The position numbers and the translations under genes are program-made. Below, in pieces: positions 1-32,000 of a DNA stretch of 32,000 bases; positions within the stretch are counted from its first letter, which is position 1; each line of letters starts with the position of its first letter. A model generated the notes under the pieces. It was given only the letters and a program-made list of their open reading frames with translations. It was not told the origin of the DNA and searched no databases. Source of the DNA: Psychrobacter cryohalolentis K5 (GTDB taxonomy: Bacteria > Pseudomonadota > Gammaproteobacteria > Pseudomonadales > Moraxellaceae); contig NC_007969.1 of the NCBI RefSeq assembly GCF_000013905.1, positions 1,110,001-1,142,000 of the forward strand. The letters run 5' to 3'.

Positions 1-66
1 AAAAAGTGAATCTATTTAATGCAATGAACCTCATGAACGACAGGATCGTCTAATTCATAAGCTAAG

Positions 67-642
67 ATGGAGAGCAATTCAAGAAATACGATTAACTTGA
101 ATTTTAAATTTTACGATAAAAATACAGGAGTCATGCTTATGATAGCTAATGCTGTGCAGAGAGGTAGTAGTGTTTACCTGTATGATGAAACAGGCCAAGA
201 TTTGCCAGTTTCAATTTTTACTAGAGGAGGTAGGTTAGTAGGGTTTACTGCTTCTACAGTAAGCATTCAAAACGGTACCCTTATTTATACTTACGATAAT
301 CGGGGTAATATCTTAGGCACTCCAATTTCTACTGCCTCTCAAGGGACCATTGAGTCTGATGCAACGAATGATAGGGAATCTAGCAGATATAGTAATAGAG
401 CAAATAGTAATACATCAGATTATGGGTTCATTGATGGATATATCGAAAGTTTAACGAATTATGTATACAGGAAGGGATGGAGTCAAAAGAGTATATTTGG
501 AAAACTACTAACTTTGATTTTATTACCCTTTGCAGTTTGCATCTCTGCTATTCAGATTGCTTTCACAATTTTAAGATGGCTAGTGATTGCTGCGGTAGTA
601 CTTGTAGTTCTATATGTATTTTATATAGGTATTTTTGGTTAG
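67..642 (+). CDS. hypothetical membrane-anchored protein (no family recognised)
   Basis: 191-aa ORF from the track. The soluble N-terminal part has two copies of a Y-x-Y-D-x-x-G-like motif (SSVYLYDETGQDL and TLIYTYDNRGNIL). The last ~55 aa are strongly hydrophobic (LLTLILLPFAVCISAIQIAFTILRWLVIAAVVLVVLYVFYIGIF), consistent with two TM helices. Start is uncertain: in-frame Met codons at positions 23 and 25. Confidence 0.5.
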   Translation: MESNSRNTINLNFKFYDKNTGVMLMIANAVQRGSSVYLYDETGQDLPVSIFTRGGRLVGFTASTVSIQNGTLIYTYDNRGNILGTPISTASQGTIESDATNDRESSRYSNRANSNTSDYGFIDGYIESLTNYVYRKGWSQKSIFGKLLTLILLPFAVCISAIQIAFTILRWLVIAAVVLVVLYVFYIGIFG

Positions 643-880
643 TTTTACCATTTTTTAAGTATTATCACTACAGTGGAAAAATATTATAAAGCCCGATGTA
701 TAAAGATGGCTATTCGAGATTTAAAAACATACAATCATAGGGTGGCCCTATTAATATAGGTTCATTAGCTAAAGGAGAAAATCAGTCAATTTGAAGTTTT
801 GGATAATTGCTACTTAAATTTCTATAAGCCGATCATAGCGGACAAACAAAAACTAATTTCATTTAATAAAGGGATTTATA

Positions 881-3154
881 ATGAAAAACGTAGCTGACTC
901 AAATAATGAAGAATGGATGCAAGAGATTTGGGATTGGGCAGATAAATTTAATATTGAAAAAGATATTATCCCTAGAAAGCCAAAAAAATTAATTAAGTTA
1001 GAAGTACTGGAAATTAGTTACAATGATGAAATAAGTACAATACCTGAAAGTATTGGAAATCTTAAGAGTTTAGTAACTTTCGCACTAGAAGGAAGTAAAG
1101 TAAAAAAATTACCAAACAGTATCGGTGAATTATCTAAACTGAAGCAATTAGTAATTAGCAGTAATGATAAACTAACTGAACTTCCTAAAAGCATGGGTAA
1201 TCTTGAAAATTTGGAAGAACTTCAGTTGAGAGGAAATGGACTTAAAAAATTACCAGATAGTTTCGGGCAGCTATCAAACTTAATATACCTAACCATTAAC
1301 GGTAACTATAACTTAACTGAACTTCCTGAAAGTCTTGGAGGCCTTGAAAACCTAGAAAGCCTTACTTTAGGATACATGGGGATAACAAAATTACCAGAAA
1401 GTATTGGTCAGCTATCAAAATTAAAATATTTAACTATTGAAGATCTTGAAAACATAATTGATCTTCCTGAAAGTATTAAAGACCTTGGGAATTTAGAAAG
1501 CCTTACTTTAGAGAATAGTGGTTTTAAAAAATTACCAGAAAGTATTGGTCAGTTGTTAAATTTAACAAATTTAACTATTAATTATAATAATAATATCACC
1601 GAATTTCCTGAAAGTATTGGAAATTTAAATATTTTAGAATATCTTAGTTTAGGAGGTAATAGTGTTAAAAAATTACCAGATAGTATTGGAAAATTATTTA
1701 GTTTAAGAGAGCTAAACATTAGTAATATTGAAAAATCGATCGATATTCCTGAAAGTATTGGCAATCTTAAGAATTTAGAAAGCCTTAGTTTAGGATACAT
1801 AAATATTAAGAAATTACCTGAAAATATTTTTCAATTATCAAGTTTATTAAGTTTGACTATAGTAGATAATATGAAACTCACAGAAATTTCTGAAAATATT
1901 AATAAACTTAAAAATTTAGAGACACTCTATTTAAAAGGTAATAACTTTAAAAAATTACCTAGTAGTATTGGTCAGTTATCAAAATTGATAGATTTAAGTA
2001 TAGAATATACTGGAAAAATTACAGAAATTCCTGATAGCTTAGTAGAACTTAATAATTTACAGAATCTCACTTTATGTGGTATGGAAATAAAAAAACTACC
2101 TGAAAACATGAGTCACTTGTCATGTCTAACAAATTTAACAATTACACATAATAGAAAACTCACAGAATTCCCTGAGAGTGTTGCAGGTATTAAGAATCTA
2201 GAAATACTATCTTTAAATGAAAACAGTTTAAAAACATTATCTGAAAGCATAAATAAAATGGAAAATTTAAAATATTTATATTTAGCTTCTAATTCTTTAA
2301 AGTCTTTACCTGATTTATCGAATTTAATTAAATTAGAATATTTGGAATTAGATAACAACAAGTTGAATTCTCTTCCTGAAAGTATTATAGGTATGGAGAA
2401 TTTAGAATCAATGAGTGTCTATGGTAACCCTCTTAAAGCTATTTCGAAACCTGTATTAAGTTTTCTAAAAAATTTAGACGTTTACGTTGATGGAGTTGAT
2501 GAGGTTGATGAGGTTGATGAATCAGATTATTCAACTTCAAACATCTCTAATGAAAATGATACTTCAAGATTTCTTCAGGTAAATGGTTATGGGGTAGAGA
2601 CCTTTGCTGGTACTGTAGAGGCTGCAACGTATCAATACTTCGAAGATAATGATATAGATCTTGAAAGTTATAGTAATGATGCTGAGTGGGGTAATGATGA
2701 CTGCCAAGTTCCAGAGGAGCATAACTTTGGCGGGTATGGATTATATGAAGTCGATAATCTATGGCATGTCAACGGCGCTTATTTAACAGAAGATACTCAA
2801 ATTGAGTTGGTGAACGGTTCTGAAGATACAATCTGGAGTTCGAACTGTGATACTGAATCGCTTGAATCGCAAGGTATTAAGTTGATTTGCGTTTCAAGTC
2901 AAGAAGATATTTTTGATAGCTTAGATTTAAAGACAGTTGTCATGATTGGTAGAATTTTCCAACAAGGTTGTACTTTTGAGACTCAACTTCAGGATATTGA
3001 AAATTTTGATCCAAATAACCTGACTATCTACTACCATGAAGATGAAAGCGGACGTATTATTAAGAAAATTGAATACAATGATACTGAGCTTGAAAACGGC
3101 AATAGTAGTACTTCTGGTTCAGGATCTGAATATTCTTGGGAAGTCATTGGATAG
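881..3154 (+). CDS. large LRR protein: Trp-rich N-terminal cap + about 20 LRR units + uncharacterised ~190-aa C-terminal domain
   Basis: 757-aa ORF with an AGGG-type SD upstream of the ATG. It has about 20 tandem 23-24-aa units of consensus LxxLxxLxLxxNxxLxELPESIGxLxxL (e.g. LPESIGNLKNLESLSL). N-terminus: EEWMQEIWDWADKFNIEKDIIPRKPKKL. The C-terminal domain (about 2570-3151; NGYGVETFAGTVEAATYQYFEDNDIDL...EHNFGGYGLYEVDNLWHVNGAYL...LTIYYHED) is clearly homologous to the C-terminus of the 3443-5584 protein. No signal peptide, P-loop or TM segment seen. Confidence 0.9.
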   Translation: MKNVADSNNEEWMQEIWDWADKFNIEKDIIPRKPKKLIKLEVLEISYNDEISTIPESIGNLKSLVTFALEGSKVKKLPNSIGELSKLKQLVISSNDKLTELPKSMGNLENLEELQLRGNGLKKLPDSFGQLSNLIYLTINGNYNLTELPESLGGLENLESLTLGYMGITKLPESIGQLSKLKYLTIEDLENIIDLPESIKDLGNLESLTLENSGFKKLPESIGQLLNLTNLTINYNNNITEFPESIGNLNILEYLSLGGNSVKKLPDSIGKLFSLRELNISNIEKSIDIPESIGNLKNLESLSLGYINIKKLPENIFQLSSLLSLTIVDNMKLTEISENINKLKNLETLYLKGNNFKKLPSSIGQLSKLIDLSIEYTGKITEIPDSLVELNNLQNLTLCGMEIKKLPENMSHLSCLTNLTITHNRKLTEFPESVAGIKNLEILSLNENSLKTLSESINKMENLKYLYLASNSLKSLPDLSNLIKLEYLELDNNKLNSLPESIIGMENLESMSVYGNPLKAISKPVLSFLKNLDVYVDGVDEVDEVDESDYSTSNISNENDTSRFLQVNGYGVETFAGTVEAATYQYFEDNDIDLESYSNDAEWGNDDCQVPEEHNFGGYGLYEVDNLWHVNGAYLTEDTQIELVNGSEDTIWSSNCDTESLESQGIKLICVSSQEDIFDSLDLKTVVMIGRIFQQGCTFETQLQDIENFDPNNLTIYYHEDESGRIIKKIEYNDTELENGNSSTSGSGSEYSWEVIG
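2486..2521 (+). repeat. in-frame 9-bp tandem repeat, 4 copies (GTTGATGGA, GTTGATGAG x2, GTTGATGAA)
   Basis: Read directly from the sequence. Encodes VDG-VDE-VDE-VDE in the acidic linker between the LRR array and the C-terminal domain of the 881-3154 protein. Confidence 0.85.
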
Positions 3155-3204
3155 TAGGGTATTTAATATTTTTTAGAATGAAGTCCTATCAAAATATTTA
3201 TAGT

Positions 3205-3243
3205 GCGCTTAGTGAAATCCTCAATTTTGCTAAGCGCGTTTTT
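3205..3243 (+). terminator. putative rho-independent terminator of the 881-3154 gene
   Basis: 8-bp stem GCGCTTAG (3205-3212) / CTAAGCGC (3230-3237) with a 17-nt loop, followed by GTTTTT (3238-3243). Lies about 50 nt after the stop codon. Confidence 0.5.
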
Positions 3244-3442
3244 AAATATCATGAATTTTTAAAAACAGTATCTCTTACAAACAAAGTGATTTTTTAGCAC
3301 ATTAAGTTCTCAAAATATCAAGCAACGATGAGTATTGTTTTTAAGTATTAGCCAAAAATTATTACTCATCAATTCAGGTTTTACGCTCTATAGCCTAAGT
3401 AGTTATCGAATACTATAATCAGAAAATACGATATTAACAGGG

Positions 3443-5584
3443 TTATATAATGACAAACCAAGACAATTCTTGTCTTTGTCCATATGAAGAACTTGACTCA
3501 TCTTCTATTATTTTACCGTCGTATTTAATCATTTTAATAACATCAATTCCATCGTCTTCGTGATAATAAATAACTAGTTTACTTGCATCGAATTTTTCAG
3601 TTAATTTAATTTTGGTCTTAAAAATGACACCATTTGAAACATACCTACCAGCTATAACAGCTAATGGTGTTGGTAATTCATTCACAATTTCGTCAAAATC
3701 ACCATCGCATATTATTTTAACACCTTGATCCTTTAGATCCTTCGAACTTAAAGAGCTTTGCCAGATACATGAATTATTACCATCGATAACTTCAATCTCA
3801 TTATCATCAATGTCTAAATATGCACCGTTTATATGCCATAAATCATCCGTTTGTTCAAGACCCATTCCTCCAAAATTATGTTCATCTGAGATATCTAATT
3901 CATCTAAGTCAAAAGTAACATCATGATTGTATTCATTAAGATCTATACCGTTATCTTCAAAATATTGATAAGTTTTAAAATCCACAGTACCTCCAAAAGT
4001 CTCTACACCAGTGCCATTAATTTGGATCGTTACTACATTATTTTTTTCACCATTGTTATTGATCATTTCAAGATTTTCATTAAGGCCAATTATACTAACG
4101 TTGATCATCTGAGATAAAACATTTAAAACCTGTGAACTTAGCGCATTATCATTAACAGGAATCCAAAACTCTTTCAAGCTATTAATTTCATTCATGCTAT
4201 TAGGCAATGTAGTGATTGGATTATCGTCAATATATATCTTTTCAATAAAACATAGCTTATTTATGGAATCAGGTAAAGTAGTTAGTTTGTTAGATCTACA
4301 ATTCAAATGACTTAAGTTTGACAATGAGCTTATTGAGTCAGGTAAAGTAGTCAATTCGTTATAACTACAGTCTAATTTTTTAAGATTTGACATCAAACCT
4401 ATTGAGTCAGGTAAAGTAGTTAATTTGTTATAACTACAATCTAAATAACTTAAGTTTGACAATGAGCTAATTGAGTCAGGTAAACATTTCAGTTTATTAT
4501 CAGTAATTATTAGATCAACTAAATTTTTAAGTGATCCTATATTCTCAGGCAGATATTTAATTTTATTGTTATAAATATCTAATTTTTCTAAAAGTTGTAA
4601 GTTTCCTATATTGCTTGGGAGTTCTATGAGTTCATTACATTCTAGGTTAAGAGACTTAAGGTTGGTTAAATTTTCAATATTTTTAGATAGTTTTTTTAAA
4701 TTACAATTTCGTAAGTTCAAATATTCTAAGGAAGGTAAATCAAAAAGAGAGTTATTTATTTTCATATTGTAATTTGAATCAAGGTCTAAATATTTTATAT
4801 TTTTTAGATCCTTAAAGTTATCAGGGATTGTTTTGATATCAAGGCCTGATAGGCGTAGTCTTTCTAAATATTGAAACTGAGTGACGATTTCAAGTGTATT
4901 TGAAATATTAAATGTATCAAAAAAATTAATGTAAAAAGCTAGATTCGATAATTTTTTTTGATTCAAGATAAAATCTGGAAATTTATCTTTTGAGTAGCTC
5001 CCAATTTCTATACTAGTTAAATTTTTTAAATGATTAATGCTTTGGGGTAATATTTCTATTGAATTAGAGCTATAGTGTAAAAGATTAAGATTTTCGAGAT
5101 TGCCTATAAGATCAGGAAGTTTTTTTAAATTATAGTTATTTTTTAAATTAAGGTGCTCTAAATTTTCTAACTCAGAAATACTCTCAGGTAAAGATTTAAT
5201 TTTTATATTAGTACTAACGTCTAAATATTTTAGCCCTTTTAATTTATTTATACTTTTTGGTAAAATGCTTATCTTATTATTATTTAACTTGAGAGTTTCA
5301 AGTTCATTTAATTTCATTAAAAATGCAGGAACTGACTTTAAATCTGAATTGCTTAAGTCAAGATATTTTAGTTTTTTTAAGTTTGAAAAAGCTTTAGGTA
5401 GTGGGTTTATGTACCTAAAAGTTCGACTACTATCAGATTCATAAACAACACTGCTAAATTTTTGTAGATTAATTAAGTCGCTGGCATTACGAGGTATATC
5501 TTGTTCGGATAAATCATTCTCATCCGCCCACTTCCAGATTTCTTCCATCCACGTTTCAGTCTGTTGAATACTGTTGTTTAGCAT
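3443..5584 (-). CDS. large LRR protein, paralog of 881-3154 (same cap, about 17 LRR units, same C-terminal domain)
   Basis: 713-aa ORF. N-terminus: ETWMEEIWKWADENDLSEQDIPRNASDL. LRR units such as LPDSISSLSNLSYLDCSYNKLTT. The C-terminal domain (about 3446-4035; NGTGVETFGGTVDFKTYQYFEDNGIDL...EHNFGGMGLEQTDDLWHINGAYL...LVIYYHED) aligns colinearly with the other paralog. Convergent with 881-3154. Confidence 0.9.
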   Translation of the reverse strand: MLNNSIQQTETWMEEIWKWADENDLSEQDIPRNASDLINLQKFSSVVYESDSSRTFRYINPLPKAFSNLKKLKYLDLSNSDLKSVPAFLMKLNELETLKLNNNKISILPKSINKLKGLKYLDVSTNIKIKSLPESISELENLEHLNLKNNYNLKKLPDLIGNLENLNLLHYSSNSIEILPQSINHLKNLTSIEIGSYSKDKFPDFILNQKKLSNLAFYINFFDTFNISNTLEIVTQFQYLERLRLSGLDIKTIPDNFKDLKNIKYLDLDSNYNMKINNSLFDLPSLEYLNLRNCNLKKLSKNIENLTNLKSLNLECNELIELPSNIGNLQLLEKLDIYNNKIKYLPENIGSLKNLVDLIITDNKLKCLPDSISSLSNLSYLDCSYNKLTTLPDSIGLMSNLKKLDCSYNELTTLPDSISSLSNLSHLNCRSNKLTTLPDSINKLCFIEKIYIDDNPITTLPNSMNEINSLKEFWIPVNDNALSSQVLNVLSQMINVSIIGLNENLEMINNNGEKNNVVTIQINGTGVETFGGTVDFKTYQYFEDNGIDLNEYNHDVTFDLDELDISDEHNFGGMGLEQTDDLWHINGAYLDIDDNEIEVIDGNNSCIWQSSLSSKDLKDQGVKIICDGDFDEIVNELPTPLAVIAGRYVSNGVIFKTKIKLTEKFDASKLVIYYHEDDGIDVIKMIKYDGKIIEDESSSSYGQRQELSWFVII
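4263..4484 (-). repeat. 69-bp tandem repeat (3 full units + partial) = recently duplicated 23-aa LRR units
   Basis: Units start at 4263, 4332, 4401 and 4470 with an exact 69-bp period. Each begins ATKGARTCAGGTAAA. They encode LPDSISSLSNLSHLNCRSNKLTT / LPDSIGLMSNLKKLDCSYNELTT / LPDSISSLSNLSYLDCSYNKLTT. Similarity is mosaic: the unit 1 tail (CTTAAGTTTGACAATGAGCT) is identical to the unit 3 tail, and the unit 2 head nearly equals the unit 3 head. Confidence 0.85.
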
Positions 5585-6100
5585 GCTGAGTCCCTTGTAT
5601 AATTGATTCTGAATTGAGAAAATAATTTTAAATTATATTATCATTAGTATGTTATTAAGCCAAGTTAAAAAAATATAATCTATATTTTTGATAAATTATT
5701 TATATTGTTGTTAATCTAATTTTATATTAATTAAATTGATTTATACCTATTCATTCTTGATGTTCTTTGGATCAAATCTTTAAAAAAATGGCACTCATCA
5801 TACTTGTCCATCAGAATTTTTGACCATATCAAAACTTATATTATTCATTTTAATCATGTATTTAGTCTTGGTACTGGAGATCAGAGTTTATCTTCACTGC
5901 TTGTAGAGAATTTTAATCAGTATATTGTGATGCAAAACTATAAAATTTAGTTTGTTACTATTCATTTAGCTGCGGCTGTGGTTGATATTTTAAAACATCT
6001 ACTAATTTTTATTTTAAATAAATGGTATCTTAGACACTTACGCGTAATCAGATATTAAATAGAATACTTTAATCAGAAAGTATAACATTAACAGGATTTT

Positions 6101-8533
6101 ATGATGACTGAAAATTTTGAAGCAATAGATGTAAATTCTTATTGGTTTGTTGGTGCTGTATATAATGGGATAGACCAAACGTCTCGATTTGTTGAAACAG
6201 GTATCTGGGAGGTTAATCCTGAAGCCAATCAGATTGATTCAGTAAAGTCTATTGAGGCTGGTGATAGGATCGCTATTAAATCAACCTATACTAGAAAAAA
6301 CGAACTACCTTTTGATAATCGAGGCCACACAGTTTCTGTGATGTTAATTAAGGCTATCGGTACCGTTATTGAGAATGTAGGTGACGGTAACCTTTTAAAA
6401 GTAGATTGGGACAACAGCTTTATTGCTAAAGAATGGTATTTTTTCACTAGTCGAAATACAGTTTGGAGAGTCATTCCTGAGACTGCGTTAAGAGTTAATT
6501 TGATTGATTTTGCATTTGACGGTAAAGCTCAAGACATAGATATGTTCCGTAATAATCCTTATTGGCTTGAAAGATTTGGCGATTCACCTTCAGAGCATTC
6601 CGCTTTTGAGTGGACAACTTTCTATGAAGAAATGGCCTCTAAGCTTCTTGCCTTTCGCTATCGTCGTGATGAGCTTGTCACCGGTATTCATAAAATATCT
6701 GAAACAAGTAATGTCATGTCTATTCTTAACGACCAATACGAAGAGGGTGTCGAAGGAGGATTATTAAAAGATATATGTCCTTTTACAGTCATGGCTCTTT
6801 TTAATCGTGGAATCACTGACGATAATCGCAAAATTATAGCTAAAGCATTGGCTGAACTACTTGATTTAACAGAGCCTGTTCCTGAATCTTTTGATGGCAT
6901 TCCTATAGTTAACAACCAAAGGACATGGTTTTTTAGTTATAGCTATAAGCGTCATCCAGATGATATAGATATTCTATGGGAGGTGTTTGCTCAAGCCATC
7001 GCATTTGCCGACTTAGACGGTGAAATTGAAGATGATAGATTCCAGTTTATGGCTGCATATGATAAAGCAACGCACTGCCATAGAGTGGGTTGGAATCTCA
7101 CTATGGGTCTATATTGGATTAGGCCTTGGAAATTCTTAACGCTAGATAGACAATCTCAAGAATACATCAATAAAAAGCTTGATATCGAAATCAATAAAAA
7201 CGGTCCAAAAGCACGCTGTGATGCTAATGATTATTTAAAGTTGTTAGAGAGTTTTGAAACCAGATTTTTAGAAGAAACTTATCCTGTACATTCTTTTCCT
7301 GAACTCTCGCTTGTAGCAGATAAGTATCAGCCTAATGATTTGGAGAAGATATCTAAAAATAACTGGAAATATATTATTCCATCTCAAGTGAAACAGCTCT
7401 GTCATGACAAGCAGTTTAATGAATTTACGGTAGATGAATTTTTAAAAAGGTTTACTAAGGATCTTGAACAAAGATATCCTAAGAACAGTGACGTGAAAAG
7501 AGATATTAAATATGTTTTAAGAGAAATGGCTAAAAATGGAAGTTTGGAGTCACTTAGTAAAGGAGTGTATCGCTTGCTGAATGTAAATATGACCAGTGAT
7601 CTTGATGTTTCAACCTATTCTGAGCTTGATATTCAAACAGTCCCTGATACTTACTCTGCTACTAATATTACATCTGATGGGTGTTTTTTGCCTAAAGCTA
7701 AGATTGAGATGATACTCAAACGTTTTCGAGCTAAGAAAAATCTAATACTACAAGGGCCTCCCGGTACTGGTAAAACTTGGTTGGCTAAAAGATTAGCCTT
7801 TGCTTTAATGGGTCAGCGTGACGATAGCAAAATACGAGCCGTGCAATTTCATCCTAATTTGTCTTATGAAGATTTTATTAGAGGTTGGCGTCCATCAGGT
7901 GAGGGCAAGCTGACATTGGTAGACGGTCCTTTTATGGAAATGATCAAAGCCGCTATTGATGATCCTGAATCAAAGTACGTTATTGTCATCGAAGAGATTA
8001 ACCGAGGTAACCCTGCTCAAGTGTTCGGTGAGATGCTCACACTACTTGAAACCGATAAAAGAACCCCAGACGAAGCGTTAGAGCTGTCTTATAGAAAGTT
8101 CGATGGTGAACGTGTTTATATTCCCAGTAATTTATATGTCATAGGCACAATGAATATAGCTGACCGTTCGCTGGCCTTGGTTGATCTTGCGCTACGTCGT
8201 CGGTTTGCTTTTATTGATCTTGAGCCAACATTAGGCAAGCCATGGCATGATTGGGTTCAATCCAAAAATGGCATTGATTCAACGATTTTAAATGCAATTG
8301 ACAGTCGCATCAGGGCTCTAAATGAGGATATTGCTGCAGATACCAGTCTTGGTGCTCAGTTTCAAATAGGCCATAGCTATGTCACGCCAGCCGTTGGGAT
8401 GAATATAACGGATGCTAAGGAATGGTTTAGTGAGGTGGTACAGACGGAGATTGGTCCTTTACTGGATGAGTACTGGTTTGATGATCTTGAGAAGTCGCAA
8501 AAAGCGCAGAAACGCTTGATTGAAGGTCTGTAA
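6101..8533 (+). CDS. mcrB: McrB-family AAA+ GTPase subunit of a type IV (modification-dependent) restriction system, with a ~530-aa N-terminal extension
   Basis: 810 aa. Walker A LILQGPPGTGKTW, Walker B-like YVIVIEEINRGN, and the McrB-type signature GTMNIADRSLALVDLALRRRFAF, all in the last ~280 aa. A winged-helix-like segment (YVLREMAKNGSLESLSKGVYRL) lies upstream, and the N-terminal ~130 aa look like a small beta-barrel (IEAGDRIAIKSTY...IKAIGTVIE). Immediately followed by mcrC. Confidence 0.9.
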   Translation: MMTENFEAIDVNSYWFVGAVYNGIDQTSRFVETGIWEVNPEANQIDSVKSIEAGDRIAIKSTYTRKNELPFDNRGHTVSVMLIKAIGTVIENVGDGNLLKVDWDNSFIAKEWYFFTSRNTVWRVIPETALRVNLIDFAFDGKAQDIDMFRNNPYWLERFGDSPSEHSAFEWTTFYEEMASKLLAFRYRRDELVTGIHKISETSNVMSILNDQYEEGVEGGLLKDICPFTVMALFNRGITDDNRKIIAKALAELLDLTEPVPESFDGIPIVNNQRTWFFSYSYKRHPDDIDILWEVFAQAIAFADLDGEIEDDRFQFMAAYDKATHCHRVGWNLTMGLYWIRPWKFLTLDRQSQEYINKKLDIEINKNGPKARCDANDYLKLLESFETRFLEETYPVHSFPELSLVADKYQPNDLEKISKNNWKYIIPSQVKQLCHDKQFNEFTVDEFLKRFTKDLEQRYPKNSDVKRDIKYVLREMAKNGSLESLSKGVYRLLNVNMTSDLDVSTYSELDIQTVPDTYSATNITSDGCFLPKAKIEMILKRFRAKKNLILQGPPGTGKTWLAKRLAFALMGQRDDSKIRAVQFHPNLSYEDFIRGWRPSGEGKLTLVDGPFMEMIKAAIDDPESKYVIVIEEINRGNPAQVFGEMLTLLETDKRTPDEALELSYRKFDGERVYIPSNLYVIGTMNIADRSLALVDLALRRRFAFIDLEPTLGKPWHDWVQSKNGIDSTILNAIDSRIRALNEDIAADTSLGAQFQIGHSYVTPAVGMNITDAKEWFSEVVQTEIGPLLDEYWFDDLEKSQKAQKRLIEGL

Positions 8534-8537
8534 GTCT

Positions 8538-9662
8538 ATGTCTATTGAAATAGATTCGCTGTCTGAATATTATGATGAGATCAAGTCTATAGGCAAAATA
8601 CCTATACGCAACCTTTGGCTGCTTATGCTTTATGCCTCGGATATGTATAGAGAGTTTGAAGCGGCTAAGATTTCAGTTGAAAATAATCCTGATGATATTC
8701 CAGACCTAATTGCAGAAATGCTCTGTCGACGAGTTGAGCATCGGATTCAGCGTAATTTGAGTTATAGTTATCAGTCTCGAGATGCTGTGCTCAATCGTGT
8801 CCGAGGTAGAATAGATCTGCTTAGCACTGAGAGAAATAGATTGCTTGATCGTGGTAAAGTCGCTTGTCATTTTGATGAGTTAACCCTTGATACCTCGCGT
8901 AATAGATATGTCCGTGCTGCCTTAGAGAGTATTTCTAAGATTGTAAAAAATAAGGATTTAGCTCATAGGTGTCGATCACTAGATGTTCGCTTAAGGCGCA
9001 TGGGAGTCAGTCAGACACGTCCAAGTCGCAGTCAAGTCTCAGTAGATCGCTTTGGACGGCATGATGCTGAAGATCAACCTATGGTTACCGCCGCTCATCT
9101 AGCTTTTAATCTTGCGCTACCGACTGAGTTTGAAGGTACAAAGCAGTTAAACTCACCAGAGAGAGATAATTTACCCTGGCTTCGTAAGCTTTTTGAAAAA
9201 GGAGTTGCTGGGTTCTATGACACGGTCTTGTCAAAGCAGAGCTATCGTATAAGCGCTGGCAAAACTCTGAGATGGCAAATAAAGGATAAGAGCTTAGGCA
9301 TTGATAAGATACTTCCTAACATGAGAACAGATATCTTAATAGATGATATGGAATTAGGACATCGCTTAGTCATTGATACTAAGTTCAACGCTGTCGTAAT
9401 CAATGGTTGGTATAGAGATGAAACCTTACGTAGTGGTTATCTATATCAGATGTACGCCTATTTAAGATCGCAAGAAGGTAATGGCGACCTACTCAATGAA
9501 ACTGCTTCCGGATTACTACTTCATCCCTCTGTAGGTAAAAACGTTAATGAGTACATCGTCATGCAAAATCATAAAATTCAGTTCGCTACTGTCGATCTAG
9601 CAGCGACTGCAATTGAGATTAGAGAGCAGCTATTACAAGTTATTGGTGTTGAGCAAAATTAA
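8538..9662 (+). CDS. mcrC: McrC-family nuclease subunit
   Basis: Follows mcrB within a few nt. Size (~375 aa) is typical of McrC. N-terminal IPIRNLWLLMLYASD and a C-terminal PD-(D/E)xK-like RTDILIDD...LVIDTKFN. The track ORF starts at TTG 8520 and overlaps mcrB. ATG 8538 with GAAGG upstream is the more likely start. Confidence 0.85.
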   Translation: MSIEIDSLSEYYDEIKSIGKIPIRNLWLLMLYASDMYREFEAAKISVENNPDDIPDLIAEMLCRRVEHRIQRNLSYSYQSRDAVLNRVRGRIDLLSTERNRLLDRGKVACHFDELTLDTSRNRYVRAALESISKIVKNKDLAHRCRSLDVRLRRMGVSQTRPSRSQVSVDRFGRHDAEDQPMVTAAHLAFNLALPTEFEGTKQLNSPERDNLPWLRKLFEKGVAGFYDTVLSKQSYRISAGKTLRWQIKDKSLGIDKILPNMRTDILIDDMELGHRLVIDTKFNAVVINGWYRDETLRSGYLYQMYAYLRSQEGNGDLLNETASGLLLHPSVGKNVNEYIVMQNHKIQFATVDLAATAIEIREQLLQVIGVEQN

Positions 9663-9796
9663 ATTTTGATCTCGGCATAGCTTAAAAATTTATAGCATTT
9701 TGAGTTCTCACTTTTTGTATTAAGTAAATTTGAAGCTAGGTTGATTAAAGGTGAGTATAAATTGACAATAACTGATATAAAACTTGGCAGCTAGAT

Positions 9797-10543
9797 ATGA
9801 GTGAGTCAATGGAAATTTTAAGGTTGTTTGAATCAGATGACCGAATGAATAAATTCCAAAATTTATTTAAACAGCTCATCTATGTTCTGTCAGAAGAAAA
9901 CATTAAGTATGTGATTATTGGCACAGTGGCATACTCAGAGTATGCACCTCCTCGTGCGACCAACAACATTAATTTCATGATCTCTGAAAGTGACTGCTGT
10001 AAACTTGAAAGCGTCCTTAAAGAACATGGGATTGATTTTATATGGAATGCCTACCAACAGCTCATCATTGCCGTCAAAGATGATAGTGATGAGACTAAAA
10101 AATATCCTCTCGAACTTTCATTTCAACGCGCCCCTAAAGGTCTTACAGTTAATCGGCCCATACCTAAAGAGATATTTGGTGTGGCTGATGTACCTGTTGC
10201 TAGCCCTGAAGTATTAGTAGCGTTATGGTGTCTAGCAGTCATTAATGGTAATCCTAAGTCTTATTACGACGCTCAGATGGTGATTAAGCTACAGCTAGCA
10301 GACGTTGATAGATGCGCTGCTGTGATTGACAGTCTTCTTGAGAGTGATGCGAATAAAGTATTGCGTTCAATTCTCACAGGTAATGCTATGTATGTCGATA
10401 CGATCAATATGGGTGAAGCGCTTATTCTACCGTCTGATCTAATCCAGACTCATGAAGAGATTGAGTTGGTTAAAGCTCATCGCTATAACGCTGTGCAAGA
10501 GCGTCGGCGTCAATTGTGTAAGGCAATACAACAGACAAAATAA
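9797..10543 (+). CDS. hypothetical protein, possible degenerate minimal nucleotidyltransferase fold
   Basis: 248-aa ORF. YVIIGTVAYSEYAPPRATNNINFMI resembles the G-x-A...R-x-T-x-D-hDh strand-loop of small NTase-fold proteins (AbiEii/DUF6036-like), but with N-I-N where D-x-D is expected. VPVASPEVLVALW resembles the following 'spedLi..K' helix. This is a low-confidence fold call. The ORF itself looks real by length and codon usage. Confidence 0.55.
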   Translation: MSESMEILRLFESDDRMNKFQNLFKQLIYVLSEENIKYVIIGTVAYSEYAPPRATNNINFMISESDCCKLESVLKEHGIDFIWNAYQQLIIAVKDDSDETKKYPLELSFQRAPKGLTVNRPIPKEIFGVADVPVASPEVLVALWCLAVINGNPKSYYDAQMVIKLQLADVDRCAAVIDSLLESDANKVLRSILTGNAMYVDTINMGEALILPSDLIQTHEEIELVKAHRYNAVQERRRQLCKAIQQTK

Positions 10544-10657
10544 GGTGATCGTTTTCGTTTTTATTATACTGAGCTTATAAACCGGTGGAATGGTCGAATA
10601 ATAAAAGCGCTAGTTGATGGTACGCATATTTAAGCAGACTGCTCTAATGATCCCTGC

Positions 10658-10693
10658 TGTCAAATCCGTAGAAACAAATTTGGGAGATTTTAG
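10658..10693. repeat. IS terminal repeat copy 1 (TGTCAAATCCGTAGAAACAAATTTGGGAGATTTTAG)
   Basis: Matches copy 2 at 31 of the first 35 positions by hand alignment, in direct orientation. Confidence 0.75.
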
Positions 10694-10768
10694 TTACGCA
10701 GCCTGACGATAGTAATCAAACCACATCTGTATTGGCGTTTTATAGGCTAAATTTTTTTTGACCTCTAT

Positions 10769-10803
10769 TGTCAAATCTGTAGAAATTAACTTGGGAGATT
10801 TTA
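10769..10803. repeat. IS terminal repeat copy 2 (TGTCAAATCTGTAGAAATTAACTTGGGAGATTTTA)
   Basis: Direct repeat of 10658-10692, located 111 bp downstream. Confidence 0.75.
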
Positions 10804-11230
10804 TTATGGCTAAGCGACAGTAGTTGTCGTACACCCTATTTTATTCCCTTTCTTTCCACTGGTTTTTATACTATAGTTATTGAGTTAGGAAGAAATAACG
10901 AAACATCGTGACATAGAGTTAAGCCTCGAAGCGCAACGCTTCACCTTATAGCTCTGCTATTTTCGTTAACATTAAAAAGCTCTTAATTGATATTAACTAC
11001 TACCATTCTAATTATCAATAAACATAAGCAATCAAACGTAGCCCGCATAAAAATGCTGGTAATAAACCTCTTTTTGTCAAAAAAATAAGCTTAAAAAAAT
11101 TAACTCACTCATCTTGCCCCTACAACGTTGCTCAAAAAGCTGCGAGTAGACACGGCTGACTTAAAGCTTTGACTACCATAATTAAAAAACGCTACTAGCA
11201 AACTACCTTTAAAATAATAAGGACAATCCT

Positions 11231-12136
11231 ATGACGAATACAAAATGTATTTTCGAGAAAAAACGCATAGACAATGTACAGTGGTCAGGTGTATCAAGAA
11301 TATCAAGTTTACCGTCACTACCGAATGATGGTAAATCCCCACCACTTAAAATTCCGTTGTTCTATCTGACTAGCGTGTCTATTAACGATTATGAAGATGA
11401 TATCTATTTTGTTAATAATACCGATCAGACGCTACACTTTGTAGCGCCATTTAAGCTATATCAGAACTTAAATGAAGCGGGTGCCAAGCTCGGTGATGTC
11501 AGTGTTGAAAATCTAAATAAAGTGACGTTTTATAGCAATGATATGGACCGGTTATACACTGACGTACTTCCCAATCAAGGCGTGCGTATTGATAGTACTC
11601 ATATCATTTATGACAGTGATTATTTGATACAGCACTTTATTCATGTTCCGTTTAAGGGGCTTGATACCCATTATGGTATTTGGCGCTTTAACGTGGTTGA
11701 AAAAGGTGGGATTGGTCAGAGCTATCCACTATTGTGGGATGACTTTAGTAAGCCCTCACATATGGTCAGTTGTGACTGTATGTCTGAGCGAGGTGAGATA
11801 CCGATAGAGCCTTCAGTGTATGAAGAACGCTGTTGGGTATTAGATAGTCTGATCCAGTCTCTTGGTGTGACTAATGCCATATTTATACTGGCTATTAATG
11901 ATGTACTGTACCGTTATTGTGTGGGCTGGAGCGCGCCCTATAACGAGTCTGATATACAGGCAAAAGACATTGCCCGTAAATTACAAGAGCTAAAGCCTAG
12001 CGATGCTGATGCGGTAGAAGAGATTATCCAAGCCGTTTATGATTTCTGGTTTAACGTGGGCTTTGCTAAGAATATTCCGGTGGAGGCTTGCGCGGAGATT
12101 TTAGATTTGTATAAAGAGTGGATGGCTAATAATTAA
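11231..12136 (+). CDS. hypothetical protein (no family recognised)
   Basis: 301-aa ORF with a good SD (AAGGA 7 nt upstream of the ATG). Followed 14 nt later by the hydrolase gene. No motif recognised. Confidence 0.7.
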   Translation: MTNTKCIFEKKRIDNVQWSGVSRISSLPSLPNDGKSPPLKIPLFYLTSVSINDYEDDIYFVNNTDQTLHFVAPFKLYQNLNEAGAKLGDVSVENLNKVTFYSNDMDRLYTDVLPNQGVRIDSTHIIYDSDYLIQHFIHVPFKGLDTHYGIWRFNVVEKGGIGQSYPLLWDDFSKPSHMVSCDCMSERGEIPIEPSVYEERCWVLDSLIQSLGVTNAIFILAINDVLYRYCVGWSAPYNESDIQAKDIARKLQELKPSDADAVEEIIQAVYDFWFNVGFAKNIPVEACAEILDLYKEWMANN

Positions 12137-12150
12137 AAAAGGAGAAAGCC

Positions 12151-12735
12151 ATGATGTTTCCCATTGAAAATAACGACACATTTTTACTATTCTTTCACGG
12201 TCTTGATTCAAGCTGTGAGACCAATAAATACACCTGTATTAAACGTGAGCCCAAATATTGCCAAACCGTCAATTATAGAGATGATTTCGAAGAGATTTTC
12301 AATATTTATGACATATTAATTCAAGAAAAAATGAAGCAGTATCCGCGAGTAGTATTAGCAGGGCACTCACTTGGTGGATGGTTTGCCAATCATTTTGCGC
12401 ATAAATACAATCTGCGTGCGCTATTGATTGCGCCCTGCATTTATCCTAGTGAGGTATTAGCCGATCGTATTCCGCAAGTCGCTGATATGAAATTGTCTTT
12501 TCCCACCTCAAATACTGAAATGGTACGAGTGATGATAGAGGTCGATGATGAGTCTTTGGATGTGGCCGTCGCTAGACGAACGTTAGTGAATTTACCTGAC
12601 AGCTGGGAGGTGGAGTATTTTGAGAATGGTCATCACCGTATTGCCCGCAGTGAAGATATTTGGTATCACTTAGTTCACCTGTGCGAAGATCCCATTATCT
12701 GGATGGATGAGGCGACGTATCATGGGGAAGAATAA
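12151..12735 (+). CDS. small alpha/beta-hydrolase, YqiA/UPF0227-like esterase
   Basis: 194 aa with a strong SD (AGGAG). FFHGLDSS oxyanion-type start, nucleophile elbow AGHSLGGW (GxSxG), and C-terminal ENGHHRI as candidate catalytic His. Size and motif order match YqiA-like esterases. Confidence 0.75.
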   Translation: MMFPIENNDTFLLFFHGLDSSCETNKYTCIKREPKYCQTVNYRDDFEEIFNIYDILIQEKMKQYPRVVLAGHSLGGWFANHFAHKYNLRALLIAPCIYPSEVLADRIPQVADMKLSFPTSNTEMVRVMIEVDDESLDVAVARRTLVNLPDSWEVEYFENGHHRIARSEDIWYHLVHLCEDPIIWMDEATYHGEE

Positions 12736-12858
12736 CCGATACTACAATTATTGATTAAATCGCCTGATATTTAACTAATTTTATATTCTAACCTAGAATA
12801 TATATTTCTAGGTTGCTTGTTATGATAGCTACTATGATAAACACATAGGCTTATCGTT

Positions 12859-13716
12859 ATGACTGCTTCCCTAAATAACAGTCCTTCAAAAGCTAATCTC
12901 TCTATAGCACAAGCCTGTGCAATCACCTTCCAAGGTAATGCCAGTAATGACCTACAACAAGATGCTTTTTTCTTTTTGGACAATTGGTATCAAGAAGACT
13001 TAGGGGTGATGGCAGTGACACCAGTGGCATCTCCTTTTTGCTTAGCAGTGTCTGATGGTGTGGCAAGCTCTAATCATTCACAGCACTGCTCAAAGGCAGT
13101 GGTGAAAGCAATTAGCCGGTTATGGAGTGAGCGGAAGAGCATCCGTTCAGACAGTATTCATCAGCTGATTAATCAAGCCAAACATTCATCTAAGCGTCAT
13201 GATGCAGCGGCAACCCTCGCGATGGTAGTGGGAGAAGTAAATAGTGAAGGCTTAGTAAAGGCAACGATAACCCATGTAGGGGATAGTCGTGTTTACTGGC
13301 TACCCGAAGGCACGTCACAATGGCAATGTCTGACTCGTGATCATAACTTGCTAAATGAACTCATTGATCAGCAGGCACAGGAGCAAGGTCGGCAAGCGGA
13401 GTTTTCTGACTATAACCGAGAAGGAATGGCGGGGAGTCTGTATAGCATTACTGAGTGCTTTGCCTTAACCACTGATGACAGCTATATAAGCAGTGAAGCA
13501 CCAGAAGCCAACTCTTGCACTATTGATGTTAATAGTGGCGACTGTCTCTTGGTTTGTACGGATGGTATTCATGACTTAGTGCCAAGTCATAACTGGCAAA
13601 CTGTCAGTGCACAGACAGATTTGCAGGAGTGGCTCATCACTCTTAAAAATCAGGTCTATGACTCCGATGGCAATGCTTATGATAATGGCACCGCAATTGT
13701 GGTTCGTTTTGATTGA
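12859..13716 (+). CDS. PP2C-family (PPM) Ser/Thr protein phosphatase
   Basis: 285 aa. PPM motifs in the right order: AVSDGVASS, THVGDSRVYW, LLVCTDGIHDLV, DNGTAIVVRF. Confidence 0.85.
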   Translation: MTASLNNSPSKANLSIAQACAITFQGNASNDLQQDAFFFLDNWYQEDLGVMAVTPVASPFCLAVSDGVASSNHSQHCSKAVVKAISRLWSERKSIRSDSIHQLINQAKHSSKRHDAAATLAMVVGEVNSEGLVKATITHVGDSRVYWLPEGTSQWQCLTRDHNLLNELIDQQAQEQGRQAEFSDYNREGMAGSLYSITECFALTTDDSYISSEAPEANSCTIDVNSGDCLLVCTDGIHDLVPSHNWQTVSAQTDLQEWLITLKNQVYDSDGNAYDNGTAIVVRFD

Positions 13717-14858
13717 ACATTTATCTTAATAATAAAGTGATGAGCTCATCACGTAATAGAGTAAATACTATGTCCACGCATCCAATCGCCAGCTATACAA
13801 AGTCGACACGTCTATTTGCTTTATATCAATGTCTGCCTCGTAGTGAAGCGGATGCTGTGTCACTGACAGAGTTGATGATTGGTTATGGTGATAATCCAGA
13901 TAATTTCGCTAATGAGCGTAAAAACTTAGAGAACGATCTGATTGGCTTAAATCAAATCTTTAACGGTATTTTTTATAGTGATGCATTAGTTCGAGTACCG
14001 GAATGGGGGCAAAATATCAGCGGACAAACAGCACGCTTTTATATTGAACCGAGCTTTAGTATCGACGTTCTTAACGAGCAAACAGTGTTCTTTTGGGAGA
14101 TGCTTGATAAATATACCGCAAACTATTTACCAGTGTCTTTTAAACAAGGAATCACAGATAAGCTCACCCAATTAGGCCGGCACAATAAGGATGGTTTCCA
14201 TCAAAGTAAGCTTGGGCAATGGCAAGATTATCTCATCACTTTACCTAGTATTGTGCAAGCACCGACGCTTAATAATGAGGTGGTTGCAAGTATTCATCAA
14301 GCTTTGCTACAAAATCATCAACTACGGATAATCTATCAAAAGAAATGGGCAGGAGAGTCAGCTGTAAGAGTGGTATATCCCAAAGGGCTTATCTTCATCG
14401 ACAATATGGTTTATCTCACAGGCTTTGATCCTACTGATGATCATATCGATGATGAAGCACTGTTAAAAGCGCATCGTAATTTTGCAATCAATCGTATTAC
14501 CGAGGCAGTAGTCATAGATAAGCCGATACCTGACTGGGTAGGGCGAGATACTTTTTCATTAGAGCATTTGCATAAACTGGGTAGGTTAGAGCCGACTGAT
14601 AGTGCACAGATCAAACTGGTTTTAGAGGTACAAAGATATGCCTGTCAGCATTTATACGAGCGTCCGTTATCGATAGATCAAAAAATTATTGCTATCGATG
14701 ACACTTGGAATCAAGTCAGTGCCACTGTTGCCAATACGCTTCGTCTGCAAGATTGGCTGGTAAGTATGTCACAGTTGTCTGTTGTCATTGAGCCACCAGT
14801 GCTAAAAACCGTAATTCTAGAGCGCTTACATAGTGCGTTAGAGTTATATGGAGATTAA
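13713..14858 (+). CDS. HTH-WYL-WCX transcriptional regulator (BrxR/CapW/PafBC-like architecture)
   Basis: N-terminal wHTH-like RLFALYQCLPRSEADAVSLTELM. WYL domain LRIIYQKKWAGESAVRVVYPKGLIFIDNMVYLTGFD...HRNFAINRITEA. C-terminal extension ...LRLQDWLVSMSQLSVVIEPPVLKTVILERL, typical of the WCX domain. The track start is TTG 13713 (4-nt overlap with the PP2C stop). ATG 13740 or ATG 13770 are alternative starts. Confidence 0.8.
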   Translation: MNIYLNNKVMSSSRNRVNTMSTHPIASYTKSTRLFALYQCLPRSEADAVSLTELMIGYGDNPDNFANERKNLENDLIGLNQIFNGIFYSDALVRVPEWGQNISGQTARFYIEPSFSIDVLNEQTVFFWEMLDKYTANYLPVSFKQGITDKLTQLGRHNKDGFHQSKLGQWQDYLITLPSIVQAPTLNNEVVASIHQALLQNHQLRIIYQKKWAGESAVRVVYPKGLIFIDNMVYLTGFDPTDDHIDDEALLKAHRNFAINRITEAVVIDKPIPDWVGRDTFSLEHLHKLGRLEPTDSAQIKLVLEVQRYACQHLYERPLSIDQKIIAIDDTWNQVSATVANTLRLQDWLVSMSQLSVVIEPPVLKTVILERLHSALELYGD

Positions 14859-14932
14859 GATTCAGTTATTAATAATGTGATCTTAAATTATTTAACGAAG
14901 AGTTGATTCTCAACTTTAACAGGAAGTTTAAA

Positions 14933-15934
14933 ATGATAACAAACAATACTACTACTGCAAAACCATGGATGTCAGAGCTGTGGACATGGGCCGATGAGTA
15001 TGGGATTTCTGAAAAGGATTTACCACGAAACGAAGCGCATCTATTGACGATAACAGAATTGGAGATCTGCTCTGACCAGATTACTGAGCTGCCTGAAAGT
15101 ATTGGTTACTTACACAACCTAACCCATTTAGCCCTAAACTGCAAAGCGCTTGAACGTTTGCCAGAGTCTATAGGTCAATTAAGTCAGTTAGAGCGATTGA
15201 CGATTACTAGTGATGAGGTTAAGCAACTTCCTGAGAGCTTTGCTAGGCTAATCAGTTTGAGTTCGCTAAATATTCCTACTCACTTAAGCAATCAGCTACC
15301 CACGACTCTTATGGATAAGTATCATAATGAAAATGAAACGTTATATATAGAGCGTATGGCTTTCACTTCGTTATATAGCCCCTTGGAAAAGAATTATGGC
15401 TTATCCTTTTTCGGGTTTGTTCTTATTAGTGATGATTGGAATGAAAAAGCACTAATTGATTTAAAGTTCAAAGCAGCATTAGAGTTCTTACTCGTTTTGC
15501 AAACCACTGAACAAACTATTGATGATTTTGATGTGGTGGATGGCGTGATCATTTGCAAGCCTGATGAAGTACAAAAAATAATAAATATGTTTGAAACTAC
15601 TTTCGACTATTCTGTGATGGCTATAGACTTTGGAGATGTTAGAGAAGCAATAAATTTTGCGAAACCTGCTAAATTTATACAAGCTAGTGCATTAGAAGTG
15701 TCTGAATCAGACAAAGTATTTAGTCAGATTATTGATCAAATTCCTAAAGAGATAACCGTAAAATCTGTGATGTTTCAAGTGGAAAGTAACCGTTATTTTA
15801 CAGTGGATGAGTTCAAAGTTATGTCAGATACTATTGATAATATGGGTGCAGAGGATGAACATATTTTCTATAGTGCAAAAGTTGTCGATAAGCCTGAGCA
15901 CTGTTGGATGGGTATGATATATATGGTTGGGTAA
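14933..15934 (+). CDS. short LRR protein: same Trp-rich cap + about 4 LRR units + distinct C-terminal domain with FtsZ C-terminal-subdomain-like features
   Basis: ATG 14933 is preceded by AGGAAG; the track ORF starts at TTG 14903. Cap: KPWMSELWTWADEYGISEKDLPRNEAHL. LRRs such as ITELPESIGYLHNLTHLAL, LERLPESIGQLSQLERLTI, VKQLPESFARLISLSSLNI. C-terminal ~105 aa: MAIDFGDVREAI...TVDEFKVMSDTI...CWMGMIYMVG. Confidence 0.8.
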   Translation: MITNNTTTAKPWMSELWTWADEYGISEKDLPRNEAHLLTITELEICSDQITELPESIGYLHNLTHLALNCKALERLPESIGQLSQLERLTITSDEVKQLPESFARLISLSSLNIPTHLSNQLPTTLMDKYHNENETLYIERMAFTSLYSPLEKNYGLSFFGFVLISDDWNEKALIDLKFKAALEFLLVLQTTEQTIDDFDVVDGVIICKPDEVQKIINMFETTFDYSVMAIDFGDVREAINFAKPAKFIQASALEVSESDKVFSQIIDQIPKEITVKSVMFQVESNRYFTVDEFKVMSDTIDNMGAEDEHIFYSAKVVDKPEHCWMGMIYMVG

Positions 15935-15958
15935 TGTGGTATTGAGAGAATCTATTTT

Positions 15959-16024
15959 GAACCGCCCCGGGATTGTCAGAGACTGATTTACTTGATTCAG
16001 GCACGGACAATCCTGGGGCGGTTC
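15959..16024. terminator. GC-rich 19-bp inverted repeat between convergent operons (likely bidirectional terminator or REP-like hairpin)
   Basis: GAACCGCCCCGGGATTGTC (15959-15977) pairs with GACAATCCTGGGGCGGTTC (16006-16024) with one G/A mismatch (a G-U pair in RNA) and a 28-nt loop. Sits exactly between the stops of the 14933-15934 (+) and 16026-16763 (-) genes. Confidence 0.6.
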
Positions 16025-16025
16025 A

Positions 16026-16763
16026 CTACTCTTGATGTTTCCAGCTTTCTTGGTTTAATGGCATTTGGTTGAGTAAATCTCGTCTAGATCGCCAATCGGG
16101 CATGTGAGTGTCCAGCAGGGCTTTAAACTTGTCATTGTGCTGCCGCTCTTTAAAATGTAGCAGTTCATGCAAGATAATATATTCCAAGCAGGGCAGAGGC
16201 TTTTTAGCCAAATCTAAGTTAAGCTGTATATTGCCTCCTTCTATATTACAGCTGCCCCATTTGGTTTTCATTTTTTGGATCTGCCAACTGTTTATAGCGA
16301 CGCCAGTTTGCTTAGACCATTTATTAATAAGATCAGGTGCTCTTACTTTTAAGCGGTTACGATAGTATTCATTCAATAGCTTCAGCTTCACTTCATCTGA
16401 GGCATCAATATTTACGGTTAGTATAAGCTTACCGCTTTTTAGTTTGACCGTCTGAGATTTGAGTGTATCGCTCTCAATCACTTCAAGTCGGTAGCGTCTG
16501 CCCCAAAGATAATGCGTCTCTCCATTTACCATCTCACGCGCTGATTGGCGCTCTTGCTTGGCAAACGCCGCCTGTTGCCGTCGAATCCAAGGTATACGGT
16601 GGATGACAGCCATCCGAATGGCCGTCTCGGTCATAGCATCAGGCGCAGATACTCTGACCTGTCCATCAGGTGGCATCACGCTAATATGTAGGTTTTTAAT
16701 ATCTTTGCGAGTTAAATGTATATCTAACTCACCAATCTTAATAAGCGCTGACTTAACAATCAC
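16026..16763 (-). CDS. DUF45 / YgjP-like (M48-type) zinc metallopeptidase
   Basis: 245 aa with the HExxH motif in YIILHELLHFKERQHNDKF near the C-terminus, as in DUF45/YgjP proteins. Its start overlaps the hsdR stop by 4 nt. Confidence 0.8.
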   Translation of the reverse strand: MIVKSALIKIGELDIHLTRKDIKNLHISVMPPDGQVRVSAPDAMTETAIRMAVIHRIPWIRRQQAAFAKQERQSAREMVNGETHYLWGRRYRLEVIESDTLKSQTVKLKSGKLILTVNIDASDEVKLKLLNEYYRNRLKVRAPDLINKWSKQTGVAINSWQIQKMKTKWGSCNIEGGNIQLNLDLAKKPLPCLEYIILHELLHFKERQHNDKFKALLDTHMPDWRSRRDLLNQMPLNQESWKHQE

Positions 16764-19700
16764 TGATATTCCTGTTGTGCCTTAATCAAATTAATTAACG
16801 CCTCTATATCGACATCGACCTGATACTGAGAAACAGTTTGATGTACGGCACGCTCAATTTTTCGCTCTTTAATCAGATGACCTTGCCAATCAGCCTGTTT
16901 ATTGAGCCTAATAGCAGCATCTACTTTGTCTGCTAAGTCCTCGTTTTGATCCAAGTTATCATATAACGCGCGTTTCGCAGGAGTGTTGATAGTCTTAGGG
17001 TATGCATGACCACCTGCGCTACCCGTAGGATTGATTACTTTAGAGGCTAGCTGGCGTATCTTTTGCAAGTATTCAGCGTAGGCAATGGCTTTTTTTCGGC
17101 GTAGCTCAATGAGCTCATCGAGTAGGGCAGACATATGCTCGTAGTATTTTGGGTTGACTGGATTTTCATCCACAATCGTTTTACGCACGTTATTCTCGAT
17201 AGTCTCAGCTACGTTCTCAGGGTTGCTCGCTATATCTTCAGGTATGGCTTTGATTAAAGCTTCAGACCCTTGATTGACAATTAACTCAATGAGTCCTAAA
17301 TCTTCAAAGTCGATAACAGTCTCACTAGGTGTAGCATGAATATAAGTGTCTAACATCCTACGCATGGTCGGCTCATAGCTTTTCATATCGATATGGTCGC
17401 CACTCATAAGCTTGATGTTATTACGCACGGACTCAAAGTGTTTTACATCGTCTTTAATGCGTTTGATTTCCTGATCGCTATATCCCGCTTCCGCCATTTC
17501 ATTGGCGATATTGCCATAAGCACGTATCAGCTTAGAGACGCTTTTATATAAGGTGAGGCGCAGTTGTTCCTTTTCTACTTTATCAGCTTCAGTTACATCT
17601 TCACTAGGGCAAAAGTAAGCGGCATAGTCCTGTGTATTTCTAGGGTACTTAACAGGCTCACAAAGTCCTCTGACCATCTCTAGGGCATCATCTAGGTTTT
17701 GTCTCGCCGCACTTAAGCGGTTCTTTAACAGCCCATCAATATCTTCATCTTCATACTCTGAAAATGCACCTTGCGTATAATCAGAAATGGTACTGTTTAA
17801 AGACTGAAATAGATCCTGATAGTCAATGATATATCCATAGTCTTTTTCTGCACCATCGAGTCTATTAACACGGCAAATGGCCTGAAAGAGGTTGTGATCA
17901 GCCATCTTTTTATCAATGTATAGATAAGTAGCAGAAGGCGCATCAAATCCTGTCAGCAGTTTATCTACAACTATCAACAGTCGCATTTGACCTGGTTCTT
18001 CAATAAAGCGTTTTTTAACAGCTTTCTCAAAGTCCTCTGCTTTAGAGCCTGCTTCTTGTTCGCTGATATCATAATAATCGGCAATCATCCTGCGATAAAT
18101 TTGATATTTGAAAAGCTTCTCTGTCATTCCTTCGCCAGTTTCCTCACCTTTAATGCTATCTGCAGTCGGTAGGTAACTGGTCACAATTGCTACTTTGCCT
18201 TTCAAGAAAGAGTTTTCAAAGGCTTCGTAAGATTTACAGGCTTGATAAATACTGTTGCACACAAGCATGGCATTGCCATGACCATCCATAAGCCTTGGCT
18301 TTTTCTGCATATCGAGCAAGATGTCATTGACGATGCACTCTATGCGCGACTGGCTAGACAGAACCCGCTGCATGGTTCCCCATTTTTGCTTAAGCTGGCT
18401 CTTGGCAATATTGGTTAAGCCGCGGGTATGAGCGTCGAACCACTCATCAACTTTTTTAGATGAGGTAAGCTGTTGATCAATGTCACGTGCTTCATACAGA
18501 AGATCTAACACCACCCCATCAGCGACTGCTTCATCAAACTTATAGGTGTGAATAAAAGGTCCAAACACTTCGATAGATTTCTTTTTATCTTTTTTAAGCA
18601 GTGGCGTGCCGGTAAAACCGACAAACATCGCTTCTGGTAACAGCGCCTTCATAGCGCTGTGCAGCTTGCCAGATTGAGTGCGGTGACACTCATCAACGAA
18701 GACAAATAAATCGCCCTTAGGGCTAAAGTCTGAGGGTAGGCTGGCTTGAATGTCCTTTATAAAATCCTCTGTGTCCATTGCATCATCGTCACCACCGTGA
18801 CGGCCAAATTTGTGCACCAAAGAACACAGTAACCAAGGGTTAGGCTGATTTAGCTGGGTAATAAGATCAGCACCGCTCTTGGTGCGATATATTGATTCAT
18901 CAACACCAAAAAATACTTTTTCAATTTGTTCATCAAGTTCGGTACGGTCAGTAATAATAAGTACGCGACTATTGGTAACATTCTCCCGTATCCATTTAGC
19001 CATCCAAACCATAGTCAAGCTTTTACCTGAACCTTGCGTATGCCAAATAATCCCATCTCTGCGTTGTGCAATATGCTTCTTAGTGGATTGTATCCCAAAG
19101 AATTGATTATGTCGGCAAGTCTTTTTTACACCTGAATCAAATACAATAAAGTTATTAATGATGTCTAAGAACCTTTGCTTATTGCACATATGATATAGAT
19201 GGAAGTCTAAGGGCTGATCGGTGAAGTTAGCCTTTGCTAAGGTAAGATGCGTCGGTACGCTAATATCAGACTGGGGTGTATGATTGGGGTTGGCTTCTTT
19301 CCATTCCAGATAGTATTTCTCTGGCGTTTCAATGGTGCCATAGCGCAAGCCTTGGGTGTCATTACCTGCCATAACCAGTTGAATGGTGCTAAAGAAGCTA
19401 CGAATGAATTCTTTTTTCTGATTGTCTAGGTTCTGGTGAATGCCTTCGGTGACGTTAATGGTAGAGCGTTTAAGCTCAATAACGCCCAATGCAATGCCGT
19501 TGACATAAAGGACGATATCAGGACGTTTTTTATTTTCGCCATTGATAGAGACTTCTTCAGCAATAGCAAAGTCATTGGCCTCAATATTGTGCCAATCAAT
19601 CAGCCAGATGGTTTCTTTATGATCGCCAGTACCTTCTTTTTCTTTGACACCATAACGTAGTAGTCGGTACACCTCTTTATTGGCATCGTATAGTTTAACG

Positions 19701-19924
19701 CCACTGCCGAGAGCGGCGGCTTTTTCTAAAGCGTTAATGGCTCGGTTTTGCAAAGTGCGACTGACATTACGTGAGCTTAACCATGCTGCCAAAATTTCAG
19801 ACTCAATATTCTTGTTATTAGGTCTATCTTTAAAGTCACCTAGATAGCGATAACCTAGCGTGTCGGTAAAGAAGCGTACGACACGGTTTTGAGTGAGTCT
19901 TTCTATATCGCTGACGTTACTCAT
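16760..19924 (-). CDS. hsdR: type I restriction enzyme R subunit
   Basis: 1054 aa. N-terminal PD-(D/E)xK nuclease RPDIVLYVNGIALGVIELKRS. SF2 motor motifs WHTQGSGKSLTM (motif I), VFVDECHRTQ (DEAH-type motif II), FTGTPL (motif III). Same operon as hsdM and hsdS. Confidence 0.95.
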   Translation of the reverse strand: MSNVSDIERLTQNRVVRFFTDTLGYRYLGDFKDRPNNKNIESEILAAWLSSRNVSRTLQNRAINALEKAAALGSGVKLYDANKEVYRLLRYGVKEKEGTGDHKETIWLIDWHNIEANDFAIAEEVSINGENKKRPDIVLYVNGIALGVIELKRSTINVTEGIHQNLDNQKKEFIRSFFSTIQLVMAGNDTQGLRYGTIETPEKYYLEWKEANPNHTPQSDISVPTHLTLAKANFTDQPLDFHLYHMCNKQRFLDIINNFIVFDSGVKKTCRHNQFFGIQSTKKHIAQRRDGIIWHTQGSGKSLTMVWMAKWIRENVTNSRVLIITDRTELDEQIEKVFFGVDESIYRTKSGADLITQLNQPNPWLLCSLVHKFGRHGGDDDAMDTEDFIKDIQASLPSDFSPKGDLFVFVDECHRTQSGKLHSAMKALLPEAMFVGFTGTPLLKKDKKKSIEVFGPFIHTYKFDEAVADGVVLDLLYEARDIDQQLTSSKKVDEWFDAHTRGLTNIAKSQLKQKWGTMQRVLSSQSRIECIVNDILLDMQKKPRLMDGHGNAMLVCNSIYQACKSYEAFENSFLKGKVAIVTSYLPTADSIKGEETGEGMTEKLFKYQIYRRMIADYYDISEQEAGSKAEDFEKAVKKRFIEEPGQMRLLIVVDKLLTGFDAPSATYLYIDKKMADHNLFQAICRVNRLDGAEKDYGYIIDYQDLFQSLNSTISDYTQGAFSEYEDEDIDGLLKNRLSAARQNLDDALEMVRGLCEPVKYPRNTQDYAAYFCPSEDVTEADKVEKEQLRLTLYKSVSKLIRAYGNIANEMAEAGYSDQEIKRIKDDVKHFESVRNNIKLMSGDHIDMKSYEPTMRRMLDTYIHATPSETVIDFEDLGLIELIVNQGSEALIKAIPEDIASNPENVAETIENNVRKTIVDENPVNPKYYEHMSALLDELIELRRKKAIAYAEYLQKIRQLASKVINPTGSAGGHAYPKTINTPAKRALYDNLDQNEDLADKVDAAIRLNKQADWQGHLIKERKIERAVHQTVSQYQVDVDIEALINLIKAQQEYQ

Positions 19925-19927
19925 GAT

Positions 19928-22099
19928 TCAGCGTCCTTCTATCTTGAGATTCAAAGCACCTTCAAAAAGTCTTAGCATCTCGTTTTCATGTTCAATGATT
20001 TGATCATAACCCCATTGATATTGATTGTCTTTTGGATTGAAGACTTTAATCATTTTGTATAGCTTAAGTGAGTCGATATGACTTTTAAACGACTCATCAT
20101 AGTGTTCTTTTTTAGCTAAGGGCTGGTGATTACTAACGCGAGAGTTAAGACTTCTGTTGATGAGGCACAGATTACCAAAACGATGAATGTCGATTCTATC
20201 GTCAATTTTTTCATCTTTATGTATGGGGGTCTGAGGTAAGAAGTGTTCAATAGAGCCTTGTGTAGAGGGTCTAAACTTCTTTTTATCCCCTGATTCAACA
20301 TTACCACTCAACCAAATCAAGTAATCTAAGTAGTTGAATACAAAGACATTGACATGAGGGTATCTTAGTTGTTGTGACAGTTTCTCAAATTCAATCGTTC
20401 GAGGTGATAACGACTGACTGGACAATGTCATCTCACTATTATCATTTATATGGCGACTAAACTCTTGAAAGTAATCATTGACGATATTATTAGGCTTGGT
20501 TCGATCAGATTGAGCGATATACCTTCTAAGCATATATGCTTTAGCCAGCCCATCAAGATAGCTCAGAAATGCTTTGCCATCGATACCTTGTTCACGCTTA
20601 TCAAACGTCAAATAGAGATACTGCAAGCAGGCATTTAACCAGTATTTAGAATTAAGAGTAGGTGCAGACACATGAAAGGCGCTTTGCAGAGTAACCAAAC
20701 TGGCATTTAAGTCTGGTCCAGTTGAGTCTTTTGGCATATTTTGTTTATAAGAAGGACCTGACGCCTCATTGTTTAGCTGCTCAAGGGTCCAATAGCCTTT
20801 CTTAGACTCTGTATTACGCTTGATAATATATTGATCAAATAAAAACTTTGATTTCAATAAGGTGTAAAGGAACTGCTCTATTTTAGCTACCTTATTGGTC
20901 ACCTTAGAACCAATCAAATGATTATCAAATTCAATCAATAACTGCTTATCATCAAGCGATACGATGTCATTTTGAGGGTTGTCAGTCAGATTTTGAGTCA
21001 CGTGTACTCTTAAAACCTGCAATAAAAAATTGGGAAAATCTATCAAACTATAATAGGTTTCATCATCCTCATCGCCCTTATTCTTTTTGGCTGGATTAGT
21101 GGGTATATCAACAGTATCATTAAATAAAATGTCATTTAAGCTAATGATATTTTGAGCCTCTACTTTTTCTGAGGCTGTTTTAGAGTTATCTTTACTCTTT
21201 TTGGCAGCTTGCTCGTTGCAATCTTGAATATAAAAATCAAGCAAATCAGAAAAATATTTTGGCTCAAAATGTGCCCAGTCTGATGAGAAAATCTTTTTAC
21301 GTAGATCAGTTGTAAAGCCATATTGCACGTACTTATTCATACGACTGCAAGTATTCCAAATCAAATCTAACAGGCTTTTGCAATGTTGTATTTGCTTTGT
21401 GTCGGCAGAAGTGTCACTGCTAATTGCTGATAGCAGTCTGGCCTTAATGATTTCGTGTTTTTCTAATTGCTCACCTCGATTGTTCATTACTTCAAAGTAG
21501 TGATTAAGGTCTGTCTCCTGAGGAACAGGAACCCTAGCTATCTCTACCTTATTGAATAAAAAGGTACAAAATTCATTGATGGATGTGACTTCATTATTTC
21601 CATTAAAAAGATACGTCATCGTTTTGGTTAAGATATCATAACCATCGATAATAGACTGATTCATAGAGGCATCTTGGGCAAAGCGTGCTGACTCACGGTT
21701 ATAAAGCAAAGATAAGGTGTAATCTGAATGTGGGCGACTTTCAAAATATAAGTTTGTCTGGTTGAATTGTTCTAAATAAGAGTGACAATACTGATGATGA
21801 TTGTGATGTAAATATATTGCCAGTAGGGTTAGGGTAGTTAAGCGTTGCTGACCATCTATCACTTCAAACAAAGCCTGACTGGTATTGGATTTTTCAAAGA
21901 CAACTAAAGTACCTAAATAGTAGGTTAAGTTTGGGTCACGATTATAAGCGTCAATAATATCTTTGATTAATGTTTCAATTTCAACAGTGCCCCACGCATA
22001 GTTACGCTGATACATCGGAATGACATACTGATCGCCATTGGTCAGCAGTTTTTTGATAGGTAAAGAACTTACTTTCACACTTGAGTTATTCATTGTCAT
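19928..22099 (-). CDS. DUF262 + DUF1524 protein (GmrSD-family type IV restriction enzyme-like)
   Basis: 723 aa. N-terminal DUF262/ParB-like motifs IPMYQRNYAW and VIDGQQRLTTLTLL. C-terminal His-Me/HNH-like DUF1524 motifs SIEHFLPQ...IHRFGNLCLINRSLNSRVSN. 3-nt gap to hsdR and 1-nt gap to the upstream DUF262 gene. Confidence 0.85.
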   Translation of the reverse strand: MTMNNSSVKVSSLPIKKLLTNGDQYVIPMYQRNYAWGTVEIETLIKDIIDAYNRDPNLTYYLGTLVVFEKSNTSQALFEVIDGQQRLTTLTLLAIYLHHNHHQYCHSYLEQFNQTNLYFESRPHSDYTLSLLYNRESARFAQDASMNQSIIDGYDILTKTMTYLFNGNNEVTSINEFCTFLFNKVEIARVPVPQETDLNHYFEVMNNRGEQLEKHEIIKARLLSAISSDTSADTKQIQHCKSLLDLIWNTCSRMNKYVQYGFTTDLRKKIFSSDWAHFEPKYFSDLLDFYIQDCNEQAAKKSKDNSKTASEKVEAQNIISLNDILFNDTVDIPTNPAKKNKGDEDDETYYSLIDFPNFLLQVLRVHVTQNLTDNPQNDIVSLDDKQLLIEFDNHLIGSKVTNKVAKIEQFLYTLLKSKFLFDQYIIKRNTESKKGYWTLEQLNNEASGPSYKQNMPKDSTGPDLNASLVTLQSAFHVSAPTLNSKYWLNACLQYLYLTFDKREQGIDGKAFLSYLDGLAKAYMLRRYIAQSDRTKPNNIVNDYFQEFSRHINDNSEMTLSSQSLSPRTIEFEKLSQQLRYPHVNVFVFNYLDYLIWLSGNVESGDKKKFRPSTQGSIEHFLPQTPIHKDEKIDDRIDIHRFGNLCLINRSLNSRVSNHQPLAKKEHYDESFKSHIDSLKLYKMIKVFNPKDNQYQWGYDQIIEHENEMLRLFEGALNLKIEGR

Positions 22100-22100
22100 A

Positions 22101-23576
22101 TTATTCTCCTGACGTATCTATGTAGTTGAGACAATTAAATAACGTGTAAATATCGCTATCACTTTTATTGGTGTCATTGTTAGGTTTATGGTTATTTGCT
22201 AATTCACTGATTTTAAGAGACGGTATAGAAGTAATGACCACGTTCTTTGGTAATATCGCCTCGTTGATACGCATGAACATACCTGTATTCTTTGATGCGT
22301 GATTATCGATTGTACTCAGGCCGACACCATAGTTTGTTAATCGAACGTTATAAGCCCACGCAAATAGTAGCTCCACCGCCTGTGACAGCTCTTCTGTGCC
22401 AAATTTATCAATATAATAAATTAACGCATTATCAAAGACGTTACGGGTCAGCTTGTCGCCTTTACGCCTTCGTTGATAGTCATTATAAGAATCTAAGGTA
22501 TTTATTATTTTGGAGGCGCGGTTGTTTAAGGCGTGATCAAACAGGGTAACGATTTGCTTAGAATCAGACGTTTGATCATTATTAATGGCCTTGTACTTGG
22601 TTATCAGAGCATCGTAATGTGCCACCATTTCAAAAAACCGTCTTCCGTTAATGATGGTTTGGTCAATTGAAAAGGGATAAGCAGTGGGCTTGCCTGCGAT
22701 TTTGCAATGAACGCTGTTGTTATAGTCATCAATATAGTGGTGAGTGATGGCTAAGCGTCTGGTATAGGGCGGAAGTGTCTTGGCCTCTAGAGTAATGCCT
22801 TTGAATTCTGCGACATCATCTTTGGTAAATGTCTGCGCTGACTGACCTCGTGACCAGCGTCTAATACGATATAAATGATTTGAGAATAATTTGGCCAGTC
22901 TGTCATCATCGAGATTCTCCCAATAGTCGACAGTCTTCTTCCTTAATGCATTATCGTCAGTTTTAAACTCACGTAAATGAAATGCTTTTAGCAAGTCATG
23001 TGGGAATAAGTCTTTACCTCGTGAATTTTGAGAGTCAAAAAATTGAAACGCTTCAGACTCTTTATCTAATACAAATATCACCACGTCGCATCGCGTTAAT
23101 AAAAACTCAATATGCTTAAGGGTAAAGTCGCCTCTATTAATGATATTAGAGATAACCTTATAGTTTTCATATAAGTTATAGAGCGAGAAGTCATCTTTAA
23201 ATTGAGGTTTGTTAATAAAAGCTTGAACTTTTTGAGGCAGATTCCCCAATACCCTATCAATGCTTTTGGCGTCATCTGACGCTTTATTATTGTTACAATA
23301 GGTATTGATGGCTAGTAAAGCCAACATTAGGGTAAGGGTGCGCTGTTGACCATCGACAATATCTAAGACGCCTTTTTCGGTATTATTGTGCAATACCACC
23401 GTACCTAAACGGTAGGCCGGTTTATCGCTGTGCATTCTAATGTCATCAAATAAGCTAACGACATTTTCAGCCGTCCATTTATAGGGGCGTTGGTATTCAG
23501 GTATCGTCAGTGACGGTACGCTAAGGAAGTCTTTCACAGATATAATTTTTTGATGTAATTCTTGTGAGTTGCTCAT
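22101..23576 (-). CDS. DUF262-only protein (GmrS-like NTPase/ParB-like domain)
   Basis: 491 aa. IPEYQRPYKWT and IVDGQQRTLTLMLALL motifs. No C-terminal HNH-type motif seen. Confidence 0.8.
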   Translation of the reverse strand: MSNSQELHQKIISVKDFLSVPSLTIPEYQRPYKWTAENVVSLFDDIRMHSDKPAYRLGTVVLHNNTEKGVLDIVDGQQRTLTLMLALLAINTYCNNNKASDDAKSIDRVLGNLPQKVQAFINKPQFKDDFSLYNLYENYKVISNIINRGDFTLKHIEFLLTRCDVVIFVLDKESEAFQFFDSQNSRGKDLFPHDLLKAFHLREFKTDDNALRKKTVDYWENLDDDRLAKLFSNHLYRIRRWSRGQSAQTFTKDDVAEFKGITLEAKTLPPYTRRLAITHHYIDDYNNSVHCKIAGKPTAYPFSIDQTIINGRRFFEMVAHYDALITKYKAINNDQTSDSKQIVTLFDHALNNRASKIINTLDSYNDYQRRRKGDKLTRNVFDNALIYYIDKFGTEELSQAVELLFAWAYNVRLTNYGVGLSTIDNHASKNTGMFMRINEAILPKNVVITSIPSLKISELANNHKPNNDTNKSDSDIYTLFNCLNYIDTSGE

Positions 23577-23641
23577 AACATACCGTTAATTGATTGATGA
23601 TATTAATGTTGAATACTCTTAACGCTTAAAATATTAGCCTA

Positions 23642-24901
23642 TTAAACCAACCGCACCTTGCCAGTCAACAGCTGCTGCATCATGCCTTGCTTGATGTCTT
23701 TGGTTTTCTCTAGTCTTCCTTCCAATGCTTGAATCTCCGCATCCATATCGGACAGGATAGTGGCGATGGCGGTTTGTTCTTCAACTAAAGGTAAGGTAAC
23801 TGATGCTTGTTTTATTTCTTTTGTTCCTATATTCGCTTGTACGCCTAGTGATGCTACTCCTTTACAATAAGTTCTCCACAACGGTAAGCTGCTAAGATAT
23901 CTTAGATAGTTAGACTGTGCTAAATCTTTATTTAATCTTAATAAGCCAACACGCTGATTTAATAAGGCTGTATGAGTCAATTCTGCAATAGTCATTTGTC
24001 CAATTAGGTTTTTATCAGGTGTTACATCTGTCATTGCTATAAGTAAGTCACCATCTTTAACCCAAAAGTCTTTAAGATGCTCAAACTGGCTCGCATCCCA
24101 CTTTTTAACTTCATTTGGATTGTATTGGAACGAGCCGTTTAATCCGATCTGTGACATGGTAATAATTGGAGTGCCATTTTTTATATAATCTTTAGCAGAA
24201 AATGAATAGCCATTTCTGAACTCTTTTAGTAGTTTTCCAAACTCAATTACCTCCCAATCCTCAGGAATCTGCCCTAATTCAGTCTGTTTAAGTTCCTTAG
24301 CACTGCCATCATCACGAGTGGCAAACTCAGGCAGGCGAGTTTTACCAGTGAGGATCTGTTGCATGGTGCCGGTTTTAATGGCTTCTTTTTTTGCAATCAG
24401 TTTTTCCAGTGACTGGATTAAATTATCGATATCAGATAGGGCAGTGGCGATAGCGGTTTGTTCAGGTTTCTTTGGTACTGATATTTTAACATTACTAATA
24501 GTACTAGCATTTAAGCTTGGTACGCCTGAAGCTTCGTTATAATTCATCCAGTCAATCAGACAAAACTTATAGAACATGAATTTTTCATCGTAGCCATTAT
24601 GCACTTGTGAATAGAAAAGAGTATCCACTGTCCAAAAGGGTACGTTGATATATCTTGGTTTATTGATAGAGCCTTTTCTACCAATCAATACAGAAGGTTT
24701 GTCATATAGAAAGTCGCTTGCCCATCCCATTTGCCCGCCAGTACCAAATATTGGATATTGACCACGAGTACTTTCAACTTGTTTCTGATCCTTACCATGT
24801 CTGATTGTTAAAGCTTCACCAATATCTTTAACTTCCCAATCCTCAGGGATAACCCCAATTTCAGTTTGCTTATAACCCTCAGGCATTTTAACCTCATTCA
24901 T
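23642..24901 (-). CDS. hsdS: type I R-M specificity subunit
   Basis: 419 aa with the classic duplicated layout. Two variable TRDs are each preceded by IPEDWEV (GVIPEDWEVKDIGE / GQIPEDWEVIEFGK) and followed by a conserved helix (TAIATALSDIDNLIQSLEKLIAKKEAIKTGTMQQILTGKTRLP / TAIATILSDMDAEIQALEGRLEKTKDIKQGMMQQLLTGKVRLV). The start overlaps the hsdM stop (TAATG). Confidence 0.9.
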   Translation of the reverse strand: MNEVKMPEGYKQTEIGVIPEDWEVKDIGEALTIRHGKDQKQVESTRGQYPIFGTGGQMGWASDFLYDKPSVLIGRKGSINKPRYINVPFWTVDTLFYSQVHNGYDEKFMFYKFCLIDWMNYNEASGVPSLNASTISNVKISVPKKPEQTAIATALSDIDNLIQSLEKLIAKKEAIKTGTMQQILTGKTRLPEFATRDDGSAKELKQTELGQIPEDWEVIEFGKLLKEFRNGYSFSAKDYIKNGTPIITMSQIGLNGSFQYNPNEVKKWDASQFEHLKDFWVKDGDLLIAMTDVTPDKNLIGQMTIAELTHTALLNQRVGLLRLNKDLAQSNYLRYLSSLPLWRTYCKGVASLGVQANIGTKEIKQASVTLPLVEEQTAIATILSDMDAEIQALEGRLEKTKDIKQGMMQQLLTGKVRLV

Positions 24902-27330
24902 TACGCCACTCCCATCGCTTGCAGATGCGCTTGCACTTTTTGACCTAACATCTCCACCTCATCTACGATTTGCGATAAAGGCTCAGCATAACGCTCATCC
25001 AGTTCTTTAATACGGTTAGCAAGCTGGGCAGTGATACGCTCAATCTCATCTTCGATACGCCCTTGTAGAGTGGCGTGCCATTTATCCTCGATCAATAGCG
25101 TTTTGATAGCCGCTTCATCCAAAGTCGGGTAGTGTTTAAATACCGCCAGATCCAATGTTTCTTGCGCTTCTTTTAATACCTTTTTCGCATTGGCTTCTAA
25201 CTCGAAGTAAGCGAGCAGTTGCTTGAGTGCCTCGATTTCATCGCTATCGGTGGCGAGCTTTAGACGCGCGTTGACGCTAGACTTATTAAAGCTGCCTTTT
25301 TCATTAGCGGCATCGGCTAGTAAGCCTTCCTCATCTCCATGCTCCTCAACGTAGTCAGCTATGGTACTTGAGATGGTGTCTAGCTCAGCCTGTAGTGCAT
25401 CGATATGGGCTTGCTCATCGCTATAGTAGCGGTCGATGATAAGCGCAGGCGGGATAAGCTCCGCTTTATATTTCACCTTATTAATAATCAGGTCAGGCTC
25501 TTCCTTAAGCTTTTCACCTTTAGCCACGACCAACTTGCGTAGCTGGGCTCCGACTTGCCAGCCATCTTGACTAATGGCATAGACATCGTCCTGCAAGCTT
25601 TCACTCCAGTAGTCCATCAAGATTTGATAAATATCATACTTATCTAGCAGCGGCGCTATTTCGTAGCGTTGTAGCAGGTCTTCACTGATTTTGTGGATAA
25701 GGGCTTTAGGCCTATCGCCTTTGGTGATTTCACTTAACTGAGTAGCTTGCCACCAGTCATTGAATGGCGTTAGGCTTTGCTCAGCAAAGGTAATGAACTC
25801 AGGATGAGCCAATACCGCCGCCTTGATCTCAGTCGATGCCACGAGACACTCACAGTAACCGTTTCCACTATGCTTAAGCTCGGAGAATAGCGTTTTGCGT
25901 AAGTTAGGTAATACCTGCCAATAAGACTCTAGAGAGTCGATATCGGCAACAGGAATACCGCCTTTTAAATGCGCGGTTAGATCGTGCTGATCTTCATCAA
26001 TACTGGCATCGATATAGCGTGGAATGTTTAAGTTATAGTCGTTATCGATGATCTCATCCAACTCAACCATTCGGCTATAGCCTGTCAGATTCAGTTGAGA
26101 GTTAAAGACATCGACGATTTTGTGAATATCTTGGCTACGTAGACGGTTTTTATTACCGTCTTTCATATAGCCCCGGCTAGCATCGACCATAAACAGACCC
26201 GCGTCACCTTTGGCTCGGCTCTGTGCGGTGTTTTTATCAATCACGATGACACAAGCAGGGATGCCCGTACCGTAGAACAGGTTAGCTGGCAAGCCTATGA
26301 TACCTTTGATATAGCCTTGCTTGATTAAGTTCTGGCGAATATGCGCTTCGGCATTGCCTCGGAACAGCACACCATGTGGCAAAATGACTGCGCCAACACC
26401 CGTGCTTTTTAAGCTTTTGATAATATGTAATAGAAAAGCATAATCACCGTTCTTCTCGGGCGGAATACCCCAAGTAAAGCGGTCAAACTCATCCGACTCT
26501 GGGTTTAAACCACTGGTCCAGTTCTTATTACTAAACGGCGGGTTTGCTACGATAAAATCGAAAGTCTTGAGCTGATTGCCTTCTACAAAGTGCGGAGAGG
26601 ATAGGGTGTTGCCTTTATAGATGTCAGCACCTGTTGCTCCATGCAATATCATATTCATCTTTGCCAATGCGGTAGTCGCGAAGTCCATCTCTTGACCATA
26701 GATAGTCAAGCCACGTGGCGCTTCATCGCTAACTTTAAGCAGTAGAGAGCCTGAACCGCAGGCTGGGTCGTATACAGTCGCGTCTAGTGGTGTATTGTCG
26801 TCAACACCAATAATCTTCGCCAAAATACGTGATACTTCCGATGGCGTATAAAACTGCCCCTTAGATTTACCAGATTCAGTAGCGAAGTGACGCATGAGGT
26901 ATTCGTAAGCATCGCCTAGTAGGTCATCACCATCAGCACGGTTGCCTGATAAATCCAATCCTTCAAAAATACCAATCAGCTTCGATAAGCGATCGACATG
27001 CTCTTTGCCTGTACCGAGTTTTTCTTCATCGTTAAAGTCAGCAACATCAATGACACCGCGCAAACCGTTGGCTTCAGCCAGCTTAGCGATAATCTTGTCG
27101 ACTTTTTCGCCAATCTCTTTATCACCCTTCAGCGCGACCATATCATCGAAGCTACCACCTTCCGGCACTACGATATCGCCAAAAGCGTCGTCTTTGTATT
27201 TATCAGACACATACTTCATAAATAACATGGTCAATACATAGTCCTTGTATTGACTCGCATCCATGCCGCCGCGTAACTCGTTACAGCTTGCCCAAAGGGT
27301 AGAATAAATCTCGGTTTTCTTAAGTGCCAT
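24901..27330 (-). CDS. hsdM: type I R-M N6-adenine DNA methyltransferase subunit, long form (809 aa)
   Basis: N-terminal HsdM_N-like LWASCNELRGGMDASQYKDYVLTMLFMKYVSD. SAM motif I VYDPACGSGSLLL and catalytic motif IV FIVANPPFS. An additional ~330-aa C-terminal region is rich in predicted helices and coiled coil. Confidence 0.95.
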   Translation of the reverse strand: MALKKTEIYSTLWASCNELRGGMDASQYKDYVLTMLFMKYVSDKYKDDAFGDIVVPEGGSFDDMVALKGDKEIGEKVDKIIAKLAEANGLRGVIDVADFNDEEKLGTGKEHVDRLSKLIGIFEGLDLSGNRADGDDLLGDAYEYLMRHFATESGKSKGQFYTPSEVSRILAKIIGVDDNTPLDATVYDPACGSGSLLLKVSDEAPRGLTIYGQEMDFATTALAKMNMILHGATGADIYKGNTLSSPHFVEGNQLKTFDFIVANPPFSNKNWTSGLNPESDEFDRFTWGIPPEKNGDYAFLLHIIKSLKSTGVGAVILPHGVLFRGNAEAHIRQNLIKQGYIKGIIGLPANLFYGTGIPACVIVIDKNTAQSRAKGDAGLFMVDASRGYMKDGNKNRLRSQDIHKIVDVFNSQLNLTGYSRMVELDEIIDNDYNLNIPRYIDASIDEDQHDLTAHLKGGIPVADIDSLESYWQVLPNLRKTLFSELKHSGNGYCECLVASTEIKAAVLAHPEFITFAEQSLTPFNDWWQATQLSEITKGDRPKALIHKISEDLLQRYEIAPLLDKYDIYQILMDYWSESLQDDVYAISQDGWQVGAQLRKLVVAKGEKLKEEPDLIINKVKYKAELIPPALIIDRYYSDEQAHIDALQAELDTISSTIADYVEEHGDEEGLLADAANEKGSFNKSSVNARLKLATDSDEIEALKQLLAYFELEANAKKVLKEAQETLDLAVFKHYPTLDEAAIKTLLIEDKWHATLQGRIEDEIERITAQLANRIKELDERYAEPLSQIVDEVEMLGQKVQAHLQAMGVA

Positions 27331-27831
27331 AGTTATAAGTCTTATAATCAGAGAATGTTTTATTAAGTGAAAAAATTATCGAAGAATGGTATCACATTAC
27401 AGCTCGTATTCTCGTCATATAGACTGACTTAAAGGGCTAATAGATATACGCTCTAGTCTAGCGTCAGTGTTGATAGGATAGAAGATAATTAAAATAGTAA
27501 TAGAGATTCACACGTCATCTAATGTCGTAAGTAGTCAGCGGTAATTTAAACTATAGTTATTCTCTGATCAAAAATATAAATGCATGTAGCTATTAAGTCT
27601 CAAATTTATCTATTATTTTCTAGATATTAGTCGTCAATCATTTTCTAGTCATTTGTTTATGTTACTATTCCATTTTTATAAGTTACAGCTTGTAATGACG
27701 GGTCTTGCTTGTCGTTATAGATAGTTTTTGACCTAGATATTTATTACTAAATTGTGCTGACTTTAATTTGGTTATGTTTAGTTTAAATAGTATAACTTTC
27801 AATCTTTTATTTGATGGGATAGGTGATATTG

Positions 27832-29898
27832 ATGGATTGGCTAAAAGTAGCGCAGTTTTCGCAAGGCTATTATGTTTTTCCTGCAATAATTTTCATCTTT
27901 ATTGCTTACATCAGTTTGCGGTTTTTCTTAAACTATTTAAGTCCTGCTAAGGAACTAAACAATAAAATATCACAACTAGCTGATGAATTAGACAAGCTTA
28001 ATGACAACTCTAATCTTGATAAAGACCCATTAGATGTAAAGTTTGATGGCAACCCTTCTTTGAAGCAAGCTTGGACAAGTTATAAAAAAACCTTCCATGA
28101 TACTTATGAAACAGTGGATGGCGAAGCTAAGGTAGCTTATTCACGGGCAACTGTACCAAGTGAGGTGTTTTTTACGGAATCCATTGTTGTCGATATACCG
28201 TTGAAAGTAGATTTTTATAAGCATCTACCAGGCATTATTACTGGTGTCGGTATTATCGTGACATTTCTTGGTTTGCTAATTGGGTTATTAGCGTTTGACC
28301 CTGCTGGCAATCCTGATAAAGTCCAAGACAGTTTGGCATTATTGCTAACAGGTGTCGCAGAAGCGTTTATGGCCTCTGGCTTAGCTATCGCAGCTGCCAT
28401 GGTTATTACTTGGCGTGAAAAATCATGGCTTAGACAGTGCTACGCACAATTACAACGGTTGAATACAGCCATTGATAACGCCTTTACTGCTGATGAAAGT
28501 GGTGAGGAGTATCTAGCCAAGTTACTCAAGTCATCCCAAGCCAATGAAGTCAATGCCAGGCAACTTAAAGATAGTCTGGTTAATGATTTAAAAACCATGA
28601 TGACTAACTTGGTCGAAGAGAATAAAAGAAATCAAGCTGCTTTTGCTTCACAGCTAAGTGACTCTTATGCGCAAACAAGCCAGTCTATGGCAACCCAAAT
28701 TGGCGATTCGATTAAAGATAGCCTTCAAGATCCTTTAGATAAAATTGCATCGAGCGTGCAGCAAGTCAGCGGTGACCAAGGTTCGGCTGTGCAAGACCTT
28801 ATGACTGATGTGTTAACTGCTTTTATGAGTAAGCTAGAAACGACATTTGGCGGTCAAATGACAGGTATGAGCGAGATGATGACACAATCTGTCACTGCTA
28901 TGCGTGAGATGCAGTTAGGTTTTTCTCAATTGATTACTGATATGCAAACTAACAGTGAAGTCTCAACTAAAACGTTAGAGACCCAAATGGCTAAAATGAT
29001 GGAAGATATTCATCTAAAGCAGAATGAGATGTCTATCCAAATGAACGAAATGGTAGAGAATCTATCTGCGGGTTCGGCTAAGATTGGTGATCAAGGGTTA
29101 TATGCTGTTGAGCAGTTAAATAGTAAGGTTTCAGAGCTTGTCTCAGGTCTAGGTAACTCAATGTCAGGTTTACTGTCAAATGTTGCAGAGCAACGTATCG
29201 AGCAGGATCGCCAAATATCAGATAATCAACAGAAATTGCACGAGCAGTCGTCTGTATTGATTGATAGCTTAGGCAGTGAAATTAAAGAGCTTATTACGCA
29301 TAGCAAAGAAGCAGTTCAAACTCATAAAGAAAACATCCAAAAACTGTCTCAAGTAACCACCGATAGTATCACTGGTATGAATAGTGGTGCAGAAAGAATG
29401 GGCTTGGCTGCTGAGCAGTTTACTACGGCTGGTAGTTCGCTAAGCACAGTGACTGGTAAAACATCAGAGCTTATTGCACAGGTTAATACGACTTCAACCA
29501 ACATGACCAGTGCAAGCAGTAATCTTATTGAGTTGATAAGAGATTATAAGAACTCTAAAAATAGCGTTAATCTTGCCATTGAAACACTAGAAACTCTCAT
29601 TCAACAGTCAAAATCTGAAGCTGGTATGACTAGTCAAATGCTTGATGATATGCAGAATATGACGACAGCTTTAAGCCAAGTTAAGAAGGAAATGCAAGAA
29701 TATTTGGCAGAAGTTAGTGATGTTCTAGTGAAGAGCTTTGATAGCTTTGGTACTTCCGTTGAAAGTAGTTTAAATCAATCGTTAGTGTCTTTTGACAACA
29801 CACTTGATCAAGCTGTCAAACGTCTCGCAACTGGTGTTGAAGGCTTAGGTAATGTGGTTGAAGACCTTGAAGATCTTACCCAAAGAACTAGACGCTAA
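27832..29898 (+). CDS. zorA: ZorA (Zorya MotA/ExbB-like membrane subunit with long coiled-coil tail)
   Basis: Three TM segments: YYVFPAIIFIFIAYISLRFFL; LPGIITGVGIIVTFLGLLIGLLAF, resembling the MotA/TolQ/ExbB channel helix; and LLLTGVAEAFMASGLAIAAAMVITW. These are followed by a ~480-aa Q/S/T/M-rich helical tail. Next come a MotB-like gene and a ZorC-like gene. The track start is GTG 27823; ATG 27832 has AGGTGA 5 nt upstream. Confidence 0.8.
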   Translation: MDWLKVAQFSQGYYVFPAIIFIFIAYISLRFFLNYLSPAKELNNKISQLADELDKLNDNSNLDKDPLDVKFDGNPSLKQAWTSYKKTFHDTYETVDGEAKVAYSRATVPSEVFFTESIVVDIPLKVDFYKHLPGIITGVGIIVTFLGLLIGLLAFDPAGNPDKVQDSLALLLTGVAEAFMASGLAIAAAMVITWREKSWLRQCYAQLQRLNTAIDNAFTADESGEEYLAKLLKSSQANEVNARQLKDSLVNDLKTMMTNLVEENKRNQAAFASQLSDSYAQTSQSMATQIGDSIKDSLQDPLDKIASSVQQVSGDQGSAVQDLMTDVLTAFMSKLETTFGGQMTGMSEMMTQSVTAMREMQLGFSQLITDMQTNSEVSTKTLETQMAKMMEDIHLKQNEMSIQMNEMVENLSAGSAKIGDQGLYAVEQLNSKVSELVSGLGNSMSGLLSNVAEQRIEQDRQISDNQQKLHEQSSVLIDSLGSEIKELITHSKEAVQTHKENIQKLSQVTTDSITGMNSGAERMGLAAEQFTTAGSSLSTVTGKTSELIAQVNTTSTNMTSASSNLIELIRDYKNSKNSVNLAIETLETLIQQSKSEAGMTSQMLDDMQNMTTALSQVKKEMQEYLAEVSDVLVKSFDSFGTSVESSLNQSLVSFDNTLDQAVKRLATGVEGLGNVVEDLEDLTQRTRR

Positions 29899-29916
29899 TT
29901 TTGGAGTGTATCGCTA

Positions 29917-30648
29917 ATGATTGGTAATAGGTACGCTAAAAAAACTCGTTCGAAGGATGAGGGTGAGAAGCCTTTTTGGATCTCATTTGCTGACTTAATG
30001 ACAGCACTAATGACGCTCTTTTTAGTAGTGATGGCAGTATCTTTAATGGTCGTCACTAAAAAAATCAACGAAGCAACGCAAGCTGAAAAAGAACGTAGTT
30101 CAGAGATCTTGGATATTTGTACTGGTATTAAAGACGACCCTACTTTAAAGAATCAGCTCATTACCGTAGATTGTAAAGAGAACCGTATTAACTTTGGTGA
30201 AGCAGGTCGCTTTGGGCATAACGATTACCGGTTGAATGCAGAGGGTATAAAGGCTTTAAGTGCTTTAGTTCCTGTTGTCTTGGAAGCGGCTAATAGTGAA
30301 AACGGCAAAAAATGGTTTAAACAGATTGTGATTGAAGGCTTTACAGATACCGATGGATCATATTTATATAACCTGAATTTAAGCTTGCGTCGTTCGGAGT
30401 GGGTGATGTGTAGCTTATTGGATCCCACATTTAATCAAGAGCTCACTTTAACTGACGCGCAAAAAAACCAAATCAAACAGCTGTTTCTAGCTGGAGGTGT
30501 ATCGTTTAATTCAGCAAAAGACAGTAAAGAAGCTTCGCGCCGTGTAGAACTAAGAATGCAGTTTTATGGCTTAAAAGAAAAAGACAGTGCTGAGGCGCAG
30601 CCTATTTTTGTTTCTGCCCCTATTGAAACCTGTCAGCTGGCAAGGTAA
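29917..30648 (+). CDS. zorB: ZorB (MotB/OmpA-like peptidoglycan-binding stator subunit)
   Basis: 243 aa with a GGAG SD. MotB-type N-terminus PFWISFADLMTALMTLFLVVMAV, with the conserved Asp ahead of the TM. C-terminal OmpA-like motif IVIEGFTDTDGSYLYNLNLSLRRSEWV...RRVELRM. Confidence 0.85.
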   Translation: MIGNRYAKKTRSKDEGEKPFWISFADLMTALMTLFLVVMAVSLMVVTKKINEATQAEKERSSEILDICTGIKDDPTLKNQLITVDCKENRINFGEAGRFGHNDYRLNAEGIKALSALVPVVLEAANSENGKKWFKQIVIEGFTDTDGSYLYNLNLSLRRSEWVMCSLLDPTFNQELTLTDAQKNQIKQLFLAGGVSFNSAKDSKEASRRVELRMQFYGLKEKDSAEAQPIFVSAPIETCQLAR

Positions 30649-30653
30649 ATGTG

Positions 30654-32000
30654 ATGAGTATCGCTATATTAAAGCAGAGGCTGAATCAGAGTGTCAATAA
30701 TTTCTCTGACCCTGCCCAAATACATAATAAATTTGCCAAACCGACCAAATTAATTAAGACGTTAGCAATCATTGAACGTAAGTTTGATGAGATGGAGAGT
30801 ATTCAGCCTATCGAAGAAAAAATTGTTAACTCAATTTTAAAACTAGAAAAGCATGGTACCGACTATCTAACAAAACGTGATTGGAAGAACCTATCGTGGT
30901 CACTCAGTAAAAAGCTGCTAAGTTATGAAGATAAAATACTCTTCACCTTCAAAGGTAGCGAGTTCATTGAACAATTTAGCAAAATTGATCCTGAGTTACT
31001 AAAGGTTGTTTATTTCCCTTTGCTTTATAGTTATTTTGCGGTAGAACAAGCTGAAATAAATAAACGGCCCAATAACTGGATTCAGCTCAGGAATATCTTA
31101 AATACCAATCGGTCTACGTTATTTCAAGCCACTCTTAAGCCTAAAAAATGGCTTACTACGTTAACGGAGCATCCTGAAGTGCTCTCGCTAGATCCTTCTA
31201 AAAGATTTATTCGTGACTTTTTATACAATAGCGATGACAGTAGAGTCAGTAGTCAATTAGAAAGCTTAAGCATTGCTCCTAATAGCTGGTTTTGGGATAG
31301 CTTGATAAGCTCATCTATCAAGTCAGTCAAGACAATGAAGGAAGATGACTACTTTAAAGTGATACCACGTTTGTTACTTCTTCTAGAAAAGAATCCAATT
31401 TATACCACCGCTATTTTAACGGCTCTACTTGAACGTTATGCTTCTACCTCAAAACGTACACTTGTACATGAAGCTTTAAAGCACGTCTGTTTGACGCAAT
31501 GGGGTAACCCGCAATATGACTCAGCAGCAGGTTGGCGGAATGTAAACCCAGATACTAGAAAAATGGTGGTTCAATGGTTTGTAAGAGCAGATTTAGAAGC
31601 TTTCTTTAAATTGTTCAGCCATACAGCTGATGTCGATCGTTTTAACTATTGGATAAAGTTTATTGACAAAATTTCTTTTTCTCAGATATTTTTAGGCCCA
31701 GCTGCCGTACAATCTAGACATGCTGAGCATAGAAAGTTCAGAGAGCTTAACCGTGGCAGACTGAAAAACCTTGTAGGTTCTACTGCTAGTAATAATGCCT
31801 TTCTACTTAAAATCGATAACATCTATATTGTTGATTTTTCAGATACAGGAAATGCTTGTTATGGATATAGTACTTTTCCTTTTGACATTAATAAGAAAAA
31901 CATAGGTGTTTATGAGTTAAAGAACAAGCCGCAGTCCATCTTTAAAAGCGAGTACGGTCTAGGAATGAGTTTGAGTCATTCAGGAAATTGGGAAGCTAGA
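30654..32000 (+). CDS. zorC: ZorC-like protein (EH-signature-type), 3'-truncated by the window end
   Basis: Not in the supplied ORF track because it has no stop inside the window. My hand translation from ATG 30654 (an in-frame GTG lies at 30651) gives 449 uninterrupted codons to position 32000: MSIAILKQRLNQSV...WGNPQYDSAAGWRNVNPDTRKMVVQWFVRADLEAFFKLFSHTADVDRFNYWIKFIDKI...AFLLKIDNIYIVDFSDTGNACYGY...LSHSGNWEAR. Its position right after zorAB and the W/R-rich motifs fit ZorC. Family assignment is from memory, not a search. Confidence 0.7.
   Translation, partial: MSIAILKQRLNQSVNNFSDPAQIHNKFAKPTKLIKTLAIIERKFDEMESIQPIEEKIVNSILKLEKHGTDYLTKRDWKNLSWSLSKKLLSYEDKILFTFKGSEFIEQFSKIDPELLKVVYFPLLYSYFAVEQAEINKRPNNWIQLRNILNTNRSTLFQATLKPKKWLTTLTEHPEVLSLDPSKRFIRDFLYNSDDSRVSSQLESLSIAPNSWFWDSLISSSIKSVKTMKEDDYFKVIPRLLLLLEKNPIYTTAILTALLERYASTSKRTLVHEALKHVCLTQWGNPQYDSAAGWRNVNPDTRKMVVQWFVRADLEAFFKLFSHTADVDRFNYWIKFIDKISFSQIFLGPAAVQSRHAEHRKFRELNRGRLKNLVGSTASNNAFLLKIDNIYIVDFSDTGNACYGYSTFPFDINKKNIGVYELKNKPQSIFKSEYGLGMSLSHSGNWEAR

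What the first reader, a model, noticed from the sequence alone, without database searches (positions are those of the whole stretch)
881..5584. Convergent pair of giant cytoplasmic LRR paralogs sharing an unrecognised ~190-aa C-terminal domain
Two convergent genes of 757 and 713 aa have the same three-part layout: a Trp-rich cap, a long LRR solenoid (about 20 and 17 units) and a conserved C-terminal domain. Colinear blocks in that domain include NG-x-GVETF-x-GTV, TYQYFEDN-x-IDL, EHNFGG-x-GL, D-x-LWH-[VI]-NGAYL, QG[IV]K[LI]IC, L-x-IYYHED and SW-x-VI. I cannot assign this domain to any family. Neither protein has a signal peptide, TM segment, P-loop, NEL-type region or TIR-like motif. They sit next to McrBC, type I R-M and Zorya. 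An LRR sensor fused to an unknown output domain is the architecture of eukaryotic innate receptors, and as far as I know it is not among characterised bacterial anti-phage sensors, which mostly use TPR-like or other repeats. That makes this pair a candidate LRR-based sensor-effector class.
Basis: partly seen in the sequence, partly recalled or inferred. Interest (0 to 1): 0.75.

Follow-up and report, generated by a model that had tools for sequence, protein, structure and literature searches.

The report
LRR proteins carrying an unnamed acidic domain
Two cytoplasmic leucine-rich-repeat proteins in a Psychrobacter anti-phage island end in a very acidic 195-residue domain that has no name and no solved structural match, and that mostly occurs as a small stand-alone protein in uncultured phages, plasmids and genomic islands, so it is a real new protein family whose function is still unknown.

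Summary
Genes 881..3154 (+, 757 aa) and 3443..5584 (-, 713 aa) are intact paralogs. Each has a Trp-rich cap, about 21 or about 19 LRRs, and a shared C-terminal domain, here called X.

X matches nothing in Pfam, NCBIfam, PADLOC, PHROGs or PDB sequences. Even so, it belongs to a real family of 205 clusters at 50% identity. AlphaFold gives a confident model (pLDDT 96.9), and Foldseek finds no PDB match for it.

- X is mostly a stand-alone protein of 190-240 aa. A distant subfamily sits in large uncultured phage contigs, and closer relatives sit on a plasmid and in islands.
- The family is extremely acidic (median pI 4.1), cytoplasmic, and never seen fused to a recognisable enzyme.
- LRR fusion is rare and was gained or lost repeatedly.
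- X is under strong purifying selection (dN/dS 0.09). The LRRs evolve about four times faster.
- Gene B lies in a 2.65-kb insertion bracketed by 50-nt direct repeats.

My best guess is an NTPase-less LRR receptor whose X domain acts by binding a nearby partner. An immunity or inhibitor role is nearly as likely. LRR sensors are already known in bacterial NLR-like proteins.

The parts
881..3154 (+). Gene A, 757 aa: cap + about 21 LRRs + acidic linker + X domain
   Evidence: ORF. Pfam finds LRR families only. Orthologs of 523-828 aa sit at the same locus in five Psychrobacter genomes.
881..997 (+). A N-terminal cap (residues 1-39) with motif W-M-x-E-I-W-x-W-A-D...IPR
   Evidence: The motif is shared by A, B, the gene at 14903..15934, all Psychrobacter orthologs and several metagenome proteins.
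998..2464 (+). A LRR solenoid (residues 40-528), about 21 units alternating 24 and 23 residues
   Evidence: dN/dS is 0.37-0.38 against orthologs, and unit number varies between strains.
2465..2566 (+). A acidic linker (residues 529-562; DGVDEVDEVDESD...)
   Evidence: Net charge -7 over residues 541-565.
2567..3151 (+). A X domain (residues 563-757); net charge -33, pI 4.05
   Evidence: No library match. Family of 205 clusters. AF2 pLDDT 96.9. dN/dS 0.09. Conserved E573, D625, H629 and Y732.
3405..3454 (.). Left copy of the 50-nt direct repeat; a duplicated copy of the mcrB 5' region
   Evidence: Family D3. Orthologous loci run from window 3454 straight to 6059.
3455..6058 (.). Inserted cassette carrying gene B and its roughly 470-bp upstream region
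   Evidence: Absent in L005-L009. Present in TARA contig L139.
3443..5584 (-). Gene B, 713 aa: cap + about 18-20 LRRs + X domain (residues 517-713 = 3446..4036)
   Evidence: Identical to WP_011513280.1 of P. cryohalolentis. Its X domain is 61% identical to stand-alone P0161 and P0013.
6059..6108 (.). Right copy of the 50-nt direct repeat, containing the mcrB start codon at 6101
67..642 (+). Small protein (191 aa): beta-rich N-domain + C-terminal TM helices. Candidate partner.
   Evidence: It precedes the cap-LRR-X gene in all syntenic Psychrobacter loci, at 90-97% identity. With the upstream helicase, it lies next to a cap-LRR-Z gene in L162. A homolog lies near stand-alone X on plasmid pA14P1 (E 1.5e-12).
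6101..9662 (+). McrB (810 aa) and McrC (380 aa), immediately downstream. Context only; membership unproven.
   Evidence: Pfam AAA_5 and McrBC. Adjacent in five of six Psychrobacter loci but not in L010.
14903..15934 (+). Third cap-LRR protein with an unrelated acidic C-terminal domain (Y), following a WYL/WCX regulator (13713..14858)
   Evidence: X and Y are not homologous by hhalign.

Best explanation
Genes A and B encode cytoplasmic LRR receptor-like proteins that lack an NTPase. They lie in a Psychrobacter cryohalolentis defence island.

Shown:
- Each protein is a capping helix, a fast-evolving LRR solenoid of variable length, and a strongly conserved, extremely acidic alpha/beta domain of about 195 aa (X).
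- X is an autonomous module of an unnamed family. The family is mostly stand-alone and occurs in uncultured large phages, a Psychrobacter plasmid and genomic islands.
- LRR fusion was gained or lost repeatedly.
- Several different genes recur next to X or cap-LRR-X genes. These are a small 2-TM protein plus an RNaseH-like/SF1 helicase, a KAP NTPase, and a basic protein of 253-264 aa.

Inferred:
- The LRR array is the specificity module and binds a foreign, probably phage, protein.
- X is not an enzyme. It is a binding or regulatory module that holds or recruits a partner encoded nearby. Ligand binding by the LRRs would change that interaction and trigger or release the partner's activity, giving phage defence.
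- Stand-alone phage X proteins would then be decoys or inhibitors acting on the same kind of partner.
For: - Defence context. A cap-LRR-X gene lies between the small TM protein and McrBC in five Psychrobacter genomes and beside a KAP NTPase in a sixth. The island also holds a type I R-M system, GmrSD genes and Zorya.
- Receptor-like evolution. dN/dS is 0.37-0.38 for the LRRs against 0.09 for X. LRR proteins at this locus range from 523 to 828 aa, with tandem copies and fragments.
- X as an autonomous unit. A profile search finds 205 clusters. The AF2 model has pLDDT 96.9. Fused and stand-alone forms are mixed within four sequence clades.
- Binding rather than catalysis. Median pI is 4.09, 15 alignment columns are conserved acidic and only 3 conserved basic. 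The only fusions seen are to LRR in both orders, TPR plus ankyrin, and zinc ribbons.
- Recurrent partners. KAP NTPases 86-92% identical lie next to three different forms of X. The 253-264-aa partner has pI 9.07 and occurs in L004, L042 and L046-L048. The helicase plus small TM protein module lies next to cap-LRR-X and next to cap-LRR-Z in different arrangements.
- Swappable C-termini. The same cap-LRR scaffold carries three unrelated acidic C-terminal domains, X, Y and Z.
- Phage side. Phage relatives lie among nucleotide-metabolism and auxiliary genes, not in structural modules.
Against: - There is no experimental or homology-based function for X or for any proposed partner.
- No single partner is constant. 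The neighbour is McrBC, KAP, the 253-aa protein or the helicase/TM module, depending on the locus. The adjacencies could simply reflect residence in variable islands.
- The KAP-adjacent loci are orthologous and so not independent.
- E573 (90%), D625 (79%), H629 (83%) and Y732 (100%) are conserved across the family and could form an active site. I had no model coordinates to check whether they cluster.
- Close relatives of the window's X were not found in IMG/VR. Only a subfamily about 20-30% identical is demonstrably viral.
Confidence: 0.35

Rival explanations
1. Immunity or antitoxin-type inhibitor. X is a stoichiometric inhibitor of a basic nucleic-acid-targeting toxin or nuclease. LRR-X is a fusion of two binding modules, like the Imm-LRR and fused immunity proteins of polyimmunity loci. 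It would protect the cell from an incoming or neighbouring toxin. Phage and plasmid copies would neutralise host effectors.
For: - The family is small, cytoplasmic and very acidic.
- It is mostly stand-alone.
- It pairs with a basic 253-264-aa protein of pI 9.07 in L004, L042 and L046-L048.
- It is fused only to binding repeats, in either order.
- Paralogs, tandem copies and fragments turn over at one locus.
- Imm-LRR, Imm-Ank and fused immunity domains are documented in PMC3482391.
- Phage-borne relatives exist.
Against: - No Rhs, CdiA, T6SS or other polymorphic toxin gene was detected by Pfam in the window ORFs of at least 100 aa that I scanned.
- X matches none of the Pfam Imm families.
- The 253-aa partner has no recognisable toxin domain.
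- The gene holds a conserved chromosomal position across Psychrobacter species under strong purifying selection, with no toxin nearby.
Confidence: 0.25
2. Sensor plus catalytic effector. The LRRs sense infection and X is a new enzyme, for example a hydrolase using E573, D625, H629 and Y732, that kills or arrests the cell.
For: - Polar residues are conserved across 156 family members: E 90%, D 79%, H 83%, Y 100%.
- X is under strong purifying selection.
- The genes lie in a defence island.
- The cap-LRR scaffold carries swappable C-terminal domains, as effector positions do in conflict systems.
Against: - Most family members are unregulated stand-alone proteins, many of them in phage contigs. 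That is unexpected for a toxic effector.
- There is no similarity to any enzyme family or solved fold.
- The extreme negative charge is unusual for an enzyme that acts on nucleic acids.
Confidence: 0.15
3. Anti-restriction or anti-defence protein of mobile-element origin. X would be a DNA or protein mimic that blocks restriction enzymes such as McrBC, GmrSD or type I R-M, like Ocr, ArdA or Arn. The chromosomal LRR-X genes would be remnants of, or cargo on, a mobile island.
For: - Net charge is about -14 per 100 residues, in the range I recall for DNA mimics (own knowledge).
- X occurs in phage contigs and on a 6.5-kb plasmid.
- Bacterial copies sit next to McrBC and GmrSD.
- Gene B arrived as an inserted cassette.
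Against: - There is no sequence or fold similarity to Ocr or ArdA.
- The gene is stably inherited at one chromosomal locus across species.
- There is no obvious reason for a mimic to carry about 20 fast-evolving LRRs.
- No match was found in 50,697 deposited phage genomes.
Confidence: 0.12
4. Secreted LRR virulence effector or adhesin, of the XopL, XopAC, IpaH or internalin kind.
For: NCBIfam XopAC, XopL and XopAE models hit the LRR region with E values of 1e-106 to 1e-85.
Against: - All scores are below the curated cut-offs (354 against 450, 309 against 500, 286 against 600), and the matches cover only the LRRs.
- There is no signal peptide or TM segment.
- There is no NEL, Fic or other effector domain.
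- The X family is cytoplasmic, with no TM-like segment in 167 of 169 sequences, and is partly phage-borne.
- No secretion-system genes were seen in the window ORFs I scanned.
Confidence: 0.03

Closest known systems
Bacterial NLR-related proteins (bNACHT, e.g. bNACHT16 with C-terminal LRRs) and Avs STAND NTPases
   Same: Cytoplasmic, in defence islands, with a repeat array (LRR, TPR or HEAT) as a presumed ligand sensor joined to another module.
   Different: A and B have no NACHT or STAND NTPase and no P-loop. Their LRRs are N-terminal. The attached module X has no known effector homology.
LRR - AP-GTPase (Roc) - COR conflict proteins with variable C-terminal effectors (Kaur et al. 2021, PMC8195603)
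   Same: Rapidly evolving N-terminal LRRs followed by interchangeable C-terminal domains. Here the same cap-LRR scaffold carries X, Y or Z.
   Different: There is no GTPase or COR domain between the LRRs and the C-terminal domain.
Imm-LRR and fused immunity proteins of polymorphic toxin systems (Zhang et al. 2012, PMC3482391)
   Same: Cytoplasmic LRR proteins that act by binding. Immunity domains are often small, fused to repeats or to each other, and clustered in variable loci.
   Different: There is no toxin gene or secretion system nearby. X matches no Pfam Imm family. The context is R-M, McrBC and Zorya rather than toxin cassettes.
Type III-secreted LRR effectors (XopL, XopAC, XopAE, SspH/IpaH)
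   Same: The same 23-24-residue LxxLxLxxNxLxxLPxxIGxL class of LRR.
   Different: All matches fall below the curated cut-offs. There is no NEL, Fic or XL-box domain and no secretion context.
DNA-mimic anti-restriction proteins (Ocr, ArdA, Arn)
   Same: Small, very acidic, and carried by phages and plasmids. The comparison with Ocr, ArdA and Arn themselves rests on my own knowledge.
   Different: No sequence or fold similarity. X has family-wide conserved E, D, H and Y residues. In Psychrobacter it is fused to long LRR arrays in the chromosome.

Membership tests
Leucine-rich repeat superfamily | Tandem LxxLxLxxN-type units recognised by LRR profile models | tested here: met
   Pfam LRR_14 with E 1.5e-73 (A) and 3.6e-50 (B), plus LRR_8, LRR_4 and LRR_1 above cut-off. 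About 21 and about 19 units traced.
STAND / NLR-like immune receptors (NACHT, NB-ARC, Avs) | Central STAND P-loop NTPase domain | tested here: not met
   No NTPase family found in A or B at E up to 1. PADLOC has no hit.
Roco / AP-GTPase LRR proteins | Roc GTPase plus COR domain after the LRRs | tested here: not met
   Pfam shows only LRR families. A 34-residue acidic linker joins the LRRs directly to X.
XopAC / XopL / XopAE type III effectors (NCBIfam) | Whole-protein score above the curated cut-off, and a non-LRR effector domain | tested here: not met
   Scores are 354.1 against a cut-off of 450, 308.8 against 500 and 285.7 against 600. The matches are confined to the LRRs.
IpaH/SspH NEL E3 ligases | C-terminal NEL domain | tested here: not met
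   The SspH2 model scores 19-36 bits against a cut-off of 1243. There is no NEL hit in Pfam.
Imm-LRR / polyimmunity loci | Adjacency to a polymorphic toxin gene (Rhs, CdiA, T6SS or T7SS) or an array of known Imm families | tested here: not met
   All ORFs of at least 100 aa from 6101 to 30648 were scanned in Pfam and none is a toxin or an Imm family. X has no Imm match. A distant toxin elsewhere in the genome cannot be excluded.
Known anti-phage systems (PADLOC-DB v2) | Match to any PADLOC model | tested here: not met
   Zero hits for A, B, both X domains and the 191-aa protein at E up to 1.
DNA-mimic anti-restriction proteins (Ocr / ArdA) | Strong net negative charge | tested here: met
   X of A has net charge -33 and pI 4.05. 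The family median pI is 4.09.
DNA-mimic anti-restriction proteins (Ocr / ArdA) | Sequence or fold similarity to Ocr or ArdA, and inhibition of restriction enzymes | tested here: not met
   No Pfam ArdA or Ocr hit. Foldseek against the PDB gives a best E of 0.8 with TM no higher than 0.16. Inhibition cannot be tested with these tools.
Unnamed X-domain family (defined here) | Profile match over about 190 residues with G-x-G-x-E, D...H..G, F-D-P..L and an invariant Tyr | tested here: met
   A and B seed the profile. 205 clusters match at E up to 1e-3 and 109 at E up to 1e-10. Conservation is tabulated. BFVD phage proteins superpose with TM 0.77-0.89.

The most novel reading that the evidence does not exclude
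X defines a new class of phage-host conflict module. In bacteria, an LRR array is wired directly to X with no NTPase switch, forming a minimal innate receptor in which X restrains or recruits a neighbouring effector. Large environmental phages would carry stand-alone X proteins as decoys that keep that effector off. The cap-LRR scaffold with swappable acidic X, Y or Z domains would then be a modular receptor family.
Probability: 0.2. Interest if true: 0.85.

Novelty: new variant of a known kind. Interest (0 to 1): 0.6.

Why it matters
Experimentally studied bacterial immune receptors that use repeat sensors couple them to a STAND NTPase. An LRR array joined directly to a conserved non-NTPase module would be a simpler design and closer to some eukaryotic LRR receptors.

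Separately, X is a sizeable protein family with no name and a confidently predicted fold. It has 205 clusters at 50% identity and is shared between uncultured large phages, a plasmid and bacterial defence islands. Whichever side it serves, it is a tractable new player in phage-host conflict:
- The stand-alone forms are small and easy to express.
- There are specific residues to mutate: E573, D625, H629 and Y732.
- There are specific candidate partners to test: the 2-TM protein with the helicase, the KAP NTPase, and the basic 253-aa protein.

Tried and rejected
- **Library scans of X.** Pfam, NCBIfam, PADLOC and PHROGs give no hits.
- **PDB sequence searches.** Neither a single X sequence nor the 79-sequence profile finds anything.
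- **First AF2 model.** Built from a 6-sequence alignment, it was poor (pLDDT 53.6) and I did not use it.
- **Deposited phage genomes.** tblastn of X and of the phage-type relative P0028 finds no match.
- **IMG/VR, close relatives.** Scans for close relatives of the window's X find none.
- **Word-indexed homolog search with the cap plus first LRRs.** Only 3 hits, so it was uninformative.
- **Metagenome DNA pattern for the cap motif.** Most hits were chance. About 10 true cap-LRR genes were recovered by in-frame filtering.
- **Partner proteins.** The 253-aa protein, the 191-aa protein, the 413-aa protein, and the Y and Z domains have no significant Pfam match where scanned and no PDB sequence match.
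- **X against Y homology.** Rejected by hhalign (probability 0.2%).
- **Secreted-effector reading.** Rejected on sub-threshold scores and the lack of a signal peptide.
- **Literature.** I found no paper on these genes or this domain.
Full report
**1. Observation**

The window holds two intact convergent ORFs, 881..3154 (+, 757 aa, 'A') and 3443..5584 (-, 713 aa, 'B'). They align end to end (34% identity, E 2e-115). Pfam sees only LRR families in both, with no P-loop, TIR or NEL domain. I traced about 21 LRR units in A (residues 40-528, alternating 24 and 23 residues) and about 18-20 in B. Neither protein has a TM-like segment or a hydrophobic N-terminus.

The neighbours are as stated:
- McrB and McrC.
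- A type I R-M operon with two embedded GmrSD-type genes.
- ZorA (E 3e-114 to PDB 8qyd) and ZorB.

B is identical to WP_011513280.1 of Psychrobacter cryohalolentis, annotated only as an 'LRR domain-containing protein'.

**2. The C-terminal domain is a real, unnamed family**

X has no match in Pfam, NCBIfam, PADLOC, PHROGs or PDB sequences. A word-indexed search found only about 10 close relatives. A full HMMER profile search of 1.84 billion cluster representatives found 205 clusters at E up to 1e-3 and 109 at E up to 1e-10.

Across 156 domains the best-conserved positions, in protein A numbering, are as follows:

| Position | Conservation |
|---|---|
| G569 | 92% |
| G571 | 92% |
| E573 | 90% |
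| P611 | 87% |
| D625 | 79% |
| H629 | 83% |
| G632 | 90% |
| G696 | 97% |
| F709 | 99% |
| D710 | 79% |
| L714 | 92% |
| Y732 | 100% |

**3. What kind of family it is**

Of the 138 representatives with a near-complete domain:
- 81 are stand-alone proteins of 245 aa or less.
- 48 have the domain at the N-terminus plus a C-terminal extension.
- 9 have it internal or C-terminal. Three of these are LRR fusions and five are zinc-ribbon proteins.

Further fusions are X-cap-LRR in the reverse order (P0090) and X plus TPR plus ankyrin (P0159). I saw no fusion to a recognisable enzyme.

The family is cytoplasmic, with no TM-like segment in 167 of 169 sequences. It is strikingly acidic: median pI 4.09, 95% of members below pI 5, median net charge -14 per 100 residues, 15 conserved acidic columns and 3 conserved basic ones.

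A large subfamily, with an N-terminal leader resembling 'MATKKxKEELIxxLKFTPRTY', lies in more than 30 IMG/VR viral contigs of up to 343 kb. Its neighbours there are gamma-glutamyl-cyclotransferase-like, endolysin-like, GTP cyclohydrolase, DNA ligase and thymidylate synthase genes. That is an auxiliary and nucleotide-metabolism region, not a structural one.

Deposited phage genomes have no match. Close relatives of the window's X were not found in IMG/VR. The bacterial and plasmid clades are therefore distinct from the phage clade.

**4. The Psychrobacter loci**

A genome scan found relatives only in Psychrobacter. Five genomes share this gene order: a 1172-aa RNaseH-like plus SF1 helicase protein, a 191-aa small TM protein (window 67..642), one or two cap-LRR-X genes, McrB, McrC and a 248-aa protein.

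The LRR-X gene there varies from 523 to 828 aa. It is sometimes duplicated in tandem (L007) or accompanied by fragments (L006). Its X domain stays 83-97% identical.

Against the two closest orthologs, dN/dS is 0.09 for X and 0.37-0.38 for the LRRs. X is therefore under strong constraint, and the LRR array is the fast-evolving part.

Gene B is not a local duplicate. Orthologous loci join window 3454 directly to 6059. The intervening 2654 bp is bracketed by 50-nt direct repeats (3405-3454 and 6059-6108, 82% identical) that duplicate the mcrB 5' end. A TARA contig shares the B-mcrB junction. B's X domain is 61% identical to the stand-alone proteins P0161 and P0013 but only 43% identical to A's.

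**5. Fused and stand-alone forms interconvert, and some neighbours recur**

Sequence clades mix LRR-fused and stand-alone members:

| Clade | LRR-fused members | Stand-alone members |
|---|---|---|
| A | window A and its orthologs | none with a verified context (P0005 and P0006, 203 aa, may be truncated calls) |
| K | L010 | P0007, P0008 |
| B | window B | P0161, P0013 |
| P0015/P0016 pair | P0016 | P0015 |

The three K-clade genes all lie next to KAP NTPases that are 86-92% identical to one another, while their X domains are only 58-65% identical. One of these loci also has a GmrSD gene.

A fifth clade is entirely stand-alone. It comprises plasmid pA14P1, L005, P0163 and P0017. Except in L005, and in P0017 whose context was not examined, it is accompanied by a conserved basic protein of 253-264 aa (pI 9.07), in either orientation. 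B-clade P0161 (L042) has the same partner downstream.

Plasmid pA14P1 also carries a homolog of the window's 191-aa protein (E 1.5e-12). P0159 sits in an island with integrase, AlpA and WYL genes. None of these partners has a Pfam or PDB match.

**6. The cap-LRR scaffold is modular**

The cap motif W-M-x-E-[IL]-W-x-W-A-D...IPR also heads a third window gene at 14903..15934. That gene has 4 LRRs and a different acidic domain of about 200 aa, 'Y', and lies directly after a WYL/WCX regulator.

Metagenome relatives carry Y after about 25 LRRs (L069) or a few LRRs (L178). Each follows a WYL gene and a 412-413-aa gene that the window lacks. A stand-alone Y also exists.

Another protein (L162) has the layout cap-LRR-cap-LRR plus a third acidic domain, 'Z'. 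It is transcribed divergently from homologs of the same helicase and small TM protein pair (75% and 62% identity).

X, Y and Z all have pI 4.05-4.36. X and Y are not detectably homologous.

**7. Interpretation**

What is shown: a real new domain family with a confident model and no Foldseek match in the PDB, residence in a defence island, fast-evolving LRRs with a constrained X, an autonomous X, presence in phages and on a plasmid, extreme acidity, and recurring but non-constant neighbours.

What is inferred: the function.

I favour (0.35) an NTPase-less LRR receptor in which X is a binding or regulatory module coupled to a partner encoded nearby, with phage X proteins acting as decoys. This reading accommodates:
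- the receptor-like evolution of the LRRs;
- the inhibitor-like chemistry of X;
- the swappable C-terminal domains;
- the phage homologs.

An immunity or antitoxin-like inhibitor is nearly as plausible (0.25). It is supported by the acidic X paired with a basic partner and by the precedent of Imm-LRR and fused immunity domains (PMC3482391). It is weakened by the absence of any toxin gene.

It is hard to reconcile with the many stand-alone phage copies.

An anti-restriction mimic (0.12) fits the charge and the carriage by phages and a plasmid. It does not fit the stable chromosomal, LRR-fused form.

A secreted effector or adhesin is disfavoured (0.03). The NCBIfam Xop scores are all below cut-off and cover only the LRRs, and there is no signal peptide or secretion context.

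**8. Relation to known systems and novelty**

LRR sensing is not new to bacterial immunity. bNACHT16 carries LRRs, and LRR-AP-GTPase conflict proteins with variable effectors have been predicted (PMC8195603). A and B fail the defining feature of both families, the NTPase. They also fail the PADLOC, Xop, NEL and Imm membership tests.

What is new is the X family itself and the direct LRR-X architecture. I rate this a new variant of a known kind, namely repeat-sensor conflict proteins, built around a previously unnamed domain. I found no literature on these genes.

Interest is 0.6. It is a solid and testable lead, but the function is unknown and several ordinary readings remain open.

Noticed in passing
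window 14903..15934 (+), with 13713..14858; loci L069, L178, L009: A third cap-LRR protein (4 LRRs) carries an unrelated acidic domain of about 200 aa, 'Y', directly after a WYL/WCX regulator. Relatives have up to about 25 LRRs and follow a WYL gene and a 412-413-aa gene (with a D...ExK-like motif by eye) that the window lacks. A stand-alone Y gene exists at L069 2017-2652.
   Followed up: partly
window 3405-3454 and 6059-6108: Direct repeats of 50 nt (82% identical) bracket the 2.65-kb gene-B cassette. The repeat is the mcrB 5' end including its start codon, so the insertion duplicated the mcrB start region.
   Followed up: yes
window 67..642 (+): A 191-aa protein with a beta-rich N-domain and C-terminal TM helices. 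It is 90-97% identical across Psychrobacter species, more conserved than McrB. In other genomes it always follows a 1172-aa RNaseH-like plus SF1 helicase gene that lies just outside the window. A homolog lies on plasmid pA14P1 near stand-alone X. It has no Pfam or PDB match.
   Followed up: partly
window 11231..12136 (+); L003 5433-6593: A 301-aa protein of unknown function has a homolog (36% identity, E 2e-16) in the operon of a KAP NTPase next to a stand-alone X gene in another contig.
   Followed up: no
window 19928..23576 (-): Two GmrSD-type genes (GmrSD_N+GmrSD_C, and GmrSD_N+DUF7834) sit between hsdR and hsdS inside the type I R-M operon.
   Followed up: no
window 12151..13716 (+): An alpha/beta-hydrolase-like gene (UPF0227) and a PP2C phosphatase gene lie just upstream of the WYL regulator. 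They may belong to the same module as the cap-LRR-Y gene.
   Followed up: no
L004 (plasmid pA14P1, NZ_MN657029.1) 3939-4700; L046, L047, L048, L042: A conserved basic protein of 253-264 aa (pI 9.07, no Pfam or PDB match) accompanies stand-alone X genes in L004, L042 and L046-L048, in both orientations. It is a candidate two-gene module.
   Followed up: partly
window 998-2464 (gene A LRR region): The LRR units alternate between 24 residues ('...N..LTELPES.G.L.N') and 23 residues ('LE.L.L.G...KKLP.SIGQLS.'), giving a 47-residue super-repeat. Differences from orthologs cluster at residues 412-460, which suggests recombination between repeats.
   Followed up: partly

What the first reader, a model, noticed from the sequence alone, without database searches (positions are those of the whole stretch)
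908..994. A ~30-aa Trp-rich N-terminal cap is shared by all three LRR proteins, with different C-terminal domains
The N-termini read EEWMQEIWDWADKFNIEKDIIPRKPKKL (881 gene), ETWMEEIWKWADENDLSEQDIPRNASDL (3443-5584 gene; cap encoded at about 5477-5560 on the minus strand) and KPWMSELWTWADEYGISEKDLPRNEAHL (14933 gene; cap at about 14957-15046). The consensus is W-M-x-E-[IL]-W-x-W-A-D-[EK]-x-x-[IL]-x-E-x-D-[IL]-P-R. The same cap plus LRR is combined with two unrelated C-terminal domains and very different repeat numbers (about 20, 17 and 4). This looks like domain shuffling around a constant N-terminal adaptor or LRR-capping module. The third gene uses clearly less AT-rich codons than the first two, so the copies are not a recent local duplication.
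Basis: seen in the sequence. Interest (0 to 1): 0.65.

Follow-up and report, generated by a model that had tools for sequence, protein, structure and literature searches.

The report
Trp-rich N-terminal cap of bacterial LRRs

Summary
Observation confirmed. All three LRR proteins of this Psychrobacter window carry W-M-x-E-[IL]-W-x-W-A-D-x3-[IL]-x5-P-R at residues 12-32. A codon-level pattern hits exactly these three sites, with 0 expected by chance.

The motif is not special to this locus:
- An exhaustive profile search found 399 protein clusters.
- A strict DNA pattern found 88 true copies in 185,579 species genomes and at least 120 metagenome stretches.
- Carriers are mainly Psychrobacter (2-4 scored paralogues in several genomes), other marine Gammaproteobacteria and Campylobacterota.

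The motif is always followed directly by LRRs. About 60-70% of carriers are LRR-only. It also occurs internally, and two or three times in one chain, each time opening a new LRR block.

AlphaFold2 predicts (pLDDT >90) one helix over W12-E22, then a loop and turn leading into the first strand. Cap positions 16-37 align to an ordinary LRR unit. So only about 15 residues are unique: an amphipathic Trp helix replacing the first beta-strand.

Domain shuffling is real in a subset. Three mutually unrelated, unannotated C-terminal domains occur in Psychrobacter, and DarT, RES and TPR fusions occur elsewhere. In Psychrobacter the genes with a C-terminal domain mostly sit in the McrBC / type I R-M island. 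The P3 type always follows a PP2C-WYL pair.

Verdict: an unmodelled member of a known kind (LRR N-cap). Moderate-to-low interest.

The parts
881..3154 (+). P1: cap-LRR protein, 757 aa. About 21 LRRs in an alternating 24/23-residue super-repeat, then a type-B C-terminal domain. GC 29.7%.
914..949 (+). P1 cap helix, W12-F23 (WMQEIWDWADKF). This amphipathic Trp-rich helix is the only part unique to the cap.
   Evidence: helix placement by analogy with the P3 model
950..991 (+). P1 'repeat 0', N24-L37 (NIEKDIIPRKPKKL). It is a degenerate LRR variable segment that leads into the first beta-strand.
2543..3151 (+). P1 type-B C-terminal domain, about residues 555-757. No Pfam, NCBIfam, PHROGs, PADLOC or PDB match.
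3443..5584 (-). P2: cap-LRR protein, 713 aa, convergent with P1, with a type-B C-terminal domain. GC 27.8%.
5516..5551 (-). P2 cap helix, W12-N23 (WMEEIWKWADEN).
5474..5515 (-). P2 'repeat 0', residues 24-37 (DLSEQDIPRNASDL).
14933..15934 (+). P3: cap-LRR protein, 333 aa, with 3-4 LRRs and a type-A C-terminal domain. It belongs to a family of ~330-aa proteins conserved across Psychrobacter.
14966..15001 (+). P3 cap helix, W12-Y23. The AlphaFold2 helix spans residues 11-22, and pLDDT averages >90 over residues 11-100.
15002..15046 (+). P3 'repeat 0', G24-L38 (GISEKDLPRNEAHLL). From about residue 29 it aligns to ordinary LRR units of SHOC2 and Leptospira LIC proteins.
15308..15931 (+). P3 type-A C-terminal domain, residues 126-333. 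Unannotated, and modelled only at low confidence.
12859..14858 (+). PP2C phosphatase (12859..13716) and a WYL-WCX regulator (13713..14858). This pair precedes every type-A cap-LRR gene examined in Psychrobacter.
67..642 (+). orf191, an unannotated protein whose C-terminal ~45 residues are strongly hydrophobic (read from the translation; not tested with any tool). It flanks the type-B LRR gene(s) in several Psychrobacter species, with McrB on the other side.
6101..9662 (+). McrB (AAA_5) and McrC. They border the P1/P2 slot.

Best explanation
The shared segment is the N-terminal cap of a particular lineage of bacterial LRR domains. These are SHOC2 / Leptospira-LIC-like repeats of the form LxxLxxLxLxxNxLxxLPxxIGxL.

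It has two parts:
- About 12-15 residues, [DE]-S-W-[MI]-x-x-[LI]-W-x-W-A-D-[EK]-[NF], form an amphipathic helix. The three Trp plus Met/Ile, Leu/Ile and Ala lie on one face. This helix takes the place of the first beta-strand. Its covering of the otherwise exposed hydrophobic core of the solenoid is inferred, not shown.
- The following I-[SP]-E-x-x-[IL]-P-R-[ND]-K-x-x-L-L is a degenerate LRR variable segment ('repeat 0') that leads into the first true strand.

Because it belongs to the LRR fold, it is inherited and shuffled together with the repeats. The cap+LRR unit occurs alone (most cases), in tandem, or fused to assorted C- or N-terminal domains.

The three window proteins are old paralogues of this unit. 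P1 and P2 are AT-rich, probably horizontally acquired genes between orf191 and McrBC. P3 is a member of a PP2C-WYL-LRR cassette conserved across the genus.

Shown here: occurrence, strict LRR adjacency, distribution, LRR-likeness of the second half, and the predicted helix.
Inferred: that the helix packs on and stabilises the first repeat, and that the proteins are cytoplasmic ligand-binding scaffolds.
For: - Specificity: the three caps are matched by a specific codon pattern, with 0 hits expected.
- Breadth: the exhaustive profile search found 399 clusters at E<=1e-3. Among the 149 best newly retrieved hits, the cap sits within the first 25 residues in 68, after a 26-100 aa leader in 59, and further in for 22.
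- LRR adjacency: all 106 representatives with at least 50 aa after the cap have an LRR motif directly downstream. Pfam LRR_14 is present in 64/64 genome-derived and 54/57 long representative proteins, and no Pfam or NCBIfam model covers residues 1-28.
- LRR-only majority: 38/64 genome proteins and 65/92 metagenome proteins have no sizeable non-LRR tail.
- Tandem modules: several chains carry two or three caps, each opening a new LRR block, for example P0131 with caps at 22, 132 and 231.
- LRR-like second half: cap columns 16-37 align to P1 LRR-unit columns 11-32 (hhalign E=4e-4). The profile's only PDB matches (E>1) are LRR units of FLS2 and Rsu1. phmmer alignments of P3 to SHOC2 begin at residue 29-30 and none of those printed covers residues 1-28.
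- Structure prediction: the AlphaFold2 model of P3 has pLDDT >90 over residues 11-100, with helix 11-22, a short helix 34-37 and the first strand at 42-47.
- Amphipathicity: the helical hydrophobic moment is 0.38-0.63, in the top 0.1-2.7% of shuffles.
- Context independence: LRR-only paralogues lie among housekeeping genes, and neighbourhoods outside Psychrobacter are heterogeneous.
Against: - No coordinates were inspected, so burial of the Trp face against repeat 1 is inferred and not measured.
- The profile and the DNA pattern both include the LRR-like second half. 'Always followed by LRR' is therefore partly built into the searches. A helix-only search (about 12 residues) is statistically infeasible with these tools.
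- Conservation of W, W, W, A, D, P and R across very divergent proteins may be stronger than many structural caps need (no comparison was made here). This leaves room for an added binding or regulatory role.
- The cap is not universal among bacterial LRRs of this repeat type. P0121, P0124 and P0128 lack it.
Confidence: 0.8

Rival explanations
1. The cap is an adaptor or homotypic-interaction module, like the effector-associated domains of NTPase-based conflict systems. It would dock different LRR-effector proteins onto a common partner or onto each other.
For: - The motif is very strongly conserved across proteins whose remaining sequence is unrelated.
- Three carriers sit in one defence island.
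- In a subset the motif is combined with variable C-terminal domains, including the toxin domains DarT and RES.
Against: - The motif was never found apart from LRRs.
- Most carriers are LRR-only.
- It occurs internally and in tandem within one chain.
- Many carriers lie in housekeeping neighbourhoods.
- No neighbouring non-LRR protein in the window carries the motif; the pattern hits only the three LRR genes.
- Half of the motif is itself an LRR unit.
Confidence: 0.08
2. The cap is an N-terminal secretion or translocation signal for LRR effector proteins.
For: - In the three window proteins the motif lies within the first ~40 residues.
- The repeats resemble those of the type III effectors XopAC, XopL and XopAE, with NCBIfam scores below the curated cut-offs.
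- Some carriers come from host-associated taxa: Dichelobacter, Endozoicomonas and Ruthturnera.
Against: - In 81 of 149 representatives the motif is not at the extreme N-terminus. This includes positions beyond residue 100 and tandem copies.
- It is predicted to be a folded helix contiguous with the LRR.
- The sequences show no signal-peptide-like hydrophobic stretch in P1-P3.
- Most carriers are free-living marine bacteria.
Confidence: 0.04
3. The cap helix is a regulatory lid as well as a structural cap. It would dock on the LRR or on the C-terminal domain and be released on ligand binding (autoinhibition).
For: The invariant charged residues D21 and R32 and the three Trp seem more than minimal capping would need, though no comparison with other caps was made. 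Autoinhibition involving the LRR is described for IpaH ligases (abstract of PMC7728815).
Against: - Most carriers have no second domain to regulate.
- The cap's conserved positions are equally frequent in carriers with and without a C-terminal domain.
- The model gives a single confident conformation contiguous with repeat 1.
Confidence: 0.05

Closest known systems
Helical N-terminal caps of bacterial LRR proteins: the internalin cap (InlB) and the N-terminal helices of YopM / IpaH / SspH
   Same: A short helical element lies immediately N-terminal to the first repeat and shields the end of the solenoid core. It is inherited with the LRR domain whatever is fused downstream. The cap role of the InlB and YopM helices is described in PMC3986869.
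   Different: There is no sequence relationship. No PDB chain matches the cap profile (best E=1.2, and that match is to an LRR unit). No Pfam or NCBIfam model covers residues 1-28. Here the cap is a single helix plus a degenerate repeat. The internalin cap is described only as 'helical' in the abstract of PMC3986869; the three-helix arrangement is my recollection. The two helices of YopM/IpaH are also my recollection, not tested here.
SHOC2 / Leptospira LIC11098, LIC12759, LIC10831 / Rsu1-type LRRs
   Same: The repeat type and length are the same (LxxLxxLxLxxNxLxxLPxxIGxL, 23-24 aa). These are the best PDB sequence matches to the P3 LRRs (E 1e-38 to 1e-26) and appear among the Foldseek hits.
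   Different: The alignments shown start at P3 residue 29-30 and do not include the Trp helix. The solved proteins therefore do not share this cap.
Eukaryotic and plant LRRNT caps (Pfam LRRNT PF01462, LRRNT_2)
   Same: They have the same functional category: an N-terminal flanking cap of an LRR solenoid.
   Different: LRRNT caps are Cys-rich, disulphide-bonded and extracellular (my own knowledge). The window proteins give no Pfam LRRNT hit. Only 1 of 64 relatives gave a marginal hit (E=4.5e-4).
Xanthomonas type III LRR effectors XopAC, XopL and XopAE (NCBIfam)
   Same: The LRR regions are similar. P1 scores 354 bits against XopAC and 309 against XopL.
   Different: All scores are below the curated cut-offs (450-600). 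The matches cover the repeats only. There is no Fic, XL-box or other effector domain, and no cap match.
Defence cassettes regulated by WYL-domain proteins (BrxR/CapW-type)
   Same: In every type-A locus examined, P3 and its relatives lie directly downstream of a WYL-WCX protein, and in this window they lie inside a McrBC / type I R-M island.
   Different: The WYL protein has no detectable sequence match to any solved structure, so no BrxR or CapW structure was matched. PADLOC recognises only the WYL domain. No defence phenotype is known for the LRR partner.

Membership tests
LRR N-terminal capping element (generic structural class) | Lies immediately N-terminal to the first LRR, with no linker | tested here: met
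   The first strand follows about 5 residues after the cap's L37 in all three proteins. An LRR motif lies directly downstream in 106/106 representatives. Pfam LRR_14 is present in 64/64 and 54/57.
LRR N-terminal capping element (generic structural class) | Folded element whose hydrophobic face covers the exposed core of repeat 1 | tested here: inconclusive
   AlphaFold2 gives helix 11-22 with pLDDT >90, contiguous with strand 42-47. The helix is strongly amphipathic. No coordinates were available to measure burial, and there is no experimental structure.
LRR N-terminal capping element (generic structural class) | Travels with the LRR domain whatever other domains or genomic context are present | tested here: met
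   LRR-only proteins are the majority. At least 3 unrelated C-terminal domains occur, plus DarT, RES, TPR and Lcl_C fusions. Tandem cap-LRR modules occur. Contexts include both defence islands and housekeeping regions.
   No Pfam or NCBIfam hit covers residues 1-28 of P1, P2 or P3. The profile has no PDB match.
Effector-associated / adaptor domains of conflict systems | The same short domain is fused directly to diverse non-repeat domains and is shared between separate proteins of one system | tested here: not met
   The motif is only ever found fused to LRRs. In the window, only the three LRR genes carry it. Caveat: the search profile includes an LRR-like half.
Type III secreted LRR effectors (XopAC / XopL / XopAE, IpaH / SspH / SlrP) | Whole-protein score above the NCBIfam cut-off, and presence of the effector domain (Fic, XL-box, NEL) | tested here: not met
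   Scores are 42-354 bits against cut-offs of 450-1243. Only the repeats match.
Known anti-phage defence systems (PADLOC-DB v2) | Match of the LRR proteins to a defence-system model | tested here: not met
   P1, P2 and P3 match 0 PADLOC families. Only the neighbouring WYL protein matches.
Known anti-phage defence systems (PADLOC-DB v2) | Protection against phage when expressed | not testable with these tools
   Needs phage challenge assays.

The most novel reading that the evidence does not exclude
The cap-LRR proteins that carry a C-terminal domain could be single-chain sensor-effector immune proteins that lack an NTPase. These are types A, B and C in the Psychrobacter McrBC / type I R-M island, and the DarT and RES fusions elsewhere. 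The LRR would bind a phage component, the C-terminal domain would be the toxic output, and the type-A form would be controlled by the conserved upstream PP2C phosphatase and WYL-WCX regulator. The Trp cap would then be the sequence signature of a bacterial lineage of LRR immune sensors.
Probability: 0.2. Interest if true: 0.65.

Novelty: new member of a known kind. Interest (0 to 1): 0.33.

Why it matters
The cap itself gives a clean sequence signature, about 38 residues with near-invariant W, W, W, A, D, P and R. Neither Pfam nor NCBIfam models it. It marks the true start of an LRR solenoid in several hundred bacterial protein clusters, which helps set domain boundaries, design constructs and annotate genes.

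The cap-LRR unit may matter more than the cap. In Psychrobacter it is attached to three unannotated C-terminal domains inside a hypervariable restriction and defence island. One type is always paired with PP2C and WYL genes. Elsewhere the unit is fused to the known toxin domains DarT and RES. If these proteins prove to be LRR-based sensors with exchangeable effectors, they would be a bacterial counterpart to LRR immune receptors that works without an NTPase. Nothing here shows that they are.

Tried and rejected
- The word-indexed homologue search with the 40-aa cap alignment returned only 2 near-identical fragments. It was too insensitive for a short query, so I replaced it with the exhaustive profile search.
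I replaced it with a hand-made codon pattern. The first version had a one-base spacing error and found nothing; it was corrected.
- AlphaFold2 of the P1/P2 C-terminal domain with an 8-row alignment failed (pLDDT 38.6), so no fold assignment was possible.
- The P3 model's C-terminal half is low confidence. Its Foldseek hits to FtsZ (E about 1e-5 to 1e-4, TM 0.25-0.31) are treated as unreliable.
- PDB sequence searches with the two C-terminal domains gave nothing. The third type, C, was not searched against the PDB.
- PHROGs and PADLOC gave nothing for the LRR proteins or their C-terminal domains. One type-C protein (L014) gave only sub-threshold LRR matches in NCBIfam, and its C-terminal 207 aa gave no PHROGs hit.
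- A phage origin is rejected. There was only 1 pattern hit in 2.9 million viral contigs.
- Recent duplication or gene conversion of the cap is rejected.
- Three literature searches found no description of this motif or of Psychrobacter LRR proteins. The library is incomplete, so this is absence of evidence only.
- The WYL neighbour could not be tied to BrxR or CapW by sequence against solved structures.
Full report
**1. The observation**

The window encodes three LRR proteins:
- P1: 881..3154 (+), 757 aa.
- P2: 3443..5584 (-), 713 aa.
- P3: 14933..15934 (+), 333 aa. The ORF lister starts it at a TTG at 14903, but all homologues start at the ATG.

Their N-termini align without gaps over residues 12-38. 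W12, M13, E15, W17, W19, A20, D21, P31, R32 and L37 are invariant. A codon-level pattern for W-x3-[ILVMF]-W-x-W-A-D-x3-[ILVMF]-x5-P-R hits the window exactly three times, at 914-975 (+), 5490-5551 (-) and 14966-15027 (+). None of 100 shuffles gave a hit.

P1 and P2 are 34% identical along their length and share a C-terminal domain of about 200 aa. P3 shares only the cap and LRRs with them, and its C-terminal domain is unrelated by profile-profile comparison (probability <1%).

P1 and P2 are much more AT-rich than P3. GC is 29.7%, 27.8% and 36.8%; GC3 is 0.21, 0.22 and 0.34; the window as a whole is 37.6% GC. The cap-coding DNA is only 58-71% identical between copies.

**2. What the segment is**

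Pfam and NCBIfam recognise only the repeats. No model covers residues 1-28 or the C-terminal domains.

I built a 38-column profile from the three caps plus diverse relatives and searched it exhaustively against 1.84 billion cluster representatives. It found 399 clusters at E<=1e-3 and 31 at E<=1e-10. The derived consensus is D-[ED]-S-W-[MI]-x-[ER]-[LI]-W-x-W-A-D-[EK]-[NF]-x-I-[SP]-E-x-x-[IL]-P-R-[ND]-K-x-x-L-L-x-L-T-x-L. W4, W11, A12, D13, P23, R24 and L29 are present in more than 92% of 140 full-length matches.

Among the 149 best newly retrieved hits, the motif starts within the first 25 residues in 68. It follows a 26-100 aa leader in 59 and lies deeper in 22.

Every representative with at least 50 residues after the motif has an LRR motif directly downstream (106/106). 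54 of 57 long representatives and 64 of 64 genome-derived proteins have Pfam LRR_14. Several chains contain two or three copies, each opening a new block of repeats. Examples are P0131 with caps at 22, 132 and 231, and the 655-808 aa Psychrobacter type-A proteins with two.

The second half of the motif is itself LRR-like:
- The profile's only PDB matches (E>1) are ordinary LRR units of FLS2 and Rsu1, aligned to cap positions 15-38.
- hhalign aligns cap columns 16-37 to columns 11-32 of the P1 repeat unit, which is the variable segment plus the next strand (E=4e-4).
- phmmer alignments of P3 to SHOC2 start at residue 29-30, and none of those printed reaches residues 1-28.

AlphaFold2 modelled P3 from a 45-sequence alignment. 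pLDDT is above 90 over residues 11-100. It places a single helix at 11-22, a short turn-helix at 34-37 that is equivalent to the convex-side turn of each later repeat, and the first strand at 42-47.

The helix is strongly amphipathic. W12, L16, W19, A20, M13 and W17 fall within a 160-degree arc. The hydrophobic moment is 0.38-0.63, in the top 0.1-2.7% of shuffles.

So the unique part is a Trp-rich helix of about 12-15 residues that takes the place of the first beta-strand. It is followed by a degenerate 'repeat 0'. This is what an LRR N-terminal cap looks like. Packing of the Trp face onto repeat 1 is inferred, because I could not inspect coordinates.

**3. Distribution**

The strict DNA pattern found 90 matches in 86 stretches of one-genome-per-species GTDB contigs. 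Of these, 88 are genuine caps and 2 are chance hits in a Pirellulaceae and an Acidimicrobiia contig. About 4 chance hits were expected.

Roughly two thirds are from Psychrobacter, where several genomes carry 2-4 scored paralogues. The rest come from:
- Other Gammaproteobacteria: Colwellia, Moritella, Shewanella, Psychromonas, Alteromonadaceae, Thaumasiovibrio, Endozoicomonas, Dichelobacter, Ca. Ruthturnera and Piscirickettsiaceae.
- Campylobacterota: Sulfurimonas, Sulfurovum, Arcobacteraceae and others.
- One Desulfurivibrionaceae MAG and one Bacteroidales MAG.

Viral contigs gave only one.

The cap is not universal among bacterial LRRs of this repeat type. P0121, P0124 and P0128 lack it. It therefore marks a lineage, not all LRRs.

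**4. Fused domains and context**

Of 64 complete genome-derived proteins, 38 are LRR-only. Ten carry the P3-type C-terminal domain (type A), with from about 2-3 up to 13 regex-counted repeats. Nine carry the P1/P2-type domain (type B), with 10-23 repeats. Four carry a third type (C), and three are singletons. The three types are mutually unrelated. Of 92 complete metagenome ORFs, 65 are LRR-only.

Known domains fused to the unit elsewhere are:
- DarT (P0231).
- RES, N-terminal to the cap (P0232).
- TPR (P0191).
- Lcl_C (P0275 and one other).
- IF2_N plus a sub-threshold DnaJ-like match (P0145). One further long representative also matches WD40 (not identified individually).

The window comes from Psychrobacter chromosome CP022043.2. 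In Psychrobacter:
- Every type-A gene examined lies directly downstream of PP2C and WYL-WCX genes, sometimes with a PDDEXK_4 gene in between and DUF1810 after. This holds in three different flanking contexts.
- Five of the seven type-B genes outside the window (L034, L036, L040, L047, L075) lie beside orf191 and/or McrB. The other two (L020, L042) showed no window-island neighbour within their 8-kb blocks.
- Of the four type-C genes, L038 lies beside McrBC and L014 beside hsdM/hsdS; L037 and L046 showed no island-gene neighbour.
- LRR-only paralogues mostly sit among housekeeping genes such as DNA polymerase I, TatC and pyrophosphatase.

Outside Psychrobacter the neighbourhoods are heterogeneous. 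A few defence or mobile-element genes appear: WYL in 3-4 of 135 neighbour ORFs, DRT-type reverse transcriptases, and integrases.

The association with a defence island therefore belongs mainly to the cap-LRR proteins that carry a C-terminal domain, not to the cap.

**5. Interpretation**

Best explanation (confidence about 0.8): a structural N-cap that is integral to one LRR lineage and is shuffled together with the repeats.

Rivals:
- An adaptor or homotypic-docking module (about 0.08).
- A secretion signal (about 0.04).
- A regulatory lid (about 0.05).

Three observations disfavour the rivals: strict LRR adjacency, the LRR-only majority, and internal or tandem copies. One caveat applies. My searches include the LRR-like half of the motif, so a helix-only occurrence on non-LRR proteins would have been missed.

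**6. Comparison with known families**

In kind, this is an LRR N-terminal cap like those of internalins and YopM/IpaH. In sequence it is unrelated to them, and neither Pfam, NCBIfam nor the PDB sequences represent it. The repeats themselves are of the SHOC2 / Leptospira LIC type.

The proteins fail the tests for membership of the type III effector families: scores are below the cut-offs and no effector domain is present. They also match no PADLOC defence family. Three literature searches found no description of the motif.

**7. Verdict**

The 'capping module' reading is right and the 'adaptor' reading is not supported. The cap itself is an ordinary kind of feature that current libraries do not model.

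The more interesting lead is the set of cap-LRR proteins with exchangeable, unannotated C-terminal domains in the Psychrobacter defence island, together with the conserved PP2C-WYL-LRR cassette. Its function remains untested.

Noticed in passing
window 12859-15934; also L001, L004, L006, L010-L012, L017, L033, L055, L066, L071, L072, L081, L082: A conserved cassette runs PP2C phosphatase, then a WYL-WCX regulator (overlapping it by 4 nt here), then a type-A cap-LRR protein. Some genomes add a PDDEXK_4 nuclease gene before the LRR gene and DUF1810 after it. The cassette occurs in three different flanking contexts: McrBC / type I R-M, a CRISPR-Cas neighbourhood, and WG_beta_rep with transposases. 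It looks like a mobile functional unit and is not in PADLOC.
   Followed up: partly
P0136, P0151, P0152, P0163, P0166, P0201, P0235, P0267 and about 25 others (search): Many cap-LRR proteins from the representative search (source organisms unknown; the window's three Psychrobacter proteins lack this leader) carry a conserved 40-58 aa leader before the cap, of the form M-N-K-N-L-P-x-I-x7-L-x-K-[TS]-K-S-L-L-x-I-T-N-K-I-L. A second variant reads ...KGKGSLLALTDSI[IL]xSAIAARK.... It has no hydrophobic signal-peptide core, and its function is unknown.
   Followed up: partly
P0231 (932 aa), P0232 (913 aa): The cap-LRR unit is fused to known toxin domains. DarT, an ssDNA ADP-ribosyltransferase, lies C-terminal to the LRRs in P0231 (residues 494-692). 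A RES domain lies N-terminal to the cap in P0232 (residues 222-356, cap at 402).
   Followed up: partly
window 992-2527 (P1 LRR region): The P1 repeats alternate strictly between a 24-residue unit (LxxLxxLxIxxNxxLTELPESIGN) and a 23-residue unit (LxNLExLxLxxxxIKKLPESIGQ). This makes a 47-residue super-repeat (read from the sequence; alignment A10).
   Followed up: partly
window 15308-15931 (P3 C-terminal domain): Foldseek of the P3 model returns dozens of FtsZ structures (E 2e-5 to 6e-4) but with low TM scores (0.25-0.31). The modelled C-terminal half has pLDDT 30-70. Residues 248-332 are predicted as beta-alpha-beta-alpha-beta-beta. This is possibly a real fold similarity and possibly an artefact of the poor model.
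   Followed up: no
window 1-9662 and L094 (CP022043.2 upstream): P1 and P2 (GC 28-30%) are convergent genes in a slot between orf191 and McrBC. Upstream of orf191 lie a 1172-aa RNase_H_2 + SF1 helicase (AAA_11/AAA_12) protein, a methyltransferase and an HNH protein. Other Psychrobacter species have one or two type-B LRR genes of different lengths (521-828 aa) in the same slot. The slot therefore seems hypervariable.
   Followed up: partly
window 16026-27330: The type I R-M operon (hsdR 16760-19924, hsdS 23642-24901, hsdM 24901-27330) has two DUF262/GmrSD-like genes (19928-22099, 22101-23576) inserted between hsdR and hsdS. A YgjP-like metallopeptidase gene (16026-16763) lies downstream of hsdR.
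   Followed up: no
window 27823-30648: A 691-aa protein with an N-terminal membrane region and a long coiled-coil-like tail is followed by a 243-aa protein. The pair resembles a ZorA/ZorB (MotA/MotB-like) pair by eye. Pfam gave only weak coiled-coil hits to the first protein, and the second was not scanned.
   Followed up: no
L071 193-2205 (-) (Psychrobacter sp. WY6): A single 671-aa ORF joins a PDDEXK_4 nuclease domain in frame to a type-A cap-LRR protein, with the cap at residue 351. In other genomes these are two adjacent genes separated by 1 nt. It is either a real fusion or a lost stop codon.
   Followed up: no
L087 (MAG 'Planctomycetia bacterium TMED53'), L068 (MAG 'Flavobacteriaceae'): Over the ~49-residue stretches compared, the cap-LRR genes on these MAG contigs are identical or nearly identical to Psychrobacter genes (compare L018/L050 and L020). 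The contigs are probably mis-binned Psychrobacter DNA.
   Followed up: no
P0007, P0008 (203 aa): The type-B C-terminal domain also appears as stand-alone 203-aa predicted proteins starting MSNEN.... P0007 is on 8 contigs and P0008 on 4. They may be free-standing versions of the domain or truncated gene calls.
   Followed up: no

Follow-up and report, generated by a model that had tools for sequence, protein, structure and literature searches.

WYL-domain regulators sense single-stranded DNA (ssDNA; PMC11662680, PMC9122601, PMC11804915) and adjoin defence systems (PMC11662680, PMC9122601). One of them, the activator DriD, turns on a division inhibitor (PMC9186387, PMC4211646). Toxins carried by mobile elements target FtsZ (PMC5624674, PMC11938149), as the toxin CbtA does (PMC5624674). 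We analysed a 32,000-nt stretch of Psychrobacter cryohalolentis K5 DNA (NC_007969.1, 1110001-1142000; hereafter, the window), in which three plus-strand genes (12859-15934) code for a PP2C phosphatase, a WYL-WCX protein, and a protein that joins leucine-rich repeats (LRR) to a truncated FtsZ-like domain, here called mini-FtsZ. No model in PADLOC-DB 2.0 matched the PP2C, LRR/mini-FtsZ, stand-alone mini-FtsZ, DUF1810, or SIR2-like genes, and no paper combining PP2C, WYL, and truncated FtsZ parts was found; an earlier, sequence-only reading of this DNA, whose author knew of no described system with such a combination, was correct in this respect. We consider it very probable that the genes belong to a conserved functional cassette, and give a role of this cassette in conflict or defence an even chance. 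In the window, the cassette is flanked by McrBC on one side and type I R-M/GmrSD genes on the other, with Zorya close by; the neighbours named earlier, an alpha/beta hydrolase gene upstream and a YgjP-HsdR type I R-M operon downstream, are real. The genes, their domains, and the hairpin that follows them are:

12859-13716, plus strand: PP2C gene, ORF of 285 aa with an ATG start; PP2C-family Ser/Thr phosphatase (Pfam PP2C_2 E=2.1e-11, motifs intact)
13713-14858, plus strand: WYL gene, longest ORF, TTG start
13770-14858, plus strand: WYL-WCX protein, 362 aa, from the ATG indicated by homologue alignment (alternative starts 13740 and 13713)
14903-15934, plus strand: third gene (LRR/mini-FtsZ), longest ORF, TTG start
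14933-15334, plus strand: N-terminal cap and four leucine-rich repeats (Pfam LRR_14, AF2)
15335-15934, plus strand: truncated FtsZ-like domain, mini-FtsZ, 199 aa (profile, hhalign, AF2, Foldseek)
15959-16024, no strand assigned: GC-rich, REP-like hairpin with a 19-bp stem (sequence read; both arms found)

An overlap between the PP2C and WYL genes, described in the sequence-only reading, exists only if the WYL gene starts at TTG 13713, while homologues favour a later ATG; the overlap is probably an artefact of choosing the longest ORF. Homologous WYL proteins start with MPTHPIAS and the window sequence from ATG 13770, the probable start, reads MSTHPIAS. Because homologue starts match ATG 13770, or perhaps 13740, the PP2C-WYL spacing is probably ca. 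25-55 nt. The 74-nt gap between the WYL and LRR genes (14859-14932) is correct provided that the latter starts at ATG 14933, which is preceded by a Shine-Dalgarno sequence, AGGAAG.

The conserved part of the third protein is not the LRR but the C-terminal 199 residues. The corresponding family has no Pfam model and is rare: clustering at 50% identity leaves 72 clusters in a set of 1.84 billion proteins; single members barely reached Pfam FtsZ_C (3 of 34, best E=0.0034). The family profile, when compared with the PDB, matched ca. 45 FtsZ chains (best E=2.4e-7), and hhalign aligned the domain with E. coli FtsZ 197-303 (probability 80%, E=1.3e-5). In a Foldseek search of the PDB with the AF2 model (pLDDT 92.3, pTM 0.88), the top 50 matches were all FtsZ (probability 1.00, E down to 7.5e-9; TM 0.43-0.64, most 0.56-0.64). 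The PDB profile, hhalign, and Foldseek results bear out the initial guess that this region is FtsZ_C-like. The N-terminal third of FtsZ is missing, while helix H7, the C-terminal domain, and the two T7-loop aspartates are kept: I-D98-F-G-D101-V of mini-FtsZ aligns to L-D-F-A-D-L of FtsZ (D209 and D212 in E. coli). Position 98 is D in 20 of 34 sequences (59%) and N in seven, and position 101 is D in 25 of 34 (74%) and E in four. The mapping of the N-terminal subdomain of mini-FtsZ onto FtsZ strands S4-S6 is our own reading of secondary-structure order. The G-box GGG[TSA]G was absent from 181 of 181 family members, and the loop at the position of the FtsZ G-box (GGGTG(T/S)G) reads S-D-D-W-N-E. 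Since the domain has 199 aa, versus ca. 300 for the FtsZ core, and is without a G-box, it appears to be a derived pseudo-GTPase and not FtsZ. We conclude from the profiles and the predicted fold that mini-FtsZ is a truncated FtsZ that constitutes a rare family.

The N-terminal part of the third protein matched Pfam LRR_14 over residues 52-126 (E=1.1e-11), the remaining C-terminal ca. 200 residues being without a Pfam match. AF2 predicted four 23-residue repeats with strands at 42, 65, 88, and 111 (residues 11-110 mostly at pLDDT 87-94). This protein has the cap motif W..E.W.WAD..I....PR in common with the giant LRR ORFs 881-3154 and 3443-5584, as expected from the earlier proposal that all three share an LRR module. 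In NCBIfam, the LRR matched the type III effectors XopAE, XopAC, and XopL (E=1.9e-18 to 5e-11), as it should if the protein were a secreted host-interaction effector (XopAE, XopL, or IpaH-like) regulated by PP2C and WYL. These matches, however, cover the LRR only (residues 39-137) and reach 66.7 bits against a cut-off of 600, and what is conserved in the protein is an FtsZ fold, cytosolic and in most cases not attached to an LRR. We regard a secreted effector as extremely unlikely.

A scan seeded with PP2C yielded 58 loci in Psychrobacter, Moraxella osloensis/Enhydrobacter, and one Acinetobacter; ca. 46 had enough downstream DNA to be informative. PP2C and WYL stand at the head of a modular array. 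Nearly every Psychrobacter locus has WYL adjoining PP2C, and a mini-FtsZ domain adjoins PP2C in ca. 41 of the 46 informative loci, a synteny that is partly inherited rather than independently retained, because a single bacterial family, the Moraxellaceae, accounts for nearly all of the loci. Chance co-location of mini-FtsZ and PP2C is excluded by the small size of the mini-FtsZ family, only 72 clusters among the 1.84 billion proteins. Usually the cassette comprises 4-6 genes, among them DUF1810 and another mini-FtsZ; a PD-(D/E)XK, Mrr, or SIR2-like gene is often present as well, and the number of mini-FtsZ genes varies from one to three. The order PP2C-WYL-[PDDEXK_4]-LRR/mini-FtsZ-DUF1810 was found in three different flanking contexts. 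The Moraxella version reads PP2C-miniFtsZ-miniFtsZ-SIR2-like-miniFtsZ...WYL; one locus (L073) combines a 50% identical PP2C with mini-FtsZ and an Mrr nuclease, and another (L070) has mini-FtsZ with a WYL gene that is 65% identical. The genes thus co-occur in many genomes with differing flanks, but the triad of PP2C, WYL, and LRR originally put forward as the unit does not hold: the LRR is fused to mini-FtsZ in only 14 loci and the window, out of ca. 46, and the conserved partner is mini-FtsZ. The LRR, where present, has four or more repeats and is an optional N-terminal add-on to a domain that usually stands alone.

Homologues of the window's McrBC, type I R-M/GmrSD, and Zorya neighbours adjoin 22 of the 58 loci, and at other loci the cassettes enclose, as optional neighbours, the PADLOC candidates PDC-S26 and PDC-M15. 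Several genomes carry two differing copies. In L009, an identical LRR/mini-FtsZ protein lies beside a PP2C that is only 89% identical, which indicates mosaic exchange. The cassette is accessory, island-borne, and, as far as seen, restricted to Moraxellaceae. It could be argued that only PP2C and WYL form a unit and that the genes downstream, LRR/mini-FtsZ included, are unrelated hotspot cargo with no joint function: the content after WYL is highly variable and includes stand-alone candidates (PDC-S26, PDC-M15, GmrSD), and one plasmid mini-FtsZ lies beside HicA without PP2C and WYL. Against this, a family of 72 clusters worldwide adjoins PP2C at ca. 41 of the 46 informative loci, the linkage persists with changed gene order, changed flanks, and PP2C identity down to 45-50%, and the examined loci already point to enrichment of mini-FtsZ near PP2C or WYL. 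We consider absence of a joint function very improbable.

The three-gene form of the window can be compared with fuller cassettes. Positions 15939-16024 stand where L011 and L001 have the DUF1810 and mini-FtsZ-2 genes, and the hairpin at 15959-16024, one arm of which is also present in L025 and L028, is the junction marker of a ca. 1.4-kb deletion. Judged from this comparison, the window form is a deletion derivative that lost ca. 1.4 kb (DUF1810 and mini-FtsZ 2), and, being without DUF1810, a second mini-FtsZ, and a nuclease, it may be crippled. The hairpin sits between the convergent LRR/mini-FtsZ and YgjP genes and is probably a bidirectional terminator.

The PP2C fold was recognized by profile (Pfam PP2C_2, 44.2 bits versus a cut-off of 24); the match to NCBIfam Stp1 (E=1.8e-17) was under the family cut-off. 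In the PDB, tPphA-type PP2Cs were matched (E=7e-4), with HVGDSR and CTDG aligning to tPphA. Metal-site motifs QQD35, SD66G, GD142SR, TD235G, and YD275N are intact, and in 10 homologues they vary little or not at all. Pfam searches of window neighbours and of called genes of loci L001-L005 revealed neither a vWA nor a kinase domain, as the sequence-only reading had stated for the window, and no kinase partner was seen in loci with fully listed ORFs; with no adjacent vWA (TerY) or Ser/Thr kinase in the window and L001-L005, the cassette was rejected as a TerY-P triad. A partner-switching module of the RsbU/SpoIIE type was also rejected: neither a STAS substrate nor a GHKL anti-sigma kinase was present among window ORFs or L001-L005 locus genes, and the match of PP2C to SpoIIE had an E of 0.034 only.

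The second protein matched Pfam WYL (E=1.7e-10) and WCX (E=5.1e-7), both past cut-offs, and the PADLOC WYL model (E=9e-20). It had been described as an HTH-WYL-WCX regulator, and while the WYL and WCX parts stand, an N-terminal HTH was not detected: HTH families gave no match on the N-terminal 120 aa of five homologues, except for a faint one to PuR_N (E=0.011) in one of them. The N-terminal ca. 180 aa are without a family match, the profile matched no solved WYL regulator in the PDB, and in an hhalign comparison with a canonical HTH-WYL protein the alignment was confined to WYL-WCX. The second protein is presumed to be a DNA-binding transcriptional regulator. Upstream of PP2C, the following elements were recognized:

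12790-12814, no strand assigned: palindrome O1, perfect 9+9, AACCTAGAA-TATATAT-TTCTAGGTT, read directly from the sequence
12821-12826, plus strand: probable -10 hexamer TATGAT, conserved at -38..-33 in the 24-locus consensus and also present in Moraxella loci
12827-12851, no strand assigned: O2, a second, degenerate palindrome, consensus aGCCTtTATGATAAAcATATAGGCt, conserved at -32..-8 in 24 loci

O1, the hairpin noticed earlier, lies 44 nt 5' of the PP2C ATG and spans the -35 and spacer region of the putative promoter. The exact motif occurs once in the window (with up to three mismatches, 0.22 matches would be expected by chance), and it occupies a constant position, -69..-45 from the PP2C ATG, in 24 loci (consensus AACCTAgAAAATAaatTTAtAGGTT). 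Its arms co-vary in L020 and L022 (CTGTAA/TTACAG), and the left half-site is retained in Moraxella loci. As to whether the palindrome is an operator or separates the unit from the upstream gene, its fixed position, conservation, and arm co-variation are operator-like and not those of an insulator; O1 is a conserved operator-like site and a candidate target of the WYL protein. The hexamer, a predicted promoter element, reads TATACT or TATAAT in homologous loci. O2, located between the hexamer and the PP2C start codon, is identical to O1 at 17 of 25 positions by our count and, as RNA, folds into a second hairpin; it may serve as a second operator or as a 5'UTR hairpin. O1 and O2 appear to bracket the predicted promoter of the PP2C-WYL head.

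A strictly conserved operator and promoter would also suit a DNA-damage or stress checkpoint that has no part in immunity. PP2C and WYL would then be an SOS-independent pair inducing an FtsZ-like division inhibitor on ssDNA, in parallel with the induction of DidA by DriD in Caulobacter, and the island location would reflect a recombination hotspot. Conservation of PP2C and WYL at ordinary-gene levels (79-92%), ssDNA sensing by WYL regulators (PMC11662680, PMC11804915), and activation of a division inhibitor by DriD (PMC9186387, PMC4211646) are in line with this. The cassette, however, is accessory, sometimes duplicated with different content, and mosaic, and lies among R-M, McrBC, GmrSD, and Cas genes, and a housekeeping role would call for neither one to three paralogues that diverge quickly, nor fusions to an LRR, nor nuclease and SIR2-like genes alongside. 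We therefore consider a checkpoint unlikely.

The best overall explanation, which we hold to be about evenly balanced between right and wrong, is that of a reduced Moraxellaceae cassette with a WYL-controlled, mini-FtsZ capping output. The WYL protein would bind O1/O2 and hold the operon low until a signal arrives; by analogy with CapW, DriD, and PafBC, this could be ssDNA from infection or damage. Mini-FtsZ would then dock its intact T7 ("bottom") face on the GTP-bearing end of an FtsZ/tubulin-type protofilament and, without a nucleotide face of its own, cap the filament. Capping would halt division, the output being growth arrest or abortive infection; another possible target is a tubulin of a phage or plasmid, which would be blocked. 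The LRR would set partner or trigger specificity, and PP2C would set the threshold or reset the system through dephosphorylation. Capping as such is a tentative proposal, more likely wrong than right. That the cassette is a conflict system with a recruited truncated FtsZ (cap or integrated decoy), run by a WYL switch and a kinase-less PP2C, is possible, though we lean against it.

The evolution of the third protein bears on what mini-FtsZ does. Its identity among homologues is 47-87% (52-63% in L001, L004, and L005), and it diverges faster than PP2C (79-92% across Psychrobacter; 44-53% in Moraxella, Enhydrobacter, and Acinetobacter) and WYL (83-86% in L001, L004, and L005), both of which evolve as slowly as ordinary genes. 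Multiplication of mini-FtsZ genes (one to three per cassette) together with this fast evolution, fusion to the LRR, a typical recognition module, and nuclease or NADase-type genes in most full cassettes would all be expected of a decoy, likened to the integrated decoys of plant NLRs. Mini-FtsZ would mimic the FtsZ surface attacked by phage division inhibitors (Kil, Gp0.4, SulA-like); inhibitor binding, aided by the LRR, would be the trigger, and the linked PD-(D/E)XK, Mrr, or SIR2-like genes would be the effectors. Were those genes the effectors, a sensor role of mini-FtsZ would be likelier than an effector role. Yet the window and several other cassettes are without a nuclease and keep an intact mini-FtsZ gene, PDC-S26 nucleases are stand-alone candidates elsewhere, and the catalytic T7 aspartates are retained, though a decoy needs none; a phage-encoded inhibitor directed at Psychrobacter FtsZ is also not known to us. 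PDC-S26 being a one-gene candidate, the nuclease and SIR2-like genes may each be cargo of their own, independent of the rest. We judge a decoy or sensor rather unlikely.

The analysis defines a rare, unannotated family of FtsZ-derived pseudo-GTPases linked to PP2C and WYL in Moraxellaceae defence islands. If mini-FtsZ caps or mimics FtsZ, it would represent a new link between the division machinery and the sensing of infection or DNA damage, and a natural, genetically encoded FtsZ-end binder; the cassette would be the first example of a cytoskeletal pseudo-GTPase serving as the core of an immune or conflict module. With its strictly conserved two-palindrome promoter, WYL protein without a recognizable HTH, and kinase-less PP2C, the cassette is a test bed for the logic of WYL switches and bacterial PP2Cs, and it offers a natural deletion series from at least five genes down to the window's three-gene form.

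Among known systems, the cassette resembles those with BrxR/CapW-type regulators (BREX, CBASS, and others) in having a WYL and WCX protein 5' of variable defence-island genes (PMC9122601, PMC11662680), a conserved palindrome over its own promoter, and a likely switch role. It differs in that its WYL protein is without a detectable HTH, has an unusually long N-terminus (ca. 180 aa) without a match, matches no solved WYL regulator in sequence, and is always preceded by PP2C in the same operon, whereas Picton et al. mention no phosphatase. As in DriD-DidA of Caulobacter, a WYL-family protein is coupled genetically to an expected division interferer (PMC9186387, PMC4211646), but DidA, a small protein of the membrane, acts by suppressing septum synthesis (PMC4211646) and is no FtsZ homologue, DriD has a clear HTH, and DriD-DidA lies outside defence islands and includes no PP2C, LRR, or nuclease. 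Common to the cassette, the TerY-P triad, and other kinase/PP2C modules such as the Pf-prophage kinase-kinase-phosphatase system is a PP2C in a regulatory role within a module for stress or conflict, but there is no vWA or Ser/Thr kinase in the window or in loci with fully listed ORFs. The proposed block of FtsZ polymers via the longitudinal interface recalls SulA, MciZ, and CbtA (PMC5624674, PMC11938149). These are unrelated small proteins or peptides, while the candidate inhibitor here is a truncated FtsZ paralogue. To our knowledge, no truncated FtsZ paralogue acting as an FtsZ inhibitor has been described. Kaur, Burroughs, Iyer, and Aravind (2020) described NTP-dependent conflict systems, mostly of Firmicutes and Actinobacteria, that have MoxR-vWA or GAP1-type GTPases at their core and kinase and vWA proteins as partners; none of these is in the cassette. 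Like the cassette, those systems include FtsZ/tubulin domains, there as rare "cell-division-related" effectors, and tubulins occur in the GTPase-centric ones, among them a variant that has PP2C too (PMC7159879).

The cassette consists of three co-directional open reading frames:

12859-13716, co-directional with the other two, PP2C_2 phosphatase (Pfam PP2C_2, E=2.1e-11)
13713-14858, co-directional, WYL-WCX protein (Pfam WYL, E=1.7e-10; WCX, E=5.1e-7)
14903-15934, co-directional, third protein, 343 aa (LRR_14, E=1.1e-11, on residues 52-126)

The PP2C catalytic motifs are complete and invariant across homologues, and the protein can be aligned to solved cyanobacterial PP2Cs. Approximately 200 C-terminal residues of the third protein received no Pfam assignment. 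Judging from homologues (MSTHPIAS in the window, MPTHPIAS in the homologues), the most likely start of the WYL gene is ATG 13770, alternatively 13740; the overlap of the PP2C stop with the WYL start, proposed in the sequence-only reading, would need TTG 13713 and is therefore unlikely. For the LRR gene, ATG 14933, with AGGAAG 5' of it, is the most likely start, and the 74-nt gap reported between the WYL and LRR genes follows from this start.

The window is a defence island. Besides the cassette, it contains genes for two giant LRR proteins, McrBC, YgjP-HsdR, two DUF262/GmrSD-type proteins, HsdS and HsdM, as well as, from type I Zorya, a ZorB1 gene with a putative zorA in front of it. The DUF262-family genes (19928-23576; one GmrSD_N plus GmrSD_C, the other GmrSD_N plus DUF7834) interrupt the type I R-M operon, where they separate hsdR from hsdS; this pair also borders many PP2C cassettes elsewhere (L010, L012, L014, L015, L018, L026, L037 and L066, homologous loci from other genomes). 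The giant LRR proteins (881-3154, plus strand, and 3443-5584, minus strand) have an N-terminal cap motif, W..E.W.WAD..I....PR, in common with the third protein, and share a C-terminal domain of approximately 190 aa (VNG.GVETF.GTV...YQYFEDN.IDL...HNFGG.GL...WH.NGAYL), which matched neither Pfam nor the HMM of the third protein's own C-terminal domain. A 98-bp segment at 10648-10745, within non-coding 10543-11231, has an inverted, 86% identical copy at L009:14742-14839; it may be a MITE remnant or an IS end, which fits the IS scar suspected earlier.

A scan seeded with PP2C, conducted with one genome per species, yielded 58 loci, onto which the window proteins and accessory proteins were mapped. 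The loci are mostly from Psychrobacter, with two copies in several genomes; PP2C identity was 45-52% in Moraxella osloensis/Enhydrobacter loci and 44% in one Acinetobacter locus. In Psychrobacter, PP2C and WYL genes are neighbours in almost every locus. The array on their 3' side is modular, and its few recurrent components are a 221-aa and a 207-aa protein, the LRR protein, DUF1810 and PDDEXK_4 nucleases. Full-length homologues of the third protein were found in Psychrobacter only (ca. 110 clusters, 47-98% identical), and beyond these the LRR part alone matches. Three members have the order PP2C - WYL - [PDDEXK_4] - LRR protein - DUF1810 between different flanks (McrBC...HsdR; SLT...integrase; Cas6). 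The 301-aa ORF (11231-12136, no family match) and the UPF0227/YqiA-like hydrolase gene (12151-12735) upstream of the cassette were found in only five loci; as a pair, they lie 5' of the cassette in L004, L009, L011 and L032, with identities of 41-95% and 88-97%, respectively. Since both lie beyond the PP2C promoter, they are neighbours and not core genes. In Moraxella/Enhydrobacter cassettes L050, L053, L049, L051 and L058, a divergent ParA-like gene (209 aa) and an 81-aa gene are located upstream of PP2C.

The 207-aa and 221-aa proteins turned out to be stand-alone homologues, 29-36% identical, of the C-terminal 199 aa of the third protein, a domain that we call mini-FtsZ. A domain HMM detected mini-FtsZ in approximately 41 of the 46 PP2C loci with enough downstream DNA, often in two or three copies, while an N-terminal LRR is attached to it in only 14 loci and in the window. 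The three genes had been put forward as one system; they are syntenic in many genomes and between different flanks, but what is conserved as the partner is the C-terminal domain rather than the LRR. Searching 1.84 billion cluster representatives with a profile returned 72 members, in all of which mini-FtsZ is C-terminal, either alone or after LRRs of differing length. Three distant members lie on contigs of ca. 1 kb, whose neighbourhoods are of little or no information. Others have the same partners as the cassette: in L073, the order is PP2C (50% identical), mini-FtsZ and an Mrr nuclease; in L070, mini-FtsZ is next to a WYL gene (65% identical); in L076, it is followed by PDDEXK_4; and in L072 (2021-8885), it has an FtsK_gamma winged helix as its fusion partner, the surrounding island comprising a canonical HTH-WYL gene, two GTPases of dynamin-like or MMR_HSR1 type, a HEPN protein, UmuDC and type I R-M (HsdR). 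We therefore conclude that the PP2C-WYL-mini-FtsZ association is real, with nearly all support coming from one bacterial family. Mere co-location of the PP2C-WYL and mini-FtsZ genes is disfavoured, given how rare the mini-FtsZ family is and how persistently it is linked. L072 may represent a second kind of mini-FtsZ system. A stand-alone 221-aa mini-FtsZ is also encoded by a Psychrobacter plasmid, pP62BP1 (NC_019274.1; L008:5495-6561); its gene comes straight after one for a HicA toxin and an ORF of 60 aa, neither PP2C nor WYL is present, and it may belong to a toxin-antitoxin-like module.

The motif GNSI(Q/K/R)(E/D)YL(K/R)(K/R)Q, missing from the window's protein, recurs in the C-terminal tail of Moraxella mini-FtsZ and, in long LRR/mini-FtsZ proteins, at the N-terminus or in the linker; it may serve for docking or as a phospho-site. 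Its carriers are:

L050:10816-11619
L050:11666-12463
L053:10809-11621
L058:11444-12232
Representative family proteins P0241, P0242, P0244, P0250, P0259, P0261, P0266, P0275 and P0276

There is no Pfam, PADLOC or PHROG model for mini-FtsZ, and single-sequence searches of the C-terminal domain (phmmer against PDB, Pfam, PHROGs) gave nothing useful. A profile of 34 diverse members searched against PDB matched ca. 45 FtsZ chains (best E=2.4e-7), with profile positions 76-193 aligned to FtsZ helix H7 and the C-terminal domain; hhalign against residues 197-303 of E. coli FtsZ gave a probability of 80% and E=1.3e-5. In an AlphaFold2 model of the whole LRR protein, built on a shallow 25-sequence alignment, pLDDT of the C-terminal domain was <60; for the window's domain alone, with the diverse 34-sequence alignment, pLDDT was 92.3 and pTM 0.88. 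All 50 top Foldseek matches of this model in PDB were FtsZ (E 7.5e-9 to 5e-7, probability 1.00; TM-score on the query 0.43-0.64, and 0.56-0.64 for most), and among viral models only phage FtsZ and tubulins matched. The alignments span approximately 196-227 columns, and thus the 199-aa domain superposes on FtsZ with both of its halves. An FtsZ_C-like domain had been guessed at from the sequence; profile, hhalign, model and Foldseek confirm the guess and carry it further.

Mini-FtsZ is ca. 100 residues shorter than the FtsZ core. By the order of secondary-structure elements, its N-terminal subdomain would correspond to FtsZ S4-H4-S5-S6. None of 181 family members contains a G-box, the equivalent loop being SDDWNE, but the T7-loop aspartates are kept: I-D98-F-G-D101-V aligns to L-D-F-A-D-L, with D at position 98 in 20 of 34 sequences and at position 101 in 25 of 34. 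We conclude that mini-FtsZ is a pseudo-GTPase derived from FtsZ: its own nucleotide face is gone, and the face inserting into its neighbour's GTP pocket is kept. One FtsZ entry, PDB 22hq_A / 22hr_A, scored 33.8 bits against the mini-FtsZ profile, ca. 10 bits more than any other FtsZ chain, and has an 'IFYG' motif in common with mini-FtsZ; if 22hq is a Moraxellaceae FtsZ, an origin of mini-FtsZ in the host's own FtsZ would be suggested.

Upstream of PP2C, the reported palindrome AACCTAGAA-TATATAT-TTCTAGGTT (O1) is present at 12790-12814 and only once in the window. A 25-bp palindrome with consensus AACCTAgAAAATAaatTTAtAGGTT occupies exactly -69 to -45 from the PP2C ATG in 24 loci, and is found, shifted or variant, in nearly all remaining loci, including those where PP2C is only ca. 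50% identical; in Moraxella loci, the left half-site persists and TATAAT comes after it. The two arms are altered jointly in L020 and L022 (CTGTAA/TTACAG), as expected of a dimer-binding DNA site. The hexamer TATACT/TATGAT is conserved at -38 to -33 (12821-12826 in the window), and a second, degenerate palindrome (O2) lies at -32 to -8 (12827-12851). A terminator at 12790-12814 was rejected, since the position of the hairpin is fixed relative to the -10 hexamer and its arms co-vary across loci. Because the element is AT-rich and has no T-run, O1 and O2 are read as a putative operator pair around the -10 hexamer and not as a terminator. The WYL protein would be their obvious binder; such binding we only infer, since no HTH was detected in its 180-aa N-terminus by phmmer and profile searches against PDB, Pfam on N-termini, or hhalign to a canonical HTH-WYL protein.

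The unit ends with a GC-rich, REP-like hairpin with a 19-bp stem (15959-16024, GAACCGCCCCGGGATTGTC...GACAATCCTGGGGCGGTTC), on which the single Rfam match in 10400-16200, a chance miRNA match, falls; its arm also occurs in other Psychrobacter loci (L025:17300-17318; L028:3749-3767 and 15354-15372). On either side of the LRR gene-ygjP interval, the window aligns collinearly with L011 and L001; the interval measures 85 bp in the window versus ca. 1.4 kb in L011/L001, and the hairpin lies exactly where these have DUF1810 and a second, 207-aa mini-FtsZ gene. By this comparison, the window copy is reduced, and it may be non-functional. In L009 (P. glacincola), the third protein is identical to that of the window, PP2C is only 89% identical, and DUF1810 and PDDEXK_4 follow, which indicates mosaic exchange.

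With the gene set, its linkage, the domain identities, the conserved promoter architecture and the truncation pattern of the FtsZ-like domain established, a mechanism can be inferred. The WYL protein would repress, or activate, the operon at O1/O2 and would respond to ssDNA, by analogy with CapW, DriD and PafBC, for which such a response is known (PMC11662680, PMC9186387, PMC11804915). The T7 face of mini-FtsZ would engage the GTP-bearing end of an FtsZ-type filament and, having no nucleotide face, mini-FtsZ would block further growth; division would be arrested, or a foreign tubulin disabled. The LRR would be the source of specificity, and PP2C would reset or threshold the system. One main rival is a non-immune damage checkpoint, like DriD-DidA (PMC4211646).

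In 22 of the 58 loci, the cassette adjoins McrBC, type I R-M or GmrSD genes homologous to those of the window, and in one, Cas6. PDDEXK_4 genes correspond to PADLOC candidate PDC-S26, and PDC-M15A/B is present in one Moraxella cassette. Moraxella/Enhydrobacter cassettes have, in among their mini-FtsZ genes, a putative SIR2-like gene, assigned by eye from the motif GAGMGVDSGLPDFRG and with no PADLOC match:

L050:12456-13313
L053:11578-12471
L049:10876-11721
L051:12250-12864
L058:12225-13082

The third protein evolves much faster than PP2C and WYL: with the homologues in L001, L004 and L005, its identity is 52-63%, versus 82-86% for the other two. Its fast evolution and the multiplication of mini-FtsZ genes favour the other main rival to filament capping, in which mini-FtsZ is a decoy or sensor that detects phage anti-FtsZ proteins, with the linked nucleases or SIR2-like gene as effectors. 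A phage or plasmid origin was considered and rejected: mini-FtsZ had no match in phage genomes and PP2C no relative in IMG/VR, and stand-alone mini-FtsZ was found on one plasmid only. Distant PP2Cs (25% identical) of small Acinetobacter plasmids (L068, NZ_CP068191.1, 4546-5771; L069, NZ_CP118895.1, 3928-5748) were also set aside; they follow conserved small hypothetical genes, with Fic, nucleotidyltransferase, S-4TM or toxin-antitoxin genes adjacent, a context that is different and may be unrelated.

The combination, thought to be undescribed, was indeed absent, as was the mini-FtsZ family, from PADLOC 2.0 and from the searchable literature on combinations of PP2C, WYL, LRR, FtsZ and DUF1810. 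As the sequence-only reading had stated, no vWA or kinase partner was found; membership in TerY-P or partner-switching systems fails, since vWA, kinase and STAS domains are all missing. FtsZ/tubulin domains are rare components of other conflict systems (PMC7159879), but those are built on MoxR-vWA or GTPase cores, which the cassette does not have. In its regulator half, the cassette is similar to defence loci headed by BrxR/CapW (PMC9122601), from which it differs in the N-terminus of its WYL protein and in its obligatory PP2C partner. The cassette is a WYL-headed island cassette with a new signature protein, mini-FtsZ, which could prove categorically new in mechanism.

Follow-up and report, generated by a model that had tools for sequence, protein, structure and literature searches.

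A highly derived and shortened FtsZ paralogue, lacking the glycine-rich nucleotide-binding loops, in a leucine-rich repeat protein from a Psychrobacter cryohalolentis defence island

FtsZ assembly inhibitors bind to a longitudinal face of FtsZ, the filaments then cannot grow, and the inhibitors are expressed under stress or defence control. To our knowledge, none of the natural FtsZ inhibitors (SulA, MciZ, CbtA/YeeV, Kil and gp0.4) is a homologue of FtsZ. In plants, NLR immune receptors with integrated decoys have a leucine-rich repeat (LRR) part, a type of module that usually serves in recognition, and bear an imitation of the protein that a pathogen attacks. Lineage-restricted families that have diverged very far from FtsZ and tubulin are also known; FtsZl1 and FtsZl2, for instance, were detected by profile methods only and occur in multi-gene contexts unrelated to division (Makarova & Koonin 2010). 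In both families, the GTP-binding core is preserved together with its GGGTG(S/T)G loop, and FtsZl1 has no recognisable T6-H7 region and C-terminal domain (PMC2875224). The SOS inhibitor SulA is absent from Acinetobacter (PMC13010146). Indeed, the Moraxellaceae possess neither LexA nor SulA, and a WYL activator induces DNA-damage genes, defence genes and AciT, which inhibits division (PMC13010146, PMC12392091).

The window analysed here is a stretch of 32,000 nt from P. cryohalolentis K5. It contains a gene on the plus strand (14933..15934, stop codon at 15932-15934) that encodes an LRR protein of 333 aa. The enclosing open reading frame spans 14903-15934, and the ATG at 14933 is likely to be the true start, as judged from the AGGAAG ribosome-binding site that precedes it. 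About 110 full-length homologues share 47-98% identity with the protein, and those with a name belong to Psychrobacter. The LRR region (aa ~29-127; 15017..15313, plus strand) comprises about four repeats and an N-terminal cap helix according to Pfam and AlphaFold2 (AF2). Its tandem LxxLxLxxN-type repeats pass the Pfam thresholds at aa 40-117 (LRR_14, 1.1e-11, 44.6 bits, cutoff 40; LRR_8, 4.7e-8, 33.1 bits, cutoff 27), and the region has a pLDDT >90 in the full-length AF2 model. Sequence comparison and structure prediction identify the remainder of the protein (aa ~128-333), which we refer to as mini-FtsZ, as a highly derived and shortened FtsZ paralogue. In sequence, it keeps the half of FtsZ that consists of the end of H7, the T7 loop and the C-terminal subdomain; in the predicted structure, it keeps both lobes. 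Three segments can be distinguished, all of them encoded on the plus strand. The N-lobe (aa 143-224; 15359..15604) has four strands, one helix and an H7-like helix, as delineated by AF2, Foldseek and conservation. It is followed by a T7-loop-like segment with an H8-like helix (aa 225-240; 15605..15652), which was assigned from the alignments and from family conservation. The homologue of the FtsZ C-terminal subdomain with the elements H8-S7-H9-S8-H10-S9-S10 (aa 229-333, 105 aa; 15617..15931) emerged from hhalign, a profile search of the PDB and AF2.

The resemblance to FtsZ was proposed in an initial annotation, in which the C-terminal stretch at 15617-15931 had been aligned by hand with E. 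coli FtsZ. The coordinates and the sequence of the stretch are correct; the translation of 15617-15934 begins with MAIDFGDVREAI and ends with CWMGMIYMVG and the stop codon, which is the C-terminus of the reading frame 14903-15934. The FtsZ sequence used there agrees with MG1655 ftsZ, and a BLASTP comparison of the full protein with full-length E. coli FtsZ reproduced the same register. The best BLASTP segment (query 227-301 against FtsZ 204-282) has 20% identity and an E value of only 0.24, and the annotation's caution that the resemblance might be coincidence was therefore apt. When the last 105 aa were compared with FtsZ 206-316 in shuffle tests, the local score (z 4.05) was reached in 4 of 2000 shuffles and the global score (z 5.5) in none of 2000. 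Taken on its own, the single-sequence match is no more than suggestive. FtsZ_C is absent from the Pfam matches of the window protein at E <= 1, and it is found in 2 of 16 close members in the same register with a sub-threshold best E value of 0.025. The NCBIfam model TIGR00065 also gave a sub-threshold match in this register (E 0.028); with 13.8 bits against a cutoff of 295.2, mini-FtsZ is not a bona fide FtsZ by this curated model.

A much clearer picture was obtained with a domain profile derived from 46 family sequences. An hmmsearch with this profile against 177,635 PDB sequences yielded FtsZ proteins of both bacterial and archaeal origin, about 42 sequences in all and every one in the same register (profile 85-198 against FtsZ ~180-300), whereas the best match other than FtsZ had an E value of 0.35. 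Among the FtsZ proteins, that of A. baumannii, a member of the Moraxellaceae, scored best (7.8e-7; 31.7 bits vs <=26 bits for 12 others). Using hhalign, the domain matched an FtsZ alignment of 13 species with Prob 96.0 and P 3.8e-9, and the C-half alone matched FtsZ 200-318 with Prob 97.3 and P 2.2e-11. Reversed and column-shuffled controls scored between 8 and 18 (P 0.1-0.96). With only FtsZ below E 0.3 in hmmsearch and with clean hhalign controls, the match of the family profile to FtsZ goes clearly beyond chance.

The structural models point in the same direction. The AF2 model of the domain has a pLDDT of 90.6 (~94-98 in the N-lobe) and a pTM of 0.86, and this quality was reached only after distant members had been added; a full-length prediction with 25 close homologues gave a pLDDT of 25-55 for the C-terminal 190 aa. 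In domain numbering, the predicted elements of the C-half are helix 106-113, strand 119-126, helix 129-141, strand 149-158, helix 164-175 and the strands 184-190 and 197-205. As the annotation had advised, the model was submitted to Foldseek, and the top 50 matches in the PDB are all FtsZ (prob 1.00, E 5e-9 to 4e-7, ~220 aligned columns). The original suspicion, namely that a C-terminal FtsZ subdomain including a T7-like loop follows an LRR region, is thus well supported by profile-sequence, profile-profile and fold comparison. However, the predicted fold is substantially remodelled relative to FtsZ, given TM scores of 0.55-0.60 (normalised by query) and an rmsd of 6-8 A. Moreover, the two-lobed fold common to FtsZ and mini-FtsZ, with a Rossmann-like N-domain, the core helix H7 and a C-domain, extends over the whole last ~206 aa, and the idea of an isolated polymer-interface domain had to be abandoned. 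The related statement that there is no room for a GTPase domain holds insofar as the glycine-rich GTP motifs are all missing, but the ~100 aa preceding the C-terminal subdomain belong to the same FtsZ-like fold. Models of phage FtsZ/tubulin-like proteins fit the fold more weakly than cellular FtsZ, and nothing speaks specifically for a phage tubulin as the alternative target.

The two aspartates of the T7 loop are both present in the window protein. Asp232 (15626-15628) and Asp235 (15635-15637) align to D209 and D212 of E. coli FtsZ, respectively. In 39 non-redundant members, the first position is Asp in 62% and Asn in a further 15%, and the second is Asp in 77% and Glu in a further 10%. The T7 acids thus belong to the polar residues that are better conserved in the C-half. 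The reading of DFGDVR as a T7-like motif can hence be retained for its two aspartates, but the F, G and R are variable in the family. In contrast to FtsZ, the globular part is ~110 aa shorter, which is due to the shortened N-lobe, and neither the tubulin signature GGGTG(S/T)G nor the nucleotide loops T1 and T4 were found in any of the 46 members. For instance, the residues behind the strand FGFVLI read SDDWNE and are not rich in glycine, and the glycine content of the N-half is 4% as compared to 10% over the whole FtsZ core. Every glycine-rich nucleotide-binding loop has been lost, and therefore tubulin-type GTP binding is not expected. No significant match between the N-lobe and the FtsZ GTPase domain was detected by hhalign (P 0.13); equating FGFVLISDDW with S4/T4 and VVDGVIICKPDEV with S6/T6 is no more than a first guess, and a low-confidence extension by hhalign suggests other pairings. 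The most conserved residues of the family are located in the N-lobe and off the T7 face. Cys208 (codon at 15554-15556), which is missing from FtsZ, and Leu174 are invariant, followed by Tyr148, Leu186, Lys178 and Asp203. Cys208 and the conserved residues Thr191 and Asp203 lie in loops beside predicted strands.

The mini-FtsZ family comprises 69 clusters, and its named members are confined to Psychrobacter and Moraxella osloensis, both belonging to the Moraxellaceae. A second, profile-based protein search retrieved chiefly close members again. The module occurs as a stand-alone protein of ~200 aa or behind LRR arrays of very different length, and LRR and mini-FtsZ are also encoded by two separate overlapping genes. 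The LRR fusion noticed in the annotation is thus real in the window protein but optional in the family. Some members share with FtsZ the linker and the C-terminal SIQDYLxKQ peptide. The motif SIQ(D/E)YLx(K/R)Q is present in 10 family clusters and forms the extreme C-terminus of the stand-alone proteins P0151, P0157 and P0184; in P0151, it follows a linker of ~35 aa behind the domain, which is the layout of FtsZ. Another tail-bearing member is WP_219300720.1 of M. osloensis, with the peptide SIQDYLRKQ. All 80 FtsZ tails that were examined end in PMSIQDYL[KQ][NK]QQRK. This sample was obtained by a contig scan with A. baumannii FtsZ and consists of 79 Acinetobacter loci and one unclassified Moraxellaceae MAG, so that the tails of Psychrobacter and Moraxella lie outside it; no FtsZ from these two genera was among the matches listed from the plasmid collection. 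The window protein has neither the peptide nor the linker. The family is previously undescribed: no description of it was found in the literature, and PADLOC, NCBIfam and PHROGs hold no model for the mini-FtsZ domain.

FtsZ is encoded in the dcw cluster, whereas the LRR-fused and stand-alone mini-FtsZ proteins are encoded in defence islands and also at a prophage end. In the window, a WYL gene and a type I restriction-modification operon flank the mini-FtsZ gene within a defence island. The WYL gene (13713..14858, plus strand) ends 75 bp upstream of the mini-FtsZ gene and codes for a WYL and WCX protein, a putative nucleic-acid-sensing transcription regulator (Pfam WYL 1.7e-10, WCX 5.1e-7). 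It overlaps by 4 nt with the end of a reading frame for a PP2C-type Ser/Thr phosphatase (12859..13716, plus strand; Pfam PP2C_2 2.1e-11; NCBIfam Stp1_PP2C 1.8e-17, below the model cutoff). Among 13 distinct family contexts examined, the WYL/WCX gene and the PP2C gene are each present in 8, and at least one of them is adjacent to mini-FtsZ in 10. The window and the locus L005 have the triad PP2C-WYL-mini-FtsZ with the LRR fused, and L113-L115 consist of the bare triad with no other candidate effector. Other partners are SIR2 (L022, L023 and L031), a PDDEXK_4 nuclease (L002, L008, L022 and L027) and, in further contexts, dynamin-like GTPases or an FtsK-gamma DNA-binding domain. No recognisable effector besides mini-FtsZ was found in the window cassette, L005, L025 and L113-L115. 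In PADLOC-DB v2, LRR-mini-FtsZ and PP2C have no match and a generic WYL model alone matches the neighbouring gene; the PP2C-WYL-mini-FtsZ cassette is uncatalogued.

When compared with the described systems, mini-FtsZ resembles FtsZl1 and FtsZl2 as a very divergent and lineage-restricted relative of FtsZ, and it is the mirror image of FtsZl1 in that it retains the T7 loop together with the C-terminal subdomain but no longer has the GTP loops. The likeness to SulA, MciZ, the CbtA/YeeV toxin, phage Kil, T7 gp0.4 and engineered FtsZ capping mutants concerns the proposed mode of action only, and the putative inhibitor described here differs from the natural ones in being a degenerate copy of the target itself. 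As in the pairs DdaA-AciT of Acinetobacter and DriD-DidA of Caulobacter, a WYL/WCX regulator is encoded beside, or controls, a putative division-stopping gene. However, AciT is a small membrane-anchored protein that is unrelated to FtsZ, and the WYL gene found here is a cassette-linked paralogue. The window contains two exact DdaA boxes, but the homologous loci that were examined have none next to the cassette, and we therefore make no claim that DdaA controls it.

What might such a protein do? Mini-FtsZ is likely either to mimic the FtsZ of its own cell or to interfere with it. Our best guess, which we infer from indirect support and put at somewhat less than an even chance, is that the protein is inducible and blocks division by docking on FtsZ. 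The module would present the T7 or 'bottom' longitudinal face of FtsZ without the GTP-bearing 'top' face. It could thus dock on GTP-FtsZ monomers or filament ends, and further growth would not be allowed because the T7 face is kept and the top face is missing. The members with the FtsZ C-terminal peptide might also compete for the membrane anchors of FtsZ. In this reading, the cassette would stop cell division when induced and would act as an effector of the growth-arrest or abortive-infection type. Its expression or release may be controlled by the WYL/WCX sensor and the PP2C phosphatase encoded next to mini-FtsZ, and the LRR may add a further surface for protein recognition or autoinhibition. 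The retained T7 acids, the top score of a Moraxellaceae FtsZ, the FtsZ-type peptides of some members and the conserved PP2C and WYL cassette in defence islands can be counted for docking on FtsZ. On the other hand, the strongest conservation resides in the N-lobe, as might be expected of a catalytic centre or a binding site for some ligand, no more than 62% of the members have Asp232, and the window protein is devoid of the FtsZ C-terminal peptide. Furthermore, SIR2 and PDDEXK_4 in several cassettes make the role of a sensor or adaptor equally natural for mini-FtsZ. Work on capping mutants of E. coli FtsZ also counts against docking, since a protein with the T7 face only would bind to the filament end at which capping is reportedly less toxic.

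The main rival to a division block is a decoy or guard sensor, which we regard as unlikely on balance. Here, the catalytically dead FtsZ mimic, in some members with the C-terminal peptide of FtsZ, would act as bait for phage proteins directed against FtsZ or its partners, and binding, aided by the LRR, would trigger a PDDEXK_4, SIR2 or WYL-controlled response. The canonical defence effectors in several of the loci, the loss of the nucleotide site with retention of an FtsZ-like surface and tail, the general use of LRRs in recognition, and the position of the loci, which lie in defence islands and in one case at the end of a prophage, all speak for it. However, the loci named above without a recognisable effector other than mini-FtsZ, that of the window among them, speak against it, and we know of no phage FtsZ inhibitor for hosts of the Psychrobacter/Moraxella type. 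By analogy, mini-FtsZ on LRR or stand-alone sensors may even correspond, in bacteria, to the integrated decoys that plant NLRs carry, which we consider rather unlikely. The likeness would consist in the joining of an LRR to a non-functional copy of the attacked host protein. In contrast to the plant receptors, the system is bacterial, and the protein has no NB-ARC/STAND ATPase.

Alternatively, a fold of FtsZ descent may have been re-purposed and leave the divisome untouched, the remodelled N-lobe serving as a ligand-binding or catalytic site (Cys208, Tyr148, Lys178, Asp203 and Glu212) or the module as a scaffold of its own. This does not seem likely to us either, even though the only invariant residues, Cys208 and Leu174, are both in the N-lobe, and Cys208, Thr191 and Asp203 occupy loops by strands, the usual place for a ligand in Rossmann-like folds. 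It also agrees with the N-lobe having no residual sequence similarity to the GTPase domain, and with the contexts containing dynamin-like GTPases or FtsK-gamma, in which nothing is specific to division. However, the T7 aspartates are kept, the Moraxellaceae-type FtsZ C-terminal peptide in 10 clusters is hard to explain if partner binding is irrelevant, and no enzyme family outranks FtsZ in Pfam, NCBIfam, the PDB or Foldseek. Finally, a chance resemblance of an unrelated alpha/beta domain that shares a DFxDVR-like string and the secondary-structure pattern with FtsZ, such as a formiminotransferase-like (FTCD) subdomain (PF02971), could draw on the weak BLASTP support and on weak Pfam matches to FTCD, which 8 of 16 close members gave as opposed to 2 of 16 for FtsZ_C and which stayed under the gathering score (best E 0.012), but it is effectively refuted by the ~42 FtsZ sequences and no FTCD among the PDB profile matches at E <= 10, the profile-profile P of 2e-11 with clean controls, a Foldseek top 50 of FtsZ without FTCD, and the FtsZ-type C-terminal peptides.

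The described relatives of FtsZ and tubulin that were found all keep the GTP-binding core, whereas the mini-FtsZ family discards the nucleotide site. If docking on FtsZ holds true, mini-FtsZ would amount to a natural 'capping subunit' derived from its own target and would represent a new way for bacteria or prophages to stop division in stress or infection, in the setting of the Moraxellaceae, which include the Acinetobacter pathogens and live without SulA. If mini-FtsZ acts as a decoy, bacterial immunity would guard the cytoskeleton. Either way, an uncatalogued PP2C-WYL-mini-FtsZ cassette has been defined, and mini-FtsZ, being small and easy to express, lends itself as a probe of the longitudinal FtsZ interface.

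Translation of positions 15617-15934 (+) gives MAIDFGDVREAINFAKPAKFIQ...EHCWMGMIYMVG followed by a stop codon, which is the C-terminus of the sole long ORF at this place (14903-15934, +). The gene likely starts with the ATG at 14933 after AGGAAG and would thus encode a protein of 333 aa, in which Pfam places LRRs at aa 40-117. Searched as a single sequence, the last 200 aa matched nothing in Pfam at E <= 1 except for formiminotransferase (FTCD), and this match was weak. The initial annotation had aligned the C-terminus by hand with the C-terminal subdomain of FtsZ, and the same register was recovered unguided as the top BLASTP segment between the full-length protein and full-length E. coli FtsZ, the reference for pairwise tests (227-301 versus 204-282, 20% identity, E 0.24). 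Shuffling of the last 105 aa yielded z = 4.05 for the local and z = 5.5 for the global alignment, with 0/2000 shuffles reaching the global score. For a profile of 16 close homologues, FtsZ was the sole PDB family at E <= 10 (E 0.11), and hhalign against an FtsZ alignment of 13 species built in this analysis gave a probability of 57.6%.

The question of homology was decided when 1.84 billion representative proteins were screened exhaustively with the 16-homologue profile: 69 clusters were retrieved, none of them FtsZ. Deeper profiles and alignments comprised 46-56 diverse family members. Using hmmsearch against all PDB sequences, the family profile matched about 42 distinct FtsZ sequences, for instance those of A. 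baumannii (7.8e-7), M. jannaschii (1.6e-4) and E. coli (6e-4), and also those of S. aureus, B. subtilis, P. aeruginosa and T. maritima. The register was the same in all FtsZ matches (profile about 85-198 versus FtsZ about 180-300), and the top non-FtsZ match had an E of 0.35. With the 13-species FtsZ alignment, hhalign returned a probability of 96.0% for the diverse family (P 3.8e-9) and of 97.3% for the C-half only (P 2.2e-11), while the reversed and 30 column-shuffled control alignments scored 8-18 (P 0.1-0.96). The AlphaFold model of aa 128-333 was confident when built from the diverse alignment (pLDDT 90.6, pTM 0.86) and not confident when built from close homologues only. Its best 50 Foldseek matches in the PDB were all FtsZ (E 5e-9 to 4e-7, probability 1.00, about 220 aligned columns, query-normalised TM 0.55-0.60); among viral models, phage FtsZ/tubulin-like proteins were best, yet weaker than the PDB FtsZ matches. 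Thus, profile, profile-profile and fold comparisons bear out the resemblance to FtsZ, which is very improbable as a product of chance, and the FTCD identity is rejected on the same grounds. The homology is solid, and in both ancestry and fold the protein, hereafter mini-FtsZ, belongs to the FtsZ/tubulin superfamily.

Since the Foldseek alignment extends beyond the last 105 aa and spans the entire 206-aa domain, the module is a shortened FtsZ and not the isolated polymer-interface domain that had been proposed. In domain numbering, the model has predicted strands at 16-21, 31-37, 58-63 and 77-80, a helix at 44-53 and a 15-residue H7-like helix at 83-97, followed by the T7-like loop and H8-S7-H9-S8-H10-S9-S10. 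Sequence similarity between the N-lobe and the GTPase domain was not detected (hhalign P 0.13). Because a Gly-rich motif occurs in the N-lobe of 0/46 members and SDDWNE stands at the place of the FtsZ signature loop in the window protein, tubulin-type GTP binding would not be expected from the sequence. Among 39 non-redundant members, Leu174 and Cys208 of the N-lobe are invariant, followed by Tyr148 and Leu186 (92%), Lys178 (87%) and Asp203 (85%) of the N-lobe and Phe248 of the C-half (87%). The window protein has both acidic residues of the T7-like loop, as the hand alignment had indicated: Asp232 aligns with FtsZ D209 (62% Asp, 15% Asn) and Asp235 with D212 (77% Asp, 10% Glu).

Mini-FtsZ is not an FtsZ because the signature GTP loops are missing and the protein scores 13.8 bits against TIGR00065 (cutoff 295). 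The divergent families FtsZl1 and FtsZl2 both retain the GTPase core, the C-terminal domain being absent from FtsZl1 (PMC2875224), whereas mini-FtsZ shows the converse: it lacks the GTP loops and keeps the C-terminal subdomain. Truncated or Moraxellaceae-specific forms go unmentioned in a 2023 survey of the FtsZ/tubulin superfamily, and no description of the mini-FtsZ family turned up in literature searches. An uncharacterised phage protein of 245 aa (BFVD A0A8S5LVA2, Siphoviridae sp. ctMaD24) aligns with the mini-FtsZ model over 206 columns (E 9.7e-5, target-normalised TM 0.44) and may be an FtsZ-like protein shortened in a similar way. Moreover, divergent FtsZ homologues with about 33% identity to E. 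coli FtsZ are encoded on a Marinomonas algicola plasmid (L018, 211-1173; annotated as hypothetical and adjoining a PcfJ-domain gene) and on Pseudoalteromonas plasmid p1 (L016).

The conserved C-terminal peptide of FtsZ is the binding site for FtsA, ZipA and regulators. A. baumannii FtsZ ends with ...PMSIQDYLKNQQRK, and 80/80 retrieved FtsZ proteins (Acinetobacter and one Moraxellaceae MAG) end with PMSIQDYL[KQ][NK]QQRK. In ten family clusters, SIQ(D/E)YLx(K/R)Q is present in segments other than the globular domains, and the stand-alone members P0151, P0157 and P0184 have it at their very C-terminal end. P0151, whose cluster includes Moraxella osloensis WP_219300720.1, has a linker of ~35 aa between the domain and the terminal peptide (...GNSIQDYLRKQRNKE). 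The terminal motif matches the FtsZ peptide in position and type, and it is a second, independent link of the family to FtsZ; the window protein lacks it. The family profile scores Moraxellaceae FtsZ highest (31.7 bits versus 26 or less for 12 others), which together with the shared peptide suggests that the family arose when the resident FtsZ was duplicated. In seven LRR-fused members (P0121, P0122, P0123, P0128, P0139, P0141, P0147), SIQ(D/E)YLxKQ is internal or N-terminal, in most cases followed by a Leu-containing stretch, xLxxxxN.

The last ~200 aa form a discrete domain that occurs in stand-alone proteins of 190-260 aa or, in proteins of 335-858 aa, behind LRR arrays of greatly differing length. 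All members with a meaningful organism name belong to Psychrobacter spp. or Moraxella osloensis; one member comes from a MAG labelled Enterobacterales. Genes for a PP2C phosphatase and a WYL/WCX regulator were each found in 8/13 distinct contexts examined. The order is PP2C - WYL/WCX - LRR-mini-FtsZ in the window and PP2C - WYL - LRR-mini-FtsZ - DUF1810 in L005, which adjoins CRISPR genes; L113-L115 hold the bare triad PP2C - WYL - mini-FtsZ beside a type I R-M system and an integrase, and in L025 mini-FtsZ and WYL are convergent. PDDEXK_4 precedes LRR-mini-FtsZ - DUF1810 in L002-L004 (after PP2C - WYL) and in L008, and L027/L028 read PP2C - WYL - PDDEXK_4 - 904-aa LRR protein - separate overlapping mini-FtsZ gene. 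SIR2 occurs in L022 (SIR2 - tailed mini-FtsZ - PDDEXK_4 - WYL - Metallophos phosphatase), L031 (ParA - PP2C - tailed mini-FtsZ - unknown - SIR2) and L023 (PP2C - SIR2 - mini-FtsZ). In L023 (1-6669), the stand-alone P0163 and its partners immediately follow a phage tape-measure gene, a prophage accessory position. P0170 (L021, 8001-8885) has a C-terminal FtsK-gamma winged-helix domain (PF09397) and lies behind WYL, two dynamin-like GTPase genes and HEPN; dynamin-like GTPases also follow P0140 in L116. L029 has mini-FtsZ without partner genes, and a type III-B CRISPR module lies nearby.

No model in PADLOC, NCBIfam or PHROGs covers the domain or the cassette. The window is a defence island and contains a McrBC-like pair and two large LRR proteins of 757 aa (881-3154, +) and 713 aa (3443-5584, -), whose long non-LRR ends have no Pfam match; a profile search of all window ORFs did not find the mini-FtsZ domain in either, and both may likewise belong to a repertoire of LRR-plus-variable-effector proteins. 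The type I R-M operon (HsdM, HsdS, HsdR, YgjP-like peptidase; 16026-27330, -) has two GmrSD-family genes between hsdS and hsdR (19928-22099 and 22101-23576) and, with them, also flanks the cassette of another Psychrobacter genome (L002). At the island edge, a 691-aa protein without Pfam match (27823-29898, +) and a MotB_plug/OmpA protein (29917-30648, +) look like a ZorA/ZorB (Zorya) pair. For Moraxellaceae, CGWCA-N5-TGWCG has been reported as the box of the WYL activator DdaA, with boxes at R-M and Zorya promoters (PMC12392091). The window has two exact boxes, and 100 shuffles gave 0 matches. The box at 27513-27527 lies between the divergent hsdM (start 27330, -) and ZorA-like gene (27823, +), which fits the reported promoters. 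The other (10815-10829) precedes ORF 11231 by 416 bp; this ORF opens a run of five co-directional genes, of which LRR-mini-FtsZ is the last.

Within an FtsZ filament, each subunit places its T7 loop in the GTP site of the adjoining one. With its T7 face kept and its nucleotide face lost, mini-FtsZ could bind GTP-FtsZ and terminate the filament, and members with the C-terminal peptide could also compete for the membrane anchors of FtsZ. We tentatively favour an inducible division block in which mini-FtsZ acts as the effector and the WYL/WCX sensor and PP2C phosphatase exert control, because the cassettes of the window, L005, L025 and L113-L115 hold no other candidate effector. Against this, conservation peaks in the N-lobe, with the invariant Cys208, and not in T7, and work on E. 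coli capping mutants reportedly indicates that a protein with only the T7 face may attach to the filament end that is less sensitive. The SIR2 and PDDEXK_4 partners at other loci would suit a decoy sensor and count against an effector, but this role seems unlikely to us; re-use of the FtsZ fold for an FtsZ-independent role, to which N-lobe conservation also lends itself, is doubtful to the same degree. An inducible division block with mini-FtsZ as its effector would agree with the biology of the Moraxellaceae, which lack LexA and SulA and in which DdaA induces DNA-damage genes, the division inhibitor AciT and defence systems (PMC13010146, PMC12392091), and the function of mini-FtsZ is directly testable.
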